Shown here: piece by piece, positions 1 to 64,000 of the stretch
How the letters are laid out: each line of letters starts with the position of its first letter
Position numbering within the stretch: the first letter of the stretch is position 1
DNA from: an uncultured Planctomycetota bacterium
Lineage (GTDB): Bacteria; Planctomycetota; Planctomycetia; Gemmatales; Gemmataceae
Length of the DNA stretch: 64,000 nucleotides
NCBI GenBank assembly: GCA_963784995.1
Contig: CAWATZ010000006.1
Span: forward strand, 136,853 to 200,852
Reading direction: 5' to 3'
Translations under genes and position numbers: made by a program
The notes under the pieces: model-generated
Seen by the model: the letters and a program-made list of their open reading frames with translations, nothing else
The model's database searches: none
Told to the model about the DNA's origin: nothing

Positions 1-292
1 CATCGTCGTCGTCATCGTCATCCTTGCGGCGCTTGCGCGGCCGGTCCTCGTCCTCGTCATCCACCGCGCTCTTGCGCCGGCTGGATTCGCCCTTCTCCGC
101 CTTGATGGCCGATTTGCCGGCCCGGCTGTGGCCGTTGCTCTCGGCCTTGCCGGCCTTGCGGGCCACCGGCTCGTCCTCCGTCTCCTCGGCGGTGAAGGCT
201 TCGTCGCAACTCTTGCAGCGCAGCTTCTTGCCGATCGACGTCTCGGCCACGTTGAAGTCGGCTTGACAATGCGGACAGACAATGCGAATCGC
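1..292 (-). CDS. zinc-ribbon domain protein with charged C-terminal tail (partial; C-terminus runs off the left edge of the window)
   Basis: ATG at 292..290 (minus strand). Translation MAIRIVCPHCQADFNVAETSIGKKLRCKSCDEAF... has a CPHC...CKSC zinc-ribbon pair, then a K/E/D/R-rich tail ending in poly-Asp from the (cat cgt cgt)n at the window start. It is edge-truncated, so it is absent from the ORF track. Confidence 0.5.
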
Positions 293-480
293 CATGAGCA
301 TAACTCCCTGTCGCGGGGCACTGCGGGCTATTGTTCGGTGGGTTGTGGGCAGCATCGCCCCTGGATGAATCCGAATCCCCTCGGCGAATCAATCAGCTCC
401 ACGAATTCATAGACGTAGTCTACTGGTCTCGCGGACCGCCTGACAATGGAATTTCCACTATTTTCCGTGGAAAGCCCAGC

Positions 481-3006
481 TCAACGCCGGAACACGCCCA
501 GCAGGTTGGAAAACTCATCGGTCCACGTGCCGATCTCCGGTCGGGGCCGCAGAGTCCGCCACCGCGAATCCCGCGCCAGGTCCAGGCCGGCCGAGGGGCG
601 GGCCAGGACCACGAAAGTCGAGCGGGTCTTGCCGCGTTTGTCCTCCCCCTCGACGTCCGTGTCATACTGGACCCAGCCGGTCAACCCGGCCTGCTCGGCC
701 TGGTTGGCCAGCACCGGTTCGAGATCCAGATAGCGGTTAGAGACGTTATACACCAACCAGCCCCCCGGCTTCAACTTTTCCAGGTACAGTTTCAGAGCGT
801 CGAAGGTGATCAGATGGATCGGCACCGAATCGGAGCTGAAAGCGTCCAGGAACAGCAGATCGAACGAGTGATCCGGGGCTTCCTGAATCTGTAATCGAGC
901 ATCACCCAGGACCAGGTGCAAGTCCACGCCGCGGGCCCGGCAATCGGCCAGGTAGGTGAAGAAACGCGGGTTGTCGGCCAGCCGGACCACGGCCGGATCG
1001 ATCTCCCAGAAGGTCCACGCCTGGCCGGCCCTGGCATAACTGGCCATCGAGCCGATGCCCAGGCCGGCGACGCCGACCGTTCGCGGCGGGCTCACCTGGT
1101 TGCGCAGGGCAAAGAGCTGGCCGACCGGCCCGGTGCGATGGAAGTAGGTCAGCGGCTCGTCGCGGCGGGCGGGGTCGAGGCTCTGCCAGCCGTGCAGGGT
1201 GGTGCCGTGCAGCAGCCAGCGATACTCCCCGGTCGAATCCTGCTGCACGCACAGCTGGCCGTAGAAGCTGCGTTCGCGCCGCTCGACGTGGTCGCGCAGG
1301 TCGGCGGCGATCCCCGCGGCCAGCAGGACCGCACCGACCGCCAGGCCAAAGCGAACCGGCCGGCCGATCAGGGCAAAGCAAATGCCCACCGGCAAACCCA
1401 CCGCCCACAGCCAGAGGACCCAGGCCAGCAAGTCCTCGTTTTCCCGACCGAGAACGTCCATTTCCAGCTGATTGACGCGCAGGGCCCAGGCGATGATCCC
1501 GGTCAGCAAGCCCAGGGAAACCGGCGCCAGGAAGTCCGCGAGAGCAGGACGGGCTTCCCAGCCCGTCTCAAGGCCGTGGACACCTCGCCACTGGGAAGCC
1601 CGTCCTGCTCTCGCGGACTTCCCCGGGCAAACCAGGCAGGCGACCGTCAGGCCCAGCGGATATTCCAGTGTCCGGGTGAACACCAGCGGCGCCAGCAGGA
1701 CCACCAGCAGTCCGCCCACGACGCCACCCGCCGACATCCACAGGAAATACGCGGTCAGGTGGCGTGGGCCTGGCCGCTGCCGGGCCAGCTCGCCGTGGCA
1801 GACCAGGGCGATCAGGAAGAAGACGGCCAGGTGCAGTTCGATCTCGACGAGCAACGGGGCGCGCAGCCGGAGGACCATGAGGTAAACCAGGACCAGGACC
1901 AGGAGCGGCATCAGTCGGACCGCCCAGAAATGCAGCGAGGCGGCGAAGCGCACGTAGACCAGGATGAAACTGAGCAGGTACAACCCCAGGGGCAACACCC
2001 AGAGCAAGGGAATCGCAGCCACGTCTGTCGTGATGTGGGCCGTCACCGCAGGGAGCAGGGCGGCTGGAACCAGGCTGAGGAGCAGCCAGGAACGAATCGT
2101 GGACCAGGGGAAACGGGCGGGGGGAGGTGCCGAAGGAGCTGGCCGAGCCCCAGGGCGATGCCCGCAACACCCAGGGCGATGCCCTGGGCTATCCTGTTGC
2201 GCCGCTTCGGGGCGAAGACCGGCCTCTCTTTGCCCCGAAGGGGCGCAACAGGATAGCCCAGGGCATCGCCCTGGGTGACCTTGGGGCTCTTGGGTCTCTG
2301 TTCTTCTTGGTCCCTTCCCCCGGATTCCGACCGCCCAGCAGGCCCCAACCAGGAGCAGCAGCACGCCGTAACCCAAGGCCCAGAGCAGCGCTTGCTCGCT
2401 CCGGGTCAGGTTGGGTTCCAGCAGCAGCGGATAGGCGAGCAGGGCCAGCAAGCTGCCGGCGTTGCTGGCGGAATAGAGGAAATACGGATCGCCGGAGTCG
2501 GGATGGCCCGTGCTGGCAAACCAGCGCTGCAGCAGCGGCGCGGTGGTGCTGACCACCGTGAACGGGAGCAGGACCGTGACGGCCAGCAGGGCCAGCAGCC
2601 AGGGCAGCGGGGAGGTGTCGCACGGCGGCAGCCAACCCGCCGGCAGGGCGATGGGCAGGACCAGCAGCGGCAGTGGCAGCAGCACCAGATGCAAAAGCGC
2701 TTGCCGGCGCACTCCGAGCCAGGAAGTGCTGGCGTGAGCGTAGGCATACCCGGCCAGCAGTGCGGCCTGGTAGAATACCATGCAGGTGTTCCAGACGGCC
2801 GGCGATCCCCCCAGCAGCGGCAGCACCAGCCGGGCGAACAGCGGCTGGAGTGTGAAGAGCAGCGTGCTGCTGACAAAGAGCGTCATCGCGTACAGAACCG
2901 GAACCAGGACGTAGCCGGGGCCAGGACGCGACGGGTTCCGGGAGAGTGCGGTTTGCATGATTGGCCTCGGGGCCGGTTTCTTCGCGTTGTGGAACAACCT
3001 CGACAA
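481..3006 (-). CDS. polyamine aminopropyltransferase (spermidine synthase)-like C-terminal domain fused to a large N-terminal polytopic membrane domain
   Basis: 841 aa ORF. The C-terminal third (VGVAGLGIGSMASY...FLDAFSSDSVPIHLITFDALKLYLEKLKPGGWLVYNV) matches the spermidine synthase/SAM-MTase fold. The N-terminal half has many hydrophobic helices. The start may instead be the internal Met at 2958. Two palindromic insertions are read through in-frame (see repeats). Confidence 0.75.
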   Translation of the reverse strand: MSRLFHNAKKPAPRPIMQTALSRNPSRPGPGYVLVPVLYAMTLFVSSTLLFTLQPLFARLVLPLLGGSPAVWNTCMVFYQAALLAGYAYAHASTSWLGVRRQALLHLVLLPLPLLVLPIALPAGWLPPCDTSPLPWLLALLAVTVLLPFTVVSTTAPLLQRWFASTGHPDSGDPYFLYSASNAGSLLALLAYPLLLEPNLTRSEQALLWALGYGVLLLLVGACWAVGIRGKGPRRTETQEPQGHPGRCPGLSCCAPSGQREAGLRPEAAQQDSPGHRPGCCGHRPGARPAPSAPPPARFPWSTIRSWLLLSLVPAALLPAVTAHITTDVAAIPLLWVLPLGLYLLSFILVYVRFAASLHFWAVRLMPLLVLVLVYLMVLRLRAPLLVEIELHLAVFFLIALVCHGELARQRPGPRHLTAYFLWMSAGGVVGGLLVVLLAPLVFTRTLEYPLGLTVACLVCPGKSARAGRASQWRGVHGLETGWEARPALADFLAPVSLGLLTGIIAWALRVNQLEMDVLGRENEDLLAWVLWLWAVGLPVGICFALIGRPVRFGLAVGAVLLAAGIAADLRDHVERRERSFYGQLCVQQDSTGEYRWLLHGTTLHGWQSLDPARRDEPLTYFHRTGPVGQLFALRNQVSPPRTVGVAGLGIGSMASYARAGQAWTFWEIDPAVVRLADNPRFFTYLADCRARGVDLHLVLGDARLQIQEAPDHSFDLLFLDAFSSDSVPIHLITFDALKLYLEKLKPGGWLVYNVSNRYLDLEPVLANQAEQAGLTGWVQYDTDVEGEDKRGKTRSTFVVLARPSAGLDLARDSRWRTLRPRPEIGTWTDEFSNLLGVFRR
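1530..1622. repeat. intragenic hairpin element: 32-nt perfect inverted repeat, 28-nt loop, 93 nt total (31 codons), in-frame inside the 481..3006 CDS
   Basis: Arm 1 is ggaagtccgcgagagcaggacgggcttcccag at 1530-1561. Its exact reverse complement ctgggaagcccgtcctgctctcgcggacttcc is at 1591-1622. Confidence 0.85.
2148..2275. repeat. intragenic hairpin element: roughly 44-nt near-perfect inverted repeat plus a partial direct repeat of cccagggcgatgcc, inside the 481..3006 CDS
   Basis: cccagggcgatgccctgggctatcctgttgcgccgcttcggggc (2170-2213) pairs with gccccgaaggggcgcaacaggatagcccagggcatcgccctggg (2232-2275). The extra cccagggcgatgcc copy is at 2148-2161. Confidence 0.85.
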
Positions 3007-3049
3007 TCATAGCTGCGCCCGCGCTCCGGCGCACCTGGGAGAATCCCCC

Positions 3050-4588
3050 ATGCGATCCTTCGCCTGGCTCGTGTTGCCGCTGCTCGCCTGGCCGCTCTGC
3101 TCGGTCCCGACACAGGACCAGGCGCGCCGGCCGGTCGATCATCAGGCCATCGACGCGCTGGTGCGCAAGGCGCAGCAGGAGTGGCAGGTCCCCGGCGTCG
3201 CCGTGGGCATTGTCCGCAAGGGCGAGGTCGTTTATCTCAAGGGCCACGGACTGCGCTCGCTGGCCACGCGGGAACCGGTCACGCCCGATACGCTCTTTCC
3301 GATCGCCTCCTGCACCAAGGCCTTCACCACCACCCTGCTGGCCCAGCTGGTCGGCGAGGGCAAACTCTCCTGGGACGATCCGCCGCGCAAATACGTCCCC
3401 GCATTCCGGCTGAGCGATCCGCTGGCGGATCGGGCAGTCACCTTGCGGGACCTGCTGTGTCATCGGACCGGCCTGGCCGGCCACGATTGGTTGTGGCACC
3501 ACGCCCCGTGGTCGCTCCAGGAGAGCATCCGCCGGGCCGGTCTCCTGCCGCTGGACCGGCCGCTGCGCTCGGCCTTCCAGTACCAGAGCACCATGTTCAC
3601 CGTGGCCGGCTTCGCGGCCGCGAAAGTCGGCGGAGCAGAGTGGGACGAGCTGGTCCGCCGGCGACTGCTGCAGCCGCTGGGCATGAAGGATACGGTCTGC
3701 ACTTCCCGCGAGGCCCGGCGAGCGGCGCGGCGTGAGCCCGCCGGTGGCGAACTGGCGGCCGGCCATCACTATAACGAGCAGGGTGTGGTCGAGGGGATGG
3801 ACGGCTTTTTCATGGAAAACCCCGACCCGGCCGGCTCGATCCACTCCTCGGCCCGCGACCTGTGCCGCTGGCTGCAGTTTCACCTGGACGAGGGCAAGGT
3901 TGCGGGCCGGTCTCTTGTCGCCGCCCGTGCCCTGGCCGAGACGCACACCCCGCAAATGGTCATTCCCCTGACCGGGCTGACCCGCCGGATCCACTCCGAG
4001 ACGGTGCAGATGAGCTACGGCATGGGCTGGGTGATCCACGATTACCGCGGCAAGCTGCTCTGGTCGCACGCCGGGGCCATCGACGGCTACCGGGCTCACC
4101 TCACCCTGGTCCCGAGTGAGGGCCTCGGTCTGGTGCTGCTCAACAACTTGCATCAGACGCAGATGAACCAGGCCCTGTGCAATGGCTTGCTCGACCTGCT
4201 GCTGGACCTGCAGGGGGAGAAGAAGGACTGGAACGCTTACCTGTTCGAGCTGCGCCGGGCCGAAAGTATCCGGATTGCCGAGGAGGCCCGGCAGCGTGAG
4301 AGGCAGCGGCAGCTGGACTCGCAACCGTCCCGACCGCTGGCCGACTATGCGGGCGAGTACGAACATCCCGCGTTCGGGAGCGTGACCATCGCGCTGGAAG
4401 GAGGAACGCTGATCTGGTCGTGGCGGCGGACGCGCTCGGTGCTGGAACACTGGCACTTCAATACGTTTGTTCCGCACCATCCGCTGCTGGACGGGCTGCA
4501 AGTCCAGTTTCAGCTGGACCGTGCCGGGCGAGTGGCCGGTCTGCGGCTGGAAGGGCCGGAACACCTGGAGCTGACGAGAAGGCGGTGA
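3050..4588 (+). CDS. serine hydrolase, beta-lactamase / penicillin-binding-protein family (class C-like), secreted
   Basis: SxxK motif (ASCTKAF). Start chosen at MRSFAWLVLPLLAWPLCS (signal peptide) with gggaga RBS. The ORF-track start at 2957 overlaps the upstream gene. Confidence 0.8.
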   Translation: MRSFAWLVLPLLAWPLCSVPTQDQARRPVDHQAIDALVRKAQQEWQVPGVAVGIVRKGEVVYLKGHGLRSLATREPVTPDTLFPIASCTKAFTTTLLAQLVGEGKLSWDDPPRKYVPAFRLSDPLADRAVTLRDLLCHRTGLAGHDWLWHHAPWSLQESIRRAGLLPLDRPLRSAFQYQSTMFTVAGFAAAKVGGAEWDELVRRRLLQPLGMKDTVCTSREARRAARREPAGGELAAGHHYNEQGVVEGMDGFFMENPDPAGSIHSSARDLCRWLQFHLDEGKVAGRSLVAARALAETHTPQMVIPLTGLTRRIHSETVQMSYGMGWVIHDYRGKLLWSHAGAIDGYRAHLTLVPSEGLGLVLLNNLHQTQMNQALCNGLLDLLLDLQGEKKDWNAYLFELRRAESIRIAEEARQRERQRQLDSQPSRPLADYAGEYEHPAFGSVTIALEGGTLIWSWRRTRSVLEHWHFNTFVPHHPLLDGLQVQFQLDRAGRVAGLRLEGPEHLELTRRR

Positions 4589-5914
4589 CCATCCCATTCC
4601 CCGGGAGTTCGTGAGCTAAGATTATTTCAGGCCGGACAAGAAACAGGCCAGAGAAGAAACCGCTTCGAGATCTCGGGGGAGGGGAAGGCCACGATGGGCA
4701 AGAGGCTGACGGCGACGTTCCTGGTAGCGCTGGTGTTGCTGCTGGGCAATGCGCTGGTGTCCTTCTGGAACGTCACCCGGGTGGTGGACCACGATCACCG
4801 GGTCGCGCACACCCACGAGGTCCTTGCCCAGTTGCGAGGGATCACGTCCGCCCTGTACGACGCCGAGGCCGGCCTGAGCAGCCATTTCCTGATGGGACGG
4901 GCCGAATCCCTCCGCCCCTGCGAGTTTGCCTTTGAGCGCGTGCCGGAGGCGCTGGCGAACCTGGAAAGCATGACGGCCGACAATCGGCGCAGCAGCAGCG
5001 CGTCCGCCGGCTCGGCCCTCTGATCCAGGAGCAGTTCGCGTTGATGCGGCAAATGATTGCTTTGCGCGCGAACCGCGGCCAGGGAGGCCGGGAGGCCCTG
5101 GCCCTGCGCGGACCGGGAAGGCGCAGACCCTCTCGCAAGAGATCCGCAGGCTGCTGGCCATGATGGAAGACGAGGAGAACCAGTTGCTGCGCCAGCGCGT
5201 TCCGCAGGCCCGGACCAGCACCCGGCTGACGTTCTTGACTTTGCTTGCCGCCACCATCCTGGGAGTCGCCCTGCTGGGCTTCGTCGCCCTGCTGACCTGG
5301 CGCGGCATCCACGATCGCCGGCGCGCCGAGGAGGAGCTGCGCCGCGGCCGGGACGAACTGGAGGTCCGGGTCGGAGAGCGCACGCTGGAACTGGCGTCGG
5401 CCAACGTGCGGCTGCTGCGGGAAATCGAGGAGCGCCGCCGGGCCGAGCTGGCCCTGCGAGAAGCCAAGGAAACCGCCGAGGCGGCCAGTCGGGTCAAGAG
5501 CGAGTTCCTGGCCAGCATGAGTCATGAGATCCGCACGCCCATGAACGGCATTCTCGGCATGGTGGAAGTGCTGCTGGATACGGACATCACGGTTGAGCAA
5601 CGCGAGCACCTCGCCATGATCCAGACTTCCGCGGAAGCCCTGCTGGCGATGATCGACGACCTGCTGGATTTCGCGAAGATTGAGGCGGGCAAGGTTGACC
5701 TCGACCCGATCGCCTTCCATCTCCGCGAGACCCTGGGCGATACCCTGAAACTGCTGGAAGTGCGCGCCGCAAGAAGGGACTCTGTCTGGCCTGCCGCATT
5801 CAGCCGGACGTTCCCGAAACCCTGGTGGGCGACGCTGGCCGGCTCCGCCAGGTCCTCATCAACCTGGTGGGCAACGCCATCAAGTTCACCGAGAGGGGCG
5901 AAGTGTTCGTGGTC

Positions 5915-5972
5915 GCAGGACAGGCAGCCTTGCCTGTCCTGGGCGTTGGGACAGGCAAGGCTGCCTGTCCTG
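5915..5972. repeat. intragenic double hairpin (ggacaggcagccttgcctgtcc and its reverse complement ggacaggcaaggctgcctgtcc) in-frame in the histidine kinase
   Basis: Direct reading of 5915-5972. Encodes [21 protein letters not shown], between the N-box and G1 box of the HATPase domain. Confidence 0.8.
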
Positions 5973-6220
5973 CGGGAGTGGAGCTCCATTTTGCCGTCTG
6001 CGACACGGGCATTGGCATCCCGACCGACCGGCAGCGCGTGATCTTCGACCCGTTCACCCAGGCCGACGGCTCGGTGACGCGCCGCTACGGCGGCACCGGA
6101 CTGGGCCTGTCCATCTCCTCGCGCCTGGTCGAACTGATGGGAGGTCGGATCTGGGTGGAAAGCGAAGTGGGCCAGGGCAGCACTTTCCACTTCACCGCGT
6201 GCTTTGCTCGGTGCCCCTCG

Positions 6221-6348
6221 GAAGATGACAAGGTGACAAGGTGGCAAGGTGACAAGGTGACAAAGACCGAAGAGCCAGAACTGGGGGCTTCCTCCGCGGC
6301 TTCTTCTGTCACCTTGTCACCTTGTCACCTTGTCACCTTATCATCTTC
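6221..6348. repeat. intragenic 128-nt palindrome built from 8-mer tandem repeats (gacaaggt x5 on one arm, accttgtc x4 on the other), in-frame between the HATPase and receiver domains
   Basis: gaagatgacaaggtgacaaggtggcaaggtgacaaggtgacaaag ... tctgtcaccttgtcaccttgtcaccttgtcaccttatcatcttc. Encodes EDDKVTRWQGDKVTKTEEPELGASSAASSVTLSPCHLVTLSSSD. Confidence 0.85.
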
Positions 6349-7430
6349 AGACGGGCTGCGAATCCTGGTCGCGGAAGATAACGCGATCAATCAGGTGGTG
6401 GCCCGGCAAATGCTGGAGAAGCAAGGCCATCAGGTCGAAGTGGCCAGCAACGGCAAGGAGGCCCTGGCCGCACTGGAACGGCAATCCTTCGATCTGGTGC
6501 TGATGGACGTGCAGATGCCGGAAATGAGCGGCTTCGACGTGACCGCCGCCATCCGGGCCCGGGAGAATGGGAGCGGGCGGCGCCAGCCGATCATCGCCCT
6601 GACCGCCCATGCCATGAAGGGCGACCGGGAGCGGTGTCTGGAAGCGGGCATGGACGGCTACCTCTCCAAGCCGATCCAGGCGTGCGAACTCTCCCGGGCC
6701 ATTGCCCTGGTGGTCGGCGGGAAGCAGCAAGTCCCCGGGAGTGCCAGGCCGGTTCGCCCTGACCCGGCAGCTGACGCAGCCGGGCACCCGCTTGCGGGTC
6801 TGCCACCGGCCGGGCGGAACACCCACGTCCTGGACCGCGCCGCCACTCTGGAGCGCTACCGTGGCGACCTCTCCTTTGTCCAGACCCTCGCGTCCCTGCT
6901 TGTCGAGGAGTCTCTCCGCTCCCTGGCGGAGATGCGGGATGCCCTCCGGGGTAAGGAAGCCGACCGGTTGGGGCAGGTGGCGCACAAGTTCGTCGGCGCC
7001 GTGAGCAGCTTCGTCGCCCCGGAGGCAACCGAGGCGGTCCGGCAACTCGAAGCCCGGGCCAAGGCGGGAGACTTGCCAGAGGCGGGCCAGGCGCTGGCAA
7101 CCTTGGAAGTAACCCTGGCCCGGCTGACCGCTGCCCTGGGTGAGCTGCAACAAGGGCCCGAACGCGTTGGCGCGGGCTGAGTTCGAGGACCACTCCTGTC
7201 GATGAACTGGAGTCGGCGGCACAGGAGTCCCACCTGACAGCCGAGCAGTTGCAACGGCTCTATGAAACGGTGTGCGGTGAATCGGAGACTGGAGCCGCAG
7301 GCGATCAGAGGGATAGCACACTTCGTCTCCGCCCGATGTTGCTGGAGATCCTGGTGCGATTGTTCGGCAAGGCTCCCGGCAGTGACCAACGCCAGGGACA
7401 GTCGTGACGTGCAGTCAGCGGAGAGTTTCA

Positions 7431-8621
7431 TCAAGACCGATTCTCCGCCCGCGCTCGCATTTCCCGCAAGAACGGCTCGGTCTGTTCCGGGTTGCGGAAG
7501 CGCAGCTGCAGCGTTCCCCGGGCCGGCGAGTACCTGCGGAACTGGATCGGGTTGCGGTGGCTGAGCGCGGTCCCGATCAGGAACCCGGCCAGGCCGCCGA
7601 CCACCAGGGCCAGCAGGTCAACGAGGACAAGGCGCTCCAGCGGCACCTGCGCGGCCAGGCCGAGCAGCGCAACCAGCATCGGCGTCAGAATCGCTCCCAG
7701 GAACATGCCGTTCCGGCTGCCGCGCTGGCCCTCCTCGCGCAGCTGCTCGTCGCAGCTCTCGCAGGTGGGAAACTCCACCGTCAGCTCGCGCACTCCGACA
7801 AGCCCCAGGAGCTGATCGGACCAGGCCATGACCACCTGGCGGCGCACGTGCCGGGTTTCCGTCCCGCACTGGCAGCAGCGCCAGGGAAAGTGCAGCCGGG
7901 TCAGGGAAGCCGTGATCCAGCCGCTGTCGTCCGGTTCCGTCCAGCCGCTCCTGTCGATTTCCTCCAACCGGTAGGCTTCCGGCGGCGGCGTGCCGCGCGG
8001 CAGGTGCTGGCCCAGCTTCCGGCCCAGGAACAGCAGCAGTTCGCCCAGCTGCGCGGCCGAGGCCGAGTAGCGGGCCGGCAGGACCACCTCGTTGCGGCTG
8101 GTGAACAGCAGCTGCCGGCAGCGGATCTGGGCGCCGTGGCCGATCGGCGAATCCTCGCGGCGGAGCTGCGTGAACGGAATGGCGTCGGGGTTGATCGGCA
8201 AGGTAAGGCCGACCAGCGGACTGTCGGTGTCGGGAACCAGGGGCAGGCCGGAGGCGTTGAACAGGGCCCAGGGACACCAGACCACGGTGTCGCGATAACG
8301 CACCTCCAGGCCGTCGGCAGAGAGCACCAGTTCATGGCCGCGCAGCAGCAGCGACCAGCCCAGCCAGACGCCGGCCGCCAGCAGCAGGCCAATCCCCAGG
8401 GCCAGCCGTTCCGCTCCCGAGGCACGCGCTCCCGGCGGCAGGAGAAAGAAGGCCAGGACACAGAGCAGCCCGCCGAGGCCAAAGACGATGGCCAGGCCGT
8501 ACATCTTCCGGGGACCGACAGTGATTGCTCCGGCCTTGAGGTAGCTGGCCGGATCATCGAGCAAACTATCCAGGTCCGGAACCACCGCGGCCAGCGACTG
8601 ACCCGAGGGAAGAACACTCAT
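7431..8621 (-). CDS. hypothetical membrane protein with internal Cys-rich zinc-ribbon-like motif (CQCGTE...CESCDEQ)
   Basis: 396 aa ORF with aggag RBS. Hydrophobic helices at both ends. No recognisable catalytic motif. Sits 92 bp downstream of the Pat-like gene on the same strand. Confidence 0.6.
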   Translation of the reverse strand: MSVLPSGQSLAAVVPDLDSLLDDPASYLKAGAITVGPRKMYGLAIVFGLGGLLCVLAFFLLPPGARASGAERLALGIGLLLAAGVWLGWSLLLRGHELVLSADGLEVRYRDTVVWCPWALFNASGLPLVPDTDSPLVGLTLPINPDAIPFTQLRREDSPIGHGAQIRCRQLLFTSRNEVVLPARYSASAAQLGELLLFLGRKLGQHLPRGTPPPEAYRLEEIDRSGWTEPDDSGWITASLTRLHFPWRCCQCGTETRHVRRQVVMAWSDQLLGLVGVRELTVEFPTCESCDEQLREEGQRGSRNGMFLGAILTPMLVALLGLAAQVPLERLVLVDLLALVVGGLAGFLIGTALSHRNPIQFRRYSPARGTLQLRFRNPEQTEPFLREMRARAENRS

Positions 8622-8713
8622 GCACCATGCTCCTGAATGAGTTCGCCGCGGCCAGGGCTGGCCGCTCTCTTAGCGCGGGCGTGCGCCCCACTTGCCGGGG
8701 GCGGCTGTTTCTC

Positions 8714-11380
8714 TCACTGCAATCCCAGTCCCACGCGGACAACTCCGCTCTCGACCGCGACCGGCTCGCTGAACCCCAGGGAGCGCGTCAGCTCCAGCAT
8801 GGGCCGGTTCTCCGCCAGGATCACACCCGATAGCCGTTTCACCCCGCGTTCGCGGGCAATGTCGATCAGCCGCCGCAGCAAACAGCGGCCCAGTCCCTGG
8901 CGCTGGAACGGATCGCTGACCACCAGGGCGAACTCGGCCGTTCCCGTCTCCGGAGTGAGGTAGTAACGCGACACGCCGATCATCTGGGCGTTGTCACCCT
9001 CCCCCCGCACCGCCGCCAGGGCCATCTCGCGGTCGTAATCGAGATGGCACAGCCGGATCAGGCTGTCCCGCGACAGTGTCTTGACCATGCTGAAGAAGCG
9101 CATCCGGATGGTGTGTTCCGAGTGCCCCGCGTGCAGCTTGACGATCAGCGGCTCATCCTCCGGACGCACCGCCCGGATGGTCACGCTGGTGCCATTGCGA
9201 AGGGTGAAGGGAGCGGTGTACTGGTTCGGATACGGATGGATTGCCAGCTGGGGAGGCGGCGTCCCGGGAGGACTGAGGAGCACGCGGGCGTCCAGGGCGA
9301 TCAGGCGCTCGGGGCTGGCCAGCAGCGGATTGACGTCGATCTCCTGGATCTCGGGGAAGTCCACGACCAGCTGGCTGAAGCGGACCAGCAGCGTTTCCAG
9401 GGCCTCGGCGCTGACCGGCTTCTGCCCGCGCACCCCCTTGAGGGCCCGGGCGATCTTGGTCCGCTCGATCTGCCGGCGGGCCAGGGTGCGGTTGAGCGGC
9501 GGCAGAGCCAGGGCGCGGTCCTGCAGCACCTCCACCAGGATGCCGCCGGCACCGAAGAGGATCACCGGACCGAACTGCCGGTCGATGGAACTGCCCACGA
9601 TCAGCTCGAACCCCTTGTCGCGGATCATCGGCCCGACGGTGACGCCGTCGAACGCCTGGCTCAGGTTGCGGGATTGCAGATTGGTCCGGATCTGCTCGAA
9701 GGCGGTACGCACGGCACGCTCGTCCGGCAAGTTCAGCTGGACGCCGCCGACGTCGCTCTTGTGCGTGATGGTCGCCGACAGCAGCTTCAGGACCACGGGA
9801 TAGCCAATCCGATTACTCGCTTGCACTGCCTCGTCGGCCGACCGGCAGGGGATGCTCTGCGCGACCGGCAGCCCGTACGCCGCCAGCACCTCCTTGGCCT
9901 CGGACTCGGTCAGCAGCAGGCGATTCTGGGATCGAGCGGTCTGGATCAGCTGGCGAACCCGGTCGCTATCCAGTTTGAGATCGGCCGGCAACGCCTCGGG
10001 CCGTTCGTACAGGGCCTCCTGACTGCGGCGATACTGGACCATGTGCAGGAACGCCTGGATGGCCGCCTCGGGGGACTGGAAGGTCGGAATCCCGGCGGAA
10101 CTCAGCACTTCCCGGCCGGCCCGGACCGCGGCCCCGCCCATCCAGCAGGTCAGGATCGGCAGCTCGCCGTGGGCGACCGAAGCCAGAGCCCGGGCCGTCT
10201 CGGTCGGATCGGTCATGGCCTGCGGCGACAGCAGGACCAGCAGGCCGTTGACGTTGGGGTCCTGGGCGCAGGCTTCCACGGCCCGCCTGCAGCGTTCCGG
10301 CGTGGCGTCACCGAGCAGGTCCACCGGGTTGCCGTGGCTCCAGAAGGGTGGCAGGGCGGCGTTGAGGGTGGCCAGGGTCTTCTCGCTCAGGGCGGCCAGC
10401 TGGCCGCCGGACAGCATCAGAGCATCGGTGGCCATGACGCCAGGACCGCCCGCGTTGGTGAGGATGGCCAGGGCCGGGCCGCGCGGCGGCGGTTGCAGGG
10501 CGAGGATCTCCGACATGTCGAACAGGTCGGGGATGGTATCGACGCGCAGGATGCCGGCCCGGCGGAAGGCGGTGTCGAAGACGGCGTCGGACCCGGCCAG
10601 GGCCCCGGTATGCGAGGCCGCCGCCTTCGCCCCGGCCTCGTGCCGGCCCGACTTGACCACGATCACCTGCTTGGTCCGGGCCACGCTCCGGGCGGCGCTG
10701 AGGAACTTGCGCACGTCGCCGATCGACTCCACGTACAGGATGATGCTCCGCGTTTGCGGTTCGTCGGCGAAGTAGTCGATCAGGTCGGCCAGGTCCACGT
10801 CGATCATGGCCCCGACGCTGACAAAGCTGCTGAAGCCGATGTGCTTTTCCTCGGCCCAGTCGAGGATGGCAGTGCAGATGGCGCCGCTCTGGCTGAGCAG
10901 GGCGACCTTGCCGGGCCGGGCCATGCCGGCGGCAAAGCTGGCGTTGAGGTTGCTCGGCGGATGGATGATCCCCAGGCAGTTCGGCCCGACAATCCGCATC
11001 CGGCCGCGGGCAATGGTGCGCACCTGCTGCTCCAGCTGCCGGCCCTCCGCTCCCAGCTCCGAGAAACCCGCGGAAATGATGATCGCTCCCGGGATGCCGC
11101 GCTCGACGCACTGCTTGACCAAGGCTGGCACCGTCGCCGCAGGCGTGGCAATCACGGCCAGGTCCACGACCTCGGGCACCGCTGACAGATCGGGATAGGC
11201 CAGGACGCCGTGAATCGCCCGGCGTTTGGGATTGACCGGGTAGACCACGCCGCCAAAGGGGTTGGCCATCAGGTTGCGCATCAGGATGCTGCCGACGCTG
11301 CCGGGCGTGCCGCTGGCGCCCAGCACGGCCACCGAACGCGGTTTGAAGATCGGATCGAGGGAGTGACGGATGGTAGCCAT
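8714..11380 (-). CDS. bifunctional acetyl-CoA synthetase (ADP-forming, CoA-binding + ATP-grasp)/GNAT N-acetyltransferase, Pat/PatZ-like protein lysine acetyltransferase
   Basis: 888 aa. N-terminal CoA-binding domain (SVAVLGASGTPGSVGS...IVGPNCLGI), a central succinyl-CoA-synthetase-like/ATP-grasp region, and a C-terminal GNAT domain (FALVVSDPFQRQGLGRCLLRRLIDIARERGVKRL). Confidence 0.8.
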   Translation of the reverse strand: MATIRHSLDPIFKPRSVAVLGASGTPGSVGSILMRNLMANPFGGVVYPVNPKRRAIHGVLAYPDLSAVPEVVDLAVIATPAATVPALVKQCVERGIPGAIIISAGFSELGAEGRQLEQQVRTIARGRMRIVGPNCLGIIHPPSNLNASFAAGMARPGKVALLSQSGAICTAILDWAEEKHIGFSSFVSVGAMIDVDLADLIDYFADEPQTRSIILYVESIGDVRKFLSAARSVARTKQVIVVKSGRHEAGAKAAASHTGALAGSDAVFDTAFRRAGILRVDTIPDLFDMSEILALQPPPRGPALAILTNAGGPGVMATDALMLSGGQLAALSEKTLATLNAALPPFWSHGNPVDLLGDATPERCRRAVEACAQDPNVNGLLVLLSPQAMTDPTETARALASVAHGELPILTCWMGGAAVRAGREVLSSAGIPTFQSPEAAIQAFLHMVQYRRSQEALYERPEALPADLKLDSDRVRQLIQTARSQNRLLLTESEAKEVLAAYGLPVAQSIPCRSADEAVQASNRIGYPVVLKLLSATITHKSDVGGVQLNLPDERAVRTAFEQIRTNLQSRNLSQAFDGVTVGPMIRDKGFELIVGSSIDRQFGPVILFGAGGILVEVLQDRALALPPLNRTLARRQIERTKIARALKGVRGQKPVSAEALETLLVRFSQLVVDFPEIQEIDVNPLLASPERLIALDARVLLSPPGTPPPQLAIHPYPNQYTAPFTLRNGTSVTIRAVRPEDEPLIVKLHAGHSEHTIRMRFFSMVKTLSRDSLIRLCHLDYDREMALAAVRGEGDNAQMIGVSRYYLTPETGTAEFALVVSDPFQRQGLGRCLLRRLIDIARERGVKRLSGVILAENRPMLELTRSLGFSEPVAVESGVVRVGLGLQ

Positions 11381-11412
11381 GCGATCCTCGCAAAACAGTC
11401 CGGACCAGAGCC

Positions 11413-11496
11413 GACGAGCCGCCGCTTCGATTTATCGTTTCGCGTTCGGCCACAAGTCGGCGAACGCGAAACGATAAATCGAAGCGGCGGCTCGTC
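11413..11496. repeat. REP-like intergenic palindrome, family 1 (core cgatttatcgtttcgcgttcg...cgaacgcgaaacgataaatcg), copy 1 of 3
   Basis: 36-nt perfect arms gacgagccgccgcttcgatttatcgtttcgcgttcg / cgaacgcgaaacgataaatcgaagcggcggctcgtc. Related copies at 45914..45962 and 56171..56257. Confidence 0.9.
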
Positions 11497-11501
11497 GGAC
11501 A

Positions 11502-11969
11502 TCAAGGATGCACAAACTCATGTTCGGGATGGCGGACGGTGAGCACGGGACAGGGGCCCTTGCGCACCACCTTCTCGGCAGTGCTGCCCAGGAACACGTG
11601 AGCCAGGCCGGTGTGGCCGTGGGTCCCCATGACGATCAGATCGACGTTCTTCTCCCGGGCGAACTCGATGATGCCCTGGAAGGGGATTCCTTGCCGGACC
11701 TCGGCCTGCGTCTTGATTCCCGGCAGATTCAGGCCCTTGATCACCCGATCCAGGGCGGTCAGTGCGGCGGTGTGAAATTGCTCGGTTGGCGGAATGGCGG
11801 CGGGGGCGACCAGGATCGCCTCGGGGATGAACCAGGTCAGGTCCTGGACGACGTGCAGCAGATACAGCTGGGCGCCGAACTTCTCGGCAAACGCCACGGC
11901 ATAGCGCAGCGCGTTCTCGGAGGACTTGCTGAAATCCGTGGGCACGAGGATGCTGTGCAGGTCGATCAT
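11502..11969 (-). CDS. universal stress protein (UspA family)
   Basis: 155 aa with a typical Usp fold: ILVPTDFS...ALRYAVAFAEKFGAQLYLLHV...DLIVMGTHGHTGLAHVFLGSTAEKVVRKGPCPVLTV. Confidence 0.85.
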   Translation of the reverse strand: MIDLHSILVPTDFSKSSENALRYAVAFAEKFGAQLYLLHVVQDLTWFIPEAILVAPAAIPPTEQFHTAALTALDRVIKGLNLPGIKTQAEVRQGIPFQGIIEFAREKNVDLIVMGTHGHTGLAHVFLGSTAEKVVRKGPCPVLTVRHPEHEFVHP

Positions 11970-11990
11970 GGGGGCCTCGTCACGGGGGCT

Positions 11991-12845
11991 TTATTGCTTG
12001 ACCAACTGCTGGAAGCGTTCGCGCATCTGCCGGGTCATGGCCCCCGGCTTGCCGTTGCCGAGGACCCGGCCATCGACCTTGACCACCGCGATCACCTCGG
12101 CGGCGGTGCCGGTCAGGAAGCACTCGTCGGCGGCGTAGACGTCGTGCCGGGTCAGCGGCACTTCCTGCACCGTGATGCCGGCCGCGCGGGCCAGCTCAAT
12201 CACCGCGTTGCGGGTGATGCCTTCCAGGATGCCGGCGTCGATGGGCGGCGTCCGCAGGATGCCCTTCTTGACCAGGAAGAGGTTGTCGCCAGTACATTCG
12301 GCCACCTCGCCATTGTGGTTGAGCATGATCGCTTCCAGGCAGCCGGCCCGGATGGCCTCGATCTTGGCCATGATGTTGTTGAGGTAGTTGAGCGACTTGA
12401 TGCGCGGATTGAGGGCGTTGTGGTGATTGCGGATCGTGGCCGCGGTGATGATCTCCAGCCCGCTCTCGTACAGCTCCGGCGGATACAGGGCGATGTCGTC
12501 CACGATGATGATGATCTGCGGATCGGTGGTCTTGCGCGGATCGAGGCCCAGCGAGCCGGCACCGCGGGTGACGATCAGACGGATGTAGCCTTCGTGCTTG
12601 CTGTTGACGCGCACCGCGTCCAGCACCGCCTCGATCATCTGGTCCCGGCTCATCGGGATTTCCAGATAGACGTGCTTGGCGCTGTCGTAGAGGCGATCGA
12701 CGTGTTCGCGGAGGCGGAAGACCTTGCCGTGGTAGATGCGGATGCCCTCGAAGACGCCGTCGCCGTAGAGCAAGCCGTGATCGTAGACGCTGATCTTGGC
12801 GTCGTTCTTGTCGAAGTATTTTCCGTTGATGAAGATCTTGGTCAT
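11991..12845 (-). CDS. ilvE: branched-chain-amino-acid aminotransferase / class IV (D-amino-acid) aminotransferase
   Basis: 284 aa, fold type IV PLP enzyme: YGDGVFEGIRIY, EGYIRLIVTRGAG, LTGTAAEVIAV. Confidence 0.8.
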   Translation of the reverse strand: MTKIFINGKYFDKNDAKISVYDHGLLYGDGVFEGIRIYHGKVFRLREHVDRLYDSAKHVYLEIPMSRDQMIEAVLDAVRVNSKHEGYIRLIVTRGAGSLGLDPRKTTDPQIIIIVDDIALYPPELYESGLEIITAATIRNHHNALNPRIKSLNYLNNIMAKIEAIRAGCLEAIMLNHNGEVAECTGDNLFLVKKGILRTPPIDAGILEGITRNAVIELARAAGITVQEVPLTRHDVYAADECFLTGTAAEVIAVVKVDGRVLGNGKPGAMTRQMRERFQQLVKQ

Positions 12846-12964
12846 CGGCTGGCCTCCGTCGGGCCTGCCCGACAGGTCGCACGCCTGCGTGCACCGGCCG
12901 GCAGGCCGGCCTGCGTTGGGGGCCGGCCTTCCCAGGCCGGCCCGGACGGGCTCGGAAGCCCGTC

Positions 12965-13696
12965 CTACCTGATGCTCGCGCTGGGAATGGTTCGGTCGCT
13001 GGCGTCCTCCACGCGCCCGGCCACGAGCCGGACGACCCGGTTCGTGGCGGAAACTATCTCCATGTTATGGGTCACCATGATGATAGTCAGCCCCTCCTGG
13101 CGGTTCAGGTCGCGCAGCAGGGCCACGATGGAGGCCCCATTCTCCACGTCGAGGTTGCCGGTCGGCTCGTCGGCCAGGAGGATGCGCGGCCGATTGATCA
13201 GGGCCCGGGCGATGGCGGCCCGCTGCATCTCGCCGCCGGAAAGCTCGCGCGGCTTGTGGTTGAGCCGATGGCCCAGGCCGACGCGCTCCAGCAATTCGGT
13301 GCCGCGCCGCCGCAGTTCCCTGGCCTTGCCGTACCAGCTGAAGACCGACTGGGCGATCATCTGCGGCACCAGCACGTTCTCCAGGGCGGTCAGCTCCGGC
13401 AGCAGATGGTAAAACTGGAAGATGAAGCCGAAGGTCTGATTGCGAATCCGGTCGCGCTCCTGCGGCGGCTGGTTGTCGATGCGCTGATGTCTTTGCAGTT
13501 CCAGCCAGACCTCGCCCTGGTCTGGCTTGTCGAGCGTGCCCAGCAGGTGCAGCAGGGTGCTCTTGCCCGAGCCGGAATGGCCGGTGACGCTGAGGAACTC
13601 GCCCTGGTCCACTTCCAGGTCCAGGCCGCGCAGCACCGGAGTCTGGATGGCGTTCTTGCGGTACGTCTTGTGCAGATTGATCGCTGCCAGGAGCAT
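12965..13696 (-). CDS. lolD: ABC transporter ATP-binding protein, LolD/MacB-type (partner of an FtsX-like permease)
   Basis: 243 aa: Walker A GHSGSGKSTLLHLLG, signature LSGGEMQRAAIARAL, Walker B ILLADEPTGNLD. The 603-aa ORF-track entry 12965..14776 is a composite with out-of-frame sequence upstream. Confidence 0.8.
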   Translation of the reverse strand: MLLAAINLHKTYRKNAIQTPVLRGLDLEVDQGEFLSVTGHSGSGKSTLLHLLGTLDKPDQGEVWLELQRHQRIDNQPPQERDRIRNQTFGFIFQFYHLLPELTALENVLVPQMIAQSVFSWYGKARELRRRGTELLERVGLGHRLNHKPRELSGGEMQRAAIARALINRPRILLADEPTGNLDVENGASIVALLRDLNRQEGLTIIMVTHNMEIVSATNRVVRLVAGRVEDASDRTIPSASIR

Positions 13697-13725
13697 GGCA
13701 CTCCATCCTTTCGCAGAGCAAACCG

Positions 13726-15160
13726 TTATTCGTACCGCAGGGCCCGGACCGGATGCAGCGTCGCGGCACGCAGCGCGGGCAGAATGCTGAACAGCACCGC
13801 AATGGCGATCGCGCCGACGTTCACCAGCAGGACCGTCATCGGCTGGATGTCGGTCGGGATCTTGTCGAAGTAGTAGACGTCGCGCGGGAAGATGTCCTGA
13901 CCGGTGATCTGCGACAGAAGCCATTCGATCTGGTTGATGAACACGGTCAGGGTCAGTCCCAGGATGGTCCCCAGGAAGGCACCGACCATGCCCAGCAGCA
14001 GACCGTAGCCAAGGAAGATGTTCATGACGCCGCTGTTGGAGGCGCCCAGGGCCTTGAGGATGCCGATGTCGCGGGTCTTTTCCATGACGATCATGGAGAA
14101 GATGGCCAGGATGCCGAAGCCGGCCACGGCGATGATCAGGAACAGCAGCACGTTGAGGATGCCCTTCTCGACGCTGATCGCTGCCAGGAGCGGGCCCTGC
14201 TTGTCTTCCCAGGTCTGACCAGTCACCGGGTAGCCCTCGAACAATTTCTGCAAGCGCTCGACGACGTCCTTGATTTGTTTCCGATTCAGGCCCGGCTTGA
14301 GCTTGATCTGGATGCTGGTGACCCGGTTCTCCATGGTGCGGATCTTCTGCAGGTAATTCAGCGGCACGAAGACGTAGTTGGAGTCGTATTCGCTCATCTC
14401 GGACTTGAAATAGTCCGCCACGACAAAACGGGCCGGGACCGGCTCCAGGCGGACCCCGCTGACGGTGGTGATGATCACCTCTTCCCCTTGCCGTAGAATC
14501 CGTTCGTCGTTGACCTTTCCGGTCTTGATGTCTTTGTGGCGGTAATGAGCAATGGCATAGCCCACGATCGTCCCTTCCGGCTGGTAAATCCGGCTGGGGG
14601 AGGCTCGGGAGGCGGCTTTCCGCCCTGCAAAGGAGGCTGCTGTCCCTGAATGGGGAAGGGATTGTGCTCCAGCATTTGCTCGAGCCGCTGCTGCTGCTCG
14701 TGGTGCAGCTTGGCCTCGGAGGACAGCTCAAAGGAGGGATGCTTGCGATTGTCTTCGTTGAAGAGATGCTCGGCAAAGCCGCCGACGCGGGCCCGACCTT
14801 CCGGCTCGATGCCGATCAGCTTGATCGGCCGGACGACAGGAGTCGCCGTTGTACTTAAACTGGAGCATGGCGAAGATGTCCAGCGTCGGCGCCATGGCCT
14901 CGATGCGCTCGTTGAGCCAGGGGTCGGCCCGGATCATGCGCCATCTTGCCCTCGGGGTCGGCGAAGCCGTCGTACCACTGGGCCTCGATGACCAGGTCGG
15001 AGAGCAGCCCGTGCAGCCGGTCGCGCAGCTTGGTGCTGAAGCCGCTCATGACGCTGTTGACCACGATCAGCGTGGCGACGCCCAGCATCACGCTGACGAT
15101 GCACACCAGCGCCAGGTAGCGCGTCAGCAAATACCGCCAGCAGAGCAGCAGCTTGTACAT
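13726..15160 (-). pseudogene. FtsX-like ABC permease (LolC/E-type) carrying three frameshifts in its periplasmic-domain region
   Basis: N-terminus MYKLLLCWRYLLTRYLALVCIVSVMLGVATLIVVNSVMSGFS (from 15160). Middle piece MIRADPWLNERIEAMAPTLDIFAMLQFKYNGDS is in a second frame. PIKLIGIEPEGRARVGGFAEHLFNE... is in a third frame. The C-terminal FtsX 4-TM domain (13726..14565, ILKALGASNSGVMNIFL) is in a fourth frame. Shifts lie near 14915, 14835 and a ccccc run near 14600. Confidence 0.7.
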
Positions 15161-15359
15161 GAACACCTCAACAGATTTACGACCCCTCCAGCCCTGGCTG
15201 GCCGTGCAGGCACGGTTGTCCGGCAGGTGAAGGAGGTCACCAGCTAGAGGAAGAAGCAAGAACTTTTTTTCTTTTCTCCCGTCTAGCCAATGACCTGCTT
15301 CACCTGCCGGACAACCGTGCCTGCACGGCCAGCCAGGGCTGCTGGGGCCGGAGAAGCGG

Positions 15360-16881
<1,522 letters not shown>

Positions 16882-17094
16882 GGTTTTTTTCCTTGAACGA
16901 GGGTTCAGGGTGTTCCTCACGGGTGAGGTTTGGATTGTAACGTTCGCCCCCGGGGTGTCAATTGCACGTGGAGTGCCGGAAATTGTTTGCTCCCCGGCAC
17001 AAGGTCTGTTACGGTGTTCAGCCACGGCAGGCCGGAGGGGCCTTTGCCAATCCCCCCGGTTGACCCGGACCCCATCTCCAGGAGGACGCTGACC

Positions 17095-18402
17095 ATGACT
17101 GGCATCACGACGACTTCCTCAACCAAAGAGCCGGCTCCCGCGAGCCAGCCGACCGAAAAGAAGAGCCTGTGGGAGACGACCATCACCTCGACGCCGGTGC
17201 TGCTGACCGTGGTGGCCACCTTGCTGGCCGGCATGTCGGCCAGCGAGATGACCCTGGCCCAGTACCACCGGGCGACGGCGGCCCAGGACCAATCGAAAGC
17301 CGCCGACGAGTTCAACTTCTTCCAGGCCAAGAAGATCCGCGGCACCAGCATGGAGCTGACGGCAACGCTGCTGCGGGCCCTCTCCGAGCCAGACAATTTC
17401 AGCGCTGATGCGGTTCGCGACTCGGCCGGCCTGCTGGCCGAGAACCTGAGCCAGGCCAGCCAGGAAGTGCAGCGCCTCAAGCAGCGTGCGAAAAACCTCA
17501 ATCGTCCAGGGACGGCCGGCATGGACAGCACCGCCGTGACGGAAGCCATCAACAAGGCCGCGGAACAGATCAGCAAGGCGAGCAAGAGCGCAGCCGAGCT
17601 GAAAGCGGACACGGACAACGTCCTCGCCAATGGGAAAGGGGACGTCACTCCGAAAAACCTGGAAGAGGCCTTCGGGTATCTGGCCGGCGGGCTGCCAAAG
17701 GTCGAAATCAGCGACGTGTACGAGGGCATTGATTCTCAGGAGGCCAAAGCCATCAAGGAGGCGCTGCAACACGTTCGGGACCGGAACCCGGAAGCGAAGA
17801 CCGACCCGCTGATGCGCCGGATTGACGGAGATACGCTCAAGAAGACTTACCATCGCGCAGTACAAAACGCCAAGACCTTTGACAAGGAAGTCGAGAAGGT
17901 GAAAAGCAGCATGAGCCTGATCAATCGGCTGGTCGGCAAGCAACTGGAGCTGGCCCGAAGCTTCCATCGCGCGGTCCTGAACCTGAACAGGACCCTGGCG
18001 ACGTCCCAGGCCGAGAGCAGCAAGGAGATGACGGACGTGCGCTCGTCGCTGACCGCACTGACCAACCTTGACCGGGTCACCAAGGACTCCACGGAGCAGC
18101 TCTATCGGGACGCGCGGTCGGCGAGCCTGGATTATGACGCCCGCCGTTACAACGAAGAAGGGAAGTACAACCTGGAAGCCGCCATGCTGTACGAATTGCA
18201 GGTGCGCTGGAGCAACTTCAAGTCGGATCGGCACCTGAACCGCAAGACGTTCCTGTTCTACGCCATGCTGGCGGCCCAGGCGGGCGTGACCGTGGCGACG
18301 CTGGCCCTGGCCCTGCGGCGCAAGAGCCTTGTCTGGGGCCTGGCCGCCCTGGCCGGAGCGGCGGCGGTCATCTTCGGCGGGTACATCTCGGTCATGATGT
18401 GA
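17095..18402 (+). CDS. hypothetical membrane protein, DUF4337-like (N-terminal TM, long coiled-coil/helical region, two C-terminal TM helices)
   Basis: ATG 17095 with aggagg RBS. KKSLWETTITSTPVLLTVVATLLAGM and C-terminal RKTFLFYAMLAAQAGVTVATLALAL...LVWGLAALAGAAAVIFGGY. Confidence 0.6.
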   Translation: MTGITTTSSTKEPAPASQPTEKKSLWETTITSTPVLLTVVATLLAGMSASEMTLAQYHRATAAQDQSKAADEFNFFQAKKIRGTSMELTATLLRALSEPDNFSADAVRDSAGLLAENLSQASQEVQRLKQRAKNLNRPGTAGMDSTAVTEAINKAAEQISKASKSAAELKADTDNVLANGKGDVTPKNLEEAFGYLAGGLPKVEISDVYEGIDSQEAKAIKEALQHVRDRNPEAKTDPLMRRIDGDTLKKTYHRAVQNAKTFDKEVEKVKSSMSLINRLVGKQLELARSFHRAVLNLNRTLATSQAESSKEMTDVRSSLTALTNLDRVTKDSTEQLYRDARSASLDYDARRYNEEGKYNLEAAMLYELQVRWSNFKSDRHLNRKTFLFYAMLAAQAGVTVATLALALRRKSLVWGLAALAGAAAVIFGGYISVMM

Positions 18403-18452
18403 CCGGTTGGCTCCCAGGCGTGGAGGGAATCGTCAGCGGTTTCCCGACGTAT

Positions 18453-18506
18453 CGGGCCGACGGCCGCGCACAGCGCCATGCGGCGGAGCGTGCGGCCGTC
18501 GGCCCG
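18453..18506 (+). terminator. GC-rich hairpin (16-18 bp stem) about 50 nt downstream of the 17095..18402 gene
   Basis: cgggccgacggccgcgca ... tgcggccgtcggcccg. Confidence 0.45.
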
Positions 18507-19023
18507 GAAGCAACAAGAAATCCGAGGGATTCGGTGCCAGGTGAGCCCCAGAAAAGAGTTGCCGCACGCAGGGTTTTCCTGTCGAACCAAACACAAGCTC
18601 CCACCAATCGCCCCCCGCCATGAAAAGCTTGCCGCGCCTGCTTCTTACTTTCAACACTCCGGTGAGAGCCCTCTGCGAGGCCGGTGGAAGAAGAGATCGG
18701 AACACTAATCCACGCTGATCCCCACTAATCGGAATGCGGGTCTCCTGCCTTCAATTAGCGAAGATTAGCGCAGATCAGTGTTCCTGCGCTACCGGCCCCG
18801 CGGAGGGGTGGCCTCCCGTGACCGTCAGCGGGGCTGAAACAGCCTTCCCTGGAATGCATCGGACAGATTCGCTTGCCTGCTTTTGTTGCCCCTGAGCGGG
18901 GCGATCGGTCTGTGACACAAGAGGTATCAGGTCGAGCAGATCCGGATCTGTGGAAGGGGCGGTCGGGCAACCGCCGCCCCGACCCGGCATGTCGATACCA
19001 GCTGCAGCCCCTCACTTCGCGGC

Positions 19024-19048
19024 CCCTCTCCCACAAGGGGAGAGGGGA
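19024..19048 (-). terminator. CCCCTCTCCC-loop-GGGAGAGGGG hairpin immediately downstream of the Gfo/Idh/MocA gene stop (motif recurs at 45866 and 45984)
   Basis: cccctctcccacaaggggagagggg begins 11 nt 3' of the TAA at 19061..19059. Confidence 0.45.
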
Positions 19049-19058
19049 GGAAAGCCCG

Positions 19059-20628
19059 TTACTCCTCGCGGGTGCTGGAGCTGGTGGTCTCGGCCGGGTC
19101 CTTGCCATCCTTCCACGGACCGGCCAGCTTCTGATAATCCTCGGGCACCAGGGTGCTGCCGGTGTCGTCGGCCTTCCAGCCCATGACCTGGCTGGCATGG
19201 CCACGCATCTTGCTCCGCGCCTCCAGCTTGCTGGCCCAGCTGGCGTCGGCCTCGGTCGGCTTGCGGCCCTCCTTGTCCCAAAACAGTGCCTTGCCGTGCC
19301 GGTAGCTCTGCGAGCCCATTGCCACCGTGGTGAACGCGGCGGCGCCCAGCTCCGGAGTGCTGAGCGTGTGGCGTTTCCGGTCCCGGACGCAGCTGAGGAA
19401 GTTCAGCCACAGCGCCTCGGTGTCGGCGTTACGGCCTTCCGGCGGTTTGCAATCGACGAACTCGCCATCGATGGTCTTCTCCAGCCGGGCCGGGATGCCG
19501 GCGCTCTGCGTTGGGGTTGTCCTTGATGATCACGAAGCCGCCCTTGACGAACTTGATCGTGCCCAGGTGGCCGCGAATCACTTCCTCGATCGGATACGCG
19601 CTGATCATCGTGGCCGTGATCAAGAGCTGGCAGCCCTCGTTGTAGTCGGCGACGATGCTGGCCACGTCCGGCACGTCCCGGCCGTCGTACTCCAGGTAGA
19701 GGCCGCCGCCGCCGACCACCCGGGCGGGATAACGCACGCCCATCGCCGAGATCAGGTGCGTCGTCTGGTGGACGAACAGGTCGGTGAACATGCCGCCGCC
19801 GAAGGGCCAGTAGCAGCGCCACTGCCCGAACACCGCCCGGTCGAACGGGATCTTCGGCCCCAGCGGCACCCCCTCCTTGACGTGGAACTGATGGCCCAGG
19901 AACATGTTCCAATCGACCGTCTTGGGGTTCATCTCCTTCCACAGCCGATAGTAACGCCACTGGCCGACCATCGAGTTGCGGTAATAGCTGGTCTGCCCCT
20001 GGGCGACGTGGCCGATCTTGCCCTTGCAGATCAGGTCGTGAGCCATCAGCCAGGTGGGGTCGGCCATGGACTGGACGCCGACGGTCATGACGCGGTTGTG
20101 CTTGACCATCACATCGACGACGGCCTGGGCCTCCTCAATGGTCTTGGTCATCGGCTTCTCGCAATAGACGTCCTTGCCGGCCTCGGCCGCGTCGATGGAG
20201 ATCCTGGCGTGCCAGTGGTCCGGCGTGGCGATGCAGACGACATCGACTTCCTTGAGGTTCAGGATGTTGCGATAGTCCTTGGTGACGTGTTTCTTGTCCT
20301 CGGGATCCAGGCCGACTTTCTTCGCCGAGGGATACAGGCCCTGCGAATAGGTGCGCTCTTCCTTCTTGCCGCCGCGGACGACGGTGTACTTGCCCTCGTG
20401 GCCGTCCCACGTGTCGCAGACGGCGACGGGAGCGACACCCTTGCCTTCCTTGCTGAGCTTGTTGATGATGTCCAGGTGCGCCTGACAGCGGCCGCCGACG
20501 CCGATGAAGCCGACGCCGAGCCGTTCGTTGGCTCCGTAGACGCGGTTGTAACTGGCCGCGGTCAGGGCCACCGCGCCCGCACCGATGGCCGTGGTCTTGA
20601 GAAAGTCCCGACGATTGACTTCCGACAT
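19059..20628 (-). pseudogene. Gfo/Idh/MocA-family oxidoreductase with Tat signal; single frameshift near 19505 separates the C-terminal 88 aa
   Basis: MSEVNRRDFLKTTAIGAGAVALTA (twin-arginine), GVGFIGVGGRCQAHL Rossmann motif. The C-terminal segment SAGIPARLEKTIDGEFVDCKPPEGRNADTEALWLNFLSCVRDRKRHTLSTPELGAAAFTTVAMGSQSYRHGKALFWDKE continues in the frame of the 19059..19325 ORF. Confidence 0.75.
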
Positions 20629-20747
20629 CCGAAGAGTCCTCCACAGGGAAGAGCGAGGAAAAGCGTTGCCAAGTCCCGATCGGGGCATCATAGCACGTCC
20701 GCGTGCAGAATCCAGTTGCAAAAGCGTCGGTCTGGAGGGCCAGCCCG

Positions 20748-21017
20748 CTACTTCTTCCGCCGGCGAAAGAGCTGGACTTGCAACACGGTGACCGTCTGCC
20801 CATCCGCCTCAATCTGGAACCGGACGGCGAGAGGGGAAACAAAAGTGATCCGGCGACCGCCAGGCCGAGATTCTCCCTCGTTGGCAGGATCGGTGCGCAA
20901 CCGCTGTTCAAGGGTATGGCTGGCGGCTGTAATCGCCTGGCGCAGAGTTGCATCTGCCTGGGTCCACAGGATCGCCAGTTCATCCAGAGCGCTCTGGAGC
21001 CATTCGACTCGGAACAT
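20748..21017 (-). CDS. type II toxin, ParE/RelE superfamily
   Basis: 89 aa: MFRVEWLQSALDELAILWTQADATLRQAITAASHTLEQRL...ITFVSPLAVRFQIEADGQTVTVLQVQLFRRRKK. The start overlaps the antitoxin stop (TGATG). Confidence 0.65.
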   Translation of the reverse strand: MFRVEWLQSALDELAILWTQADATLRQAITAASHTLEQRLRTDPANEGESRPGGRRITFVSPLAVRFQIEADGQTVTVLQVQLFRRRKK

Positions 21018-21019
21018 CA

Positions 21020-21253
21020 CAGCTTTTCCAGATAAGCGAGGACTTCCGCTGTCGTGTGCCGATTCTCGTTGGATGCGGCGCACCGATCCAGTTCTTCCTC
21101 GCTGACGTCCGGAGAGACTGGTTCCCATTCCGACAAGTCAATCAGAGGAATGAACCGCCCCAGCACACATCCCGAAGGATCGCAAAGCTCGACAGGCTGA
21201 CCCAGCTCGTTCAGTTTGCTCGACAGGTTGGCATCAACGGCAATCTGTATCAT
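21020..21253 (-). CDS. putative antitoxin partner of the ParE-like toxin
   Basis: 78 aa small acidic protein directly upstream of the toxin, with overlapping stop/start. Confidence 0.5.
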
Positions 21254-21392
21254 GAGGAATGCTCCCTTGAATTACAGGCGTCTCTTCCTCGGCATTCTAC
21301 CCCGGCCCGTGCATCGCCGCAACCTGACAGCGATGAGATCATGGACCTGCCTCACGACTGGGGGTCCGTGAGCGAGAAGAAGCCATTGGCCA

Positions 21393-22082
21393 TCAGCCAG
21401 CAGCACTCGGGGCCCGGACTGGAATCTCCTCGATAGGGCGCGACAGACCGAGGCGGATGACGACGGGATCGCCCATCCACTGGACAATCGAGGTCAGGGC
21501 CGCGAGGCGTACCCTGGGATTGTCGCCAGCCGCCTCGGCCCGTTGCAGCAGGAAATGGTCCGTGACCGGCAGGTTGAGCCGGCCCAGGTCAGGCGGCTCG
21601 AACGAAACCCGGTAGGTCGGCTGCTCTCGTCCCTGCTTCGTCTCGCAGCTGAAGGCGATGCTGCCGGCGGACACGGCAACCCCGGCCAGGCTGCGTGTCC
21701 CGGTCCCAGGAGTGAGCCAGGCTCCCCTTGGCGTGGTCTGAAGCGGTTGACCGAAGATCAGCTGGCCCGGAGGCGTCAGGGTGGCGTTGAGGATGGCCTG
21801 ACGCTCGGCGGGGCTGGCCAGGACGCGGCGCGGCTTCAGATCGCGGACCAGCACGTCCTCCAGGTGCGGCGGCTCAGGTGTGGCCGGCCTGGGATTGACC
21901 ATTTCGCAGATTTCCCAGCGCGAATGGCCGTCCATCTGCCAGGGCGTCCAGCCGCGTTTGCGTTCCTGGGCGGCGCGAACCTCCAGAGGCCGAACCACGC
22001 AGTACTGGTTGTTCTGCTTGGTGACGCCGGCCAGGCAGTAGGCCTTGCCCATTCGCGTCCAGTCCAGCAAGATCAGATCCAT
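21393..22082 (-). CDS. hypothetical protein
   Basis: ORF starting MDLILLDWTRMGKAYCLAGV. No motif I can name. Confidence 0.4.
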   Translation of the reverse strand: MDLILLDWTRMGKAYCLAGVTKQNNQYCVVRPLEVRAAQERKRGWTPWQMDGHSRWEICEMVNPRPATPEPPHLEDVLVRDLKPRRVLASPAERQAILNATLTPPGQLIFGQPLQTTPRGAWLTPGTGTRSLAGVAVSAGSIAFSCETKQGREQPTYRVSFEPPDLGRLNLPVTDHFLLQRAEAAGDNPRVRLAALTSIVQWMGDPVVIRLGLSRPIEEIPVRAPSAAG

Positions 22083-22145
22083 GAGGCGACCCTCGCAGGG
22101 AGAGATGCTGGTCGCCATTATCGAACCCGGGGAGGCCATCGGCAA

Positions 22146-22805
22146 GTGCCTGATTCATTTTCGCCACCGACCGGCAGACTATTCAGCGTCGGCCACTCCA
22201 ACCTGGAGCTGGAGACGTTCCTCCGCCTGCTGCAAGCCGCCGGCGTGACCGTCCTGGCCGACGTGCGCTCAAGCCCGTTCAGCCGATACCGGCCCCAGTT
22301 CAACAAGGCCAGCCTGGAACAGACCAGCCCCCAGGCCGGCATTGGCTATCTCTTCCTGGGCCATCTCCTGGGAGGCCGGCCGAGCCGCGAGGATCTCTAC
22401 GATGCCGAGGGACACGTCGATTATGAGCGCGTCCGGGCGACGAAGGAGTTTCAGCAGGGACTGGAGCAGTTGCTCGCCGCTCGGGAGCGCGACAGCGTGG
22501 CGATGATGTGCAGCGAGGAAGACCCGCTCGACTGCCACCGTCTGCTGATGATCACGCCGGCCCTGGTCGAGCGCGGCCTGGAGCCGCTGCATCTGCGCAA
22601 GGATGGCTCGGTGGAAACCACCCGGGCTATGGAGGAGCGTCTGCTGGACGAAACCGAGGTGGGGAAGGAAATGCGGCAGGGGCTGTTCGCGGAGCTGTTG
22701 ACCGAGGTTGAGCGGCGGCAGATGCTGGTGGAGGCGTATCGCGCCATGAGCCGCACGAAGGGGTTTCGATTGAAACGACTCGATGAGGAGGGCGACGCAC
22801 CCTGA
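22146..22805 (+). CDS. DUF488 (YeaO-like) family protein
   Basis: GTG start with gggagg RBS giving MPDSFSPPTGRLFSVGHSNLELETFLRLLQAAGVTVLADVRSSPFSRYRPQFNK, the DUF488 N-terminal signature. The ORF-track entry 21543..22805 is an over-extension. Confidence 0.7.
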   Translation: MPDSFSPPTGRLFSVGHSNLELETFLRLLQAAGVTVLADVRSSPFSRYRPQFNKASLEQTSPQAGIGYLFLGHLLGGRPSREDLYDAEGHVDYERVRATKEFQQGLEQLLAARERDSVAMMCSEEDPLDCHRLLMITPALVERGLEPLHLRKDGSVETTRAMEERLLDETEVGKEMRQGLFAELLTEVERRQMLVEAYRAMSRTKGFRLKRLDEEGDAP

Positions 22806-23025
22806 AGTCCTGGTGCAACCGACCACTGCCGGGTGTCACGACCCGCTCTCTTCATTCCGCGCCCTCCTGGCCCGGTGCGCCGCCGCCCTGGCACGGTTGC
22901 CGCCTGTTTGATGCCACGGCGATTCTCACAGCATGAAAGTTGCCCTTGAATCTCAAGCTGTCACTTTTTCGAGGTTTCGTCACAAGGTCGGCGCCTGCTC
23001 AGGCAGGGCCTCGGGAGGACATCCC

Positions 23026-23997
23026 ATGCGAGCGATTCTGAGGACGGGGTTTGGCGGCCCGGAGAAGCTGGTCATCCGCGAGATCCCGCAGCCGGAGCCG
23101 AAAGCCGGCCACGCGGTGATCGAGGTCAAGGCGTTCGGCCTCAACCATGCCGAGCTGCACATGCGCAAGGGAGAGTGGGCCGAGATCGCCGACGTTAGTG
23201 GCATCGAGTGCGTCGGCATCGTCAAGTCCTGCCCCGGCGGTGAGTTTGCCGCGGGGACCAAGGTGGCGGCGCTGATGGGCGGGCTGGGCCGGACGATCAA
23301 CGGCAGCTACGCCGAGTACACCCGCGCGCCCGTGACGAACGTGGCGTCCATCGAGTCGGGCCTGTCGTGGGCCGACCTGGCCGCGCTCCCGGAGTCCTAC
23401 GCCACGGCCTGGACGTGTCTGTTCCGCAACCTGGAGGTCGCTGCGGGCCAGACGCTGGTCATCCGGGGGGCGACCTCGGCCTTCGGCCAGGCGGCCCTCA
23501 ACATGGCAGTCAACGCCGGGGCGAAGGTCATCGCGACCAGCCGCGGCCGGGACCGGTTCCCGATGCTGGAGGCGCTGGGCGCTGTCCGGGCGGAGGTCGA
23601 GGGGCCGGACCTTTCCAAACGGATCGCCGAGGCCGGGAAGATTGACGCCGTGCTCGACCTGGTCGGCAACAGCACCATCCTCGATTCCCTCGCCATGCTG
23701 CGCCGGGGCGGTCGCGCGTGCCTGGCCGGTTGGCTGGGCGGCCTGGCGCCGATCGCCGACTTCAACCCGCTGCTCCAGATGGCGAGCGGCGTCTACCTGA
23801 CCTTCTTCGGCAGCTTCGTGTTCGGCAAGCCGGGCTTCCCTCTGTCCGACGTGCCGCTGCAGGCGATCGCGGCCGACGTGGAGGCAGGCCGTTACAGGGC
23901 CAAGCCGTCGTGCGTGTTCCGCTTCGAGGACATCCAGGCGGCGCACCGCGTCATGGAGTCGAATGAGGCCAAAGGGAAAATGGTCGTGGTTCTGTGA
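23026..23997 (+). CDS. NADPH:quinone oxidoreductase / zinc-binding alcohol dehydrogenase family (MDR superfamily)
   Basis: [43 protein letters not shown]... [25 protein letters not shown]ossmann motif. ggagga RBS. Confidence 0.8.
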
Positions 23998-24032
23998 GCC
24001 GTCGTTCAGATAACCCGAACCCAGGAGATCCC

Positions 24033-24956
24033 ATGATCCAAACAACGAAAGTCGCCCACCGGACGGTCAAGGTGCGTGACCTGGACGTCTTCTACCGCGA
24101 GGCCGGGCCGAAGGACGCTCCGGTGGTGCTTCTGCTGCATGGCTTCCCGACCAGCTCGCAGATGTTCCGCAACCTGATCCCGGCCCTGGCCGACCGCTAC
24201 CGCGTGCTTGCTCCCGACTACCCCGGCTTCGGCCACAGCTCGATGCCGCCGCGGGACGAGTTCGCTTACACCTTCGACAACCTCGCCGGTGTCGTCGAGG
24301 AATTCACCTCGCTGCTCGGCCTGTCGAAGTACGCCCTCTACGTGCAAGATTACGGCGCGCCGGTCGGTTACCGGCTGGCGTCCCGTCACCCGGACCGTGT
24401 CACGGCCATCGTGGTGCAAAACGGCAACGCCTACGACGAGGGACTGGAGAACGACTTCTGGAAGCCACTGAAGGCGTACTGGCAGGAGCCGACCAGCCTG
24501 GAGAAGCGGAACGCCCTGCGGGCCTTTCTCAACGTCGAGGCCACCCGCTGGCAGTACACCCACGGTGTCCCGCATCCCGAGTTCGTCTCGCCGGACGGCT
24601 GGACCACGGACCAGTATTTGCTGGATCGCAAAGGCAACGACGAGATCCAGCTCGACCTGTTCCTGAGCTACGGCAGCAACCCGCCGCTCTACCCGCAATG
24701 GCAAGAGTACTTCCGGAAGTACCAGCCGCCGATGCTGATTGTCTGGGGCAGGAACGACCAGATCTTTCCAGCGTCCGGGGCTGAGCCTTACAAGCGCGAC
24801 CTCAAGACGGTCGAGTTCCATCTGCTCGACGCCGGCCACTTCGCGCTGGAAAGCGAAGGGGACCTGATCGCTCGGCTCATGGGCGACTTCCTCGGCCGGC
24901 ACGTCGCCGCGAGGGACCAAGGCCCAAATCAGGAGGCATTACCGCATGAGGGGTGA
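24033..24956 (+). CDS. alpha/beta hydrolase (epoxide hydrolase/haloalkane dehalogenase-like)
   Basis: [39 protein letters not shown]. Nucleophile elbow [10 protein letters not shown]. Confidence 0.8.
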
Positions 24957-24986
24957 TCGACGGAAGATGATTGGCACGCACGTCGG

Positions 24987-25688
24987 TCACTTCCTGCCGC
25001 GAAGCAGCTCTCTGGCCCACTTTGCGTCTTCCCCTTCCAGGGGCGGCTGGGGTTCCTTGCTATAATCCACCGAGGCATCGTAGGCAGCCCGGTCGTAGCC
25101 GGACCGGAACGCGACACCAAGGTCGAGCGGCACTTCGGGTTCCTTCCCCCGCAAGGGAATGCCGATCACCGGCAGCGGGTGGCGGACGCTGACCGGCCAG
25201 AAGCGCGTCCGCGTTCGTTGATCGGCACGGGAGACAAGGATGCGGTAATCGCTCGGAGGCAGCGGCGGATCAGTGACAGAGGGAACGCCGGCGCGAAGCA
25301 GATCGATCTCAACCCAATGCACTTCCGAGTTCATGATGTCGTGACGTTTGCCCATGAAGCTGGCCCGGCCGCGGGAGCCACGGACCTTGTTGGTGGGGCT
25401 GAGGACTTCAATCACCGTGACCAGCGCTTCCAACTCCACGTGGATGATCTTCAGAAAGGCTTCTTCGACTTCCTCATCCATCAGCGTTGGGACAATCAGC
25501 GGTTCCGTGACGCGGCCTGGATCATCCTCATCAGATACGTAGACCCGCAGCTCCACCCGAGCCACGTAATGTGGCCGAAGCTGGGGATTCAAACAAGCCT
25601 GGATCTCGCTGATCAAGCAATGATGCACGTCCGGCCAGAGGGCGGGCAGCTCCAGGTACGGGTCCATTCCAGGGAACGGGGATGGCAT
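24987..25688 (-). CDS. DUF4058 family protein
   Basis: MPSPFPGMDPYLE N-terminal signature typical of DUF4058. Confidence 0.65.
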   Translation of the reverse strand: MPSPFPGMDPYLELPALWPDVHHCLISEIQACLNPQLRPHYVARVELRVYVSDEDDPGRVTEPLIVPTLMDEEVEEAFLKIIHVELEALVTVIEVLSPTNKVRGSRGRASFMGKRHDIMNSEVHWVEIDLLRAGVPSVTDPPLPPSDYRILVSRADQRTRTRFWPVSVRHPLPVIGIPLRGKEPEVPLDLGVAFRSGYDRAAYDASVDYSKEPQPPLEGEDAKWARELLRGRK

Positions 25689-25901
25689 ACTGCTTCCTTT
25701 CCGGGCGAGCTGGCTTCAGTTTGCCCGATTACTTCCCGTTTTGCCACGTCAGTCCGGATTCGGGTTATTGTTCTCTGATCGGGCGGCTCCCCTGTCCCTT
25801 CTGAGTCAAGCCATGGTTCGACTTGCTCTCGAATTCTCGCTACAATAACCTATTGACCCCGCTCACGTAACGGCGATCAGCAAACGATCGGCAGGCTCCC
25901 C

Positions 25902-28900
25902 ATGAACCCCTCCAACCCCTCGCTGCCGGACGAGCCAGAGAAGCACGCGGGCTTGCCTCCCGTCGCGCCCGATTTCGTCGAGCAGGACTTCCCCGAGACG
26001 ATCGACAACATCATCCCAACCAAGGGCTACCAGATGACCCCCATGGTCGCCCTGGGCGGCTCGGCCGGCAGCATTGGTGCGCTATCCGAGTTTTTCAAGG
26101 CCATCCCGCCGGACAGCGGCATGGTGTTCGTGGTCATCCTGCACCTGTCGCCGACCCACGTCTCGGCCATGGCCGAGCTGCTCGGGCGCTCGACGACGAT
26201 GAACGTGGCCCAGGCGGAGGACGGCCAGCAGGTGGCCCCCAACCACGTCTACGTGATCCCACCCGGCAAGTACCTGGTCACGGTCGATGGCCACTTGAAG
26301 CTGATCGCTTTCGAGAGCGAGCGCGGCAAGCGCATGGCGGTGGACCTGTTTTTTCGCTCCCTGGCCGACACGCACGGGCCGCATGCGGTGGCCGTCGTGC
26401 TGTCCGGCGCCGACGGCGACGGGGCCCTGGGGATCAAACGGATCAAGGAACGCGGCGGCCTGACCATCGCCCAGGATCCGGACGAGGCCGAGTACCCGGG
26501 CATGCCCCGCGCTTCTATCGACACCGGCATGGTCGATTGGGTCCTCGAAGTGGGGCAGATGCCGGGCCGGCTGCTCGACTATCACAAGAACGGCGACCGC
26601 TTGAAATTGCCTCCCGAGGAGGGGCCGCCCCTGCCGCAGCAACCGGCGGCGGCGGATGAGCGCGAGGCGGCGCTGCGCGACGTACTCGTCTTTCTGCGCA
26701 TGCGCACGGGGCGTGATTTCTCGTCTTACAAACGAGCGACGATCCTGCGGCGGATCGCCCGGCGAATGCAGGTCAACGGCGTGGTCGATTTGCCGGCTTA
26801 CCTGACCTACCTGCGCCACCCACCCCGGCGAGGCCGGCGCGCTGCTGCAGGACCTGCTCATCTCCGTGACCAATTTCTTCCGCGATCGGGAAGTGTTCGC
26901 GGCCCTGGAGCAGCACGTACCGGAGCTGTTCCTCCATCAAACCCAGAGTGACCTGGTGCGCGTCTGGGTGCCGGCCTGCGCGACGGGCGAAGAAGCCTAT
27001 TCCATCGCGATCCTGCTGCTGGAGCACGCCCGCCGGCTCGAGGCCCCGCCGGCGCTGCAAGTCTTCGCCTGCGATCTGGACGAGCAAGCGATCCAGACGG
27101 CCCGGGCCGGGCATTATCCCGAAGCGATCACCGCGGACGTGAGCGAGGAGCGGCTGCGGCGCTACTTTGTGAAAAACCACCAGGGCTACCGGGTGCGGCG
27201 CGAGCTGCGCGAAATGGTCCTGTTCGCCGTCCACGACCTGCTGAAAGACCCGCCGTTCTCGCGCATGGACCTGATCTCCTGCCGGAACCTGCTCATCTAC
27301 CTCGACCGCGACGCGCAGCGGCGGGTGCTGGAGACGCTGCACTTCGCCCTGAAGCCGGGGGGTCTGCTTCTGCTGGGCTCGGCGGAAGCGGTGGACGAGG
27401 GCAGTCCGCTGTTCCGCGTGCTGGACAAGAAGCACCGCCTCCACGTGCGGCAGCCGACGGCGCGGACCGGCCTGCCGCTGCCCTCGGGACCAGGTACGTT
27501 GTTTGCCGTAGTCCACGACCCCGAACCGGTGCATGCGGCACCCGTGGTGCATGGCAAACGCTTCGTGCTGGACGCGGCCGTGCCCTTCGCCGGCAATCCC
27601 AAGCCGAAGCTGGATCGCGATTCCCTGACCGAGCTGCACTTCAAGCTCATCGAACGCTTTGCTCCTCCCTCCGTGATCGTCAACGCCGAGCACGAGATCG
27701 TCCATCTCTCGGAAAACGCCGGCACCTTTCTGAAATTCGTCGGCGGCGAGCCCACCGCCAATCTGCTGCGCGTGGTGCATCCCGTGCTGCGCCTCGAGCT
27801 GCGCACCGCGCTCTTTCGTGCCGCGGAGACCAGCGCGCCGGTGGACCTGTTCGATTTGCCGGTGGAGATCGAGGGCCAGGCCAGCAAGATCGACATTCAC
27901 GTCGCGCCGGCAGCGGACCTCGCCCCGGGCTTTCTGATCGTCATCTTCAAAAAGCACGAGGCGGCCGGCGGGCCGGCGACCGCCGAAGGCAGAGCCGTTC
28001 CCAGCGAGCAGGAACCGATCGTACGGCACCTCGAACGGGAGCTGGAACAGGTCAAGGGTCGGTTGCGCGACACCGTCGAGCAGTATGAGGCCTCGACCGA
28101 AGAGCTGAAGGCCAGCAACGAAGAGCTGCAAGCGATGAACGAGGAACTCCGCTCGGCCACCGAGGAGCTGGAAACCAGCCGGGAGGAGCTGCAGTCCATC
28201 AACGAGGAGCTGACCACGGTCAACCAGGAGATGAAGGGTAAGGTGGATGAGCTGGCCCACGCCAATTCCGATCTGCAAAACCTGATGGCCTCGACCTCCA
28301 TCGCCACGGTCTTTCTCGACCGCAGCCTGGCGATCACGCGCTATACCCCCAACGCAACCGACATTTTCCACGTGATCCCGGGCGACGTGGGCCGGCCGCT
28401 GGACCACCTGAAGCATCGGCTCGACTACCCCGAGCTGCTCGCCGACGCCGAACAGGTGCTGCGCACGCTCGTGCCCATCGAACGGGAAGTGCGCGATGAT
28501 GGGCGCTGGTATCTGGCCCGCTTCCAGCCTTACCGGACGCTGGAGGATCAGATTGCCGGCGCGGTGCTGACGCTCGTGGACGTGACCGAACGCAACCGGA
28601 CGATCGAGGCGCTGCGCCAGTCCGAGGAGCGGATGCGTCTCGTGATCGAAAGCGCCAAGGATTTCGCGATCTTCACCACCAACCTGGAGCGGCGGGTGGA
28701 CAGCTGGAACAGCGGCGCGGAGGCCATGTTCGGCTACGCGGAAAGCGAAATCGTTGGGAAGTCCGCGGACATCCTGTTCACTCCCGAGGACCGTGCCCGG
28801 GGCGACCCGGAGCGGGAGATCCAAACGGTCCGGGACCAGGGCCGGGCGGGCAACGAACGCTGGCACACCCGCAAGGACGGCTCGCGCTTCTACGGCTCCG

Positions 28901-29166
28901 GCTCGGTCATGCCGCTGCGCGACAAGGCCGGCGCCCTGCGCGGCTACGTGAAGATCATGCGGGACCTCACCGAGAGCAAGCGGACGCAAGAAGAGCTGCG
29001 TGAACAGATGGGCGAGCTGAAGCGCTTCAATGCGGTGGCCGTGGGCCGGGAAACGCGGATGATCGAACTGAAAAAAGAAATGAACGAACTCCGTGCCCGG
29101 CTTGGAGAACCGGCACGCTATTCGCTAGAAGTAGAGGAACAGGGGGAAAGGACGGGCAAACCATGA
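25902..29166 (+). pseudogene. CheB methylesterase-CheR methyltransferase fusion with coiled-coil and PAS domains; one frameshift near 26812
   Basis: CheB domain (MVALGGSAGSIGALSEFF...AVAVVLSGADGDGALGIKRIKERGGLTIAQDP) in 25902..26951. CheR continues in the next frame ([34 protein letters not shown]...RVWVPACATGEEAYSIAILLLE). Followed by a long coiled coil and PAS (DFAIFTTNLERRVDSWNSGAEAMFGY). An extra C in cgcCacccacccc breaks the frame. Confidence 0.75.
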
Positions 29167-30609
29167 GCCTGGCACCGGACTCGCCGAGCGGGGACGAGGT
29201 GGAATCCCGCGTGCGTGCGCGCACCACGGAGCTATCGCGGAGCAACGAGAAGCTGCGCGAAGAACTGCGGCAGCTGCACCAGACCAGTGCCGAGCTGCTG
29301 CGCCGCCTGCACGAGGCCACGCTGGGCAGGCAGACGGACCGGGAGATCCGCCGGGCGACGCTGAACCTGCTGGAAGACGCGGTGGAGGCCCACACCGCGG
29401 AGCAAGAGGAGAATGCCAAACGCCGCCGGATCGAAGAGGAATTGCGGCAAGCCAACCGCCGCAAGGATGAGTTCCTGGCGACGCTGGCCCACGAGCTGCG
29501 CAATCCCCTCGTGCCCATTCGCAATTGCCTGCACCTGCTGCGCTTCGGCGGACTCGATGGCCCGGCGGTGGCGCGGGCCTGCGAGATGATGGAGCGGCAG
29601 GTCAACCACGTGGTCCGGCTGGTGGACGACCTGATGGAAGTGTCGCGCATCACGCGCGGCCGGATCGAGCTGCGCAAGGAGCCGGTCGAACTCGCCGCGG
29701 TCGTGCAAAATGCCGTCGAAATCAGCAAGCCGCTCATCGAAGCCGGCCGGCACCAGTTCACCCTTCGCCTGCCGCCGGAGCCGCTGGTTCTGGATGCCGA
29801 TCCGGTCCGGATGGCCCAGCTGCTGAGCAATCTGCTGAACAACGCGGCCAAGTACACCAACGAGGGCGGCCAGGTCGGGCTGACCGCCTGGCGTGAGGGG
29901 TCGAACGTCCTGGTGTCGGTCAAGGACAATGGCATCGGCATTGCCGCCGACATGCTGCCAACGATTTTCGACACGTTCACCCAGGCGAACCGCACCTACG
30001 ACCGCGTCCAGGGCGGCCTGGGGATTGGGCTGACGCTGGTCCGCAGTCTGGTGGAAATGCATGGCGGCAGCGTCGAGGCCTGGAGCGAGGGTCTGGGCCG
30101 GGGAAGCGAGTTCGTGGTCCGCCTCCCCCTGAGAGAAAGGCCGGCCAAACGGGAGGTGGACCGCCGGGCCAGCCGGTCCACGGCATTATCCCACCGGATC
30201 CTCGTGGTCGATGACAACTCCGACGCGGCCGAGAGCGTGGGCATGGTGCTGCAGCTCCTGGGGGCAGACGCTGCGCATTGCCAACGATGGCCCGGCCGCT
30301 CTGGAGGCGATCCCCTGTTTTCGGCCGGCCGCGGTCCTGCTCGACGTGGGCATGCCGGGAATGGACGGTCTGGAGGTCGCCCGGCGGATGCGCCAGCAAC
30401 CCGAGGGCCGGGACCTGGTCCTGATCGCCCTGACGGGCTGGGGCCAGGAGGAAGATCGGCGCAAGTGCAAGGAGGCTGGCTTCGACCACCACCTGGTCAA
30501 GCCGGTGAATCTGGACGTCTTGCGGGAAATCCTGACCGCGCTGCCGCAGCGGCGCGACTCCTCCGCACAGCCGCTTGCGGCTGTGGGAACAGACGCCGTG
30601 CTCAAATAA
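29163..30609 (+). pseudogene. hybrid histidine kinase (HisKA + HATPase_c + C-terminal receiver); frameshift in a G5 run near 30265
   Basis: H-box [28 protein letters not shown]. Receiver [57 protein letters not shown] continues in the 30211..30609 frame. Start overlaps the upstream stop (ATGA). Confidence 0.75.
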
Positions 30610-30687
30610 TGTAAATCCAACACTTTCTTTGCTCGGGCGGTTGTCCGGACCAGGGCCCGCGCCTACGATAGAGACGGAAGAGTTGGT

Positions 30688-30776
30688 GGCCGAGCCGCGC
30701 ACGCAGCGCAGCGGAGTAAGCGGTGCGGGAGCCTGCAGGGCCGCTTACTCCGCTGCGCTGCGTGCGCGGCTCGGCC
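30688..30776. repeat. 36-bp perfect inverted repeat (ggccgagccgcgcacgcagcgcagcggagtaagcgg / ccgcttactccgctgcgctgcgtgcgcggctcggcc) with 17-nt loop, between the kinase gene and the MVP gene
   Basis: Direct reading. Possible terminator/insulator or REP-like element. Confidence 0.8.
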
Positions 30777-30879
30777 TTTCTTCTCCGGCGCAGGCCGGGG
30801 ACACAGCAGAAAGCCCACGCATGTCCTGCGTTCCCATACTGTCTCCTTTCTCTCTCCCCAACAACTGGAGGAAGTTCCA

Positions 30880-39665: not shown

Positions 39666-42452
39666 TCACTTGCCCGGCGGCAGGGGCACCACGAACGTCC
39701 AGCCCGCGCTGGTCAGGATGGCCTGGCCCGCCGGGACCTTGCGTTTCTCACCCTGCCCCTGCCAGCCGACAACAAGCTCCTCACCTTCCGAGATGCGATA
39801 GCCAAACGCTGTTCCGGCTTTGCTGTCGCCCGGCAGCGACTTCAGCACCTTCGGCGTCAGCTCCTCCAGCGTCCGGGCCTGCTGACCCGTCTCCGCCTGG
39901 TAGAGCCGCAGTGCGACCATCAGTTCGCTGGCCCACAGTCGGGTTTGCGGTTTCGGTTGGCCCCGCCCTGACCAGGGATGGTGGTCGGCGAAGTAGGCTT
40001 CGATCTGGTTGACCGGCCGGGGCAAGGACGACCAATCCACCTTGCGATGAACCAGCAATCGAACCAGCCGTTCTTGCCGGGCCTGCTCCCACGGCGTTCG
40101 CCAGACCAGGGCCATCATCCCGGCCAGCTGGCCCCGGTCGCCCGGGACGGAATGCAACTCGTTCCGAATCCACGCTTCCGGCTGCTGCACCAGGTGCATC
40201 GCCACCAGGTAATCGGCCCGCAAGCTGTTGTCCCTGTCCCGGGCGTTGGCCTTTTCCTGTTCGGTCAGCAGGTCGAGGACCTGACGCAGCAGGTCGGGCC
40301 GATTGTCCAGGCGTTCCAACCAGAGTTCAACACCCCGGAGCAGGTGGTGCTGGGCCCCCTCGGCACGCACGGCAACGTCCGTCGGTTCCAGGTGCCGTAC
40401 CTGACGAACCAGGGCCAGGCCGGTCGCCAGGTTCTCGACGAACACCGCCGGGTCACCCTGGGCTTGCCGCTCCAGGCCCCGGGCCACCAGCAGCCGGGCC
40501 GCCAGCGGAGCATGCTGCGCTGACAGCGGCGCTTCCAACCACTGGTTTCGCCCCTGCACGTCCTCGATCACACTGAGCGGCAACGGCGCCGCCTGTTCGA
40601 GTTCGCGGGCCCAGTTCTGGCGAAACACCTTGTCCAGCCAGAAAGAGAGTTCACGGTCTTCGTCCGGCCGCCAGCCCCGCTCCGCGACCAGGGACGCGAC
40701 GGAAACGAATTTGCCGTCGGTCTCTTCCAGCTTGGCGACCGCCCTCAAGGCGTTCCGTACCAGATCCCCGGCCTTCTCTTTTCTGTCAGCCGCCAGTGTC
40801 TGTTCAAACCCTTCCAGGTCCAGCTCGTCCGCGACCAGCGGCACCTCGACCACACGGTAAGCGATGGCACCGGCATACCACAGCGCTGCCAGGCCGAGGC
40901 CAAGCGTCAGCCCGACCACCGCGCGGCGGGCACCCAGATGGCCAGTCGCCCACGGCCAGAACAGCAGCCGCGACGTGAGCAACAGCAGCAGCGGCGTGCC
41001 CCAGACCTGCCAGGCGTGCAGACCGCCGACCAGCATCGACGGACCCCACAGCAGCCCCAGCAGCAGCGCCCCGCCCAGAGCCACCACCCCGGAGACGATC
41101 GGCTTGTTAATCAGCTGGCCCGCCAGAACGCCCAGGCAGAAACCATAGCCCAGCCACAGGGTCAGATAGGGCCCCAGTTGCAGGAACGGCAGGGTCCGCT
41201 CGATCTCGGTCGGTAGCACTGAAGGGTCCACCTCACGCCGCATCGCCAAGATCAGGAGCCGTACCGCCGCCGGGATCAGCAGCAGCAGGGCCACTCCGAT
41301 CGCCAGGATCAGGTGGAAACCGACCTTGACCGTCCAGACCACGCCGGGCGGCAGCCGTTGCTCGCTCAGCATGCGGCCCGAGCGTTCGGTCTGCTCGTCG
41401 GTGAAGACGGCGATGCCTGCCAGCGCACCCAGAAGCACCGTCAGCACCGGCCAGGCCGTGACTCCCAGGGGCAAGATCATCCCGATCACCGGATACGCGA
41501 CCGCCAGCCAGCAGAACAGCCGGCCCGACTGCCGCCAGTCAAGCCAGAGCAGCGCTGCCACCTGGCTGCGCCAGCGGATCGCGCTGTCCTGGCCCCCCGG
41601 CTGGCTGGCCGCTTCCGTGGGCGGAGCGATCGGGCCGGGCACCCTCTTGGCAGGCCGCTTGCGCCAGCTTTCCCGGGCGCGGCTCGGCCTCGGCCTCGGC
41701 CGGGGTTGCTCGGAGGGCCAGCCGGACGGATGCGGGGCCGTCACGATGCTGGTCGATTGCCGGCGGACGGGGAGGAGCAGGGGAGGCTCCTCGTCAGGTC
41801 CGTCGCTCTGCCGCGACCAATCGACCCGTCCATAGGTGAGCGCCGAGAGGATGATCAGGAGTTCCGCCAGCAGCACGCACAGGCAGAACAGGGGCAGCGG
41901 CCCGTAGGGAGCCAGCTCGCGGATTTGCAAGATCACGGCGTAGACGCCAATCAGCACCGGGGCCGCCAGCGCCTGGCCCACGACTCCGGCCAGGACCGCC
42001 CCCATCGAGGTCCGGGTCCGGCCCGAGAAGAACAACCCCCAGGAAAAACCCATTCCCCCCACCCCGACCAGGGCCACCAGCCCGACCGCCGCCCGGCCCG
42101 GGTCCGGAAGCGCGTCCGATCCAATCAGGATTGCCCAGAGGACCAGGACGTGAGCCAGCACCAGCGCGACGCCGCTGAGGCACTTCACCCCCCAGACCGC
42201 CAGCTTCCTGGCCGGCAGCGTTTCCAGGAACGCCGCCGTTCCGCCCTCCCGCTCCCCCGCCAGCAGGATGGCCCCGACCACCATGCCGTAGACGTAGGCG
42301 ATGGTGCCGAAGTACAGGTTGAGCACCCACCGCGGCATGTCGGGCTCCAGCACGGTGATTTGCAGCACCAGCACGACCACCGCCAGCAACGCCATGGCCA
42401 GCCAGATCAGCCGTTGCTCGCGATAGACCTTCCAGACCAGTACGCCACTCAT
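39666..42452 (-). CDS. 928-aa fusion protein: two tandem ABC-2-type permease domains plus a roughly 400-aa C-terminal helical domain (paralogue 1 of 3)
   Basis: ABC-2 hallmark ILLAGEREGGTAAFLETLPARKLAVWGVK near the N-terminus, and a second copy FTDEQTERSGRMLSEQRLPPGVVWTVKVG after a Pro/Arg-rich linker. C-terminal domain conserved with the two upstream paralogues (LVARGLERQAQGDPAVF...LEELTPKVL...VPLPPGK). Confidence 0.8.
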   Translation of the reverse strand: MSGVLVWKVYREQRLIWLAMALLAVVVLVLQITVLEPDMPRWVLNLYFGTIAYVYGMVVGAILLAGEREGGTAAFLETLPARKLAVWGVKCLSGVALVLAHVLVLWAILIGSDALPDPGRAAVGLVALVGVGGMGFSWGLFFSGRTRTSMGAVLAGVVGQALAAPVLIGVYAVILQIRELAPYGPLPLFCLCVLLAELLIILSALTYGRVDWSRQSDGPDEEPPLLLPVRRQSTSIVTAPHPSGWPSEQPRPRPRPSRARESWRKRPAKRVPGPIAPPTEAASQPGGQDSAIRWRSQVAALLWLDWRQSGRLFCWLAVAYPVIGMILPLGVTAWPVLTVLLGALAGIAVFTDEQTERSGRMLSEQRLPPGVVWTVKVGFHLILAIGVALLLLIPAAVRLLILAMRREVDPSVLPTEIERTLPFLQLGPYLTLWLGYGFCLGVLAGQLINKPIVSGVVALGGALLLGLLWGPSMLVGGLHAWQVWGTPLLLLLTSRLLFWPWATGHLGARRAVVGLTLGLGLAALWYAGAIAYRVVEVPLVADELDLEGFEQTLAADRKEKAGDLVRNALRAVAKLEETDGKFVSVASLVAERGWRPDEDRELSFWLDKVFRQNWARELEQAAPLPLSVIEDVQGRNQWLEAPLSAQHAPLAARLLVARGLERQAQGDPAVFVENLATGLALVRQVRHLEPTDVAVRAEGAQHHLLRGVELWLERLDNRPDLLRQVLDLLTEQEKANARDRDNSLRADYLVAMHLVQQPEAWIRNELHSVPGDRGQLAGMMALVWRTPWEQARQERLVRLLVHRKVDWSSLPRPVNQIEAYFADHHPWSGRGQPKPQTRLWASELMVALRLYQAETGQQARTLEELTPKVLKSLPGDSKAGTAFGYRISEGEELVVGWQGQGEKRKVPAGQAILTSAGWTFVVPLPPGK

Positions 42453-42492
42453 GGTCCTGTCTCCGTATCTCTTGTCCTCGCTGTCCCGGTTG

Positions 42493-45400
42493 CTATTTCG
42501 ACTTCGTGATTTTGTCCCACCGGCCCGGGAAAACCTTGACCACGGGCTCGTTCAGGCTTTCGCGCAATTGTTCCCGGATGGCCAGCGTCGCCGCTCGTAC
42601 CGTCAATCCTTTGACGGAAACCTTGCCGTATTTTGCGCCCAAATCGATTTCGCCATTGTCGGCGTTGACCTTGTAACTGCCGTAAATCGGCGCCCACGAC
42701 CAGGTGCCGGAAACCAGGATCGTTAGCTCTTGCCCACCAACGACTCGATGGGGCTGCCTGGGTTCGGACACGTTTCGCCAGCCCGAGACGTGGCCAGCCG
42801 GCCTGATTGAAGCGGCTGGGTTTTTCAATTTCTTGGCTAACTGAGACATCACGGCTGTGCAGGCTTCTTCGAGCGTCAGGCCCTTGACGAGGACGCTGCC
42901 GTAACGCTCGTCGAGGTCGAGAGTGCCATCGGCGTCAACGAAGTAAGGGCCACCAATTGGATCGTTCGGGAGCCCTTCCGCCACTGTAACTTGCAGGACG
43001 TCGTAGGGTTTCAGGATGACCTGCGGCAGAGGCACCAGGAACATCTCACTCTTGAAGGTCAAAAGCGCCTGCCCCGGCGGAAGAGGCAATTCCTCGGGCC
43101 AGTCCGGGTTTTCTTTCCCGTCGGAAAGCCAGTAGTCGATCGGCTCTCCGGTGCCGGGGTCAATGGGCACACTCGGCAGAATGTTTGGCGTCAGTTCCTC
43201 CAGATTCCGGGCTGGCCGACCGGCCTCTGCCTGGAACAGACGTAGGGCCACCATTACTTTCCGAGCCTGCACCGGGGTGGTGGTGTCCTTGAATGGGGCG
43301 TAGGTGTTCCAGGAGTGATACCCCGGAAACAGCACCTTGCGCGACAGCAGCGAGGGCAAGGGACAGGCAACCCCACCCTCGTTGGCCAGCTGGCGGATCA
43401 GCCGCTGCAGCCGGGCTTGCTCCCAGGGCGTCTGCCAGGCGGTCGCCATCAGGGCCGCCAGGAGGTCGCCTTCGGCGTGCTGGCCCCGGACGACCTGGCA
43501 AGCCCACGATTCCGGCCGCCTGACCGCGTTCATGGCGATCAGGTAATCGGCGCGGTAGGCATTGTCCGCTTCCTCCGCAGTGGCCTGTTCGTGTCGGCGC
43601 AGCAGCTCCAGGGCCCGGCGCAGCAGATCGGGCCGGCCGTGCAGGCGCTCCAGCCAGCGCTCCACGCCGCGCAGCAAGTCCCGTTCCGCAGGCTCGGCAA
43701 TGGGATAAAGCGGGGCCGGCGCCAGGTGACGCAGTTGCCGGATCAGGGCCAGCCCGGTTTCCAGGTGTTCGAGAAACACCGCTGGGTCGCCCCGAGCTTG
43801 CAACTGCAGCCCTCGCGCCACCAGCACCTGAACCACCTCCGCGTCCTGGTTCCGAAACGTTGCAGTCGTGCGATCCCCTGGGAACCTGCTTTGCACGTCC
43901 TCGACCACGCCGAGCGGTCGCCGAACCGTTTCGGCCAGCTTGTCGGGCCAGGGGCATCGGTAGAACGCATCCAGCCAGCTGGATGGCGTCTCCCGTTCGT
44001 GTTTCCACCACCCCTCGCTGGGAATGTTCAGGCTTTGCAGTTCGTCCCACCCGATCCTCCATCTTTGCGGCCGGTCCCATTTGCCCCTCCATTCTTTCTC
44101 CTGGAGCGTGGTAACTCCGTTGACGATCGTGCGGAGGCGAAACCCGGTCTCGGTTTTGCGCGCCGCCTCCAGGGAACGCTCGAAGCCCGCCAGGTCCAGC
44201 CGATCCTCCACCAGCGGCACTTCGATCACACGATAGGTCAGGGCCCCGACAAACCACAGCACCGCCAGCGTCAGCCCCGAGGCCAGCCGCAACGTGGCCC
44301 TGCGCGAGCCGAGTTGGTCGGTCGCCCACGGCCAGAGCAACAACCGGACCGTCAGCAGAAGCAGCACCGGCACACCCCAGTATTGCCAGGCGTGCAGACC
44401 GCCCACCAGCGCCGACGGCAGCCACAGTCCCACCAACAGCAGCGAGGCAGCCACGGCGACCGCTCCCACAATCACCGGCTTGCGGAAGAACAAGCCGCAC
44501 AGACAGCTGACGCTGAAACCATGCACGAGCCCCAGAATCAGATACGGTCCCATCTGCACGTAGGGGGCCAGCAGGTGCATCGGTGTCGGGTCTTTGGGCC
44601 TGGCTCCCAGCACTTGCAGGAACGCGACCCGGACCGCAGCCGGGAGCAGCATCAGCTGGACCACGCCCAGCGCCAGGACCAGGCGGGCCCCGACCTTCAC
44701 GGCCCAGACCCGGCCCAGTGGCAGCCGTTGCTCCGCCAGGAAACGCGCGCTGGCCTGGACCTGTTCGCCGGCGAAGACACTGACCCCGGCGATCACGCCC
44801 AGCAGTAGCGTCAGCACCGGCCAGCCCAGCACCCCCAGGGACAGGCAGCCCGCGACCAGGCCGGCACCCGCCAGCCACAGGAAGAGTTTGCCCCCCTGAC
44901 GCATCTCCAGCCAGAACACCGCGCTCAGCTGCCTCACCCAGCCCGGTGGCCCCGTGCCATCGGCCGGCTCCGGCACCGGCCGGGCGGGTGCTGCCGAGGG
45001 GGGTTGACGCGGCGGGGTCAGCCAGGGGTCTTCCGGTCCAACGTCCGGGGCTGGCTGCTGCCGCTGTTCGCCGAGGGAGGGCCCATCATCGAGGAGGAAG
45101 CGAGCGGCCTGCAGTTCCAGCTCCGGGGAGGCGGGATCGGACTCCGGAGGGAAATCGCCCGCGCACACCTTCCTGTCATCCACTTGCGGCCGCTGATCGC
45201 GCCGGGCCTCGCTCGCCCCCGATCCCAGGATCAGTCCCACGACCACCGGCAGACAGCACAAGACCAGGGAGAGGGGCTCGACCGGCGAGCCGGGCGGCGT
45301 ATGCATCAGGTCAAGGAGCGCGTTGGAGATGGCAATGGTGATCGGTGCCGCCACGATCTGTCCCACCATCGCGGCGAAGATCGCTCCCATGGCGGTTTTG

Positions 45401-45834
45401 GTTTGGCCCGAGAAGAACAGTCCCCAGGCGAAACCCAGCGTTGCCACTCCCGCCAGGGCCAGCAGCAGCACCAAGCCCCAGGACCAATCCACCAGGATCG
45501 CATCCAGCAGCAGGAGCCAGAGCAACACCACCTGGGCCAGCACCAGCACCAGACCGGACCAGCATTTGACCCACCAGACGGTCACCCGTTTGACCGGCAG
45601 GACTTCCAGAAAGGTCGCGGTCCCCGCCTCCCTCTCGCCGGCCAGCAGCACCGCCCCGACCACCAGCCCGTAGACGTACGCAAACAGGCAGAACAGCCGG
45701 CCCAGGGCTTCCCGCTGCAGGTCGCGCTCCAGCAGCGTCAACCGCAGCAGCACGGCGCACCCCGCCAGCACGGCCATGGCCAGCCAGACCAGGCGTTGCT
45801 CCCGGTAGACCTTCCAGACCAGCACTTTGGTCAT
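42493..45834 (-). CDS. 1113-aa paralogue 2: double ABC-2 permease fusion with the same C-terminal domain plus about 175 extra residues containing two Poly_export/SLBB-like beta-grasp repeats
   Basis: MTKVLVWKVYREQRLVWLAMAVLAG...LLAGEREAGTATFLEVLPVKRV. C-terminal extension ILKPYDVLQVTVAEGLPNDPIGGPYFVDADGTLDLDERYGSVLVKGLTLEEACTAVMSQL and a second VNADNGEIDLGAKYGKVSVKGLTVRAATLAIREQL unit resemble Wza-type polysaccharide-export domains. Confidence 0.8.
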   Translation of the reverse strand: MTKVLVWKVYREQRLVWLAMAVLAGCAVLLRLTLLERDLQREALGRLFCLFAYVYGLVVGAVLLAGEREAGTATFLEVLPVKRVTVWWVKCWSGLVLVLAQVVLLWLLLLDAILVDWSWGLVLLLALAGVATLGFAWGLFFSGQTKTAMGAIFAAMVGQIVAAPITIAISNALLDLMHTPPGSPVEPLSLVLCCLPVVVGLILGSGASEARRDQRPQVDDRKVCAGDFPPESDPASPELELQAARFLLDDGPSLGEQRQQPAPDVGPEDPWLTPPRQPPSAAPARPVPEPADGTGPPGWVRQLSAVFWLEMRQGGKLFLWLAGAGLVAGCLSLGVLGWPVLTLLLGVIAGVSVFAGEQVQASARFLAEQRLPLGRVWAVKVGARLVLALGVVQLMLLPAAVRVAFLQVLGARPKDPTPMHLLAPYVQMGPYLILGLVHGFSVSCLCGLFFRKPVIVGAVAVAASLLLVGLWLPSALVGGLHAWQYWGVPVLLLLTVRLLLWPWATDQLGSRRATLRLASGLTLAVLWFVGALTYRVIEVPLVEDRLDLAGFERSLEAARKTETGFRLRTIVNGVTTLQEKEWRGKWDRPQRWRIGWDELQSLNIPSEGWWKHERETPSSWLDAFYRCPWPDKLAETVRRPLGVVEDVQSRFPGDRTTATFRNQDAEVVQVLVARGLQLQARGDPAVFLEHLETGLALIRQLRHLAPAPLYPIAEPAERDLLRGVERWLERLHGRPDLLRRALELLRRHEQATAEEADNAYRADYLIAMNAVRRPESWACQVVRGQHAEGDLLAALMATAWQTPWEQARLQRLIRQLANEGGVACPLPSLLSRKVLFPGYHSWNTYAPFKDTTTPVQARKVMVALRLFQAEAGRPARNLEELTPNILPSVPIDPGTGEPIDYWLSDGKENPDWPEELPLPPGQALLTFKSEMFLVPLPQVILKPYDVLQVTVAEGLPNDPIGGPYFVDADGTLDLDERYGSVLVKGLTLEEACTAVMSQLAKKLKNPAASIRPAGHVSGWRNVSEPRQPHRVVGGQELTILVSGTWSWAPIYGSYKVNADNGEIDLGAKYGKVSVKGLTVRAATLAIREQLRESLNEPVVKVFPGRWDKITKSK

Positions 45835-45859
45835 GGTCCTGTCTCCGTTTCGGGCTTTC

Positions 45860-46010
45860 TTTCTCCCCTCTCCCCTTGAGGGAGAGGGGGTGGGGTGAGG
45901 GGAAGAGCCTGGCTGATTTATCGTTTCGCACTGATCCAGGTGAGCGCGAAACGATAAATCGAAGACAACCCTTCACCCCCAAACCCTCTCCCTCAAGGGG
46001 AGAGGGGAGA
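45860..46010. repeat. composite nested palindrome: CCCTCTCCC hairpin, family-1 REP core (tgatttatcgtttcgcac...gcgcgaaacgataaatcga), CCCTCTCCC hairpin
   Basis: 45866-45890 cccctctccccttgagggagagggg; 45914-45962 REP core; 45984-46007 ccctctccctcaaggggagaggg. Lies between the paralogue-3 stop and the paralogue-2 start. Confidence 0.85.
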
Positions 46011-46020
46011 AGGATCTCCG

Positions 46021-48859
46021 TCACTTCTGCGGCGGCAGCGGCACCCGGAACGTCTCCCCCTTGATGGTCAAGGTCCCCTGCCCCGCTGGACCTTTGTCGC
46101 CGCCGGCCAGCCGATAGCCGACCGGCTGGCCAGTGGCGCGGTCAATGGGCACCGCCGGGAGAATGTTCGGCGTCAACTCCTCCAGCGTCCGGGCCGGCCG
46201 ACCGGCCTCCACCTGGAAAAGCCGCAGAGCGACCATCAATTCCCGGGCCTGCACCCGGGTCGTGTCCTGGAGAGAGGCGTAGCTGTTCTGGGATTGGTAA
46301 CCCGGAAACAGCAACTTGCGCGTCAGCGGCGGCGGCAAGGGATGAGCCACGGCCCCCTCGTTCGCCAGTTGGCGGATCAGCCGCTGCAGCCGGGCCTCCT
46401 CCCACGGCGTCTTCCAGGACGCTGCCGTCAGCCCGGCCAGCAGGTTGCCGTCCGCGTGCTGGGAACGCAAGACCCTGCACGCCCACGAATCCGGGCCGCC
46501 CGCCACCTTCACCGCGTTCATCGCCACCAGGTAATCGGCACGCAGGGCGTTGTCTCCTTCCTTCACTGTCGCCTGCTCGTGCCGGCGCAGCAGCTCCAGG
46601 GCCCGGCGAAGCAGATCGGGCCGGCCGTCCAGACGTTCCAGCCAGCGCTCCACGCCGCGCAGCAGGTCCAGTTCCGCGGACACGGCATGGGGATAGAGGG
46701 GTGACGGCTCCAGATGGCGAACCTGCCGCACCAATGCCAGCCCCGTCTCCAGGTGTTCGAGAAACGCAGCCGGGTCGCCCCGGGCTTGCAACTGCAAGTC
46801 CTCGGGCCACCAGCACCTGGGCCACCGAGGGTGCGAGTTCGATTGCCAGCGCCGGCGTTGGAATCAGCTGATCCTTCGGACTCATGCCCTGCACGTCCTC
46901 GACCACGCCGAGCGGTCGGCGCACTGTTTCCCCTAACTGCCCGCACCACGGCAGACGGAAGAACTCATCCAGCCAGCGGGACAACCACTCCTCCTTGGCC
47001 GGCCAGCCATCGGCGGGAATCTTCAGCCTCTCCAGCTCGCTCCACCCATCCCCCCATCCCTCCCGCTGCAGCCTGGGGACCTGGTTCAGAGCGGTACGGA
47101 GGCGAATCCCCGTCTCGGTTTTGCGCGCGTCCTCCAGAGATTGCTCAAAGCCGGCCAGGTCCAGCCGGTCTTCCACCGAGGGCACCTCAAGGACACGGTA
47201 GGCGAGCGATCCGACAAACCACAGGAGCGCCAGGGTCAGCCCCGAGGCCAGCCGCACCACAGCTGTGCGTGAGCCAAGCCGGCCGGTCGCCCACGGCCAG
47301 ACCAGCAGCCGCACCGTCAGCAACAGCAGGATCGGCAGGCCCCAGTATTGCCAGGCGTGCAAGCCGCCGACGACCAGCGAGGGAACCCACAGCAGAAGGA
47401 ACAGCAGCGACGCGGCCACGGCGATGGCCCCGGCGATCACCGGCTTGCGGAAGAGCAGGCCGCACAGGCAGCCGATGCTGAAACCATGCACCAGCCCCAC
47501 GGTCAGGTACGGTCCCAGTTGCAGATACGGGGCCAGCAGGTGGAGCTGCGTCGGGGCTGCGTCGAAAGCGCCGAATTCCAGCACCTCCCGGATCGCGACC
47601 CAGACCGCAGCCGGGAGGAGCATCAGCTGGACACAGGCCAGCCCCAGGGCCAGGCGGGCGCCGACCTTGAAGGCCCAGATTCGGCCCAGCGGCAGCCGTT
47701 GCTCGGCCAGAAAGCGCTCGGTGGCCTGGACCTGTTCGCCAGCGAAGACGCTGACCCCGGCGATCACGCCCAGCAGCAGCGTCAGCACCGGCCAGCCCAG
47801 CACCCACCACAAGGGCACGCAGCCCCCGACCAGGGCGGCACCCCCAGCCACAGGAACAGCATCCCGGACTGCCGCATCTCCAGCCAGCACACCGCGGCCA
47901 GCTGCGAACGCCAGGCCGGCAGCGGCGTTGCGGCGGCGGCCGGGCCCTTTTCCGGCGTTGAGGAAGCAGGCGTTTCCTCGCTCCGTTCCTTCTCTCTGGC
48001 GGGCCTATTTGCTGGCCGTCGCGAATCCTCTTGCCTTGCTCTTCGCGGCCGAGCCCGCCAGGGACCTGCCTCCGGGTCTTCCGGCTCGGGCCATTCGTCA
48101 AGGAGACTCGGTGCCGGCCGCTCGAACCGGGGAAGGGGTGGAGGAGAATCCTGCTCGCGACTCCTGCCGAGCCACGGGCACGCGCTGATCGAGCCAGACG
48201 TGGAACACACCGGAAGCGATGATTGGCGCCACGATCAGCAGCAGGCCAAGCACCAGGAAGACCGTTCGCCGGATCGCCAGGAGTTGCTCGTCCGACAGGC
48301 TTCCGGGCGTTGCTTGCTGCACGTCGGTTCCGATCACGTAAATGAGGCCGTCCAGCCAGAACAGCGGCAGCACCGCGACCAGCTGTCCCCCGATCCCGGC
48401 GAAGATGGCCCCCATCGCGGTTTGCATTCGAGCCGAGAAGAACAGGCCCCAGGCAAAGCCCAGCAGCGCCGCGCCCAGCATCACCAGCAGAAACCACAGT
48501 CCCCAGGGCCAATCGCGCATGACCTCGGACAGCAGCAGATACCACAGGAACAGCACCTGCGTCAGGATCAGGAGAACGCCCGCCGTGCATTTCACCCACC
48601 AGACCGATACCCGCCTGACCGGCAAGGATTCCAGGAAAGCCGCCGTCCCTCCCTCCCTTTCCCCGGCCAGCAGGATGGCCCCGACCACCAGCCCGTAGAC
48701 GTAGGCAAACGAACCGAAGAGAGTGCTCAAGGTGTCCCGCGGCAGGTCGCGCTCCATGATGGTCACGCGGAGCAGCACGGCACCGGCCGCCAGCACCGCA
48801 ATGGCCAGCCAGACCCAGCGCTGCTCCCGGTACACCTTCCACACCAGCACCCCGGTCAT
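46021..48859 (-). pseudogene. paralogue 3 of the double ABC-2 permease fusion family, disrupted by at least three frameshifts
   Basis: N-terminus 48859..48098 (MTGVLVWKVYREQRWVWLAIAVLAAG...LLAGEREGGTAAFLESLPVRRV). Second permease domain in frame 46142..47890 (GWPVLTLLLGVIAGVSVFAGEQVQATERFLAEQRLPLGRIW). C-terminal domain in frame 46021..46797 (MQLQARGDPAAFLEHLETGLALVRQ...VPLPPQK). A 1-bp length difference relative to paralogue 2 in ...gcaagtcctcgggccaccag. Confidence 0.7.
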
Positions 48860-49806
48860 GGGACTTCCTCCCGGTTGCTTTCCGTCAGGTCGGACCCCAG
48901 CAGTGAGCCATTCGCGGACGGCTGCGGCCGCTGCTGACCCAGCAAAGCCGTGTACATCTCCTCCAGGTCGAGCGGCTTTTCCTCCACCTCGCTGACGCCG
49001 TCGCTGCTCGCCAGCTGGACCAGGGCGTCCGGGTCCGGATCGAGCAGCACCAGCTCCATCTGCCGGCCCAGCTGCTCGGTTTGCAGCAGCGTGCCCAGCC
49101 CGCTGGGATCGAAGGCCGTCTCACAGCGCATCCGCACCCGCACAAAGCGCTGCCGGACTTCATCCAGCAGCCCCGCCAGCAGCAGCTTGCCGTTGGAGAG
49201 GAAGGCGACGTGGCTGGCGACCCGCTCCACCTCGGCCACCGCATGGCTGGAGATCAGGATGGTCCGCCCGGCCCCGGCCTGCTCGACCATGCCGGCCAGG
49301 AACTCCTTGCGCGTGAACAGGTCCAGGCCCGAGGTCGGCTCATCGAGAATCAGCACCTCGGGATCGATCGCCAGGGCCAGGGCCAGGCCGACCTTGGCAT
49401 AGCCGCCCTTGGACAGGTCGCGCAGCCGGGCGCCGCGCTCCAGGCCCAGACGCTCGGCGATCCCCTGAAAACGCGATCGGTACGCCGGCTTGTGAAAGCC
49501 GCCGACGAACCAGCCGATCTCATCGACCGTCATCCAGTCGTAGAACTTCGGCCGTTCCGGGACGTAACCGATGCGCTGCCGCAGCTCCAGGGCGTCGCGC
49601 CAGCAATCCTTGCCAAGCACCTCGGCCCGGCCGCCGTCGGCCGGCAGCTGACCGGTGAGGATGCGGATGGTGGTCGATTTGCCCGCTCCGTTGTCTCCCA
49701 GAAGAGCGCAGATGGCCCCCGAGGAGACGGTCAGATCCAGGCCCTGCACGGCGACCTTGCGGCCGAAACGCTTTCGCAGATGGTGAATGTTGATGACCGC
49801 GCTCAC
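48856..49806 (-). CDS. ABC transporter ATP-binding protein (ABC-2/DrrA-type)
   Basis: Walker A GDNGAGKSTTIRIL, signature LSKGGYAKVGLALAL, Walker B ILDEPTSGLD. The stop overlaps the paralogue-3 start. The start overlaps the gntR stop. Confidence 0.85.
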   Translation of the reverse strand: MSAVINIHHLRKRFGRKVAVQGLDLTVSSGAICALLGDNGAGKSTTIRILTGQLPADGGRAEVLGKDCWRDALELRQRIGYVPERPKFYDWMTVDEIGWFVGGFHKPAYRSRFQGIAERLGLERGARLRDLSKGGYAKVGLALALAIDPEVLILDEPTSGLDLFTRKEFLAGMVEQAGAGRTILISSHAVAEVERVASHVAFLSNGKLLLAGLLDEVRQRFVRVRMRCETAFDPSGLGTLLQTEQLGRQMELVLLDPDPDALVQLASSDGVSEVEEKPLDLEEMYTALLGQQRPQPSANGSLLGSDLTESNREEVP

Positions 49807-50195
49807 TGATGTTTCCTCCCGTTGACCCGGGCCAGTTCGTCTTCGACCAGCCGCAGGATCTCAGCCGGCGACAGGGCGCTCTCCACCGCCTCCCGCAAGG
49901 CGGCCCGGATGCGCCCCTGAACGATGTGCTTGCGTCGCGCCTGACACAGCTCCGGAGCCCTGGGCGTCACTTCCATCCCCTTGCCGCGCACCACCGATAC
50001 CAGCCCCTGCCGCTCCAGCTCCTGGACCGCCCGGGCCGCCGTGTTGGGATGCACCAGCAGCCGCTGAGCCAGGTCGCGCACGCTGGGGATCATCGTCCCC
50101 GGAGTCAGTCCGCCCGAGGCAATGGCGAAGATGACCTGCGTGACGATCTGCTCGTAGACCGGGACGTTGCTGTCCTTTTCAATGGAAATCAGCAT
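49803..50195 (-). CDS. GntR-family (YtrA-like short) transcriptional regulator
   Basis: 130 aa: PVYEQIVTQVIFAIASGGLTPGTMIPSVRDLAQRLLVHPNTAARAVQELERQGLVSVVRGKG, a winged HTH. First gene of the minus-strand operon. Confidence 0.85.
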   Translation of the reverse strand: MLISIEKDSNVPVYEQIVTQVIFAIASGGLTPGTMIPSVRDLAQRLLVHPNTAARAVQELERQGLVSVVRGKGMEVTPRAPELCQARRKHIVQGRIRAALREAVESALSPAEILRLVEDELARVNGRKHQ

Positions 50196-50398
50196 GCTGG
50201 CACCAATCCCCGGTTTTCCGCACTGAAGCCAGGCAAGGGCAATAAGAACACCGACCCGGGGTGGAAGTGTACCAGGTCCACGTTACACTAGGACGGTGGG
50301 TGCGGCAAGAGGCAATCCGGGGCAGATCAGCGAAAAAAGTTGACTGAGGAAGTTGCGCGGCCCTGTTTTTTGTTTTTGAACTGCCTTGCTTCGTTCGA

Positions 50399-50559
50399 CT
50401 TTTGCCGATTTGGAGTGCGGCAGTAGCTTTGCTCTGCCGCTTTTGTTTCTTCTGTTGGTTTTTGTTTCTTGGACTGGCCTAACAAGGGAAAAGCAAAAAC
50501 AAAAGACCAAACAAAAGCGGCAGAGCAAAGCTACTGCCGCACTCCATAATCGGCAAAAG
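50399..50559. promoter_or_regulatory. AT-rich 160-bp nested palindrome (about 47-bp near-perfect outer stem, each arm containing its own gcggcag...ctgccgc hairpin), 200-360 bp upstream of the gntR operon start
   Basis: tttgccgatttggagtgcggcagtagctttgctctgccgcttttgtt pairs with aacaaaagcggcagagcaaagctactgccgcactccataatcggcaaa. Local GC is far below the window average, with ttttgtttt runs. Confidence 0.45.
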
Positions 50560-50585
50560 TGGAGCTTAGGGTGTTGTGTCTTCTG

Positions 50586-50879
50586 TTACCGCACCACGTG
50601 AAACCCCGTGAACTGTCCCGTCGCCGGCCGTTCCTCGATCTTCTCCTCATCGACGTAGTTCCGCATCCGCTGCCGCACTTCCTGGAGAAAGCGCTGCACT
50701 TCCGGCTCAGCTCCCTCCACCAGCAGCTGCACCCGTCCATCGGAGAGATTGCGCACCCAGCCGGTCACGTTGTGGCCGTGCGCGATCGAAACCGCCGTCG
50801 CCCGGAAGCCGACACCCTGAACCATCCCGGAGTAATACACCATCCGGGCCGTCCGGCCGCTGCCGCTCTCCGCGCTCAT
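50586..50879 (-). CDS. acyP: acylphosphatase
   Basis: VQGVGFRATA...GWVRNLSDGRVQLLVEGAEPEVQRFL, the classic acylphosphatase signatures. Confidence 0.85.
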   Translation of the reverse strand: MSAESGSGRTARMVYYSGMVQGVGFRATAVSIAHGHNVTGWVRNLSDGRVQLLVEGAEPEVQRFLQEVRQRMRNYVDEEKIEERPATGQFTGFHVVR

Positions 50880-50965
50880 TTCCCTCTCCTCGGTCTCATC
50901 CCAGGCGATCCTTTCAGTCTACCGCATCAGGACAAACAGAGCAGCCCTGCCCAGCTTTGTCTCCA

Positions 50966-52438
50966 TCAGCGCCGCCGTGCCGTGAAGTACAGCTTGCCTC
51001 CGAAGCGCGTCAATCCCGCCGGCGCGGCCCCCCGTGGGCCCGTGCTGATGCGGGTGACCATTTCGGTGCCGTTCGCACTTCCGGTGGTACTCCAGAGTTG
51101 ATCGCCGTTGATCCCATCGTCAGCCACGAAATACAGCTTGTCGCGGAAGACGATCAGGTGGGTCGGGCTGGAAGAATGCGTGCGTGTGCGGTCCGTGGTC
51201 TCGACGTCCTTCTCGGTGTTGACGTCCAGGGCCATCTCGGTGCCGGCCGCGCTGCCGGTGGTGCTCCACAGTTCCACTCCATGAACGCCGTCGTCGGCCG
51301 AGAAATAGAGCTTGCCGTTGAACACCGTCAGGTGGGAGGGGTTTGACGACAGGGTGCGGTTGCTTTCCTTGTTCCTGGGGTCCGCCTTCGCCTTGTTGAG
51401 GTCCAGGACCATCTCGGTGCCGTTCCCTGACCCGGTCGTCCGCCACAGCTCGATTCCGTGAACGCCGTCGTTGGCCGTGAAGTACAGCTGGCCGTTGAAG
51501 ACGATCAGTTCGGCCGGTTCGGCCCCGCGTGGGCCCTTGCCGATCAGCCGGACGATCTCCGTGCCGTTGCCGCTGCCGGTTGTGCTCCACAGTTGCACAC
51601 CACTGAGCCCATCGTCGGCCGTGAAATAGAGCTTGCCGTCGAACACCGTTAGATTGCGGACACTGCCACCCCTGGCTCCGCGTCCGATCAGACAGACCAT
51701 CTCGGTGCCGTTCCGGTGCCCGGTGGTGCTCCACAGCTGCACTCCGTTGACCCCGTCGTCGGCCGTGAAATAGAGCTTGCCGTTGAACACCGTCAGGTTG
51801 GCGGGATTGGAAGAGCGCGTGCGATTGCTCTTCCTGTCCTCGGGGTTGACTCTGACCTCGTCAAGGTCCAGGACCATCTCGGTGCCGGCCGCGCTGCCGG
51901 TGGTGCTCCACAGTTCCACCCCATGAACGCCATCGTCGGCCGTGAAATAGAGCTTGCCGTTGAACCCCGTTAGATTGCCGACGTTGACCCCTTTGGGTCC
52001 GCGTCCGATCAGACAGACCATCTCGGTGCCGTTGCCGCTGCCGGTTGTGCTCCACATCTGCACCCCGTTGACCCCGTCGTCGGCCGTGAAATAGAGCTTG
52101 CCGCTGAACACCGTCAAGTTACTGGGATTGGAGGAGAGTGTCCGTTTCTGGGCCGCGTCGTCGGCTTCCTTCTCGGTGTTGACGTCCAGCACCATTTCGG
52201 TATCGTTCCCATCCCCGGCGGTGCTCCACAGTTCCACCCCATGCTCGCCATCGTCGGCGGTGAAATAGAGCTTACCGGCGAAAACAACCAGGTCAGGAGG
52301 GGTGGGAAGGCTGAACTTGACGTGACCTGGCTGGATCAGGGCGGTGCCGTTCCAGCTGCCGGTGGTGCTCCACAGTTCGGCACCCAGGACGGCGGCTGCC
52401 ACCAGGAAGAGAGCCGGAAACAGGAGAAGCCACTTCAT
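50966..52438 (-). CDS. secreted ELWxxDGT-repeat protein (about 10 repeats)
   Basis: Signal peptide MKWLLLFPALFLVAAAVLGA. Ten units of ...GKLYFTADDGVHGVELWSTTGSxxGTEMV... . Confidence 0.8.
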   Translation of the reverse strand: MKWLLLFPALFLVAAAVLGAELWSTTGSWNGTALIQPGHVKFSLPTPPDLVVFAGKLYFTADDGEHGVELWSTAGDGNDTEMVLDVNTEKEADDAAQKRTLSSNPSNLTVFSGKLYFTADDGVNGVQMWSTTGSGNGTEMVCLIGRGPKGVNVGNLTGFNGKLYFTADDGVHGVELWSTTGSAAGTEMVLDLDEVRVNPEDRKSNRTRSSNPANLTVFNGKLYFTADDGVNGVQLWSTTGHRNGTEMVCLIGRGARGGSVRNLTVFDGKLYFTADDGLSGVQLWSTTGSGNGTEIVRLIGKGPRGAEPAELIVFNGQLYFTANDGVHGIELWRTTGSGNGTEMVLDLNKAKADPRNKESNRTLSSNPSHLTVFNGKLYFSADDGVHGVELWSTTGSAAGTEMALDVNTEKDVETTDRTRTHSSSPTHLIVFRDKLYFVADDGINGDQLWSTTGSANGTEMVTRISTGPRGAAPAGLTRFGGKLYFTARRR

Positions 52439-52781
52439 CGTCGGACACTCGCAAGGAGATCAAGGGTGCCCTCACTGTAATGCCGACAGGGATTCGGGTC
52501 AAAACCAGTCGGCGAGAAAAACGGCGCAGCGGAACGGCGCTGCCGTCATTGTCGCCAGGGGGGTTGGGGAAGGACCCCAAACAACCAGGCAGCCGCGTGC
52601 GTAGTAGACCCAGGAGCAGAAGAAGGAGGTTGTCGCGAACGCCATCTCGGATTCCCTGGCAAAGCTGGAAAAAGCAGCAAGTCCGGCAAAATCGTTGCCG
52701 GCGGAACTTGACAGACGATGGTCTGGAGGGTTGAATTACTTAAAGATTTAGGCTTTAGTCCTTCTGTGTTGGAGAGCGGTC

Positions 52782-53165
52782 GTGGACGAGGTTCCCACAC
52801 CGACGCCCCGCGAGCTGCAAATCCTGAAGGTGCTCTGGGACCAGGGCCCTTGCAGCGTGCGCGACGTCCATCAGCAGCTGATCAAGCAGGAGCCGGGATT
52901 GGCCTCCAACACGGTGCAGACCATGCTCCGGATCATGGAGGGGAAGCGTCTGGTGCGCCACGAACTGGAAGGCCGGTCGTTCATCTACGAGGCCCGCTTC
53001 ACGCGGGCGCAGAGTACGGCCCGGTTTCTGGAGCGGGCCTTTGGCGGCACGCCGTCCCAGCTGGTGCAGAGCTTGCTGGAAGGCGAGCCGGTTTCAACGG
53101 AAGAGCTGGACCGGATGCAGCGGTTGATCGACGACGCCCGGCGTCGGCGCGTCAAGCGCAGCTGA
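52782..53165 (+). CDS. BlaI/MecI/CopY-family transcriptional repressor
   Basis: PTPRELQILKVLWDQGPCSVRDVHQQL...NTVQTMLRIMEGKRLV. Winged-helix and C-terminal dimerisation helix. Confidence 0.8.
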   Translation: MDEVPTPTPRELQILKVLWDQGPCSVRDVHQQLIKQEPGLASNTVQTMLRIMEGKRLVRHELEGRSFIYEARFTRAQSTARFLERAFGGTPSQLVQSLLEGEPVSTEELDRMQRLIDDARRRRVKRS

Positions 53166-53240
53166 ATCCGGCCTGTCGTTTGCCCGTCCTCGTGGCGGGT
53201 GGTTGCGGTTTCGTATCCACTTGAAAAAAGGAGAATTCTC

Positions 53241-54365
53241 ATGCTGTTGCAGTCTCCCGCTCCGAAGGCGAAGCGGGTCTCTCGTCGCTGGCCCCTGATG
53301 CTGGCTGGCGGCCTGCTGGGGCTATCGATCATCGCGGCCGGCGTCGGTCTGAAGGCCGTGGCCGCTCCGCCGGCCGAACCGAAGAAGGAAGAACCCCGCA
53401 AGGAAGAGCTGAAGGGGCAGCCGAACAAGGAACAGCCCAAGAAAAACAAACCCGCTGACCAGGATCCGCGTGAGCAGTTTCCTGACTTCTTCAAACAGTT
53501 CGACAACGTGCCCGGCGTGGAGCCGGAAATGCTGAAGCATCTCCGCGAGGAGATGGAGCGGACCCACGCCGAGATGCGGCGCGCGATGGAGATGGCCCGG
53601 CAGATGCAGGGCGGCCAGTTCCGGGGCGGGATGCTGATGCCGCAGTTTGCCCCGCTGGGGCAGTTCGGCCGGCAAGGGCCGGCGCGTGAGGGCCGGCTGG
53701 GCGCTCGCGTCGAGAAGCCGAGCGAGACCCTGGTGGAGCAGCTGGACCTGCCGCAGGGCCAGGGGCTGGTCGTGGACGAGGTCCGTCCCGATTCGGCCGC
53801 CAGCAAGGCGGGACTGAAGGCGCACGACATCCTGCTGGAGGTCAACGGCAAGGCGGTCTCCAACGACCCCCACGACTTTGTCAAGCAGGTGGACGCGATC
53901 AAGGCCAACACGCCGGTCGAAGTGGTGCTGCTGCGCAAGGGCAAGAAAGAGACGCTCAAGGGCCTGACCCTGCCGGAAGCCAAGGTGGAGAAGCCGGCGG
54001 CGCGCGGGGGCTTCGGCTTTGATTTCCCCTTCGACAACGCCTTTCCGGGCAACTTCCCGGGTCAGTTTGGCGGCTTCCAGTTTGGGGGCTTCGGACCGGG
54101 CGGCAAGCCGGTGCTGATCCAGACCAGCCGCAATGGCGATGAGTTCACGGCTACCCGCAAGGAAGGCGACCTGACCATCACCGTCAAGGGCAAGGTCGAG
54201 GACGGCAAGGCCGTGCCCGGCACCATCGAGATCGACAGCGGCAACGGCGTCAAGAAGTACGAGAGCGTCGAGAAGGTCCCCGAGGAGCATCGCGACGCGG
54301 TCAAGGCCCTGCTGCGGATCATGACGGGCCAGCGCGTCCAGCGCGGCGGCCGGCAGCGGCTGTGA
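53241..54365 (+). CDS. membrane-anchored PDZ-domain protein (occupies the position usually held by a BlaR1/M56 sensor)
   Basis: ATG 53241 with aaggag RBS. A TM helix WPLMLAGGLLGLSIIAAGVGL. PDZ GLVVDEVRPDSAASKAGLKAHDILLEVNGKAV. No HExxH peptidase motif. Confidence 0.65.
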   Translation: MLLQSPAPKAKRVSRRWPLMLAGGLLGLSIIAAGVGLKAVAAPPAEPKKEEPRKEELKGQPNKEQPKKNKPADQDPREQFPDFFKQFDNVPGVEPEMLKHLREEMERTHAEMRRAMEMARQMQGGQFRGGMLMPQFAPLGQFGRQGPAREGRLGARVEKPSETLVEQLDLPQGQGLVVDEVRPDSAASKAGLKAHDILLEVNGKAVSNDPHDFVKQVDAIKANTPVEVVLLRKGKKETLKGLTLPEAKVEKPAARGGFGFDFPFDNAFPGNFPGQFGGFQFGGFGPGGKPVLIQTSRNGDEFTATRKEGDLTITVKGKVEDGKAVPGTIEIDSGNGVKKYESVEKVPEEHRDAVKALLRIMTGQRVQRGGRQRL

Positions 54366-54422
54366 GAAACCTCGGTTCGTCGCGGTAATCCAACTCCTCC
54401 CCCACCCTCGGAGGGTACGGGA

Positions 54423-54500
54423 GAAATGGCGAGCGGCGCGGCGTCAGCCCGCCGGTAAGGGCTTCCTACCGGCGGGCTGACGCCGCGCCGCTCGCCATTC
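54423..54500. repeat. family-3 palindrome (about 37-bp arms, gaaatggcgagcggcgcggcgtcagcccgccggtaagg / ccttaccggcgggctgacgccgcgccgctcgccatt); degenerate relative at 36863..36966
   Basis: Direct reading. Shares ggcgagcggcRcggcgtcagcccgc with the 36863 copy. Confidence 0.8.
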
Positions 54501-54527
54501 TTTTTGAACGCTCTCGCCCAGCCTGGC

Positions 54528-56158
54528 TCATTCCGCCCCAACGTGGGTGCCCTTCTCGGCCACCGAGCGCTTCATCAGCAGCACCAGGAACACCAGCAGG
54601 ATCCCCAGGACGGCGCACACCCAGAAGACGTCCAGGTAGGCCTGCTCCGACGCCTGCCGAAGCCGTTCCGCTGCCAGCCGCTTCAGGGTATCCTGGTGGG
54701 CGCCGACCGGATCGCTGGTCAGGTGCCGGAAGAAGGCCTCGCCCCGCTGGAACAAGGACTGGACGGGTAGGTTGAGCGGGGTGAGGTGATCGTCCAGACG
54801 CGCCAGGTGGAACTGCAGCCGGCGTTCCTGGATGGTCTGGCCCAGCGAGGTCCCCATGCTGCCCCCCTCATTGCGCAGCAGGGCAAACAGTCCTACTGCC
54901 GCCCCCCGCAGTTCCCGGGGGACGTACAGAAAGGCGGCCACGTTGATCGGAGCGAAGATCAGCGACAGGCCGATGATCATCACCACCCGCGGCCAGATCA
55001 CCTGCCAGGGACTGATCTGCAGGTTCGTCAGCGCCATCCAGTAACAGCCGGTGGCCATGATCAGCAGACCCGGGGCGATCAGCCAGCGGGCGTCCGTCCC
55101 CCGGCCCAGCAAGAAGCTGACGACCAGCATCACGGCGATGGCGAAGAAACCCGAGGGCATCATCACCAGACCCGAGTGATAGGCATCGTAGCCGAACAGG
55201 TTCTGGAGCAGGCCCGGCAGCGCCACCGTGGCGGCATACAGCACGCCGAAGGCGCAGACAATGATCAGACAGGACGCGGCCAGGTTGCGCTCGCCCAGGA
55301 CCCGCAAGTTGACCACCGGGTTGGCAATCCGCAGCTCCCGGACGATCAGTCCTCCCAGCGCCAGGACGAAGAGGATCAGCAGCGTCTGCACGCGCCAGAA
55401 GGGGTCGCTCAACCAGTCCCACTGCTGTCCCTTGCTGAGCATCACTTCCCAGCTGACCATGGCGACGGCCAGGAGCACCAGACCGCCGGTGTCGAAGTTC
55501 CACGCCGGCCTGCCGGCGCCGCTACGCTGCGGTTCAGGTGGGCACGCTCCTCCTTGAGGTAGTCCGGGTCTTCCACCAGGGCGGAACAGGCCAGGACGCT
55601 GAGGACGCCGACCGGGAGGTTGATGTAGAAGATCCAGCGCCAGTTGTAGGCATCGACCAGCCAGCCTCCCAGCGTTGGGCCGACAATGGGTCCGAACAGG
55701 GCGGCCACGCCGAACATGGTCATGGCCGCCCCCTGTTTCTCGCGCGGGAAGCTGTCGATCAGGATGGCCTGGCTGGACGGCTGCAGTCCGCCACCGGCCA
55801 GGCCCTGAAGCACCCGGAACAGGATCAGCTGCGGCAGGCTGCCCGCGATGCCGCACAGCCCCGAGGCAATGGTGAAGACGGTGATGGACAGCAGGAAGTA
55901 ATTGCGGCGGCCGAAATGGGCGGAGAGCCAGCCGGTGATCGGCAGCACAAAGGCGTTGGCGGCCAGGTAGCTGGTGATCACCCACTCGCTGTCGATTTCC
56001 GCGGCCGACAGGCCGCCCGCAATGTAGCGCAGGGCCACGTTGGTGACGGTGGTGTCCATCACCTCCATGAAGGTGGGCACGACGACGGCGACGGCGACCA
56101 GCCAGGGGTTGATCTGGCGTCGGCCCACCAGTCCAGGAGAAAGCGCTGCGCTGCTCAC
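54528..56158 (-). pseudogene. MFS drug-efflux transporter (DHA2/EmrB-QacA family, 14 TM) with one frameshift near 55515
   Basis: N-terminal 238 aa (MEVMDTTVTNVALRYIAGGL...FGRRNYFLLSITVFTIASGLCG) in frame 55442..56158. The remainder (GRPAWNFDTGGLVLLAVAMVSWEVMLSKG...) continues in frame 54528..55985. Confidence 0.75.
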
Positions 56159-56170
56159 GTGTCGTCTCCT

Positions 56171-56257
56171 GACGAGCCGCCTCTTCGATTTATCGTTTCG
56201 CGTTCGCCCACAAACCAGTGAACGCGAAACGCTAAATCAAATGCCCGCCGCTCGTCG
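56171..56257. repeat. REP-like palindrome, family 1, copy 3 (right arm partly degenerate)
   Basis: gacgagccgcctcttcgatttatcgtttcgcgttcg...gaacgcgaaacgctaaatcaaatgcccgccgctcgtcg. Confidence 0.85.
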
Positions 56258-56263
56258 TGGCTT

Positions 56264-57805
56264 TCAGGGCCTGGGGTTGATCGGGGCCCTCGGCAGCGGC
56301 GCCACCGCTTGCAGCTTCTTGCCGGCATTGGGCCCCGTGGGCGGCTCCTTGTAGCAGACGTAGGGTATCGCCGACAACCCGACGAACAGGGTGAACTGGT
56401 CCGGGTCGTAGTCGGTCAAATCGATGCGCACCGGCAGCCGCTGCACGATCTTGACGAAGTTGCCGGTGGCGTTCTCCGGCGGCAGCAGCGCCAGGGTCTG
56501 CCCGGTGCCCATGGTGAAGCCGGTGATCCGGCCGTGGAACTCATGCTGCTTGCCGTACGTGTCGATCTCGATGCGCACGTGCTGGCCGATGCGCAGGTCG
56601 GCCAGCTGGGTTTCCTTGAAGTTGGCGTCGATCCAGATCTCCGTCAGCGAGCGGACGGCCATCAGCTGCTGGCCCACGGCGACGTAATCGCCGGGGTTGA
56701 CGTTGCGGCGCGTGACCACGCCGTCGATGGCACTGACAACGTCACAGTAGCGCAGGTTCAGCTCGGCCTGCTCCAGGTCGGAGCGCGCCTTGAGGAGCCT
56801 GGCCTCGGCCTGTTTGACGGCGGGGGCGTTGGGGATCATGCGGGCGAGGATCTGGTTGAGATTGCCCGTGGGCGATTGCTTGTAGAAGGCGTCCAGGATC
56901 TCCTTGGGGGTAGCGGTCCACGAGGGCGGAACGTAGCCGATCTGGGTGCCGACCTGGAGCAGATCGCCGAGGGCCGCCCGGACGGTGGAGAAGGTCTGAT
57001 CGAGGTTGGCCGGCACCTCGGCCAGGTCCTGGCCGGCGGGGGGCTTGGCGGGCAGACCGAGGCCGACTCGGTCGGCATAGACCGTTTGCAGGGCCTGCTC
57101 GACGGCCGCCTCCTCCACCTTGACCGCCTGGCGGCGCTGGTCCAGCTCTTCCTTGCTGATGCCGCCGCTTGGCGCCAGCTCCTCACCGCGCTTGAAGTTG
57201 GCCCGGGCCAGCGCCAGCTTGGCCTTCTCGCTGTTGAGGGTGGCCACGTCGGCGCGGACCTTGGCGATCTGCGCATTGACGTCCTCGATGGCATGCTCGA
57301 GCTTGAAGCGATTGGCCCGGGCCTGGCCCACCAGGCTGCGCACCTGAGCCCTGGCCGCGGTCAGGTCCGTTTCGGCCTGGACCACCACGGCCTTCTGGAT
57401 CGCGACCTGGACCTGGTACGGTTCCTTGTCGATCTCGATCAGGACGTCTCCAGCTTTCACGTGGTAGTTGTCGTCCGCCAGCACGCGCTGGACTTGCCCG
57501 GCCACGCGGGGCGCCACCAAGGTGACGTGGCCATTGACGTAGGCATCGTCGGTGGAAATGGTGTTCAGCGCCGTTTCCACCCACGGAATAAGGAACCACA
57601 GGCCAATGCCCAGCACGACGGCTCCGCTTCCGATCCAGAGCCATTTCCGCCACGAAGGCTTATGGCGCGGCGGCGGCGCGGGAGGCTGCAGCTGAGGAGT
57701 GGGCGACGTGTCCCCCGGAGGGGGTGGTTGCGACGACACCGCGCCGGGACGAGCCGGCCGGCCGCTGTTCGGAGCTTCCCGATCCCGCTCGTTTGGGTTG
57801 TCCAT
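56264..57805 (-). CDS. HlyD-family membrane fusion protein (EmrA-like)
   Basis: 513 aa. N-terminal Pro-rich cytoplasmic tail, a TM helix WLWIGSGAVVLGIGLWFLI, coiled-coil and lipoyl/beta-barrel motifs (VTLVAPRVAGQVQRV, VVSAIDGVVTRRNVNPGDYV). Confidence 0.8.
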   Translation of the reverse strand: MDNPNERDREAPNSGRPARPGAVSSQPPPPGDTSPTPQLQPPAPPPRHKPSWRKWLWIGSGAVVLGIGLWFLIPWVETALNTISTDDAYVNGHVTLVAPRVAGQVQRVLADDNYHVKAGDVLIEIDKEPYQVQVAIQKAVVVQAETDLTAARAQVRSLVGQARANRFKLEHAIEDVNAQIAKVRADVATLNSEKAKLALARANFKRGEELAPSGGISKEELDQRRQAVKVEEAAVEQALQTVYADRVGLGLPAKPPAGQDLAEVPANLDQTFSTVRAALGDLLQVGTQIGYVPPSWTATPKEILDAFYKQSPTGNLNQILARMIPNAPAVKQAEARLLKARSDLEQAELNLRYCDVVSAIDGVVTRRNVNPGDYVAVGQQLMAVRSLTEIWIDANFKETQLADLRIGQHVRIEIDTYGKQHEFHGRITGFTMGTGQTLALLPPENATGNFVKIVQRLPVRIDLTDYDPDQFTLFVGLSAIPYVCYKEPPTGPNAGKKLQAVAPLPRAPINPRP

Positions 57806-57844
57806 CGCGGCCCGTCCTTTCGTGCAGTGGGTGGCGGGGCGATC

Positions 57845-58123
57845 TCAGACGATCCGAATGCGCTGAAAGGCGTGGGCAAAAAGTCTGGCGTGCTCGGCGG
57901 ACCAGTCCGCCTCCAGGTTGGCGAAGGCCGGTTGCTTCCTCCCTCTCCTTGCCTCAGGGGACCAGCGCGAGCGAACGTCCAGTTCGTGGACGTTGGGTCT
58001 GCTCAAGGGGGCCTGGCTCTCTTGATTGACGCGCTGGTTGAACCAGGCACACCACGCCGTGGCGAGGACCAGGGCGGCGACGTACAGCAGATACAGGTAA
58101 ATCAAGGTGTTCTGGAGCAGCAT
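57845..58123 (-). CDS. small membrane protein upstream of the HlyD/MFS efflux genes
   Basis: ATG 58123 with gaggagg RBS. MLLQNTLIYLYLLYVAALVLATAWCAWFNQRV. Confidence 0.5.
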   Translation of the reverse strand: MLLQNTLIYLYLLYVAALVLATAWCAWFNQRVNQESQAPLSRPNVHELDVRSRWSPEARRGRKQPAFANLEADWSAEHARLFAHAFQRIRIV

Positions 58124-58307
58124 GGTTCCGGTGCCTCCTCTTACTGTCCTCCATTCTGTCGTCAGGTGAAGGCTGTTCCGAGCCTTGGGGGCGAAACAAC
58201 AAACGTAGGTGCAACTGCCGTGCCAGGATTGTACAACAGTCGGTGGGCCGGCCTCGGTCGTCGGGTCAACGACGAGTTGTCGGCCCTGCACCACAAGAGA
58301 GGACACC

Positions 58308-59747
58308 ATGCAATCTCGCAACGTGAGAGGTTACCCGCGCTGGCTACCGTTGTTTGCCGTGGGGGCGGTCATGGCCGGCCTGGTCATTCCGTCGCTGACG
58401 CGGTCGCAGCCGAAGAAGGATGAGAAGGTCCCACCATCGAGCTATGACCAGATCGCACCGGTCCTGGTGGGGCAGGAGAGCTTCGCAACGATGCTGGCCA
58501 GGGACAAGGCCGACAAGGACGGAGTCATGGCCCGGCAAAAGCGTCTGCTGGAGGAGCGTTACGATCTGACAGTCCGGACTCATCCAAGCGTCAGAATGAC
58601 TCGCGGCAAGCCGATCCCGGTGGGCCCGGCGACCCGGCTGCCGGAGGGCCAGACCTGGGAGACCCTGGCGGAGCTGGCCTGTGAGGAGGTCCGCGCCAAG
58701 GGGCTGTTCCCCCAGGGGTTCCTGCCGTTGCCCCATCCCAAGCACGACGCGGGCGGCATGGTCTTCCCGCAGATGGAGATCAAGCAAGTGAAGCGCCTGG
58801 AGCGCTTCGACGTGGACTTCGACCTGCCGGAGCATTTCCTGCCCGAGTTCCCCCCGGCCGTGTTCCTGACCACCCGCCCCGACCTCGGCGACGTCTCGCA
58901 GGGGAAGTTCATCACCGTCGATAACTTCCAGGACATCTTCAACGGCATCCTCAACTCCAAGGACCTGGAGGGACTGCGCCTGCTGGTGACGCAGTTCCCG
59001 CAGCAGCAGTTCAACGCCACCCGCGACCGCAAAACGGAGCTGCCGGCCGGCATGCAGGGGGTGGCCTGCTTCGACTGCCACGTCAACGGCCACACCTCGG
59101 CGGCAACGCACCTCGTCGGCGACATCCGGCCGCAGTCCCATCGCCGCCGCATCGACACGCCGAGCCTGCGGGGGGTGAACATTCAGCGGCTGTTCGGCTC
59201 GCAGCGGGCCCTCAAGAGCGTCGAGGATTTCACCGAGTTCGAGCAGCGGGCCGCGTACTTCGACGGCGACATCCTGTCCGCGACGGCCAAGGGCATCAAT
59301 CCGCTGGAGCGCGGCAGCCAGGTCCACTTCATGGCCGAGTTTCAGGAGCTGCTCGATTTCCCGCCCGCGCCGGGCCTGAGCTGGGACGGCAAGCTCGATC
59401 CGAAAAAGTTCGCGGAGGGATCGCCGGAGATGCAGGGCCAGAAGCTATTCTTCGGCAAGGCCCGCTGCTCCGAGTGCCATCCGCCGCCGTACTACACCGA
59501 CAACACCATGCACGATCTGCAGGTCGAGCGCTTCTACAAGAAGCAGACGATCAACGGCCTGGTGGCCACCAAGCAGGGGCCAATCAAGACGTTCCCGCTG
59601 CGCGGCATCAAGGAGTCGCCGCCCTACTTCCACGATGGGCGGCTGCCGACGCTGGAGGACGTGGTCGAGTTCTTCAACGTGGTCCTGGAAGTGAAGCTGA
59701 AGCCCGAGGAGAAGCGGGCCCTGGTGGCGTTCATGCGGCAGTTGTGA
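58308..59747 (+). CDS. di-haem cytochrome c peroxidase family protein
   Basis: Two CxxCH haem-binding motifs (CFDCHVNGH, CSECHPPPY). N-terminal TM/signal. Confidence 0.75.
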   Translation: MQSRNVRGYPRWLPLFAVGAVMAGLVIPSLTRSQPKKDEKVPPSSYDQIAPVLVGQESFATMLARDKADKDGVMARQKRLLEERYDLTVRTHPSVRMTRGKPIPVGPATRLPEGQTWETLAELACEEVRAKGLFPQGFLPLPHPKHDAGGMVFPQMEIKQVKRLERFDVDFDLPEHFLPEFPPAVFLTTRPDLGDVSQGKFITVDNFQDIFNGILNSKDLEGLRLLVTQFPQQQFNATRDRKTELPAGMQGVACFDCHVNGHTSAATHLVGDIRPQSHRRRIDTPSLRGVNIQRLFGSQRALKSVEDFTEFEQRAAYFDGDILSATAKGINPLERGSQVHFMAEFQELLDFPPAPGLSWDGKLDPKKFAEGSPEMQGQKLFFGKARCSECHPPPYYTDNTMHDLQVERFYKKQTINGLVATKQGPIKTFPLRGIKESPPYFHDGRLPTLEDVVEFFNVVLEVKLKPEEKRALVAFMRQL

Positions 59748-59822
59748 GCGTCTGAGGGGCTATCCGGGGAGAGGGACAGCGCGGCCAAAACGGGCGTGTT
59801 AGCCCCCTTCCTGGATAGACTC

Positions 59823-60411
59823 CTACTTTCCGCTGCTGCGAACCAGCCAGATCCCCAGCACGCCGCCCGCCACGATCATGACGACCCCCAGGACGATAAT
59901 GCCCAGGGCCGTTTCCGGCCCATCGGGGCGTCCCCCCTCGCGGATCAGGATCGCAGGCTCCTGCAGGTTCAGCCCCGGAAAACGGTACCCGGGCGGCTCA
60001 TCCACGCAAACGCCCGTGAAATTGCGGAGCGACCCGCCGCCATTCTCCTTGAGCCAGCCGGCCACCTTGTCGCGCGGTCTGGGGCCGAGCTTGCAGATGA
60101 CGTGGACCGGATCACCGGGCCGCCAGCCTTTCGGCACCATCGGCAGGTAGAAGAAGACCGGATCGGGGGGGCTGCCAGGGTCCTGGGGGGCGGGAACAAT
60201 CACCAGCTGATCCGTGACCAGCACACCCTTCTCGATGGTCAACCAGCGCTGCCCCTGATACTCCTGGAACGCATCGACCGGAAGAGACGTGGGCGCGGTT
60301 TCGGACACGGCGACCCGGTAATCGATCGCGCCGCGCCAGACCGCAATGCCGCCCCCGGCAAGCAGGGCAATGACAAGCAAGAGTCGGCGGGCGAGCCAGT
60401 ACGTGTGCATG
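59823..60411 (-). CDS. hypothetical membrane-anchored protein
   Basis: MHTYWLARRLLLVIALLAGGGIAVW N-terminal anchor and a C-terminal TM. The ORF-track extension to 60629 translates the family-2 repeat. Confidence 0.5.
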
Positions 60412-60575
60412 GAAAGGCTCCTTGGATGTCCCGGAATCGTATTGCGCGGTGGAAGGACGGGCAAGGGAGCAACGGTCCCGTTGTCGGAGCGGCGAACAAA
60501 CGGCATCGGAAAGAAGTTCCGGTGTCTGGTGCCGAGAGGACTGTCAGAAGCTGGCGGAAGACGTCCGCCAACTCG

Positions 60576-60698
60576 CCCCGAATACCCTGGCAGGTGGCTG
60601 GCAGGCAGAAAAGTGACGCCCTCTGGCATTCCTCCGTCGGCTCCAGGCTCTCTCTGGCCTCTCCGCCACGCTCAAGAGAGTTGGCAGGCTGGCAGGGT
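60576..60698. repeat. family-2 conserved element, copy 2, about 165 nt upstream of the 59823..60411 gene
   Basis: ccccgaataccctggcaggtggctggcaggcagaaaagtgacgccctctggcattcctccgtcgg ... ttggcaggctggcagg. Confidence 0.8.
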
Positions 60699-60748
60699 GG
60701 TGCTGATGGCCATTCGAGATGAGCATGGAGGTTCTCCCAGAGGTGCGT

Positions 60749-60991
60749 TCAGGATGGGCATTGCGGCCCCAGGTCGTGGAAGAGGGCCTGTTCTGGTTCC
60801 TTCTCCAGCACCTGCTTCACCAGGAACGAATCCAGGTGGAAGCGCTCGCAGCCAGCCTCATAACCTACATCCACCGTCCGGAAGAAGCCAGCAATGTCTT
60901 CGCCGTGGATCAGGACGAACTCGCCAGCATGCTCTTTCAGGAGGACGGGAAGTTGCTGCTGGAAGGTTTGAAGCTCTTTGTCCAGGATCAT
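60749..60991 (-). CDS. small hypothetical protein (DUF5678-like?)
   Basis: 80 aa, GEFVLIHGEDIAGFF...GYEAG. Directly downstream of arsC on the same strand. Confidence 0.4.
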   Translation of the reverse strand: MILDKELQTFQQQLPVLLKEHAGEFVLIHGEDIAGFFRTVDVGYEAGCERFHLDSFLVKQVLEKEPEQALFHDLGPQCPS

Positions 60992-61009
60992 GGTATCACC
61001 TCTTGTAAC

Positions 61010-61423
61010 TCATGCCGCGCCTTCCTCCGCCGTCAGCTCCAGCAGCTCCTTGACCTTCCGCTCGATCAGGTCGCGCACCGAGCGGAATTGCTCGTCGGGC
61101 AGCTCCTTCGGATCAGGGATTTGCCATTCCTCCCGCCGCCGGGCCCGCACCAGGGGACAGGCGTCACCGCAGCCCATCGTCACGGCCACGTCAACGTCCT
61201 GCCCGTTGAACGCATCAAGCGACTTCGACACGTGCGTGGACAGGTCATAGCCAACCTCGGCCATGAAACGGATGGCACGCGGGTTCACCTTGCCCGATGG
61301 ACGCGACCCGGCACTCGACGCCTCGATCCGGTCCTCGCCGTGCAGGCGGGCAAAGGCCTCGGCCATCTGGCTGCGGTTGGAGTTCTCGACGCAGACGAAC
61401 AGGATTCTCGGTTTCTTGCTCAC
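61010..61423 (-). CDS. arsC: arsenate reductase, LMW-PTP family (thioredoxin-coupled ArsC)
   Basis: P-loop ILFVCVENSNRSQMAE. Downstream GCGDACP cysteines. Confidence 0.85.
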   Translation of the reverse strand: MSKKPRILFVCVENSNRSQMAEAFARLHGEDRIEASSAGSRPSGKVNPRAIRFMAEVGYDLSTHVSKSLDAFNGQDVDVAVTMGCGDACPLVRARRREEWQIPDPKELPDEQFRSVRDLIERKVKELLELTAEEGAA

Positions 61424-61527
61424 GCTGCTCTTCCTCTCTGGCCCGGCTCGGAGCCGGCTCCGACACCCCTGGACACTTCCCCGGATCAGCGGTTACATTC
61501 CAGTACCGGGATCCAAGGAGTGCCTCC

Positions 61528-61923
61528 GTGACGAAGAACGCCGCACAGTCCCCCCCCCAAATTGACACGATGTTCCGAGCCTTCTCGGATCGCACGCGCT
61601 TGCGTATCCTCCACCTGCTCCGGGACGGCGAGTGCTGCGTGGGCGACCTCGTGGCGGTCCTCGGCATCGAGCAGCCCAGCGCCTCACGGCATCTGGCCTA
61701 TCTGCGCAAGGCGGGGCTGGTGTCGGTTCGCAAGGCGGGTTTGTGGAGTTACTACTCGCTGGCTCCGGCCCGGGTGCCGTTCCACGCCAAGCTCCTGGAG
61801 TGCCTGGCTTGCTGCTTTAGCGAGGTCCCCGAGATCCGGGCGGACCAGGAGCGGGCCAGGCGGGTCAAGGAGTCAGGCGGCTGCTGTCCGGGTCCGGAGC
61901 AGCCTCCGTTCAGCTCCCCTTGA
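61528..61923 (+). CDS. arsR: ArsR/SmtB-family metalloregulator
   Basis: GTG start with aaggag [53 protein letters not shown] (metal-binding CC in the HTH). C-terminal CC/CC pairs. Confidence 0.8.
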
Positions 61924-62782
61924 GGGCGTAAACCTGCACGCTGGCCGCGAACTCGTTGAAGTCGTACTTCCGGAGCAGGGCGGCCAGCGTGTCGTGCAGA
62001 GAGGAAGGACCTGCCTCCATCGAGCCACAGCAGCTGGGAGACAGCTCCCCTATCGAGAGCATGGCGGGCGAGCAGCAGCCGGATTGGTTCTCGACCCCGG
62101 CGTAGGCATTCAGGTCCTTGCCGGCGTCCACGACCTGCACCGCCTGGAAGCCGGCCTCCTCCAGGTCCCGGCGGTAATCCTCGATGGGCACGGCTCCGGC
62201 AACGCACCCCACGTAGGCCAGGATGTCCTTTCCCAGGTCCTCGGGGAGCGGCTTCTTCAGGGCGATGTCGCTGACCGCGACCCGCCCGCCGGGCTTGAGG
62301 ACGCGGAACATCTCCCGGAACACGGCCCGCTTGTCCGGGGCCAGGTTGATGACACAGTTGCTGATCAGACAGTCCACCGAGCTGTCGGCCAGCGGCAGCT
62401 TGTCGATGGTGCTCAGATGGAACTCGACGTTTGCCACGCCGGCCTGGGTCGCGTTGCGGCGGGCCCGCTCCAGCATCTCGGGCGTCATGTCGATGCCGAT
62501 CGCCTTGCCCGTCGGACCGACCTTGGCCGCGGCCAGCAGTACGTCCAGGCCGCCGCCACAGCCGAGGTCCACGACCACCTCTCCCGGTCGGAGGTTGGCG
62601 GTCGCCGTGGGATTGCCGCAGGACAGGCCCATGTTGGCTCCGGCGGGGATGGAGGCCAGCTCCTCGGCAGTGTAGCCGAACGCCTCCGCTACCCCGCGAA
62701 CACCTGGATGATCGCTCGACAGGGAGCTGCTGGCTACCTTGGCGTAGCCGGATTGGACCTGATTGAGGATCTGCTCGGACAT
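61910..62782 (-). CDS. arsM: arsenite S-adenosylmethionine methyltransferase
   Basis: [15 protein letters not shown]... SAM motif [12 protein letters not shown]. Conserved Cys (LSCGNP) and a C-terminal Cys-rich tail. Confidence 0.8.
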
Positions 62783-62857
62783 CGCTCCATCTCCTTTTAT
62801 ATGCACCTCCGGTAATATAGTCTTGTCGTCTGTCGGAGTCCAGATGGAAACGCGGCT

Positions 62858-63574
62858 TCACTCCTTGTAATAGCGCTGGTAGATCGCTTGACACCTGGCC
62901 AGGCCGTGCCGACGATACTCTCGCCGGAAGGTCCAGTTCGCCCAGGCGACGCGCCAGACGCCGCGGCGCTCGAAGCGGCGCGGGGAAACCGTCACCGGCT
63001 GATCGAGACAAGCGGGCGGACCCAGCAGCCGCAGCCGGCGCGACAGCTCGACGTCTTCCATGATCGGCTGGTCGGGGAAGCCGCCAACCTGGTCCAGCAG
63101 TTCCCGACGAAAGAACTGCGCCTGATCGCCGTAGGACTCCCCCAGCCGGGCACGCCGCCGATCGAACCATTCGATCAGGCGAAAGACCCAGCGCGGCGAA
63201 TCGAACCGGTGCCCGAGACAACCTCCCGGGCAGGCGGGCCTGTCCGTCAGATGATGACGAATCCGGGCCAGGGCGTCCAGCGGAAAACGCATGTCGGCAT
63301 GAGCGACCACCACGATCTCCTCGGTCACCTGCTGGACACCCGCGGCGATCTGGCCGCCGCGCCCACGACCGGGAATGACCAGCACCGCCACGCCACAAGA
63401 GCGGGCCAGTTTCTCGGTGCTGTCGCGCGATCCGCCGTCCACGACAACGATTCGCTCGGCTGGCTCTGTTTGTGCTTGCAAGGAGTGCAAGCAGGCCGCG
63501 AGACATTCCTCCTCGTTCAGTACGGGGAGGACCACCGCCAGGGAAGCTCGTTCACGGGCTGCGTTCGCCATCAT
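62858..63574 (-). CDS. family-2 glycosyltransferase, TIGR04283-like
   Basis: LAVVLPVLNEEECLAACLHSLQAQTEPAERIVVVDGGSRDST... DxD-type motif. Overlaps the upstream DUF2064 gene by about 20 nt. Confidence 0.7.
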   Translation of the reverse strand: MMANAARERASLAVVLPVLNEEECLAACLHSLQAQTEPAERIVVVDGGSRDSTEKLARSCGVAVLVIPGRGRGGQIAAGVQQVTEEIVVVAHADMRFPLDALARIRHHLTDRPACPGGCLGHRFDSPRWVFRLIEWFDRRRARLGESYGDQAQFFRRELLDQVGGFPDQPIMEDVELSRRLRLLGPPACLDQPVTVSPRRFERRGVWRVAWANWTFRREYRRHGLARCQAIYQRYYKE

Positions 63575-64000
63575 CTGCCGCACCGGAGCGTTCGAGGTAC
63601 GCTTGCCAGTCGTCCCAGGTGTCAATGTCGTGCCGCACCGGGAGGAGCGCCGCCGACCAACCGCGTTCCCGGCAGCGGGCCAGATGGTCTTGCAGGGTGT
63701 GGCGCTCGACCAGCGGATGCCGGCGAAAAAGTCCGGCAGCTGCGCGCCGTCCCGACAAGATAATACCCGCCATCGACCGCCGGGCCGAAGACCGCGTCGT
63801 GATCTTCGAGGGAAGCGAACGCCTCGGACGTGAGGGCGGCATTCAGTTCCAGGCAGTCGGTCCCCACGGCCAGGACTGCTCCTCCGGCACGGTGCGCGGC
63901 CTGAAAGCCCGCTTCCAGACGCTCGCCGAGTCCACCCTGCGGCTGTGGCCAGAACCCATCGACCAGGTGACGCCATTCCTGGAACCGCTCGGTGGGGCCG
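63552..64000 (-). pseudogene. DUF2064/TIGR04282-family glycosyltransferase (3' part only; continues past the window edge); two frameshifts
   Basis: AVFGPAVDGGYYLVG (frame a), PDFFAGIRWSS (frame c), HTLQDHLARCRERGWSAALLPVRHDIDTWDDWQAYLE* (frame b). Confidence 0.6.

Follow-up and report, generated by a model that had tools for sequence, protein, structure and literature searches.

What is the origin of a perfect 93-nt palindrome that lies, translated, inside an intact membrane-protein gene: did it arrive ready-made as a mobile palindromic element, or was it made where it now stands? The palindrome occupies positions 1530-1622 of the window, i.e. the whole 64-kb stretch of planctomycete DNA that was analysed. 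At a rough probability of 45% we favor the reading that it is a young rewrite of a variable loop which was largely made in place, rather than a ready-made 93-nt arrival.

The palindrome and its host protein

The host gene (481-3006, minus strand) codes for a fused MFS/spermidine-synthase-like membrane protein, which is recognized by the NCBIfam model NF037959 (50.4 bits against a cut-off of 40) and has 6784 homologues. Its synteny with a divergent beta-lactamase/DUF3471 gene is retained in L001, L009 and L010. The palindrome consists of two arms of 32 nt each, at 1530-1561 (GGAAGTCCGCGAGAGCAGGACGGGCTTCCCAG) and 1591-1622, which are complementary at 32/32 positions (100%) and are separated by a spacer of 29 nt (1562-1590). 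A preliminary description of this DNA had correctly given the position, the perfection of the repeat and the overall length of 93 nt (31 codons), with the loop being put at 28 nt. Read along the gene, the 5'-side arm (1591-1622) encodes G462-Q472 (GKSARAGRASQ), the spacer together with the last base of that arm encodes W473-G482 (WRGVHGLETG), and the 3'-side arm (1530-1561) encodes W483-F492 (WEARPALADF). The arm at 1591-1622 starts one base past the codon of the conserved P461 (1624-1626); accordingly, the 33-residue peptide CPGKSARAGRASQWRGVHGLETGWEARPALADF that had been assigned to the palindrome holds G462-F492 from within it and C460 and P461 from outside it.

A repeat of this kind is far above chance expectation: 100 shuffled versions of the window contained no match to the arm with 3 mismatches or fewer, and the window has 19 pairs of perfect inverted repeats 12 nt or longer (about 12 distinct palindromes) as against a mean of 0.6 in block shuffles. 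The folds are equally extreme, with predicted energies of -89.7 kcal/mol as RNA (z = -9.7) and -51.2 kcal/mol as DNA (z = -11.9). The reading frame runs through the element as had been claimed, giving 841 aa from the first possible start (825 aa in the database copy P0001). The open frame by itself is weak evidence, because at 67% GC five of the element's six frames are free of stops.

In the AlphaFold2 model of the host protein (pLDDT 87, pTM 0.89) residues 462-486 form a disordered stretch, with pLDDT below 50 at 467-481, flanked by helices at 448-458 and 487-511, the latter predicted with confidence. This agrees with the earlier placement of the encoded peptide between transmembrane segments, and a surface loop of this kind suits the fold. 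Judging by the model, the palindrome is probably tolerated as a translated disordered loop, and no function would be required to explain it. As side effects, its 32-bp duplex in the mRNA is predicted to slow ribosomes and is a candidate RNase III substrate, and the DNA has predicted cruciform potential.

The loop in orthologues and the make-up of the arms

Between P461 and D491 the loop has 29 residues as against a median of 14 in the orthologues, with exactly 14 residues in 47 of the 80; this amounts to 15 additional aa (45 nt), the 93 nt of the window standing opposite 48 nt in the closest orthologue. Thus, in place of the 31-aa insertion that the preliminary description had anticipated, the comparison reveals a replacement of 48 nt by 93 nt. 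The peptide encoded by the palindrome was recovered in none of the 80 aligned orthologues. That description had named the same residues in orthologues lacking palindromic DNA as the sign of an ancient, coincidental feature; such an origin is rejected, the peptide being common to none of these orthologues. From these alignments the palindrome is lineage-specific, and it is evolutionarily young.

This distribution also bears on the proposal that the palindrome is a selected functional structure in the coding region, such as an mRNA stability hairpin, an RNase III site, a translational pause for membrane insertion or a cruciform binding site. The fold is extremely stable and perfect, and pausing might in principle be of consequence at its location between two transmembrane helices. 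Against this, the structure is not conserved, being absent from all of the same 80 orthologues, and the youth of the palindrome explains the perfection of its arms more simply; as it is a single sequence, covariation is not assessable. No terminator-like site, U-tract or promoter was found at the palindrome, and Rfam yielded no family at threshold. At a permissive threshold Rfam returned generic miRNA-precursor models only, at no more than half their gathering scores; these were set aside as reflecting a likeness in hairpin shape only. We therefore consider a selected structure to be quite improbable.

The two arms differ in their relationship to the orthologous sequences. The outer ~12 nt (1531-1542) of the arm at 1530-1561, whose outer end reads GGAAGTCCGCGAG, are the native codons of L489-A490-D491-F492, which form the conserved L-x-D-F start of the following helix. 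D491 (codon 1534-1536) is an aspartate in 79 of 81 aligned sequences (98%), the segment LADFLAPVSLG fits the match states of the orthologue profile at the top posterior probability, and the orthologue P0004 has CGT CTC GAC TTC CTC at the L-x-D-F site. Because one arm thus holds the codon of a conserved residue along with its neighbors, the ends of the palindrome are not the ends of a foreign element; we estimate the probability of a foreign end recreating L-A-D-F by chance at below about 1%. Given that the native codons sit in the 3'-side arm, their 12-13-nt complement at the opposite end must be a templated copy, and we infer that 1591-1622 is the copied arm.

The spacer and the inner part of the arm are derivable from no orthologue, and the inner six codons of the 3'-side arm have no recognizable orthologous counterpart. 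The nearest orthologue shares just 79% DNA identity, and outside the L-D-F codons the identity of the loop to the DNA of P0002, P0003 and P0004 is near random (18/48 by eye), a divergence too great to reveal which bases were there before the event. Neither a possible K/Q-S match on the 5' side nor the 4-nt quasi-palindrome AGTC/GACT of P0002 exceeds chance level, and both were given no weight. Base composition sets the same region apart: codons 466-488 have a GC3 of 12/23 (0.52) as against 0.856 in the remainder of the gene (p = 1.4e-4), with 7/10 in the spacer and 2/6 in the inner six codons of the 3'-side arm, and the four outermost codons on either side of the palindrome have 4/4. The inner arms and spacer thus show a composition typical of non-coding DNA, which indicates that the core is not native.

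A possible source of this core is suggested by a 20-nt mini-hairpin, GACGGGCT-TCCC-AGCCCGTC (1548-1567, plus strand), which consists of the inner end of the arm at 1530-1561 plus the opening 6 nt of the spacer. A second copy, GACGGGCT-TCCG-AGCCCGTC, differing in one loop base, is present at 12945-12964 (minus strand), immediately past the stop codon of an ABC-transporter gene and amid a series of GC-rich hairpins. There are exactly two occurrences of the pattern in the window as against 0.1 expected, and the pair has a Smith-Waterman score of 39, the highest score among 347 control chunks being 28. As a point against an origin in place, the axis of the palindrome (~1576) does not coincide with the loop of the mini-hairpin (1556-1559). 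The sole direct repeat is internal (AGCCCGTC at 1560-1567 and 1597-1604). It permits another parse, namely a 56-nt TCCC-centred hairpin split by 37 nt between these 8-nt direct repeats, which is formally equivalent to the 32+29+32 arrangement plus a 6-nt CCCGTC and is indistinguishable from it here.

Hairpin repeats in the surroundings and the search for copies

The palindrome lies in a hairpin-rich neighborhood. The window contains about 12 long hairpin repeats, most of them imperfect and several multicopy (the I5/I16/I7-core and I8 families), and in its first 7 kb at least four long palindromes are translated in frame. The other variable loop of the host gene carries one such palindrome (2168-2277, 51-nt arms, 96% complementary), which is made up of two inverted copies of the Rfam Acido-Lenti-1 motif (RF01687; 40.1 bits on one arm with a gathering score of 37, and 28.5 bits on the other). 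It adds a 43-aa insert at profile site 211, with a GC3 of 0.49, which is disordered in the model. Two more palindromes are read in frame in the neighboring histidine-kinase gene, and an apparent frameshift is seen near ~5770. Among the orthologues of the host gene, P0002 has a different hairpin family at the site of the Acido-Lenti-1 doublet, and the two variable loops of P0116 and P0096 contain palindromes as well; across orthologues these two loops harbor at least four unrelated hairpin sequences.

In principle, the palindrome could be an assembly or polishing artefact, with a fold-back chimera fixed in the consensus, as chimeric reads can create perfect palindromes and the above frameshift hints at assembly errors. 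However, the site is interior to a 1.44-Mb contig, away from its ends, the length is a multiple of three with the ORF intact, and fold-back artefacts are usually of kilobase scale. Moreover, the many other long hairpins, mostly imperfect and several multicopy, point to biological features of this genome. An artefact is hence the most improbable of the explanations considered here.

The same surroundings are better suited to the alternative that the palindrome entered as a unit, as one member of a multicopy family of mobile palindromic elements (REPIN, RPE-like or MITE), in frame and with a simultaneous 48-nt deletion or a homology-assisted replacement of a CTC-GAC-TTC-C target. It has the architecture of a REP doublet, with two inverted 32-nt units, each containing an internal imperfect palindrome (GGAAGTCC pairing with GGAC-GGGC-TTCC), and a short spacer of 29 nt. 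The abundance of long hairpin repeats in the window, the Acido-Lenti-1 doublet in the same gene, the hairpins in the corresponding loops of orthologues and the non-coding composition of the core are all in keeping with such an insertion. There are also precedents in the form of intragenic REP dimers, which have been described, including in the PVC group, as encoding 20-30 aa (PMC3733652), and of RPEs (PMC10969869). Nevertheless, the net gain of 15 rather than 31 aa and the conserved native codons inside one arm are at odds with this scenario. Further, no target-site duplication is present: the flanks read ...GGCGCCA / GGAAG and CTTCC / CCGGGCA, and the ends lack a direct repeat.

The search for further copies yielded a similar picture. 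Neither a full nor a half copy of the arm was found elsewhere in the 64-kb window (at up to 3 mismatches, and by short-word BLAST), nor any further copy in ~90 kb of related contigs, though the same searches re-found the other hairpin families in both. Scans with exact 20-mers and 21-mers of the GTDB genomes (596 Gb) and JGI metagenomes, collections to which the genome of the window itself does not belong, gave 4 matches, none of them a copy; these are single-arm matches of 20-22 nt in unrelated phyla and are attributable to chance. Plasmids and phages likewise contained no copy. A HMMER search with the six-frame translation of the element against 1.84 billion protein representatives gave zero matches, a weak negative in that it detects same-frame copies at ~70% identity or more and covers cluster representatives only. 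A protein word-index search with the same translation was discarded, as it missed P0001, which gives E = 7e-15 locally. No transposase or RAYT was detected among the 31 window proteins scanned with Pfam. On the strength of these searches, which reached less than 5% of the palindrome's own genome, the palindrome is apparently single-copy.

Comparison with the known element classes reveals a mixture of likenesses and differences. Like the palindrome, REP dimers and REPINs (PMC3733652, PMC3116915) combine two inverted short units and a spacer into one long hairpin of ~90-110 nt, may contribute ~30 aa in frame to a tolerant part of a protein, and occur in hosts rich in extragenic hairpins after stop codons. 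However, REPINs are present in tens to hundreds of mostly extragenic copies, whereas the palindrome has one copy in 64 kb and its 20-nt mini-hairpin recurs once, extragenically. Its arms are perfect and reach into native codons, no RAYT accompanies it in the window, and the unpaired GTAG/CGTC tag of classified REPs (PMC3733652) is missing, with no GTAG in the unit and CGTC solely within the paired stem. RPEs (PMC10969869) are similarly palindromic DNA in coding genes, where they preserve the frame and occupy fold-compatible surface loops, as does the palindrome. In contrast to it, they form multicopy families of ~100-150 bp with a conserved encoded peptide, and are clean additions relative to orthologues. 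The palindrome is neither a discrete added segment with host residues intact on both sides nor a sequence with terminal inverted repeats flanked by a target-site duplication, as would be expected of an RPE or MITE. Its host, a planctomycete, is free-living and has a large, GC-rich genome. Hence, the analogy with Rickettsia palindromic elements drawn in the preliminary description is reasonable for the process, i.e. the presence of hairpin repeats inside coding loops of this genome and its relatives, but not for a multicopy family, none being found in the window, the relatives' contigs or public collections. Acido-Lenti-1 (RF01687; PMC2864571) demonstrates, by its in-frame presence at 2168-2277, that structured repeat motifs enter the loops of this gene; the sequence at 1530-1622 is dissimilar to this motif and matches no Rfam family itself. 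Taken together, we regard arrival as a unit as the main rival explanation, though a doubtful one.

Origin of the palindrome and its implications

The making of the palindrome in place can be envisaged as follows. First, a short REP-like hairpin sequence would have come to sit in the loop. Then a template switch during replication, by fold-back or strand switch, would have copied the opposite arm as an exact ~32-nt reverse complement that included native codons, overwriting part of the old loop with a net change of +45 nt. Finally, survival in an intact gene would have been limited to an in-frame outcome in a length-tolerant loop. Two steps are needed because a single switch from native sequence leaves the non-coding composition of the inner arm unexplained. 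The 32/32 complementarity of the arms is as expected of a single recent copying event, and template switching is known to form perfect hairpins in one step and to homogenize their arms (10.1101/2021.04.15.439925; PMC8604942).

The palindrome is indeed reminiscent of the hairpin mutations ascribed to template switching, i.e. quasipalindrome correction and the four-point model (10.1101/2021.04.15.439925, PMC5453318, PMC8604942), in which an exact reverse complement of adjacent sequence replaces the old one with an arbitrary change in length. These mutations, too, give a perfect stem in one step and may occur inside genes and change the protein. Here the exact reverse complement is found 29 nt away, with 32-nt arms at the long end of the described range. 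The source arm is only partly recognizable as ancestral: its outer four codons are ancestral and the inner six are without an orthologous counterpart. The core seems to derive from a repeat-like hairpin and not purely from a native copy, and the databases contain no close relative with the pre-event allele. Also weighing against an origin in place, hairpin repeats that clearly enter as whole units abound in the genome, the host gene included. On balance, we would put somewhat short of even odds on the specific mechanism in which a template switch during replication carried a REP-like hairpin core on into native codons, the product then being tolerated as a disordered loop.

The event is of a known kind, and the locus is a tidy example rather than a new system; taken alone, it amounts to a single tolerated indel in a single loop. 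Nonetheless, it is an unusually clean case, with a 32-bp perfect stem in an intact gene and conserved native codons demonstrably in one arm, and it thereby separates two usually confounded possibilities, a palindrome made on the spot and an inserted palindromic element. The palindromes in the loops of the host gene and in the histidine kinase suggest that planctomycete genomes would be well suited for measuring the frequency with which hairpin DNA contributes new loop sequence to proteins. More speculatively, hairpin repeats and template switching might routinely remodel protein loops in this planctomycete lineage, with the present locus representing an intermediate caught in the act, a REP-like mini-hairpin grown into a long perfect palindrome by copying codons of the host gene; this is an extrapolation that we consider rather unlikely at present. 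If true, it would provide a route for palindromic elements to arise or extend inside genes, and RPE-like evolution of protein loops would be visible in free-living bacteria with large genomes.

Structure of the palindrome and its host protein

The inverted repeat at 1530-1622 consists of two 32-nt arms (1530-1561 and 1591-1622) that are 100% complementary and separated by 29 nt; the perfect hairpin of 93 nt reported in the preliminary description is hence confirmed, with a loop one base longer than the 28 nt given there. It lies inside the minus-strand ORF 481..3006, spanning codons G462 to F492, and the open frame across it is unremarkable because at 67% GC only one of the six frames contains a stop codon. 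The host gene encodes a fused MFS/spermidine-synthase-like membrane protein, which matches NCBIfam NF037959 at 50.4 bits (cut-off 40) and has thousands of homologues; an identical database copy comes from a 1.44-Mb contig, and the nearest orthologue (P0002) shows 73-79% protein identity, with 79% over aligned codons. Planctomycetal signs include PSCyt/PSD1 domains in a relative's contig (L009) and Gemmataceae and Singulisphaera names among the homologue matches, and the neighbours and relatives place the host gene in the Planctomycetota. In a confident AlphaFold2 model based on an input alignment of 81 sequences (pLDDT 87, pTM 0.89) residues 230-299 and ~460-486 are disordered, the latter stretch falling between helices 448-458 and 487-511. 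The peptide encoded by the palindrome is therefore a floppy loop that links membrane helices, as had been proposed. The gene strand of the element gives an RNA fold of -89.7 kcal/mol (z = -9.7) and the DNA a fold of -51.2 kcal/mol (z = -11.9). That either structure is under selection is nevertheless unlikely, as it is not conserved and no Rfam family, terminator or promoter was found for it.

Native codons and composition of the core

Comparison with orthologues indicates replacement as well as gain. The P461-D491 loop has 29 residues in the window against a median of 14 elsewhere in the 81-sequence alignment (exactly 14 in 47 of the other 80 sequences; range 10-44), and in the codon alignment 93 nt in the window face 48 nt in the closest orthologue. 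The net gain is therefore 45 nt or 15 residues, and not the 31-residue insertion that had been expected. P461 is conserved, and the D491 column is Asp in 79 of the 81 sequences, with family-typical flanking columns (L/A at -1, L/V/F at +1). The D491 codon (1534-1536) lies within arm 1530-1561, five bases from its outer end. In a profile from 89 orthologues LADFLAPVSLG falls on match states with the highest posterior probability, the codons at the helix start (CTC GCG GAC TTC CTG) correspond to CGT CTC GAC TTC CTC in the orthologue P0004, and the modeled helix 487-511 begins at this L-A-D-F stretch. Given this evidence, the outer ~12 nt of arm 1530-1561 are the gene's own codons. The complementary 12-13 nt at the opposite end, right after the P461 codon, must then be a reverse-complement copy of pre-existing gene sequence, and we infer that copying ran from arm 1530-1561 to arm 1591-1622.

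The core of the palindrome, i.e. the inner arms and spacer, is by its composition not native. GC3 is 12/23 (0.52) in codons 466-488 versus 0.856 over the gene's remaining codons (binomial p = 1.4e-4), and the four outer codons score 4/4 on each side. In the putative source arm the six inner codons reach only 2/6, so one template switch that copied native sequence alone is an insufficient explanation. A mini-hairpin, GACGGGCT-TCCC-AGCCCGTC (1548-1567), is made up of the innermost part of arm 1530-1561 and the six spacer bases that adjoin it. Apart from one loop base, these 20 nt recur on the other strand at 12945-12964, immediately behind the stop codon that ends an ABC-transporter gene and among GC-rich hairpins. 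Aligned locally, the two copies reach a score of 39, whereas none of 347 control chunks exceeds 28. The core thus has a module in common with a hairpin of REP- or terminator-like type that lies outside genes in this genome. The run at 12883-12965, between the ABC-transporter gene and an aminotransferase gene, comprises at least three GC-rich hairpins, two of them with a CT-TCCS-AG top (GGGCCGGCCT-TCCC-AGGCCGGCCC and the mini-hairpin in common with the element).

Hairpin families in the window and its relatives

The window contains about a dozen long palindromes versus 0.6 expected, mostly intergenic and located after genes; four, the present element among them, are read in frame inside coding sequence, all within the first 7 kb. 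The host gene's other variable loop carries an inverted doublet of the Acido-Lenti-1 motif (2168-2277, 110 nt; 51-nt arms, 96% complementary, 8-nt spacer). Against Rfam RF01687 one arm scores 40.1 bits, which exceeds the gathering score, and the other 28.5 bits; the doublet encodes a disordered insert of about 43-60 aa with a GC3 of 0.49. Acido-Lenti-1 is catalogued as a candidate sRNA; here its inverted doublet is translated as a disordered loop insert. A 23-nt piece of an Acido-Lenti-1-like arm occurs three times within 200 nt at L007:9578-9773, on a relative's contig, which suggests that in these genomes the motif is repeated, either dispersed or in tandem. The palindrome at 5914-5974 has perfect 26-nt arms and encodes 21 residues in a variable loop of a histidine-kinase HATPase_c domain, and that at 6208-6361, with arms of AAGGTGAC octamer repeats, lies within the linker to the receiver domain. 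This hybrid histidine-kinase gene (5160-7180) has HisKA in frame 0 and HATPase_c, REC and Hpt in frame 2, the switch near 5770 being a frameshift or sequencing error.

Across 120 homologues of the host protein insertions concentrate at profile sites 211, 395 and 423, of which site 395 is the element's loop. At site 211, the loop of the Acido-Lenti-1 doublet, P0002 (GCA_037024435.1; L001:1554-1594) has a palindrome of another family, GATTTATCGTTTCGCG...CGCGAAACGATAAAT, whose in-frame translation is TDLSFRAEERETIN; members of that family are intergenic in the window (11411-11498, 56184-56241, 45915-45964). The inverted repeat that the orthologue P0116 has at this site, 28 nt long, represents a third family. 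At site 395, the orthologue P0096 (L007:3946-3973) has a perfect 14+14-nt palindrome (TCGTTCCCAAGCT/AGCTTGGGAACGA) within a 28-aa insert. Thus, entry of hairpin DNA into these host-gene loops is recurrent. An assembly artefact is an unlikely source of the element, its site being mid-contig and in frame, with many biological analogues nearby.

Several other hairpins were noted. A nested composite at 45858-46014 has outer arms of the CCCCTCTCCC/GGGAGAGGGG family, each itself a hairpin, enclosing a palindrome that belongs to the GATTTATCGTTTCGC family; the outer unit also stands alone at 19023-19049, and the outer family also occurs in frame in P0116 (L008:10693-10770). Behind a PDZ-protein gene there is a perfect hairpin with 33-nt arms and a T-run next to it on the far side (54425-54499). 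Its arm recurs as single half-copies of 25-29 nt (96%) at 3717-3745 and 36870-36894, one of them inside the beta-lactamase/DUF3471 gene adjoining the host gene. A further perfect hairpin, with 36-nt arms (30688-30776), precedes ORF 30723-33122 (plus strand, 799 aa), which from its Vault, Vault_2, Vault_3 and MVP_shoulder domains (E down to 1e-43) is a bacterial Major Vault Protein (MVP) homologue.

Origin of the palindrome

Short-word BLAST recovered no other copy of the element in the 64-kb window (<5% of the genome), where neither the sequence nor 100 shuffles gave further arm matches at up to three mismatches, and none was present in six relatives that carry an orthologue (~90 kb of contig sequence). 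The GTDB species genomes (596 Gb) and JGI metagenomes yielded just four matches, each to a single arm over 20-22 nt; these come from unrelated phyla and can be put down to chance. Plasmids and phages yielded none, and its peptides in any reading frame had no match among 1.84 billion protein representatives, a weak negative, all these collections excluding the window's own genome. As an internal control, searches of the same kind readily recovered other hairpin families of the window, namely the GATTTATCGTTTCGCG family (three copies in the window, one in L001), the I8 inverted-repeat arm (three copies in the window), the GGGAGAGGGG family (two in the window) and the Acido-Lenti-1-like motif (in L007). 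The main rival explanation, insertion as a unit of a multicopy element like a REPIN (REP doublet) or Rickettsia palindromic element (RPE), with concomitant deletion, agrees with the genomic context, but it needs every other copy to lie outside the searched part of the genome, and either an element end that recreates L-A-D-F in the right register or homology-guided insertion.

The best-supported account has two steps. A REP-like hairpin sequence would have come into, or arisen in, the loop, after which a replication template switch would have copied ~32 nt, including native codons, as their reverse complement, so that some of the old loop was overwritten. A single template-switching event is known to be able to produce a perfect stem, and such switching also homogenises arms (10.1101/2021.04.15.439925; PMC8604942; PMC5453318). 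The perfection of the arms implies that the copying was recent, and the palindrome survived because it is in frame and in a loop; no function is required to explain it.

Both RPEs (PMC10969869) and REP dimers that lie within genes and code for 20-30 residues (PMC3733652) are already on record. The earlier comparison with RPEs is partly supported, as an analogy of process. Membership of such a family is doubtful: the clean insertion typical of RPEs is absent (net +15 residues, not 31), and as to copy number, the feature that defines these families, a single copy was seen in the sequence searched. The element adds one more case to a class of events already known, its instructive peculiarity being the native codons within a perfect arm. 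The locus itself is of moderate to low interest, and the genome-wide pattern to which it points is of somewhat higher interest.

Follow-up and report, generated by a model that had tools for sequence, protein, structure and literature searches.

A convergent pair of Acido-Lenti-1 units inserted in frame in a membrane protein gene of a planctomycete-like genome

How does a conserved membrane protein gene come to carry a long palindrome within its reading frame, and to what kind of element does the palindrome belong? This question is raised by a locus in the 64-kb window studied here, which is the whole 64,000-nt stretch of DNA to which all coordinates refer. The initial annotation had described a palindromic element in the gene with arms of about 44 nt. 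A repeat search confirms the element and lengthens it: the arms are 51 nt each (2168-2218 and 2227-2277), 96% complementary, with an 8-nt loop, and they differ at two positions. A 34-nt arm pattern occurs only at these two sites in the 64-kb window and in 0 of 100 shuffles. The folding of the mRNA, which had been proposed as a check, gives -131.8 kcal/mol for the minus-strand RNA of 2140-2300 against -72.2 +/- 4.2 kcal/mol in shuffles (z = -14.3), and the DNA fold of the same region has z = -16.9. The palindrome is far beyond what chance produces, and chance is excluded as its origin. The partial extra copy mentioned at the outset is also present, in that 2149-2163 holds CCCAGGGCGATGCCC, an exact repeat of 2170-2184. 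The gene and the parts of the element are as follows.

481-2958, minus strand: host gene, a fused MFS/spermidine-synthase family membrane protein, 825 aa as called (P0001)
2169-2276, no strand: whole insert, a convergent inverted dimer of 2 repeat units, 108 nt or 36 codons
2170-2214, plus strand: left unit, Acido-Lenti-1-like; 30.6 bits with our own covariance model R1 (E 6.6e-6)
2170-2177/2181-2188, plus strand: left hairpin A, CCCAGGGC-GAT-GCCCTGGG
2189-2191, plus strand: left CTA tag, followed by the linker up to 2200
2201-2205/2209-2213, plus strand: left hairpin B, with one G.G mismatch
2215-2230, no strand: dimer centre, 4 more paired bases per side (AAGA/TCTT) and an 8-nt apical loop at 2219-2226
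2231-2275, minus strand: right unit, Acido-Lenti-1; 41.1 bits with R1
2232-2236/2240-2244, minus strand: right hairpin B, GCCCC-GAA-GGGGC
2254-2256, minus strand: right TAG tag
2257-2264/2268-2275, minus strand: right hairpin A
2149-2169, plus strand: imperfect direct duplicate of the left end, 21 nt (7 codons), spacing 21
2144-2153, no strand: left half of an outer complementarity, GAGCCCCAGG, about 10 bp, pairing with 2279-2289 (CCTTGGGGCTC) in folds
1530-1622, no strand: other palindrome, for context only; in frame, 32-nt arms, 100% complementary

The perfect-register palindrome runs one base beyond the insert on each side (2168-2277). We place the ends of the insert at A...T because an A precedes CCCAGGGC in nearly all related units. 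The 21-nt duplicate is composed of CCCAGGGCGATGCC and of CGCAACA, which is the linker TGTTGCG in reverse complement. The outer complementarity lies outside the shared element and is absent from the copy in P0121, an unrelated ORF that is described below; it may be a short target-site palindrome or a chance feature.

The minus-strand ORF at 481-3006 is a real gene, with a GC3 of 0.82, 6784 homologues and 100% identity to P0001. The insert codes for approximately residues 228-263, between the hydrophobic segments at 194-212 and 292-310. It is absent from 12 of 12 homologues (~740 aa), in which the alignment gap falls exactly there, in a region devoid of conserved columns. The element is an insertion, and the variable hydrophilic loop that holds it is probably the MFS TM6-TM7 loop. 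The true minus frame passes through the element as EPQGHPGRCPGLSCCAPSGQREAGLRPEAAQQDSPGHRPGCCGHRPG (…HPGRCPGLSCCAPSGQREAGLRPEAAQQDSPGHRPG…) with no stop and no frameshift, and the element is open in 4 of the 6 frames. Thus, the early statement that the element is read through holds, but the peptide quoted with it (EPQGDARNTQGDALGYPVAPLRG...) belongs to the plus strand, which is the non-coding one. A programmed frameshift signal was rejected, as the frame is unchanged. An intein was rejected for the absence of intein motifs, and a CRISPR-like array because there is no repeat-spacer array at the element.

Both palindromes of the gene (2168-2277 and 1530-1622) are lineage-specific insertions, and in the alignment with the 12 homologues both fall where conservation is poor and gaps occur. 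They belong to different families, as had been proposed; a covariance model that matches both arms of the first misses 1530-1622. The initial annotation had further offered that the gene is either a hotspot for such insertions or tolerant of them. Tolerance is the better supported, both by the variability of the loop and by the closest orthologue (79% identity), whose version of this loop carries a 40-nt palindrome that is also in frame but different. A hotspot is not shown: at ~11 long palindromes per 64-kb window, two in a 2.5-kb gene have p ~0.07 (Poisson, our own arithmetic). At the orthologous loci L093-L095 (62% identity) there is no Acido-Lenti-1 unit in 66 kb, and the host gene is without a palindrome. 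The neighbourhood is conserved with contigs that bear PSCyt/PSD1 genes, and the genome is planctomycete-like. A histidine-kinase gene at 5.2-7.2 kb also has two palindromes.

Each arm of the element is one unit of the Rfam family Acido-Lenti-1 (RF01687), for which the gathering score is 37 bits. On the minus strand, from 2275 to 2231, the right arm reaches 40.1 bits and is the sole gathering-level Rfam match in the 64-kb window. The left arm, read from 2170 to 2214, scores 28.5 bits and stays below the gathering score because of the single G.G mismatch in hairpin B. When aligned to the model, both arms show the two hairpins and the GGCUA and CG linker positions. There is one copy of the dimer in the 64-kb window according to R1. 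Matches to miRNA families in the Rfam E-value scans were disregarded, as these are generic long hairpins far under their gathering scores.

In its seed, Acido-Lenti-1 is a multi-copy repeat of Lentisphaera, Koribacter and Rhodopirellula baltica (Weinberg 2010, PMC2864571), so that a planctomycete is already represented. The features in common with the units described here are the 8-bp hairpin, GGCUA, a linker of ~9 nt with U.U..CG, and a 5-bp hairpin with a UUC-type loop. There are also differences. The hairpin A loop has 3 nt here and 4 nt in the family, the left arm is sub-threshold, and two units make up one perfect palindrome that is translated inside a protein-coding gene. Rfam, in contrast, annotates a stand-alone small RNA of unknown function from Acidobacteria and Lentisphaerae. 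The location of this copy within a CDS, with open frames on both strands, argues against a stand-alone RNA gene at this site. In a 47-sequence subset of the seed both hairpins covary: pairing holds in 95.3% of cells, and in 12 of the 13 pairs both partners have changed. On Rfam's strand, A.C predominates among the non-Watson-Crick pairs (23 vs 6 and 11 vs 2), and such pairs would be G.U/G.T on the strand that has TAG 5' of the hairpin.

The family is spread over different genomes. It ranges over Planctomycetota, Acidobacteria, Lentisphaerae, a gammaproteobacterial megaplasmid and IMG/VR contigs of ~100 kb. Related units in metagenomes, IMG/VR contigs and Thiodictyon plasmids are mostly intergenic and occur singly or as oppositely oriented pairs. 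Five metagenome contigs have units with up to 35 identical bases, hairpin A is common to 69 IMG/VR stretches, and two Ca. Thiodictyon plasmids have 17 matching places, including one intergenic convergent pair. The tags among relatives are GTAG, ATAG, CTAG and TTAG. Among 92 related units we found 10 divergent pairs, 0 convergent pairs and no tight convergent homodimer, so the dimer may be of local origin and may not have moved as a unit.

Protein-level searches led to two further dimers. When the three-frame concatenated peptides of the element were compared with a protein word index, the sole match was P0121, an unrelated 94-aa ORF in which a second dimer is encoded; its arms and the arm-proximal part of its centre (AAAG...TCTTC) are the same, and its loop differs. 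In a full HMMER scan of 1.84 billion representatives, the plus-frame peptide gave 10 matches, all spurious ORFs over unit arrays, and only one of these (P0123) has a convergent dimer. The 45-aa host-frame peptide had no match in the protein word index, a search that is uninformative as P0001 itself was missed too. The 18-mer GGGCTATCCTGTTGCGCC gave 17 single matches in unrelated taxa among the GTDB representative genomes, which is the chance expectation and places the host genome outside that collection. The element had no blastn match in phage GenBank records.

We suggest that the element is likely to be a dispersed, non-autonomous and selfish palindromic repeat of the REP/BIME/REPIN type, similar to RPE, that is tolerated in a flexible loop. 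Its REP-like traits are a TAG tag beside a short hairpin and the occurrence of inverted dimers. TAG adjoins hairpin A in both arms (CTA at 2189-2191, TAG at 2254-2256), and the fourth base is A, making the tag ATAG and not GTAG. The arrangement of a short hairpin with TAG alongside resembles that of the GTAG-tagged REPs (Di Nocera et al. 2013, PMC3733652; Bertels & Rainey 2011, PMC3116915). REP, BIME and REPIN sequences, of which one genome has tens to hundreds of copies, are likewise dispersed multi-copy repeats whose inverted dimers can fold into one long hairpin, and the present inverted dimer can fold in this way (51-nt arms, z -14 for RNA and -17 for DNA). GTAG REPs also have in-frame intragenic dimers, which encode 20-30 aa, sometimes occur two per gene and reach their highest number in Opitutus terrae, a PVC bacterium (PMC3733652). 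GTAG-REP nomenclature makes our element a tail-tail homodimer whose spacer is structured. It departs from the GTAG REPs in its tag and in lying inside a conserved CDS, whereas those are extragenic and their intragenic copies are documented exceptions (PMC3733652). Compared with classical REPs, the second conserved hairpin and the conserved linker are present only in this unit.

Each unit consists of the 8-bp hairpin A, the conserved CTA (=TAG) tag, a linker of ~9 nt and the 5-bp hairpin B. The two units face each other with tags and B hairpins inward, and for this reason either DNA strand, or the mRNA, can form a single hairpin whose stem has 51 bp. The element would have landed, or have been built, in the long variable loop of the fused MFS/spermidine-synthase gene. 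The gene keeps its frame because the insert is 108 nt long and open in several frames, and because the loop is not conserved. The cost to the protein is 36 (+7) additional residues rich in Pro, Gly, Arg and Cys, which may be tolerated as are the Rickettsia palindromic elements and the intragenic REP dimers. We infer that the element is selfish and neutral to its host. It may possibly move as single-stranded hairpin DNA with the help of a transposase of the REP-associated (Y1/HUH) kind, or of some similar enzyme, although this is doubtful and is the weakest step of the proposed mechanism. No transposase of any sort could be linked to the element. A crude IS200-TnpA probe of low sensitivity gave nothing below E = 1 in the window or in 96 loci, and Y1_Tnp was absent among the 25 of 77 matched Pfam families listed for 40 window ORFs. 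RAYTs, the cognate Y1/HUH tyrosine transposases of REPs, whose genes are flanked by the repeats, are usually single-copy, which makes a 64-kb window an unfair test for them.

The Rickettsia palindromic elements (RPE) were reportedly described by Ogata et al. in 2000. RPE, which are also cited in PMC3733652, share with our element the form of a palindromic repeat of ~100-150 nt that lies in frame in functional genes and adds a peptide at a tolerant position. They differ in having an unrelated sequence and a host from another phylum, and in the tag, which is CGTC in RPE-4 and RPE-6 and TAG here. The resemblance to RPE is functional only.

The same observations can be read in other ways. The palindrome could have been made in place, with a single Acido-Lenti-1 unit, newly inserted or already there, being copied in inverted orientation when replication switched template, or fold-back repair took place, at its hairpins, and the 21-nt duplicate could come from a like event. 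This would fit with related units being mostly monomers or divergent pairs (0 convergent pairs in the 92 matches), with the 96% identity of the arms, and with the patchwork duplicate at 2149-2169, which resembles a product of slippage or template-switching. We nevertheless regard it as unlikely, since P0121 has the same arms and centre in an unrelated ORF, and convergent pairs are known on a Thiodictyon plasmid and in P0123. Moreover, the palindrome stops at the unit boundaries, while in-situ inverted duplications often run into host sequence. A further alternative is a putative role at the RNA level, either as an Acido-Lenti-1 small RNA or as an mRNA hairpin with a 51-bp stem that would regulate the gene by RNase III cleavage, by pausing of ribosomes or by way of mRNA stability. 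The motif is classed as a probable RNA with covariation (Rfam; Weinberg 2010, PMC2864571). The strong fold of the mRNA strand (z = -14.3) is also consistent with such a role. A perfect duplex of such length is a plausible RNase III substrate, as this element may be. However, covariation of the hairpins is equally expected of a single-stranded DNA substrate, and the asymmetry of the mismatches favours the strand opposite to Rfam's. Relative to genes, units are found in either orientation; they also form arrays, lie within ORFs and are carried by plasmids and viral contigs. The closest orthologues are without the element. An RNA role is therefore quite improbable in our judgement.

It is very improbable that the element is a classical MITE, i.e., a deletion derivative of a DDE-type IS with the whole palindrome as its terminal inverted repeats. 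In size (~110 nt), full-length inverted symmetry and lack of coding capacity it does resemble small non-coding MITEs such as Correia/NEMIS and ERIC, which are sometimes co-transcribed and processed by RNase III. But there is no target-site duplication at either candidate boundary (flanks GCAA/ACCT or AACA/TGAC) and no direct repeat around 2168-2277 or 2169-2276, and the 21-nt repeat copies the element's own end on one side only. The arms are a known and independent two-hairpin repeat unit that is usually solitary, and no parental or related IS was seen. Chimeric reads can yield palindromes, and an assembly or sequencing artefact has accordingly been weighed, but we give it hardly any credence. 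The arm is a natural repeat that recurs on plasmids and in independent metagenomes, in the latter with up to 35 identical bases, and P0121 supplies a second dimer. In addition, the element is internal and short, preserves the frame of a conserved gene and has arms that are not identical, with two positions different. The window also has about ten further palindromes, which are unrelated.

The reading of the element as a REP-like repeat has consequences for annotation. It accounts for an odd segment of 36-43 residues, rich in Pro, Gly, Arg and Cys, in a conserved membrane protein. It also accounts for many spurious short ORFs in databases that have ...AQGxALG... or ...SPGxRPG... peptides. RF01687 gains a new context, in which its units form a palindromic dimer in frame within a gene of a planctomycete-like genome. 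No new kind of system is added; what is added is a case from outside Rickettsia and the proteobacteria of palindromic repeats that are tolerated within genes. Our findings suggest that this family, which Rfam lists among the small RNAs, makes better sense as a REP-like repeat of DNA. More tentatively, we propose that the Acido-Lenti-1 'small RNA' may be no RNA gene but the unit of a widely distributed REP/REPIN-like mobile DNA family, with its active strand opposite to Rfam's. In this planctomycete, together with a dozen unrelated palindrome families, it may colonise coding genes in frame and so remodel the loops of membrane and signalling proteins.

The initial annotation had described a long palindrome at window positions 2148-2275, inside the host gene, with arms of about 44 nt and a partial extra copy beside it. 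The palindrome is real, since a repeat search of the window, shuffled controls and folding all agree. Its arms (2168-2218 and 2227-2277) measure 51 nt, which is longer than had been noted, and are 96% complementary, with two sequence differences between them and 8 nt separating them. The extra copy is also borne out, as a 15-nt exact direct copy of CCCAGGGCGATGCCC at 2149-2163 and 2170-2184 (spacing 21 nt). A 34-nt arm pattern is found at only two places in the window, i.e., both arms, and in none of 100 shuffles. When the mRNA folding proposed at the outset was run, it gave a strongly stable structure: 2140-2300 on the mRNA strand folds at -131.8 kcal/mol versus -72.2 +/- 4.2 for shuffled sequences (z = -14.3). 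The DNA fold of the same region has z = -16.9.

An Rfam scan of the whole window at gathering thresholds returned one match, Acido-Lenti-1 (RF01687), and the element belongs to this described repeat family. Our own covariance model, rebuilt from 47 sequences of the published seed and run over the whole 64 kb with filters off, found two matches only, both arms of the dimer. The units are as follows.

2275 to 2231, minus strand: right unit, 40.1 bits against RF01687 (gathering threshold 37)
2170 to 2214, plus strand: left unit, 28.5 bits against RF01687
Layout of both arms: hairpin A CCCAGGGC-GAT-GCCCTGGG; CTA tag; linker TCCTGTTGC; hairpin B GCC(C/G)C-TTC-GGGGC

The left unit scores lower because of a single G.G mismatch in hairpin B. 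The two units are convergent, thus their tags and B hairpins point inward. Nearly all relatives have an A/T ahead of hairpin A; with this base counted in, the dimer extends over 2169-2276 and comprises 108 nt (36 codons). Both hairpins show strong covariation in the 47-sequence seed subset (95.3% of cells paired; 12 of 13 pairs changed on both sides). Acido-Lenti-1 was first reported from Acidobacteria and Lentisphaerae, in some cases near group II introns, and was taken for a probable non-coding RNA whose function was unknown (Weinberg et al. 2010, PMC2864571). Its published seed is a multi-copy repeat in a few genomes, often in arrays, and already holds two R. baltica copies (PMC2864571).

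The claim that the element is translated and read through stands for the read-through; the strand and frame do not, as the plus strand had been translated whereas the minus strand carries the gene. Read in the correct frame, the element gives ...EPQG-HPGRCPGLSCCAPSGQREAGLRPEAAQQDSPGHRPG-CCGHRPG... and contains neither a stop nor a frameshift. The ORF at 481-3006 (minus) has a GC3 of 0.82 and 6784 homologues in the database, and a 100% identical protein record (P0001, 825 aa) puts the start at 2958. Homologues are named 'fused MFS/spermidine synthase' in their sources, and a weak C-terminal methyltransferase match is all that Pfam gives on the host protein. Four related contigs keep the divergent beta-lactamase/DUF3471 neighbour, and planctomycete PSCyt/PSD1 genes are present on one of the four. 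Because the sequence is palindromic, the same three kinds of frame occur on either strand; two are open and the third stops at the TAG/CTA tag (2254-2256, 2189-2191). We estimate that about half of frames would be open by chance over 36 codons at ~70% GC, so the four open frames of six are unremarkable. Spurious ORFs cross the palindrome in non-coding frames (2127-2552, plus, 141 aa; 2043-2348, minus, 101 aa), and ORFs over related repeats fill protein databases as 'hypothetical proteins'.

Relatives of the arms are found in several settings. An arm 23-mer matches five JGI metagenome contigs with one unit each, in REP-like positions such as directly downstream of a convergent gene end; the unit of one metagenome contig (L088) has 35 bases identical with the element arm. 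The hairpin-A pattern matches 69 IMG/VR stretches, many on ~100-kb contigs of one sample, and the units there usually have an extra B-type hairpin ahead of them. Most of the ~100-kb IMG/VR contigs with the identical GC-rich hairpin A (among L019-L087) come from sample 3300045988. In 65 IMG/VR loci our model found 92 units, with 10 divergent pairs, two tandem pairs and no convergent pair among them; divergent pairs ~106 nt apart are frequent (e.g., L027:12953-13142, L074:314-509). With blastn, 17 places were found on two Ca. Thiodictyon syntrophicum plasmids, among them a convergent pair in an intergenic region, whose units are 62 nt apart and which lies amid classical GTAG REPs. On one of these plasmids, pTs485 (L096, 418028-430073), the intergenic regions are dense in Acido-Lenti-1-like units, which occur at 15 places adjoining classical GTAG REPs such as CGTAGGGTGGACAAGCG...GTCCACC, with IS66 and integrase genes near the repeats. 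A full HMMER scan with the plus-frame peptide gave 10 short 'proteins' that are translated unit arrays (...APKGQKRIAQGIALG... / ...TQGVALGYRIAPLRG...), one of which (P0123) contains a convergent dimer.

The most serious rival explanation is that template switching built the palindrome in situ. In its favour, few convergent homodimers occur among the relatives, and the 21-nt patchwork duplicate at 2149-2169, made of half of hairpin A and the reverse complement of the linker heptamer, resembles a slippage product. What speaks against it is P0121, a 94-aa record encoding PRAMPWAILLRPFGAK-DKVF-RPEGAQQDSPGHRPG, in which both arms of the window dimer are read in two other frames around a different and shorter loop; the dimer is thus present a second time, at a locus unrelated to that of the window copy. 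Hairpin B is intact in its arms, and therefore the G.G mismatch of the window copy is a private substitution. A classical MITE is disfavoured by the absence of a target-site duplication. An assembly artefact is disfavoured too, since the arm occurs naturally elsewhere and the arms differ from each other.

When aligned with 12 homologues (50-79% identity, typically ~740 aa), the host protein shows two segments found in it alone, with one palindrome behind each. Neither segment has a conserved column, and the length there varies in every sequence. In a simple hydropathy scan the first segment is flanked by the hydrophobic stretches 194-212 and 292-310, and about six such stretches come ahead of it. 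By this topology, deduced from hydropathy, the site of the element would match the long loop in the middle of MFS transporters. The closest orthologue (P0002, 79% identity, MAG GCA_037024435.1) is without either window palindrome. Its copy of this loop, however, contains another palindrome, 40 nt long and in frame (L001:1555-1594), GATTTATCGTTTCGCG-8-CGCGAAACGATAAATC, encoding TDLSFRAEERETIN; thus the loop took different palindromic repeats independently in two lineages. The 16-nt core GATTTATCGTTTCGCG recurs in the window's intergenic palindrome 11411-11498, so the two represent a second dispersed palindrome family common to both genomes.

Two palindromes in one gene had been taken to suggest a hotspot or tolerance of insertions. 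Tolerance is supported by the variable loop and by the orthologue's own palindrome, whereas the hotspot is not: at window density, two palindromes in a 2.5-kb gene have a Poisson p of ~0.07 by our arithmetic, which is not significant. The evidence favours tolerance by particular loops and linkers over targeting of the host gene. The window holds about 11 long palindromes of unrelated sequence, four of them in frame inside a CDS (two in the host gene, two in a hybrid histidine kinase), and exact inverted repeats of at least 16 nt at 15 loci versus a simulated mean of 1.6. The palindrome density of ~1 per 6 kb is well above simulation, and related contigs (L093-L095) have fewer long palindromes than the window. 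Further long palindromes, mostly intergenic and mutually unrelated, lie at 15180-15350, 50411-50546, 45858-46014, 54425-54499, 18453-18506 and 30688-30776. The last is perfect, with 36-nt arms, at the 5' end of a gene (30720-33119, plus) whose product is a bacterial counterpart, by homology, of the major vault protein of eukaryotes (Pfam MVP_shoulder 1.4e-43; Vault, Vault_2, Vault_3). The histidine kinase gene (4974-7180, plus) has its palindromes in frame at 5914-5974 and 6208-6361, the arms of the latter being arrays of the octamer GGTGACAA. It is apparently split by a frameshift: ORF 4974-6038 holds HisKA, and ORF 5699-7177, which overlaps it, holds HATPase_c, Response_reg and Hpt. The split reflects either decay to a pseudogene or an error in sequencing.

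Like REPs, BIMEs and REPINs, the element has a short hairpin with an adjoining TAG tag and inverted dimers folding to one long hairpin, and its repeat occurs at scattered, mostly intergenic sites with spacers that vary. Under the naming scheme of Di Nocera et al. 2013 (PMC3733652) the window copy counts as a tail-tail homodimer whose spacer is structured. In-frame intragenic REP dimers encode 20-30 aa, sometimes occur two per gene and are most numerous in the PVC bacterium Opitutus terrae, and their parallel to Rickettsia RPEs has been pointed out (Di Nocera et al. 2013, PMC3733652). Among non-Watson-Crick hairpin pairs on the Rfam strand, A.C exceeds G.U by 23:6 in the seed subset and 11:2 in the 92 hits, counts that are not phylogenetically independent. 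A.C pairs on this strand would be G.U/G.T on the opposite one, where TAG stands 5' of hairpin A, just as it does in GTAG REPs. The bias fits the REP-like reading, and the strand that folds, as RNA or as single-stranded DNA, may be the one complementary to Rfam's.

The element behaves like known intragenic REP dimers and RPEs, and we read it as probable selfish repeat DNA that a flexible loop tolerates. A Y1 transposase of the RAYT type could mobilise it as hairpins of single-stranded DNA; weak tests of the window and fetched loci did not find a gene for one. The hairpin, with its 51-bp stem, is predicted to form in the mRNA as well, where it is plausible as a putative RNase III substrate or a putative translational obstacle. 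The unusually dense and diverse palindrome load in this genome is mildly novel, as is the proposal to regard Acido-Lenti-1 as REP-like repeat DNA.

Follow-up and report, generated by a model that had tools for sequence, protein, structure and literature searches.

An octamer-built palindrome read in frame as a kinase linker: probable copy of a hairpin-forming repeat dispersed across Planctomycetota and other phyla

Palindromes that remodel proteins by lying in frame within genes are classically a curiosity of Rickettsia, and a few cases built from REP sequences are also known. REP/REPIN doublets are reportedly mobilised by RAYT transposases, as Bertels and Rainey are said to have found in 2011. 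A different class of repeat, the simple sequence repeats (SSRs) of contingency loci, belongs to the phase-variable genes of Haemophilus, Neisseria and others. In the account given in PMC3733652, the Rickettsia palindromic elements (RPEs; Ogata et al. 2000) lie in frame in functional genes, at loops or linkers, and are translated. In-frame inserts of the GTAG/CGTC-tagged REPs are documented as well, for example in uvrA of Opitutus terrae (PMC3733652). SSRs with long units include the STRR heptamers of heterocystous cyanobacteria, the repeats GGGAATC and GGGGA(C/T)T that occur in Xanthomonas and Nostoc (PMC4692102), and the TAACTGA repeats of Beggiatoaceae, cyanobacteria and Bacteroidetes (PMC4679880). 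The paired tandem octanucleotides of Geobacter metallireducens (GTTGCTYN; TWGTTGAY) are putative binding sites of global regulators (PMC2700814).

The element described here is a palindrome of tandem octamers within the gene of a hybrid histidine kinase, located in a 64-kb stretch of DNA that was analysed as a whole (the window). It resembles the RPEs in belonging to a family of short palindromes of which some copies lie in frame in genes and are read as extra peptide. It differs from them, as far as they are described in the cited account, in its phylum, in its arms of tandem octamers instead of unique sequence, and in the intergenic position of most copies. With REP/REPIN sequences the family shares the inverted doublet that gives a long hairpin, the multi-copy and mostly extragenic distribution and the lack of a target-site duplication. 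In contrast to these, its arms are made of tandem units whose number varies, it carries no GTAG/CGTC tag and no association with a RAYT was seen. The long-unit SSRs are similar in having tandem units of 7–8 nt that are mostly intergenic near the 3' end of the upstream ORF, sometimes form inverted pairs and are common to distant phyla. The motif GGTGACAA, the period of 8, the foldback with conserved termini and a sub-lineage that is compatible with ORFs and resides within genes are different. The Geobacter sites also have 2–4 tandem octamers per strand, inverted pairs at variable distance and tens of copies per genome, but with another motif and in another phylum; their octamer pairs were not reported inside genes, whereas GGACCGG heptamers were (PMC2700814). 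An in-frame tandem repeat with a unit that is not a multiple of three is also typical of contingency loci, unlike the short, interrupted tracts, the palindromic pairing and the identical sequence in unrelated genes. Finally, MITEs have terminal inverted repeats as well, but no target-site duplication was seen in the present family and its centres are mostly unrelated. By function, the closest parallels would be the RPEs and the in-frame REP inserts, and by architecture the REPIN doublets and the Geobacter sites. As a repeat class, the octamer family is, by analogy, placed beside the long-unit SSRs that occur in cyanobacteria, Xanthomonas and Beggiatoaceae.

The octamer tract is present at 6221–6348 as the first-pass annotation gave it, and its description as both a palindrome and a microsatellite is correct. 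Tandem Repeats Finder detects two arrays of period 8, at 6222–6263 (5.2 copies, 91 % matches) and at 6307–6347 (5.1 copies, 93 % matches). Each arm consists of five tandem units of the GGTGACAA type with variants such as GATGACAA, GGTGACAG and GGTGGCAA. Parsed in the GGTGACAA phase, the left arm is GATGACAA GGTGACAA GGTGGCAA GGTGACAA GGTGACAA and the right arm, once reverse-complemented, is GATGATAA GGTGACAA GGTGACAA GGTGACAA GGTGACAG. The purine-rich left arm (6221–6263, + strand) starts with the terminal GAAGAT, continues with GACAAGGT-type units and encodes EDDKVTRWQGDKVT. The pyrimidine-rich right arm (6307–6348, + strand) comprises four perfect copies of TGTCACCT followed by the terminal TTATCATCTTC and encodes VTLSPCHLVTLSSS. 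The longest perfect runs are two units in the left arm and four in the right arm. The arms are connected by a central spacer of 43 nt (6264–6306, + strand), which encodes KTEEPELGASSAASS. The termini of the element are GAAGATGAC and GTCATCTTC, without a GTAG or CGTC tag, and together with the arrays they constitute terminal inverted repeats. The element also carries the string GAAGATGACAAGGTGACAAGG.

The inverted repeat exceeds the 128 nt originally proposed. Its arms (6208–6262 and 6307–6361) are 55 nt long each and 89 % complementary; in the 14 nt beyond the arrays, 10 of 14 positions pair (p ~0.001 against random positions of the window). The complete palindrome at 6208–6361, composed of the outer flanks, the two octamer arms and the centre, corresponds to a single hairpin of ~150 nt. 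The whole region is one stem because the 43-nt centre is partly self-complementary. For the RNA of 6205–6365, a folding energy of -104.4 kcal/mol is calculated, compared to -51.5 ± 4.2 kcal/mol in shuffles (z -12.6). On the receiver side, the palindrome reaches ~14 nt into the codons for the conserved start of the domain, and a simple insert therefore does not account for that part. A two-unit pattern with up to three mismatches has seven matches in the window, all of them inside the element (mean of 0.33 in shuffles; none of 100 shuffles reaches seven). No second copy of the element was found with this pattern in the 64-kb window.

The host gene (4694–7180, + strand) was delineated by Pfam and three-frame translations. 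The ORF at 5825–7180 contains the domains HATPase_c (residues 2–125), Response_reg (residues 180–293) and Hpt (residues 356–437), and Pfam detects HisKA and a fragment of CHASE3 in the region 5' of this ORF. The protein is thus a hybrid kinase with the domain order CHASE3-TM-HisKA-HATPase_c-REC-Hpt. In the assembly sequence, its frame is broken by three apparent 1-nt deletions near 4985, 5110 and 5770. Two essential genes of the window are broken as well. When proteins from two related contigs are aligned by tblastn, four frame pieces are found for a class II aminoacyl-tRNA synthetase (16881–15363) and two for an FtsX permease (15160–13729), both 78–95 % identical to their relatives. Indel errors of the assembly are therefore the best explanation for the breaks in the kinase, whose gene, as the comparison of these sequences suggests, is probably intact. 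The earlier remark that the gene is frameshifted elsewhere holds for the assembly sequence, with its three deletions, but not in the sense of decay. For the same reason, the kinase as a pseudogene was considered and rejected.

The source organism belongs to the Gemmataceae. All matches of the neighbouring ACS/GNAT protein that have taxon names belong to Gemmataceae or Planctomycetota (71–73 % identity), and the closest matches are up to 84 % identical. Relatives with the neighbouring ACS/GNAT-Usp-aminotransferase block lack the kinase and are not syntenic at its position, and an empty site was not found in them. An orthologous kinase without the element was not found among the protein homologues, which are at most ~54 % identical (~50 % for the best ones), and a degenerate pattern of the left flank has zero matches in the metagenome contigs. 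In P0023, the closest homologue of the same architecture (48 % identity), the linker is 28 residues shorter. The ATPase loop of P0023 holds a heptamer-like DKGQGTRDKGQGT.

The proposal that the tract forms an in-frame linker between the catalytic and the receiver domain is confirmed by the translation and by the domain limits in Pfam. In the frame of the kinase, the tract reads EDDKVTRWQGDKVTKTEEPELGASSAASSVTLSPCHLVTLSSSD and is located between HATPase_c and Response_reg. This frame alone can be read through the element: stops interrupt both other + frames and every - frame, while the right arm taken separately (6307–6348) has zero stops in all + frames. In a perfect (GACAAGGT)3, each of the three frames contains a TGA. 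The only one of these triplets that would fall into the kinase frame is that of the third unit, and the sequence found there is TGG (Trp; 6242–6244, + strand). The unit GGTGGCAA thus replaces the single in-frame TGA of the purine-rich arm and makes this arm readable in the kinase frame. In the pairing map, the exchange accounts for the only asymmetric G:T position within the stem. In an AlphaFold2 model based on an alignment of 40 sequences, pLDDT is below 50 exactly for residues 132–175 (nt 6218–6349) and above 90 for most of the domains that flank the linker. On this basis the element is taken as a disordered interdomain linker; according to the model, it is translated straight through as a stretch of ~44 disordered residues, EDDKVTRWQGDKVT...VTLSPCHLVTLSSS. 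As in RPE-like inserts, a copy of a repeat lies in frame in the linker of an otherwise conserved protein gene.

Copies of this module are present in other genes. A phmmer search of the full library with the 44-residue linker peptide yielded P0270–P0273. P0270 is a Wzy_C/TPR protein of 858 residues that contains EDDKVTRWQGDKVT...VTLSPGHLVT. Its DNA (locus L212) reads GAAGATGACAAGGTGACAAGGTGGCAAGGTGACAAGGTGACAAA and matches the window base for base across the whole left arm. The LPG-synthase fragment P0271 contains DDKVTRWQGDKVT...VTLSPCHPVTLSS, P0272 carries the same module and P0273 has two module copies, in which W is replaced by G and R. The codon of the third unit in these proteins is TGG, GGA or CGA. 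At the DNA level, 37 nt (6221–6257), including the terminus and the GGTGGCAA unit, are identical to 4357–4393 of L212 and to 1748–1784 (- strand) of locus L058. The inner junction GCTTCTTCTGTCACCTTGTCACC and the 3' part of the centre, GCTTCTTCTG, are common to the window and L212, whereas the centres of different copies are otherwise mostly unrelated. In L058, a Gemmataceae contig, the 37-mer follows in frame directly after a Caa3_CtaG domain within a stop-free ORF of 833 residues; the right arm of this copy has decayed. Both copies, in L212 and in L058, are in frame with the same phase as in the kinase.

An independent screen for arrays with at least 100 open codons on both sides led to two further loci where the array lies in frame, both in domain-bearing ORFs. 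In L074, an AcrB-family ORF of Gemmataceae, the in-frame peptide is TEDDKVTRRQGDKVKGRFPFFGHLVTLSPLHLVT, the outer end CGGAAGATGAC and the phase are those of the window, and the TGA of the third unit is changed to CGA. In L075, which encodes a Formyl_trans_N protein in a Chloroflexota bin, the peptide is EDVTLSPCHLVTLSSS and one pyrimidine-rich arm only is present, between AGAAGAT and ATCTTCT. A target-site duplication was not found; the flanks of the window copy, L212, L058, L074 and L075 have no direct repeat in common when read from the sequences. The genic copies share one phase because the five-unit arm has a single TGA in that frame alone. An arm of 37–45 nt that is identical in three unrelated genes argues for the copying of a pre-existing element and against independent local slippage. 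Furthermore, the different repair of the third unit (TGG, CGA or GGA) argues that an open frame was selected for or acted as a filter. As judged from the shared sequence, the window copy belongs to a sub-lineage with GGTGGCAA as the third unit, which is also in frame at two other loci.

For a census of the family, one genome per species was scanned for (GACAAGGT)3. At least 119 loci were found in these species-representative genomes, in many phyla and mostly between genes. The first-pass annotation had regarded absence of the tract elsewhere as evidence against a switch; the tract is present elsewhere, which points to a dispersed repeat and not to a switch. Repeats of this kind are normally intergenic and are frequent among Planctomycetota, Chloroflexota, Bacteroidota and further phyla. 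Carriers among the matches listed are Gemmataceae, Zavarzinella, Phycisphaerae, Tepidisphaeraceae and many Chloroflexota, as well as Saprospiraceae and other Bacteroidota, Verrucomicrobiota, Acidobacteriota, Longimicrobiaceae and cyanobacteria. Isolates among the matches listed include Zavarzinella formosa DSM 19928, Tolypothrix and Floridaenema. Single genomes have 4–7 loci among the matches listed, and several loci are located on multi-megabase contigs. In the searchable literature, no two-unit (16-nt) string of the repeat was found in the registers tried. A phage origin was rejected, as the tract occurs in only four IMG/VR contigs.

The arrays at the listed loci mix the related units GGTGACAG, GGTGAGGG, GGTGACGG, GGAGACAA and GATGACAA and comprise 3 to 33 units. 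Such variable lengths between loci indicate that slippage does act on the family over evolutionary time. In 836 kb of listed loci, tandem arrays of period 7 (n = 180) and period 8 (n = 221) are far more numerous than those of period 6 (n = 30) and period 9 (n = 31). The listed arrays are essentially intergenic, and upstream ORFs often stop at a TGA within the array. A protein search with the peptide of the right arm found only tiny ORFs without domains. The genes around the listed arrays, as determined with a crude ORF caller, show no strong bias in orientation (26 ++, 20 --, 8 convergent and 6 divergent). A Shine-Dalgarno-like role in the 5'-UTR, suggested by the resemblance of AAGGTGA to such a site, was dropped because of this lack of a strong bias. 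Clustering of the ORFs within 1.5 kb of the arrays at the at least 119 loci revealed no recurring transposase-like gene, and a related IS was not identified. The only recurrent family there are Ser/Thr kinases, a background family in these phyla. By eye, the arrays of L104 and L112 appear to lie directly upstream of a small four-helix-bundle-like gene; the ORF in L112 has no Pfam match. The phase of the array starts and ends shows a suggestive pattern, which is confounded.

The arrays obey a strict polarity. Among the loci listed, all 31 inverted pairs within 300 nt have the order (GACAAGGT)n...(ACCTTGTC)n (p 9e-10), and the element in the window has the same head-to-head order, 5'-(GACAAGGT)n ... 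(ACCTTGTC)n-3'. If all adjacent 7–8-mer arrays of opposite purine skew are considered, the purine-rich array precedes the pyrimidine-rich one in 79 cases and follows it in 7. Pairs of unrelated, non-complementary motifs follow the same rule (40 vs 7). Thus, the polarity does not reflect pairing. A barrier of stops in all frames was tried as the basis of the polarity and rejected: stop triplets on the purine-rich strand of 166 other motifs are not significantly more frequent than their composition predicts (72 vs 65 ± 4.8, p 0.08).

Taken as a whole, the locus is best explained, with a probability of about 0.68, as one copy of a dispersed, non-coding, hairpin-forming repeat that serves as a passive in-frame linker and is not a programmed switch. 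The typical family member would consist of two head-to-head arrays of ~5 GGTGACAA-type octamers each, with the termini GAAGATGAC...GTCATCTTC and a short variable centre. By analogy with REP/REPIN sequences or MITEs, the copy may have arrived by copy-and-paste or recombination, and the family as a whole would have spread in a similar mode. Presumably, the copy persisted because it landed in a loop and in the only frame where removing a single stop was enough. Its effect on the kinase would be a passive one, namely a longer linker. The very stable hairpin in mRNA or DNA may additionally slow ribosomes or attract RNase III.

An alternative is that the stem is kept as a functional cis-acting nucleic-acid structure. 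It might be a processing site, for example for RNase III, that uncouples the kinase core from REC-Hpt, a translational pause, or the platform of a factor that recognizes GGTGACAA. The hairpin is very stable, the mirrored outer units GATGACAA and GATGATAA maintain pairing, and the one arm difference by which the frame is opened is G:U-compatible. Moreover, the IMG/VR contig L123 has four hairpins with the same layout of 2 + variant + 1 units between co-directional genes. The occurrence of the octamer in many phyla and the proposed role of the Geobacter octanucleotide pairs as regulator binding sites (PMC2700814) would also fit. On the other hand, the element contains no intrinsic terminator or promoter pattern, and Rfam yields no family match at the element, just sub-threshold generic matches to microRNA hairpins. 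The lack of a strong bias in the orientation of the flanking genes and the polarity of non-complementary array pairs, which pairing cannot have caused, likewise argue against a functional stem. We consider such a function unlikely.

There is also a broader, equally tentative and rather doubtful proposal. The GGTGACAA foldbacks and the 7–8-mer array pairs might both result from an undescribed polar process that acts across phyla, with the GGTGGCAA lineage as a form adapted to the genes of Gemmataceae. A new kind of non-autonomous mobile element would be one candidate for this process. The other would be that purine-rich sequence is synthesised reiteratively from the two 3' ends of a DNA break, in a geometry resembling telomere fusion. 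If such a process exists, it would have added one disordered module, EDDKVTRWQGDKVT...VTLSPCHLVTLSS, to unrelated proteins of Gemmataceae.

The first-pass annotation suggested that the tract could be a phase-variation switch. In such a contingency locus, slipped-strand mispairing would toggle between the full hybrid kinase and a truncated kinase without REC and Hpt. The premise is sound insofar as the 8-nt unit is not divisible by three and lies inside coding sequence together with the rest of the tract: the gain or loss of one unit does shift the kinase frame, and a shift into either other frame meets a TGA within the left arm. The slippage that is evident from array lengths between the listed loci is also compatible with this idea. 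However, contingency loci require a long uninterrupted tract, and perfect runs here comprise just two units in the left and four in the right arm. The family is mainly found between genes, where the reading frame is irrelevant. Over 9.8 kb, the IMG/VR contigs L121 and L123 share 99.7 % identity, with 27 substitutions and no indel; the three octamer hairpins common to both agree in their number of units, and a single base is exchanged in one of the arrays. The base-for-base identity of the left arm in three unrelated genes is unexpected for a hypermutable tract. The host is neither a surface nor a restriction-modification gene, since the tract occupies a cytoplasmic linker of a sensor kinase, and the gene probably only seems frameshifted owing to errors in the assembly. 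A switch is thus very improbable.

A further explanation is an origin in place. The palindrome would then be the scar of a break repair or template switch, in which both 3' ends were extended by repeated addition of purine-rich 7–8-mers and then joined. This would account for the strict polarity, both within the family and among 7–8-mer pairs in general including those of unrelated motifs, for the unrelated centres without target duplication and for the predominance of periods 7 and 8. The 37-nt arm that is identical in three genes and the common inner junction are better explained by copying. To our knowledge, no enzyme adds purine-rich 7–8-mers reiteratively to both 3' ends of a break, and an enzyme for such an addition was not found here. 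For the window copy we judge an origin in place to be highly unlikely. Finally, an artefact of the long-read metagenome bin is next to negligible in spite of the clear 1-nt indel errors of the assembly, since the ORF stays open across the element and on into the REC and Hpt domains, which are well conserved, the identical arm occurs in independent assemblies from other assemblers (L058 is a k141 contig, L212 an ENA contig) and arrays of the family, though not the W-type arm, are present in isolate genomes.

With the element read as a copy of a dispersed repeat, the main interest lies in the family, with its spread across phyla, its strict polarity and a sub-lineage that lies in frame inside genes. 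A repeat that is different from the RPEs and REPs, built of octamers, strictly polar and common to many phyla would thereby remodel proteins in Planctomycetota and Chloroflexota that are free-living. Its stop codon is repaired variously (TGG, CGA, GGA) across five or more unrelated protein genes. A searchable handle on the origin and spread of bacterial 7–8-nt tandem repeats is provided by the termini GAAGATGAC...GTCATCTTC, by the rule of polarity and by the sub-lineage that is compatible with ORFs. The octamer foldbacks are also flagged as a source of low-complexity linkers in multidomain proteins. In genome annotation, such tracts and nearby frameshifts in long-read bins should not be interpreted as phase variation or pseudogenes unless evidence at the read level is available.

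The kinase contains a second, unrelated palindrome in frame. It is located at 5914–5974 in the variable loop of HATPase_c and is an inverted doublet of the REP-like hairpin GGACAGGCAAGGCTGCCTGTCC, with arms of 26 nt that are 100 % complementary. Its folding energy is -66.7 kcal/mol (z -11.5), and the pLDDT in the AlphaFold2 model falls below 50 at residues 36–44. An exact 22-mer of its family is found in 86 metagenome contigs. The family has a GTAG tag (TACG after the copy) in 92 of 111 copies, and for 66 an inverted partner lies no more than 90 nt away; the copy of the window itself reads GCAG...CTGC. A member of a GTAG-type REP doublet family thus sits 250 nt upstream of the octamer element in the same kinase.

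The hybrid histidine kinase carries a second in-frame palindrome, located at window 5914–5974 in the variable loop of the HATPase_c domain. It consists of GGACAGGCAAGGCTGCCTGTCC arranged as an inverted doublet. Its exact 22-mer is contained in 86 metagenome contigs, many of them apparently from soil samples. A GTAG tag is present on 92 of the 111 copies in these contigs and an inverted partner lies 31–68 nt away from 66 of them. Given this tag and the inverted partners, the repeat is a REP/REPIN family of the classical GTAG type. In the window copy, GCAG...CTGC takes the place of GTAG...CTAC. In P0023, a related hybrid kinase of the same domain architecture, the same HATPase_c loop contains PAEDKGQGTRDKGQGT (residues about 340–362). 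At the protein level, this segment would correspond to the expected translation of a (GACAAGG)n heptamer array.

An ORF on the minus strand (481–3006), free of stops along its length, contains two more long palindromes. The palindrome at 2168–2277 has 51-nt arms with 96 % complementarity, and the one at 1530–1622 has 32-nt arms with 100 % complementarity. Both appear to be translated in-frame. The encoded product resembles a multi-pass membrane protein whose C-terminus is weakly methyltransferase-like. The right arm of the 2168–2277 palindrome is matched by the Rfam family Acido-Lenti-1 RNA (2231–2275, minus strand) with 40.1 bits, compared to a gathering score of 37.

Long hairpin palindromes, mostly intergenic, are unusually abundant in the window. 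Additional ones with arms of 33–69 nt are located at 11411–11498, 15180–15350, 30688–30776, 45858–46014, 50411–50546, 54425–54499 and 56184–56241. The sequence TTCGATTTATCGTTTCGCG is common to a small palindrome family at 11411–11498, 45915–45960 and 56184–56241. The copy at 45915–45960 is nested within another palindrome, which is made of TCTCCCC/GGGGAGA heptamers.

Hairpins built from tandem octamers, as found in the kinase, also occur in IMG/VR contigs. A contig of 12.4 kb (L123) contains four of them (713–798, 1274–1360, 8995–9089 and 10670–10755) and shares three octamer hairpins with contig L121. In all four hairpins of L123 each arm has two units followed by a variant unit and then a single unit, and the loops are formed by an A-run/T-run. 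Judging from the flanks, these hairpins appear to be positioned between co-directional genes, directly 3' of the preceding stop codon.

In two other loci an octamer array is found immediately 5' of a small ORF, namely in L104 from Longimicrobiaceae (about 2200–2627) and in L112 from Planctomycetota (1215–1683). The ORF of L112 is flanked on both sides by inverted octamer arrays. Judged by eye only, the small ORF resembles a four-helix bundle of the 23S rRNA IVS protein type; a Pfam scan of the L112 ORF gave no family at E ≤ 0.001.

Adjacent tandem arrays of 7–8-nt units have a preferred polarity. Among the array-bearing loci L001–L123 the purine-rich array precedes the pyrimidine-rich array on its 5' side, on either strand, in 79 versus 7 cases. 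Neither stop-codon content nor hairpin formation explains this rule. The same order is observed for unrelated motif pairs (40 versus 7).

Several window genes are interrupted by apparent 1-nt frameshifts. On the minus strand, an aminoacyl-tRNA synthetase (16881–15363) is split into four frame pieces and an FtsX permease (15160–13729) into two. The kinase has three such breaks (about 4985, 5110 and 5770), each of which fits the loss of one base from a two- or three-base run. Breaks of this kind are typical of the indel errors of a long-read bin, and they cut short gene calls of the source record, for example that of the 380-residue P0001.

Follow-up and report, generated by a model that had tools for sequence, protein, structure and literature searches.

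A minus-strand operon (39666-50195) in the window, the 64-kb stretch of DNA analyzed here, raises the question of what is done by one short repressor gene and one ATPase gene placed ahead of three very large permease genes. The operon runs from gntR through an ABC ATPase gene to three paralogous genes in tandem, each for a fused double ABC-2 permease (Table 1). The reading favored here, which has about an even chance of being correct, is that the operon is an ABC-2 (type V-like) export cassette that stands on its own and represses itself. It would most likely act as an inducible "extruder" in envelope defence.

Table 1. Features of the operon, with positions in the 64-kb window
Feature	Position	Strand	Description
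Putative YtrA-type operator AGTGTA-N12-TACACT	50266-50289		71-94 nt 5' of gntR start codon
gntR	49803-50195	-	130-aa YtrA-subfamily GntR repressor: winged HTH + short C-terminal tail
ABC ATPase	48856-49806	-	316 aa: NBD + ~90-aa C-terminal extension; start overlaps gntR stop by 4 nt
Paralogue 3	46021-48859	-	~946 aa reconstructed; three 1-nt frame changes
Paralogue 3, in-frame pieces	48146-48859, 47842-48147, 46796-47842, 46024-46794; stop 46021-46023	-	
Long palindrome between paralogues 3 and 2	45858-46014		38-nt arms + inner 18-nt hairpin
Paralogue 2	42493-45834	-	1113 aa; stop codon 42493-42495
Paralogue 2, membrane part	44224-45834	-	Residues 1-537: TMD1, disordered linker, TMD2, TM13 (hydropathy + family alignment)
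Paralogue 2, periplasmic solenoid + pilin-like domain	43024-44223	-	Residues 538-937; aligns with modelled paralogue 1 domain
Paralogue 2, C-terminal extension	42496-43023	-	Residues 938-1113; two Poly_export domains (PF02563)
Paralogue 1	39666-42452	-	928 aa
Paralogue 1, TMD1	41808-42452	-	Residues 1-215; six TM helices (hydropathy, AF2 helices, NosY-like fold)
Paralogue 1, Pro/Arg-rich cytoplasmic linker	41580-41807	-	Residues 216-291; pLDDT <50 at residues 220-286
Paralogue 1, TMD2 + extra 13th TM helix	40848-41579	-	Residues 292-535 (hhalign, AF2 helices, hydropathy, positive-inside pattern)
Paralogue 1, periplasmic domain	39666-40847	-	Residues 536-928 + stop codon; alpha-solenoid of ~300 aa, one long helix, five-strand sheet (pilin-like)

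Integrity of the three permease genes

The coordinates and strand assigned to gntR, the ATPase gene, paralogue 2 and paralogue 1 in the initial annotation were reproduced, as were the 4-nt overlaps at the gntR/ATPase and ATPase/paralogue 3 boundaries and the presence of a single ATPase gene in the operon. All of the peptide motifs quoted there were found in the translations. The three tandem copies are true paralogues, but paralogue 3 is not one open reading frame, as it contains three frame changes.

These frame breaks, which are missing from the initial annotation, were located by three-frame translation and by tblastn with two orthologues (P0004 and gene 1 of locus L003). The first (~48146) lies in the linker and is followed by an in-frame stop codon at 48098-48100, the second (~47842) is a base missing from a G5 run inside TM7, and the third (~46795) is an extra T within the conserved ARGLQLQARGDP motif. 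The reconstructed protein keeps 26 of 26 family-invariant and 60 of 64 nearly invariant residues and contains no further stop. Either the indels are assembly errors and the gene is intact in vivo, or it is a very recent pseudogene.

The indel-type frame breaks are the sole point in favor of regarding the three copies as an assembly duplication or collapsed repeat, the chance of which is negligible. Assembly duplication, named in the initial annotation as something that would overturn its proposal, is impossible because paralogues 1-3 are only 45-73% identical as proteins, and the artefact reading is refuted by this divergence. The copies are also unlike in length and domain content, similar arrays are present in independent assemblies, and paralogue 1 has a 99.9% match in an independent public contig. 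When folded as RNA, the palindrome that separates paralogues 3 and 2 reaches a free energy of -117.6 kcal/mol (z = -10.3), and a solo copy of its 24-mer is located at 19024-19047.

Architecture of the fused permeases

The two consecutive ABC-2 domains proposed for each permease were confirmed, with paralogue 1 as the model: TMD1 and TMD2 are homologous six-helix domains (hhalign probability 95.6%, E 1.1e-8) and the fold is NosY-like. The permeases of the window match Pfam ABC-2 models below threshold only, and paralogue 2 gives weak ABC2_membrane_3 and ABC2_membrane_5 matches at residues 48-203. Their ABC-2 type is upheld by the fold and by the matches across 46 family members (ABC2_membrane_2 in 26/46, ABC2_membrane_3 in 24/46 and ABC2_membrane_4 in 12/46). 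In TMD1 of paralogue 1, VLVWKVYREQR forms the N-terminal connecting helix and LLAGEREGGTAAFLETLP is a putative coupling-helix motif. The putative ATPase-contact cytoplasmic motifs are the best-conserved parts (80% and 65% identical across all three paralogues), and TM3-TM6 of TMD1 are the least conserved (25% identical). The Pro/Arg-rich linker described earlier is present and predicted to be disordered; the TM6-TM7 loop of paralogue 1 (106 residues, 207-312) contains 18 Lys+Arg. The linker is short or missing in most relatives in the family alignment.

The side of the membrane on which the ~390-aa C-terminal domain lies had been left to topology prediction. Hydropathy and the AF2 model give 13 TM helices that follow the positive-inside rule, and the 13th puts this domain in the periplasm. 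The possibility of low-complexity sequence, considered in the initial annotation, is not borne out, as the domain is conserved and confidently folded (AlphaFold model, pLDDT 90), with an alpha-solenoid and a small pilin-like subdomain; the earlier description of a conserved helical domain of ~400 aa fails only at its end, which is a five-strand sheet. No relative of the periplasmic domain was found in Pfam or PDB, and a Pfam scan of the domain in paralogue 2 gave no match. Its role, for which the initial annotation suggested substrate handling or scaffolding, is a guess because it has no characterized relative. When compared with the GspG/EpsG pseudopilin of type II secretion (PDB 4lw9), the pilin-like subdomain lacks both a prepilin leader and a methylation motif, lies within a larger protein, and has a sheet that is shortened in the window's subclade; a search for Pfam T2SSG or PDB sequence matches to it gave none.

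It is quite unlikely that the cassette is a mechanotransducer like NosDFY or GldFG, in which ATP hydrolysis would move the fused solenoid and pilin-like domain for periplasmic work; the pilin-like (DUF1559) proteins that abound in these bacteria are one possible target. In NosDFY, NosY cooperates with the periplasmic protein NosD, and in Foldseek it is NosY that the membrane domain resembles most (probability 1.00; TM-score on the target 0.54-0.59; 17-18% identity); Rv1217c (8k1n_C) is also matched, at a probability of 0.94. L007 has a DUF1559 (PF07596) gene that overlaps the stop codon of the permease gene, but this neighbor is found in one locus only. The missing sequence-level T2SS-G match and the reduction of the pilin-like part in the window's own subclade also speak against this reading, which is not distinguishable from export. 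NosY (NosDFY(L); PDB 7o0y, 7znq) is likewise an ABC-2 membrane protein with a large periplasmic partner, but it is a homodimer of separate chains and NosD is a separate beta-helix protein, whereas both the TMDs and the periplasmic domain are fused here. The machine of NosY is not a classical exporter, and its nos gene cluster context is absent from this locus.

The Poly_export domains of paralogue 2, which are missing from the initial annotation, match PF02563 in two stretches (E 6.7e-16, 58.7 bits versus a cut-off of 28). The Poly_export domain is periplasmic in its known members, and this ending agrees with an outward-facing C-terminus. The extension has a GC content of 58% and a GC3 of 0.70, versus a GC3 of 0.79-0.85 over the remaining gene, which suggests that it is a late addition. 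No word-sharing homologue of the extension was found, and it is absent in the other 45 scanned family members and all fetched loci. Paralogue 2 shares two PF02563 domains, above the Pfam threshold, with OPX/Poly_export proteins (Wza, KpsD), but it is without SLBB domains, a lipoprotein signal and an outer-membrane helix, and its Poly_export domains are joined to an inner-membrane ABC permease, in this paralogue only among the sequences examined.

The Poly_export fusion is easier to reconcile with export of a polymer than with extrusion of a toxin. An exporter of envelope polymers or glycolipids like KpsMT, Wzm-Wzt or TarGH is nonetheless an unlikely alternative. Its ABC-2 pump would flip a lipid-linked glycan or extrude it, the periplasmic solenoid would be a built-in co-polymerase or adaptor, and the Poly_export domains of paralogue 2 would touch an outer-membrane conduit. 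Exporters of polysaccharides and teichoic acids are among the type V ABC-2 transporters, and the two bona fide Poly_export domains and the large, elongated periplasmic domain are as expected of such a system. However, Poly_export is found in 1/46 scanned members and in none of the other fetched loci, and the deviant GC3 points to its late acquisition. In addition, the loci compared have no conserved genes for glycosyltransferases or polymer synthesis beside the cassette, and having its own YtrA-type autorepressor is a trait typical of an inducible defence system rather than a housekeeping exporter.

Regulation and conservation of the cassette

The YtrA-like character of GntR is supported by its size and its best NCBIfam matches, PmtR (6e-17) and the Rv1152 family, both of which are under their cut-offs; residues 14-76 match PF00392 (E 6e-14). 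The motif AGTGTA-N12-TACACT has one match in the 64-kb window (0 expected by chance), and it also precedes gntR in L007 and, in a form that differs at one base, in L005 and L009. The YtrA site of B. subtilis is AGTGTA-13bp-TACACT (PMC8060467), with identical half-sites and a spacer of 13 bp rather than 12 bp. A GntR dimer would bind the motif in the window and keep the operon repressed. The ATPase matches PF00005 (E 1.5e-25), and its nearest NCBIfam families are the exporter ATPases GldA, DrrA and PmtA. Its translation contains a Walker A motif (GDNGAGKST), signature (LSKGG), Walker B motif (LILDEP) and H-loop (SSH).

In 13/13 loci reaching far enough upstream (L001, L002, L004, L005, L007, L009, L010, L013, L017, L019, L020 and the P0007 and P0021 contigs), the genes come in the order GntR-ATPase-permease and often overlap by 4 nt. 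The genes flanking the cassette vary between loci; therefore, the module looks self-contained and outside any biosynthetic cluster. Orthologues of gntR and the ATPase gene in related loci encode proteins with 39-75% and 52-77% identity, respectively, i.e., 39-77% for the pair versus 30-53% for the permease.

This far better conservation of GntR and the ATPase fits a conserved repressor-ATPase interface and is a point in favor of a transporter that is mainly a sensor, which reports an envelope signal to GntR by flux sensing (cf. BceAB, MbrAB), with little detoxification and with the paralogues as alternative sensors. MbrR-MbrA is a precedent (bioRxiv 10.64898/2026.02.18.706565). This explanation is improbable, as known sensing transporters export too and the 64-kb window contains a single copy of the operator, so that no wider regulon is visible in it.

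The permease family comprises at least 795 clusters at 50% identity (E<=1e-30), the best 150 of which are all full length. The solenoid-bearing double-permease architecture is thus widespread, yet it is named in no database. The claim that it is not a described architecture was overstated, since the form with the extra domain is common and the structure of a fused double permease has already been solved (Rv1217c-Rv1218c). The novelty claimed for the threefold tandem amplification was also overstated because arrays recur in related contigs. Most loci have a single permease copy, and tandem arrays (3, at least 3, at least 4 and at least 5 copies) mark the window's subclade. The arrays in related contigs (at least 3, 4 and 5 copies) follow a single GntR gene and a single ATPase gene where the start of the contig can be seen.

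Known counterparts and proposed mechanism

Similar cassettes include YtrA-YtrBCDEF of B. subtilis, PmtR-PmtABCD of S. aureus and MbrR-MbrAB of S. salivarius, in which a short GntR/YtrA repressor is followed by a DrrA/PmtA-type ATPase and an ABC-2 permease, as here. Unlike these, the present cassette belongs to a Planctomycetota-like diderm, has both membrane domains in one chain with an extra TM helix and the ~390-aa periplasmic domain, and has a permease gene amplified in tandem. Rv1217c of M. tuberculosis contains two non-identical fused ABC-2 (type V) TMDs served by an ATPase homodimer (PDB 8k1n; PMC11406275). It shares with the present system the fused double TMD, the one ATPase gene and an ATPase signature other than the classic LSGGQ. 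However, Rv1217c is a single-copy gene, and its product consists of 548 aa and therefore has no room for a 13th helix and periplasmic domain. No sequence-level match was found between Rv1217c and the permeases here.

According to the favored reading of an inducible export cassette, GntR repression would be lifted by an envelope-related signal, either because the repressor binds a ligand or because it is captured by the ATPase in its ATP-bound state. The latter has been shown for MbrR-MbrA in streptococci (bioRxiv 10.64898/2026.02.18.706565). Two copies of the lone ATPase would bind one fused permease at its connecting and coupling helices to form a pseudo-heterodimeric transporter like Rv1217c-Rv1218c, whose ATP-driven movements would push out a compound located in the membrane or periplasm. 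The periplasmic domain may recognize the expelled compound or hand it on. The tandem paralogues may be alternative membrane subunits with different specificities, in competition for the single ATPase, and the two Poly_export domains gained by paralogue 2 would reach further into the periplasm.

To our knowledge, YtrA-type cassettes have been characterized only in Gram-positive bacteria and archaea. The mechanism proposed here extends their logic, by analogy, to a Planctomycetota-like organism. The operon is an interesting variant of a known exporter type, in which the gene for the membrane subunit has been multiplied in tandem in this lineage.

Organization of the operon and its three permease genes

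The gntR stop codon overlaps the start codon of the ATPase gene, and the ATPase stop codon overlaps the ATG of paralogue 3, by 4 nt each. Spacers of 186 nt and 40 nt separate paralogue 3 from paralogue 2 and paralogue 2 from paralogue 1, respectively, and an identical sequence, ACGGAGACAGGACC-ATG, lies ahead of both paralogue 2 and paralogue 1. Every peptide motif quoted for these proteins in the initial annotation was recovered in the translation.

Coordinates of the operon genes and of the three frame changes in paralogue 3
Feature	Position (nt)	Strand	Product or context
gntR	49803-50195	minus	130 aa
ABC ATPase	48856-49806	minus	316 aa
Paralogue 3	46021-48859	minus	interrupted, about 946 aa once reconstructed
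Paralogue 2	42493-45834	minus	1113 aa
Paralogue 1	39666-42452	minus	928 aa
Break (a)	near 48146		unconserved linker; then in-frame stop at 48098-48100
Break (b)	near 47842		TM7; CTGGGGGTGCC one base short
Break (c)	near 46795		conserved ARGLQLQARGDP motif; GGACTTGCAG with one extra T

Paralogues 1 and 2 share 45% identity over their full length, and paralogues 2 and 3 are 73% identical over the second membrane half (TMD2) and the C-terminal domain, with an identity of about 50% between either of them and paralogue 1. The three copies are thus genuine paralogues, and an assembly duplication was ruled out because their divergence is too great. The dN/dS values between paralogues (0.33-0.74) are unreliable because dS is distorted by the strong GC3 bias.

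A palindromic element of about 160 nt (45858-46014; -117.6 kcal/mol, z = -10.3) occupies the spacer between paralogues 3 and 2. It is made of CCCCTCTCCCCTTGAGGGAGAGGG-type palindromes, of which a solo 24-mer copy is located at 19024-19047, and it looks like a REP/MITE-like repeat that might influence how paralogues 2 and 1 are transcribed. An Rfam search gave no match, and a consensus scan for promoters and terminators gave no match above chance. An inverted repeat (50411-50546) with 57-nt arms (89% complementary), placed between an acylphosphatase gene (50586-50879) and the promoter region of gntR, probably keeps the operon insulated from this neighbour. On the other flank of the operon, a convergent gene (38134-39645, plus strand), which ends 20 nt from the paralogue 1 stop codon, encodes an unusual fusion of a TIGR02996 domain, leucine-rich repeats and a C-terminal sigma-70 region 4. 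The window also contains a gene (30723-33122, plus strand) encoding a 799-aa bacterial homologue of the eukaryotic major vault protein with MVP_shoulder (E 1.4e-43) and Vault repeat domains.

The three frame changes in paralogue 3 were located by three-frame translation and by tblastn with two intact orthologues (P0004 and L003 gene 1). With three single-base corrections the gene encodes 946 aa with no further stop. All 26 family-invariant residues are retained in the corrected protein, as are 60 of the 64 nearly invariant ones (58 of 64 in paralogue 2), and the outgroup orthologues are slightly nearer to paralogue 3 than to paralogue 2; long-term decay of paralogue 3 is therefore not evident. 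Frame changes are also present in two other genes of the window. A hybrid histidine kinase/response regulator gene (5160-7180, plus strand) has one near 5775, at GCAAGAAG, where an A-run is probably one base short, and this break is either a sequencing indel or the mark of a pseudogene. An MFS transporter gene (54528-56158, minus strand), downstream of an HlyD-family gene (56264-57805), lies in two frames with a break near 55450, one ORF matching positions 5-183 of the Pfam MFS_1 profile and the other positions 189-346. Six long genes of the window (787-1113 aa) are without breaks.

A public Logan contig from run ERR11523662 (L008) is 99.9% identical to positions 39495-41555, so that run includes this organism or a very close one. 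The contig differs from the window by one single-base indel, which breaks paralogue 1 in the contig, and hence one or both of the data sets contain indel noise. For a single gene of 2.8 kb, three breaks are more than a uniform error rate would lead one to expect. On a rough estimate, assembly indels are somewhat likelier than not to be the cause of the breaks in paralogue 3, and a very recent pseudogene is estimated, equally roughly, at somewhat short of an even chance. An exact look-up with the first paralogue 3 fragment and the ATPase, for an independent assembly of paralogue 3, returned no record, and the DNA pattern around break (c) had no match in a scan of genome contigs.

The fused permease, its ATPase and its periplasmic domain

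The full-length AlphaFold model of paralogue 1 (pLDDT 85.2, pTM 0.79) and its hydropathy give the order six helices, Pro/Arg-rich linker, six helices, a 13th helix (TM13) and the C-terminal domain; the linker is disordered (pLDDT <50, residues 220-286). The charge distribution fits the positive-inside rule with the N-terminus inside, and with this predicted topology the C-terminal domain would be periplasmic. The two membrane halves, TMD1 and TMD2, are homologous (hhalign probability 95.6%, E 1.1e-8, 149 columns). The permeases of the window match the Pfam ABC-2 models below threshold (E 1e-4 to 3e-2; 14-22 bits vs cut-offs of 25-32). Among 46 members of the permease family, ABC2_membrane_2, ABC2_membrane_3 and ABC2_membrane_4 were found in 26/46, 24/46 and 12/46, respectively, the ABC2_membrane_2 count being taken at E<=0.01 (best E 6.6e-10).

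Foldseek searches with the full model retrieved NosY (7o0y and 7znq; probability 1.00, TM-score on target 0.54-0.59), the fused mycobacterial permease Rv1217c (8k1n_C; probability 0.94) and ABCG25 (probability 0.77-0.84). As modelled, the transporter shows the features of the ABC-2/type V fold, with a six-helix, non-swapped TMD and connecting and coupling helices, and the conserved N-terminal and TM2-TM3 motifs sit at the positions expected for these helices. By analogy, VLVWKVYREQR (N-terminal) and LLAGEREGGTAAFLETLP (TM2-TM3) would form the connecting and coupling helices, respectively, through which the permease touches the ATPase. Conservation among the paralogues is highest in these two motifs (80% and 65% identical across all three, respectively) and lowest in TM3-TM6 of TMD1 (25%), a pattern that fits three alternative subunits sharing one ATPase and differing in their membrane cavity. 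In Rv1217c, a solved case, a single chain carries two type V TMDs that are not identical and works with an NBD homodimer (PMC11406275). The homologous TMDs, the single ATPase gene and the Rv1217c-Rv1218c precedent suggest a working unit of two TMDs and two NBDs. As Rv1217c-Rv1218c shares the fused double TMD and the one ATPase gene, this arrangement is already known.

The ATPase matches PF00005 (E 1.5e-25), and its translation contains Walker A (GDNGAGKST), signature (LSKGG), Walker B (LILDEP) and H-loop (SSH) motifs, followed after the NBD by a C-terminal extension of about 90 residues. The closest NCBIfam families are GldA, DrrA and PmtA. A NosDFY/GldFG-like mechanotransducer, as one rival reading of the transporter, is clearly improbable.

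A separate model of paralogue 1 residues 536-928, built with 49 sequences, has a pLDDT of 90.4 and a pTM of 0.91. This periplasmic domain of about 390 aa after TM13 is modelled as an alpha-solenoid, in which helices pair over about 300 residues, followed by a long helix and a five-strand sheet. Low-complexity sequence in the C-terminal region was ruled out by the confident fold and the conservation. In the wider family the domain ends with ...ALRLYQAExGxPAxxLxxLVPxYLxxxPxDPFDGxPFRYRLS...GQGILWSVGxDxxDDGG...DxIFLVPLPP, and the sheet region is shorter in the subclade of the window. Foldseek retrieved nothing specific for the domain, there was no Pfam, NCBIfam or PDB sequence match to it, and of the PDB profile searches one gave no match and another a chance match only. 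Used as the sole query, the domain retrieved only proteins of this family, either full-length or as fragments, and revealed no new architecture. One candidate for a stand-alone domain (P0165) was rejected, being a broken gene in a frameshift-rich contig.

The last part of the domain, from about residue 835 of the 928, resembles a pilin. The pseudopilin GspG has a prepilin leader with a cleavage/methylation motif and a hydrophobic N-terminal helix, whereas paralogue 1 has no such motif, and its pilin-like part has no Pfam match to the T2SSG model (GspG, PF08334) even at E<=10 and no PDB sequence match. With neither a prepilin motif nor a sequence-model match, membership is not established and the resemblance is treated as a lead.

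Residues 938-1113 of paralogue 2 contain two Poly_export (PF02563) domains, matched in two stretches (58.7 bits vs a cut-off of 28). This domain type is periplasmic in its known members, so its place at the end of paralogue 2 agrees with a periplasmic C-terminus. OPX proteins combine a lipoprotein signal, SLBB and an outer-membrane anchor; paralogue 2 lacks the full architecture, the Pfam scan of it detecting no SLBB or other OPX domain, and its Poly_export domains form the C-terminal tail of an inner-membrane protein. The tail (42496-43023) has 58% GC and a GC3 of 0.70, vs 0.79-0.85 in the rest of the gene and about 0.85 in the rest of the operon, which suggests recent acquisition from elsewhere. 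It gave no homologue as sole query in a word-indexed search and was absent from the other 45 family members scanned and from the fetched loci. Judged by sequence, it looks like a late fusion specific to the paralogue 2 gene. The tail is the main support for polymer or glycolipid export, a rival reading that is unlikely overall.

The GntR regulator and the spread of the cassette

The gntR product contains a PF00392 winged HTH at residues 14-76 (E 6.3e-14, 51.8 bits vs a cut-off of 27), followed by only about 54 residues. A protein of 130 aa with such a tail has the layout of the YtrA subfamily (about 120-130 aa, with a very short C-terminal effector/dimerisation region). Among NCBIfam families, the YtrA-type PmtR (E 6e-17) and the Rv1152 family score best, both under the equivalog cut-offs. 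The gene lies in an operon with ABC transporter genes, as also in 13 related loci or contigs. A putative operator, AGTGTA-N12-TACACT, is located at 50266-50289, 71-94 nt upstream of the gntR start codon; it occurs once in the 64-kb window, with 0 occurrences expected by chance. YtrA of B. subtilis binds AGTGTA-13bp-TACACT (PMC8060467); the half-sites are the same to the base, whereas the spacer is 12 bp here and 13 there. The exact motif also occurs upstream of gntR at -36 in one related locus (L007), with the variants AGTGTG-N12-TACACT at -74 in L005 and AGTGTA-N12-TACACA at -43 in L009, and a rearranged ACACT/AGTGT palindrome is present in L001 and L002. By these sequence features the regulator fits the YtrA subfamily in the respects that could be checked.

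In an exhaustive search, 1.84 billion cluster representatives were compared with the profile, and 4579, 1864 and 795 proteins matched at E<=1e-3, E<=1e-10 and E<=1e-30, respectively; the best 150 all span the profile completely, with lengths of about 600-1180 aa. The family is thus large, with at least 795 clusters at 50% identity (E<=1e-30). It had seemed rare because a word-indexed protein search with paralogue 1, which returned only 8 relatives, had reached its sensitivity limit, as the exhaustive search showed; a scan of genome contigs with the A5 patterns gave no true relatives. Those family members that were looked up are either unnamed or listed as 'hypothetical protein', and neither Pfam nor NCBIfam has a model of the periplasmic domain.

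The order GntR-ATPase-permease, i.e. the cassette, is kept in every locus that extends far enough upstream (13: L001, L002, L004, L005, L007, L009, L010, L013, L017, L019, L020 and the P0007 and P0021 contigs). Identity to the window proteins is 39-77% for GntR and ATPase and only 30-53% for the permeases. The flanking genes vary between loci, and several are typical of Planctomycetota (PSCyt2/PSD1, DUF1501, DUF1559). In L007, a DUF1559/SBP_bac_10 (pilin-like) gene (11528-13168) overlaps the permease stop codon; this overlap, seen in one locus only, may link the cassette to pilin-like proteins.

Most loci contain one permease gene, and tandem arrays occur in the subclade of the window. At least three permease copies are present in L003 and at least five in L004, the latter after one GntR and one ATPase gene; the P0004 contig contains four tandem genes, at least two of which are confirmed family members. 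The first member of the L004 array (P0006, 10001-12052) has a duplicated TMD1 and no C-terminal domain. The L004 contig has many frame breaks, one of them in the ATPase gene. In a neighbour-joining tree, paralogues 2 and 3 are recent sisters in a clade with P0004, P0009 and L003 gene 1, and paralogue 1 belongs to an older branch; the arrays therefore mix old and recent duplications.

Proposed mechanism and significance

In the proposed mechanism, a GntR dimer would repress the operon from the AGTGTA-N12-TACACT site until an envelope signal frees it, either on ligand binding or because the ATP-bound ATPase captures the repressor, as described for MbrR-MbrA (bioRxiv 10.64898/2026.02.18.706565). 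Two copies of the ATPase would bind one fused permease, and ATP-driven movements would expel a compound located in the membrane or periplasm, which the periplasmic domain may recognise or hand on. The paralogues would serve as alternative heads for one motor. A mainly sensory role for the system is very unlikely.

An inducible defence exporter is favoured over a housekeeping polymer exporter, on indirect evidence and at about an even chance, because of the self-contained, repressor-controlled design, the absence of conserved biosynthetic neighbours and the diversified membrane cavity. The rival readings partly overlap with the defence exporter and with each other. A wider proposal, 'one engine, many heads', joins three parts: a single ATPase and repressor serve an expandable array of interchangeable permeases, the periplasmic solenoid and pilin-like domains give these differing target specificities, and one permease reaches toward the outer membrane via its Poly_export domains. 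Taken jointly, these parts make a doubtful proposal, more improbable than probable by a wide measure. If true, it would describe a modular, rapidly diversifying machine for envelope defence or surface remodelling, specific to Planctomycetota and centred on a periplasmic domain without a known relative.

New features of the system are the 13th helix with the periplasmic solenoid/pilin-like domain, which has no described relative, the spread of the cassette in a diderm lineage, the tandem permease arrays with a single ATPase gene, and the one-off Poly_export fusion in paralogue 2. Current understanding is not overturned, as known kinds of parts appear in a new combination. Studies of YtrA-repressor/ABC-2 logic come from Gram-positive bacteria; in the present case this logic is found in a Planctomycetota-like diderm lineage whose operator half-sites are kept to the base, and the operator offers a directly testable handle on regulation. 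The arrays with one ATPase gene constitute a natural experiment in which the specificity of an ABC transporter diversifies and the motor is unchanged.

Follow-up and report, generated by a model that had tools for sequence, protein, structure and literature searches.

Introduction

The intergenic region between acyP and gntR in an uncultured Planctomycetota bacterium contains an AT-rich palindrome of 169 bp, and its size and position raise the question of whether it regulates one of its neighbours, encodes an RNA of its own, or belongs to a repeat that also occurs at unrelated loci. A first-pass annotation of this DNA had described the structure and had proposed three readings: a gene for a small RNA, a MITE, or a regulatory site of complex design in which the motifs of the internal hairpins could be half-sites for the adjacent GntR regulator.

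Several kinds of bacterial repeat offer a frame for such an element. In Neisseria, the Correia elements and the inverted pairs of DNA uptake sequences are dispersed intergenic repeats (about 100-150 bp) or motif pairs which double as terminators, the former being associated with TA duplications and IHF sites and the latter being linked to natural transformation. We know of no such traits here, nor of any sequence relationship between our element and either of these. A second group is that of the extragenic palindromic repeats which attract target-specific insertion sequences (ISs), namely REP, BIME and REPIN (PMC3116915, PMC2817692, PMC1525189). The REPIN is composed of two inverted REPs and a spacer, which together form a hairpin (PMC3116915); the known REP super-families carry, beside one end of their stem-loop, a defining tetranucleotide, GTAG or CGTC (PMC3733652), and their copy number is usually above 100 per genome (PMC2817692). 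The ISs that target REPs, in turn, keep almost exclusively to a single family of extragenic palindromes (PMC1525189).

In this work we describe the anatomy of the palindrome and of its surroundings in the window (the whole stretch of 64,000 nucleotides analysed), follow its copies into metagenome contigs (designated L001, L117 and so on), and weigh the proposals above against the reading that it is a dispersed repeat acting as a bidirectional transcription terminator.

Results

Anatomy of the palindromic doublet

The repeat finder, direct reading of the sequence and the z-scores of the folds all agree that the palindrome is real. The extent first given (50399-50559) does lie within it, the true span being slightly wider (Table 1): a pair of outer arms of 16 nt (50395-50410 and 50548-50563, 94% complementary) adjoins inverted arms of 57 nt (50411-50467 and 50490-50546, 89% complementary), both as delimited by the repeat finder. 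By direct reading the near-perfect outer stem has 50 bp (about 47 bp had been reported) and the single bulge already described, an A in the right arm (GATT-TGGAG versus GATTATGGAG). Beyond these 50 bp, imperfect pairing continues across the T/A-rich inner parts, up to an apical loop of about 10 nt. The predicted folding energy is -123 kcal/mol for the minus strand (z = -11.5) and -138 kcal/mol for the plus strand (z = -13.4), and none of 200 shuffled sequences folded as well. The drop in GC content noted in the first-pass annotation is also present, with 43-49% at the palindrome against 65.5% for the window.

The palindrome is best described as a doublet of two inverted units. From outside to inside, each unit (about 50-75 nt in its basic form, with the 48-nt core TTGGAGTGCGGCAGTAGCTTTGCTCTGCCGCTTTTGTTTCTTCTGTT) comprises a 5' TTTGGAGT motif, a GC-rich hairpin, and a TTTTGTTT tail followed by more T-rich sequence. 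The GCGGCAG-N10-CTGCCGC hairpin previously seen inside each arm is indeed there, and a pattern search returned three matches to it, with 0.15 expected by chance.

Table 1. Coordinates of the features discussed, numbered from the first letter of the window.
Feature	Position	Strand	Description
ABC-2 permease	48098-48859	-	Pfam match; in operon with gntR
ABC ATPase	48856-49806	-	Pfam match; in operon with gntR
gntR	49803-50195	-	Small (130 aa) GntR-family regulator; Pfam GntR, 6.3e-14
Conserved inverted repeat	50267-50288	-	GTGTAAC-N8-GGTACAC, 22 bp; overlaps TAGTGT -10-like hexamer
T-rich run outside doublet	50364-50378	+	TGTTTTTTGTTTTTG; repeat families D1, I4; weak hairpin and T-tract
Whole palindromic doublet	50395-50563	.	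Two inverted repeat units, tail to tail
Left unit	50395-50472	+	Outer part TCGACTTTTGCCGA, 5' motif TTTGGAGT, hairpin, left-type T-rich tail
Left terminator-type hairpin	50417-50440	+	GCGGCAG-TAGCTTTGCT-CTGCCGC: 7 bp, bulge, 3 bp, UUU loop
Left-unit T-rich tail	50441-50472	+	TTTTGTTTCTTCTGTTGGTTTTTGTTTCTTGG
Predicted plus-strand termination zone	50441-50448	+	Within left-unit tail
Central spacer	50473-50485	.	Apical loop of the long hairpin (folds)
Right unit	50486-50563	-	On the minus strand: TCCACTTTTGCCGATTATGGAGT, hairpin, then TTTTGTTTGGTCTTTTGTTTTTGCTTTTCCC
Predicted acyP 3' end	~50516-50509	-	U-tract of right unit
Right terminator-type hairpin	50517-50540	-	Pattern match and fold
acyP (acylphosphatase)	50586-50879	-	Pfam PF00708 Acylphosphatase, 1.4e-21
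Further palindromes (ten), part 1	1530-1622, 2168-2277, 5914-5974, 6208-6361, 11411-11498		Arms 25-69 nt, 84-100% complementary
Further palindromes (ten), part 2	15180-15350, 18453-18506, 30688-30776, 45858-46014, 54425-54499		Arms 25-69 nt, 84-100% complementary

T-rich runs flank the doublet on both sides, as had been reported; the repeat finder places the second one at 50574-50587. The run on the gntR side is perhaps the tail of a decayed third unit, and the two outer runs may be leftovers of further decayed units of a BIME-like array. The run at 50574-50587 (TTGTGTCTTCTGTT) is 93% like the left-type tail and overlaps the stop codon of acyP.

The palindrome and the neighbouring genes

The genes on both sides (acyP, gntR, the ABC ATPase and the ABC-2 permease) are all on the minus strand, and within the gntR-ABC operon the stop and start codons overlap. 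The context given in the first-pass annotation is correct: the doublet lies 22 nt past the acyP stop codon and 200 nt ahead of the gntR ATG. The right unit is the first one that transcription out of acyP meets, its hairpin beginning 45 nt past the stop codon, and for the plus-strand unit there is no obvious gene whose transcription would be terminated there. Upstream of acyP, also on the minus strand (50966-52438), a 490-aa protein is encoded which is made of repeats of about 60 aa (…GKLYFTADDGVHGVELWSTTGSxxGTEMV…), with only weak and scattered Pfam matches.

The proximity of the palindrome to gntR, together with the repetition of palindromic motifs within it, is what could make it a complex operator of the adjacent regulator, with TGCGGCAG/CTGCCGCA as half-sites. 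The orthologous loci argue against this. At the three gntR orthologue loci that we examined (four contigs: L113, L114, L115 and L116), where the gntR homologues are 73-84% identical, the gene upstream differs at every locus read and the palindrome is absent; the gntR-ABC arrangement is the same in L113 and L114. What is conserved upstream of gntR in L113, L114 and L116 is instead an inverted repeat, GTGTMAC-N8-GKNACAC, beside the -10-like hexamer TAGTGT, and this hexamer and a TTGaCa-like hexamer are likewise conserved. The pattern has one match in the window, with 0 expected by chance, located 72 nt ahead of the gntR ATG, with 107 nt separating it from the palindrome. The regulator itself has a winged-helix domain only and resembles the YtrA type; its best NCBIfam matches (PmtR and Rv1152, both below the cut-offs) are regulators which we take to be small members of that type. 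Judging from its conservation and position, this inverted repeat is likely the operator of a YtrA-type GntR. With the conserved promoter and operator placed there, the palindrome is located further upstream than the gntR promoter and does not serve as the operator. Additionally, the same hairpin motif is found in other assemblies beside unrelated genes and IS elements. With no counterpart at the three orthologous loci, the half-site proposal is not supported, and we give the operator explanation hardly any credence.

The same comparison bears on the proposal that the element encodes a small RNA, or acts in cis as a regulatory RNA of the gntR operon. Its predicted structure is very stable and it is intergenic, upstream of a regulator gene, as such an RNA could be. 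Nevertheless, being upstream of the conserved gntR promoter and operator, it is outside the gntR 5' UTR, it is absent at the orthologous loci, and its symmetry confers no strand preference. Furthermore, no promoter-like site was found, and the Rfam matches (E<=10, on both strands) are to long-hairpin models of eukaryotic miRNAs, all below the gathering thresholds, which we rejected as generic. A single unit in another contig (L118, described below) directly follows a stop codon in terminator orientation. The small-RNA option of the first-pass annotation is thus, in our view, highly improbable.

Terminator-like features of the units

Each unit has the anatomy of a canonical Rho-independent terminator. 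The GC-rich hairpin is stable (-16.6 kcal/mol for the 37-nt core of the unit), it is directly followed by UUUUGUUU, and in both units the TTTTGTTT tract (seven T in eight) adjoins the 3' side of the stem. A sense position after the end of a gene is found both at acyP and for the single unit of L118. When the window was scanned for T-tracts with a hairpin ahead, the two units were the cleanest of the few compact sites; a simple terminator scan missed both, because it allows loops of 3-8 nt only.

As in intrinsic terminators generally, we find here a GC-rich hairpin with a direct U-tract, just past a stop codon, and with action possible in both directions. Ordinary bidirectional terminators differ in having a single hairpin between an A-tract and a T-tract, whereas here two hairpins face each other with their tails inward. 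They are also locus-specific, while the present sequence is a repeat common to unrelated loci. The hairpin shape, on the other hand, is not peculiar to this element: GCGGCAG-N10-CTGCCGCTTTTG, which proved too generic a pattern for a scan of genome collections, found more than 111 ordinary-looking terminator sites among the matches listed, in many phyla and several of them bidirectional, which confirms that the GCGGCAG-N10 shape is a common generic terminator form.

The same scan returned a Nostoc locus unrelated to the palindrome (GCGGCAG-CAAGCGATCG-CTGCCGC, containing the octamer GCGATCGC), which occurs with identical flanks in many assemblies (L013, L022, L028, L030, L049, L054, L086, L091, L099, L106 and L110).

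Copies of the unit and of the doublet in other contigs

The core and the doublet recur in other metagenome contigs; the 64 kb window holds one doublet only. When metagenome contigs were scanned for an exact 29-mer, two were matched (L117 and L118), which have no DNA in common with the window except the unit, the core of 46-48 nt being 98-100% identical in these unrelated contexts. In L118 a single unit (1427-1474) is identical at 48 of 48 positions to window 50409-50456 and follows an unrelated gene in terminator (sense) orientation, 7 nt past the stop codon. In L117 there is, after a complete unit (45 of 46 positions identical), a second one that is truncated and adjoins the end of another mobile element.

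A homologous tail-to-tail doublet is present in L119 (1953-2059, 83% identity over 112 nt), downstream of an IS. With the window it shares the left-type tail (TTTTGTTTyTTCTGTT ... CTTTTGTTTCTTGG), which is common to L118, L117 and the left arm of L119, and also the right-type tail (TTTTGTTTGGTCTTTT...) of the right arm. The outer TTCGACTTT.G.CC is common to the left unit of the window and the left flank of L119, and the spacer of the window doublet differs in sequence from those of the other doublets.

Variants of the doublet were found in L121 (GCGGCGG-TGCTTCT-CCGCCGC, a second small hairpin, then TTTTGTTTC) and in L123 and L124 (TTTGGAGT-GCGGCGG-TCT-CCGCCGC-yTTCTTTCTTTGG). Between variants the sixth pair of the stem changes from A-T to G-C, with both sides altered and the hairpin kept, and the variant doublets again show T-rich tails and the tail-to-tail order. 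These tails are found in all variants despite a GC content of 58-67% in the contigs. Two limits apply to the comparison: variants V2 and V3 were reached via the flanks of ISs, so that their common 5' motif may partly mirror the target preference of the IS and not descent, and a short-read contig assembled from a multi-copy IS may join flanks that stem from different copies (those of L121 and L123 do not match).

Other searches gave no further copies, namely BLAST at low stringency with the unit as query, run on the window and the relatives' loci (L113-L116), BLAST of the doublet and its variants against L126-L129, a degenerate arm pattern in viral contigs (no exact match) and blastn of the doublet against phage and plasmid collections. 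Likewise, our search of the literature for planctomycete palindromic terminators found nothing specific.

The Logan contig L001 (924 bp) comes from the present locus and starts within the left hairpin, in its loop, and the end of L117 falls within a unit. Such breaks fit a repeat or palindrome that de Bruijn assemblers fail to cross.

Comparison with REP, BIME and REPIN

Based on these copies, the element falls in the class formed by REP, BIME and REPIN. Like them it is made of short extragenic palindromic units, occurring alone (L118) and in alternating, inverted and spaced doublets (window, L119, L121 and L123) which can form long hairpins; like REP/BIME it has distinct left and right unit types, comparable to the Y and Z REPs, and is a hot spot for the insertion of a target-specific IS. 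The arrangement of two inverted units and a spacer forming a hairpin is that of a REPIN, and the doublet is conserved whole in L119. It differs from the REP super-families in one defining trait (PMC3733652), the GTAG/CGTC tag: the 5' flank of the hairpin is TTTGGAGT and the 3' flank is the T-tail, GTAG being found only in the loop of V1 and absent from V2 and V3. Because this tag is missing, the element does not belong to the defined REP super-families. Typical REPs, moreover, are without a T-rich tail of their own, while the unit described here carries one and looks like a complete intrinsic terminator. The count of one doublet refers to the 64 kb of the window. The repeat family is described here as new, within a general class of bacterial repeat that is familiar.

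This likeness raises the possibility of a purely selfish REPIN-like doublet, which would be mobilised in the form of a single-stranded hairpin by a Y1 transposase of the RAYT type or by an unknown enzyme, devoid of host function at this locus and with an incidental resemblance to a terminator. The architecture agrees with the definition of the REPIN (PMC3116915), the doublet is inherited whole with distinct left and right arm types, a singlet exists (L118), and other palindrome families of the window are multi-copy as well. Against it stand the missing tetranucleotide beside the hairpin and the T-rich tails, kept in all three variants at 58-67% GC, for which an element that is only a hairpin has no need. 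Additionally, among the 40 window ORFs scanned with Pfam there is no Y1 or other transposase domain, although a RAYT gene, being usually single-copy, may well lie outside a 64 kb stretch. On balance we regard a purely selfish origin as unlikely, and favour a repeat of this class that also acts on transcription.

An insertion sequence that targets the unit

The ISs known to target REPs are members of the IS3 and IS110 families (ISPpu9, for instance, being of the IS110 family). The IS found beside the unit in L117 and L119-L125 (outside the window) is about 1.86 kb long and codes for two proteins, OrfA (about 130-150 aa; slippery site A6G) and OrfB (about 425 aa); neither has a Pfam or NCBIfam match, and OrfB has no sequence match in the PDB. 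Its homologues are found almost only on contigs of 1.8-2.3 kb, sizes which are the signature of a collapsed multi-copy IS. In the model of OrfB (pLDDT 88) the best matches are the catalytic folds of Hermes, P-element, RAG1 and retroviral integrase, and in the alignment D, D and E-x6-K are invariant; by this predicted fold and these residues, OrfB is a DDE transposase of a kind missing from current libraries.

The terminal inverted repeats (TIRs) of this IS have 27 nt (TGGCCWGGTGTCAAGTTGG..TTGAC, from eight copies read), and 14 of 15 ends, on eight contigs, adjoin GTGCGGCAG, GTGCGGCGG or the complement. Target duplications of 9 bp are seen in L119 (GTGCGGCAG on both sides) and in L124 (CCGCCGCAC on both sides), and correspond to GTGCGGCRG, which is the outer half of the hairpin stem. 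By its insertion sites, the IS recognises the unit as a discrete DNA target. Distant relatives (43% identity), on the long-read MAG contigs L126-L129, show clean 9-bp duplications at every copy. The insertion inside one family of palindromes, which here takes the form of ends adjoining the GTGCGGCRG stems with 9-bp duplications, is shared with IS1397, ISKpn1, ISPpu9, ISPpu10, ISPa11 and ISRm19/22 (PMC1525189); the present IS differs from these in its OrfA and OrfB without library matches, and in the Hermes/P-element-like fold predicted for OrfB.

The unit was also considered as a terminal repeat of this IS, which we rejected since in L119 and L124 the IS is inserted into the unit and has its own TIR, and as part of the IS630-family element of L118, rejected as well because the TIRs of that element end about 70 nt away and do not include the unit.

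These relationships decide how much remains of the MITE proposal, in its classical sense of an internally deleted derivative of a DDE IS moved in trans via its terminal inverted repeats. Long terminal inverted repeats, a size of 169 bp, an intergenic location, related copies elsewhere and IS elements adjoining some of them would all suit such an element, and the underlying idea of a repeated element came closest among the first proposals, given that the core and the doublet recur in unrelated contexts. As a classical MITE, however, it is a poor fit. At this site no direct repeat adjoins the ends of the doublet, where a displaced GCTT is all that was found, and of the two ISs compared neither has ends like its termini (TCGACTTTTGCC...), which are unlike both the IS630-type TIR of L118 and the TIR of the unclassified IS (TGGCCWGGTGTCAAG). 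The latter inserts into the unit, duplicating 9 bp of the stem, rather than carrying it, and in L118 the unit stands alone. We therefore consider a MITE very unlikely.

Other palindromes in the window

The window contains 11 long near-perfect palindromes including the doublet, most of them located from a few to about 70 nt past stop codons. The other ten (Table 1) are mostly GC-rich and without T-tails, and several have short hairpins nested in each arm. At least three palindrome families are repeated within the window. The first joins 11411-11498 to 56171-56257 (85% over 87 nt) and to the core of 45915-45964; in the second, 19008-19052 is similar to the outer arms of 45858-46014; in the third, 54425-54499 is similar to 3717-3745 and 36867-36909. 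Given the 11 palindromes and the multi-copy families, the doublet is one case of a genome-wide palindrome habit, from which it stands out as AT-rich and terminator-shaped. Since many of the others are GC-rich and without T-tails, palindrome formation may be a general property of the lineage, unrelated to termination. A suspected likeness between 45858-46014 and the targets of the IS relatives in L126-L129 was dropped, as BLAST gave nothing significant.

A perfect palindrome (30688-30776) overlaps the called start of a 799-aa ORF (30723-33122, plus strand), whose true start is probably downstream of it. With Pfam matches to MVP_shoulder (1.4e-43) and to the Vault, Vault_2 and Vault_3 repeats, this ORF is, by its domains, a bacterial homologue of the eukaryotic major vault protein. 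In L113, whose gntR is 75% identical to that of the window, an unrelated perfect palindrome with a stem of about 48 bp (~5830-5935; ccccgaaggggttgtattccacagcccagggtagccgc...) lies between the conserved operator and the start of gntR, a position different from that of the window element; by eye, it has the short motifs CCCCGAAGGGG and AGCCCAGGG in common with window 2168-2277.

Discussion

Taking together the anatomy of the units, their position after stop codons, the recurrence of unit and doublet, the absence at the gntR orthologues and the targeting by an IS, we consider it probable, by a fair distance short of certainty, that the doublet is a dispersed repeat of the REP/BIME/REPIN kind which acts as a bidirectional terminator. 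Its most likely role at this locus would be to end the acyP transcript and to insulate the gntR-ABC operon. That transcription would actually terminate here is something we infer from anatomy and position, and how the repeat spreads is likewise a matter of inference.

In the mechanism that we propose, because the units are inverted with their tails inward, a polymerase travelling on either strand would meet a hairpin and then a U-tract first. Minus-strand transcription coming from acyP would halt at the first unit, within its U-tract, leaving a transcript whose 3' end is protected by the hairpin, and the gntR-ABC operon would start from its own promoter/operator, about 110-130 nt beyond. Antisense transcription arriving from the opposite side would be halted by the second unit. 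For the long hairpin of about 170 nt to form, either read-through RNA or single-stranded DNA would be needed.

A broader reading, which joins the repeat to its IS and which we put forward as tentative, is that uncultured high-GC bacteria, perhaps planctomycete-like to judge by neighbouring domains, carry a family of self-contained, mobile bidirectional terminator cassettes that are at the same time the landing pad of a dedicated IS. The cassettes would be REPIN-like doublets without GTAG/CGTC tags, whose units are complete intrinsic terminators and whose mobiliser is unknown; the landing pad would be that of an unclassified DDE IS with OrfA and OrfB, a hAT/P-element-like fold and a 9-bp duplication, which homes into the outer half of the stem.

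Some practical consequences follow for annotation and assembly. The element should be labelled as a repeat or a terminator, and not as a GntR operator or an sRNA. Doublets of this kind break short-read assemblies, L001 and L117 both ending inside one. The doublet could also be used as a compact bidirectional terminator part, and the IS that targets the unit is a candidate sequence-specific insertion tool.

With this element the REP/BIME/REPIN class gains a family from high-GC bacteria that are uncultured and little studied, and the U-tract built into it would allow a direct test of how selfish palindromic repeats are linked to transcription termination.
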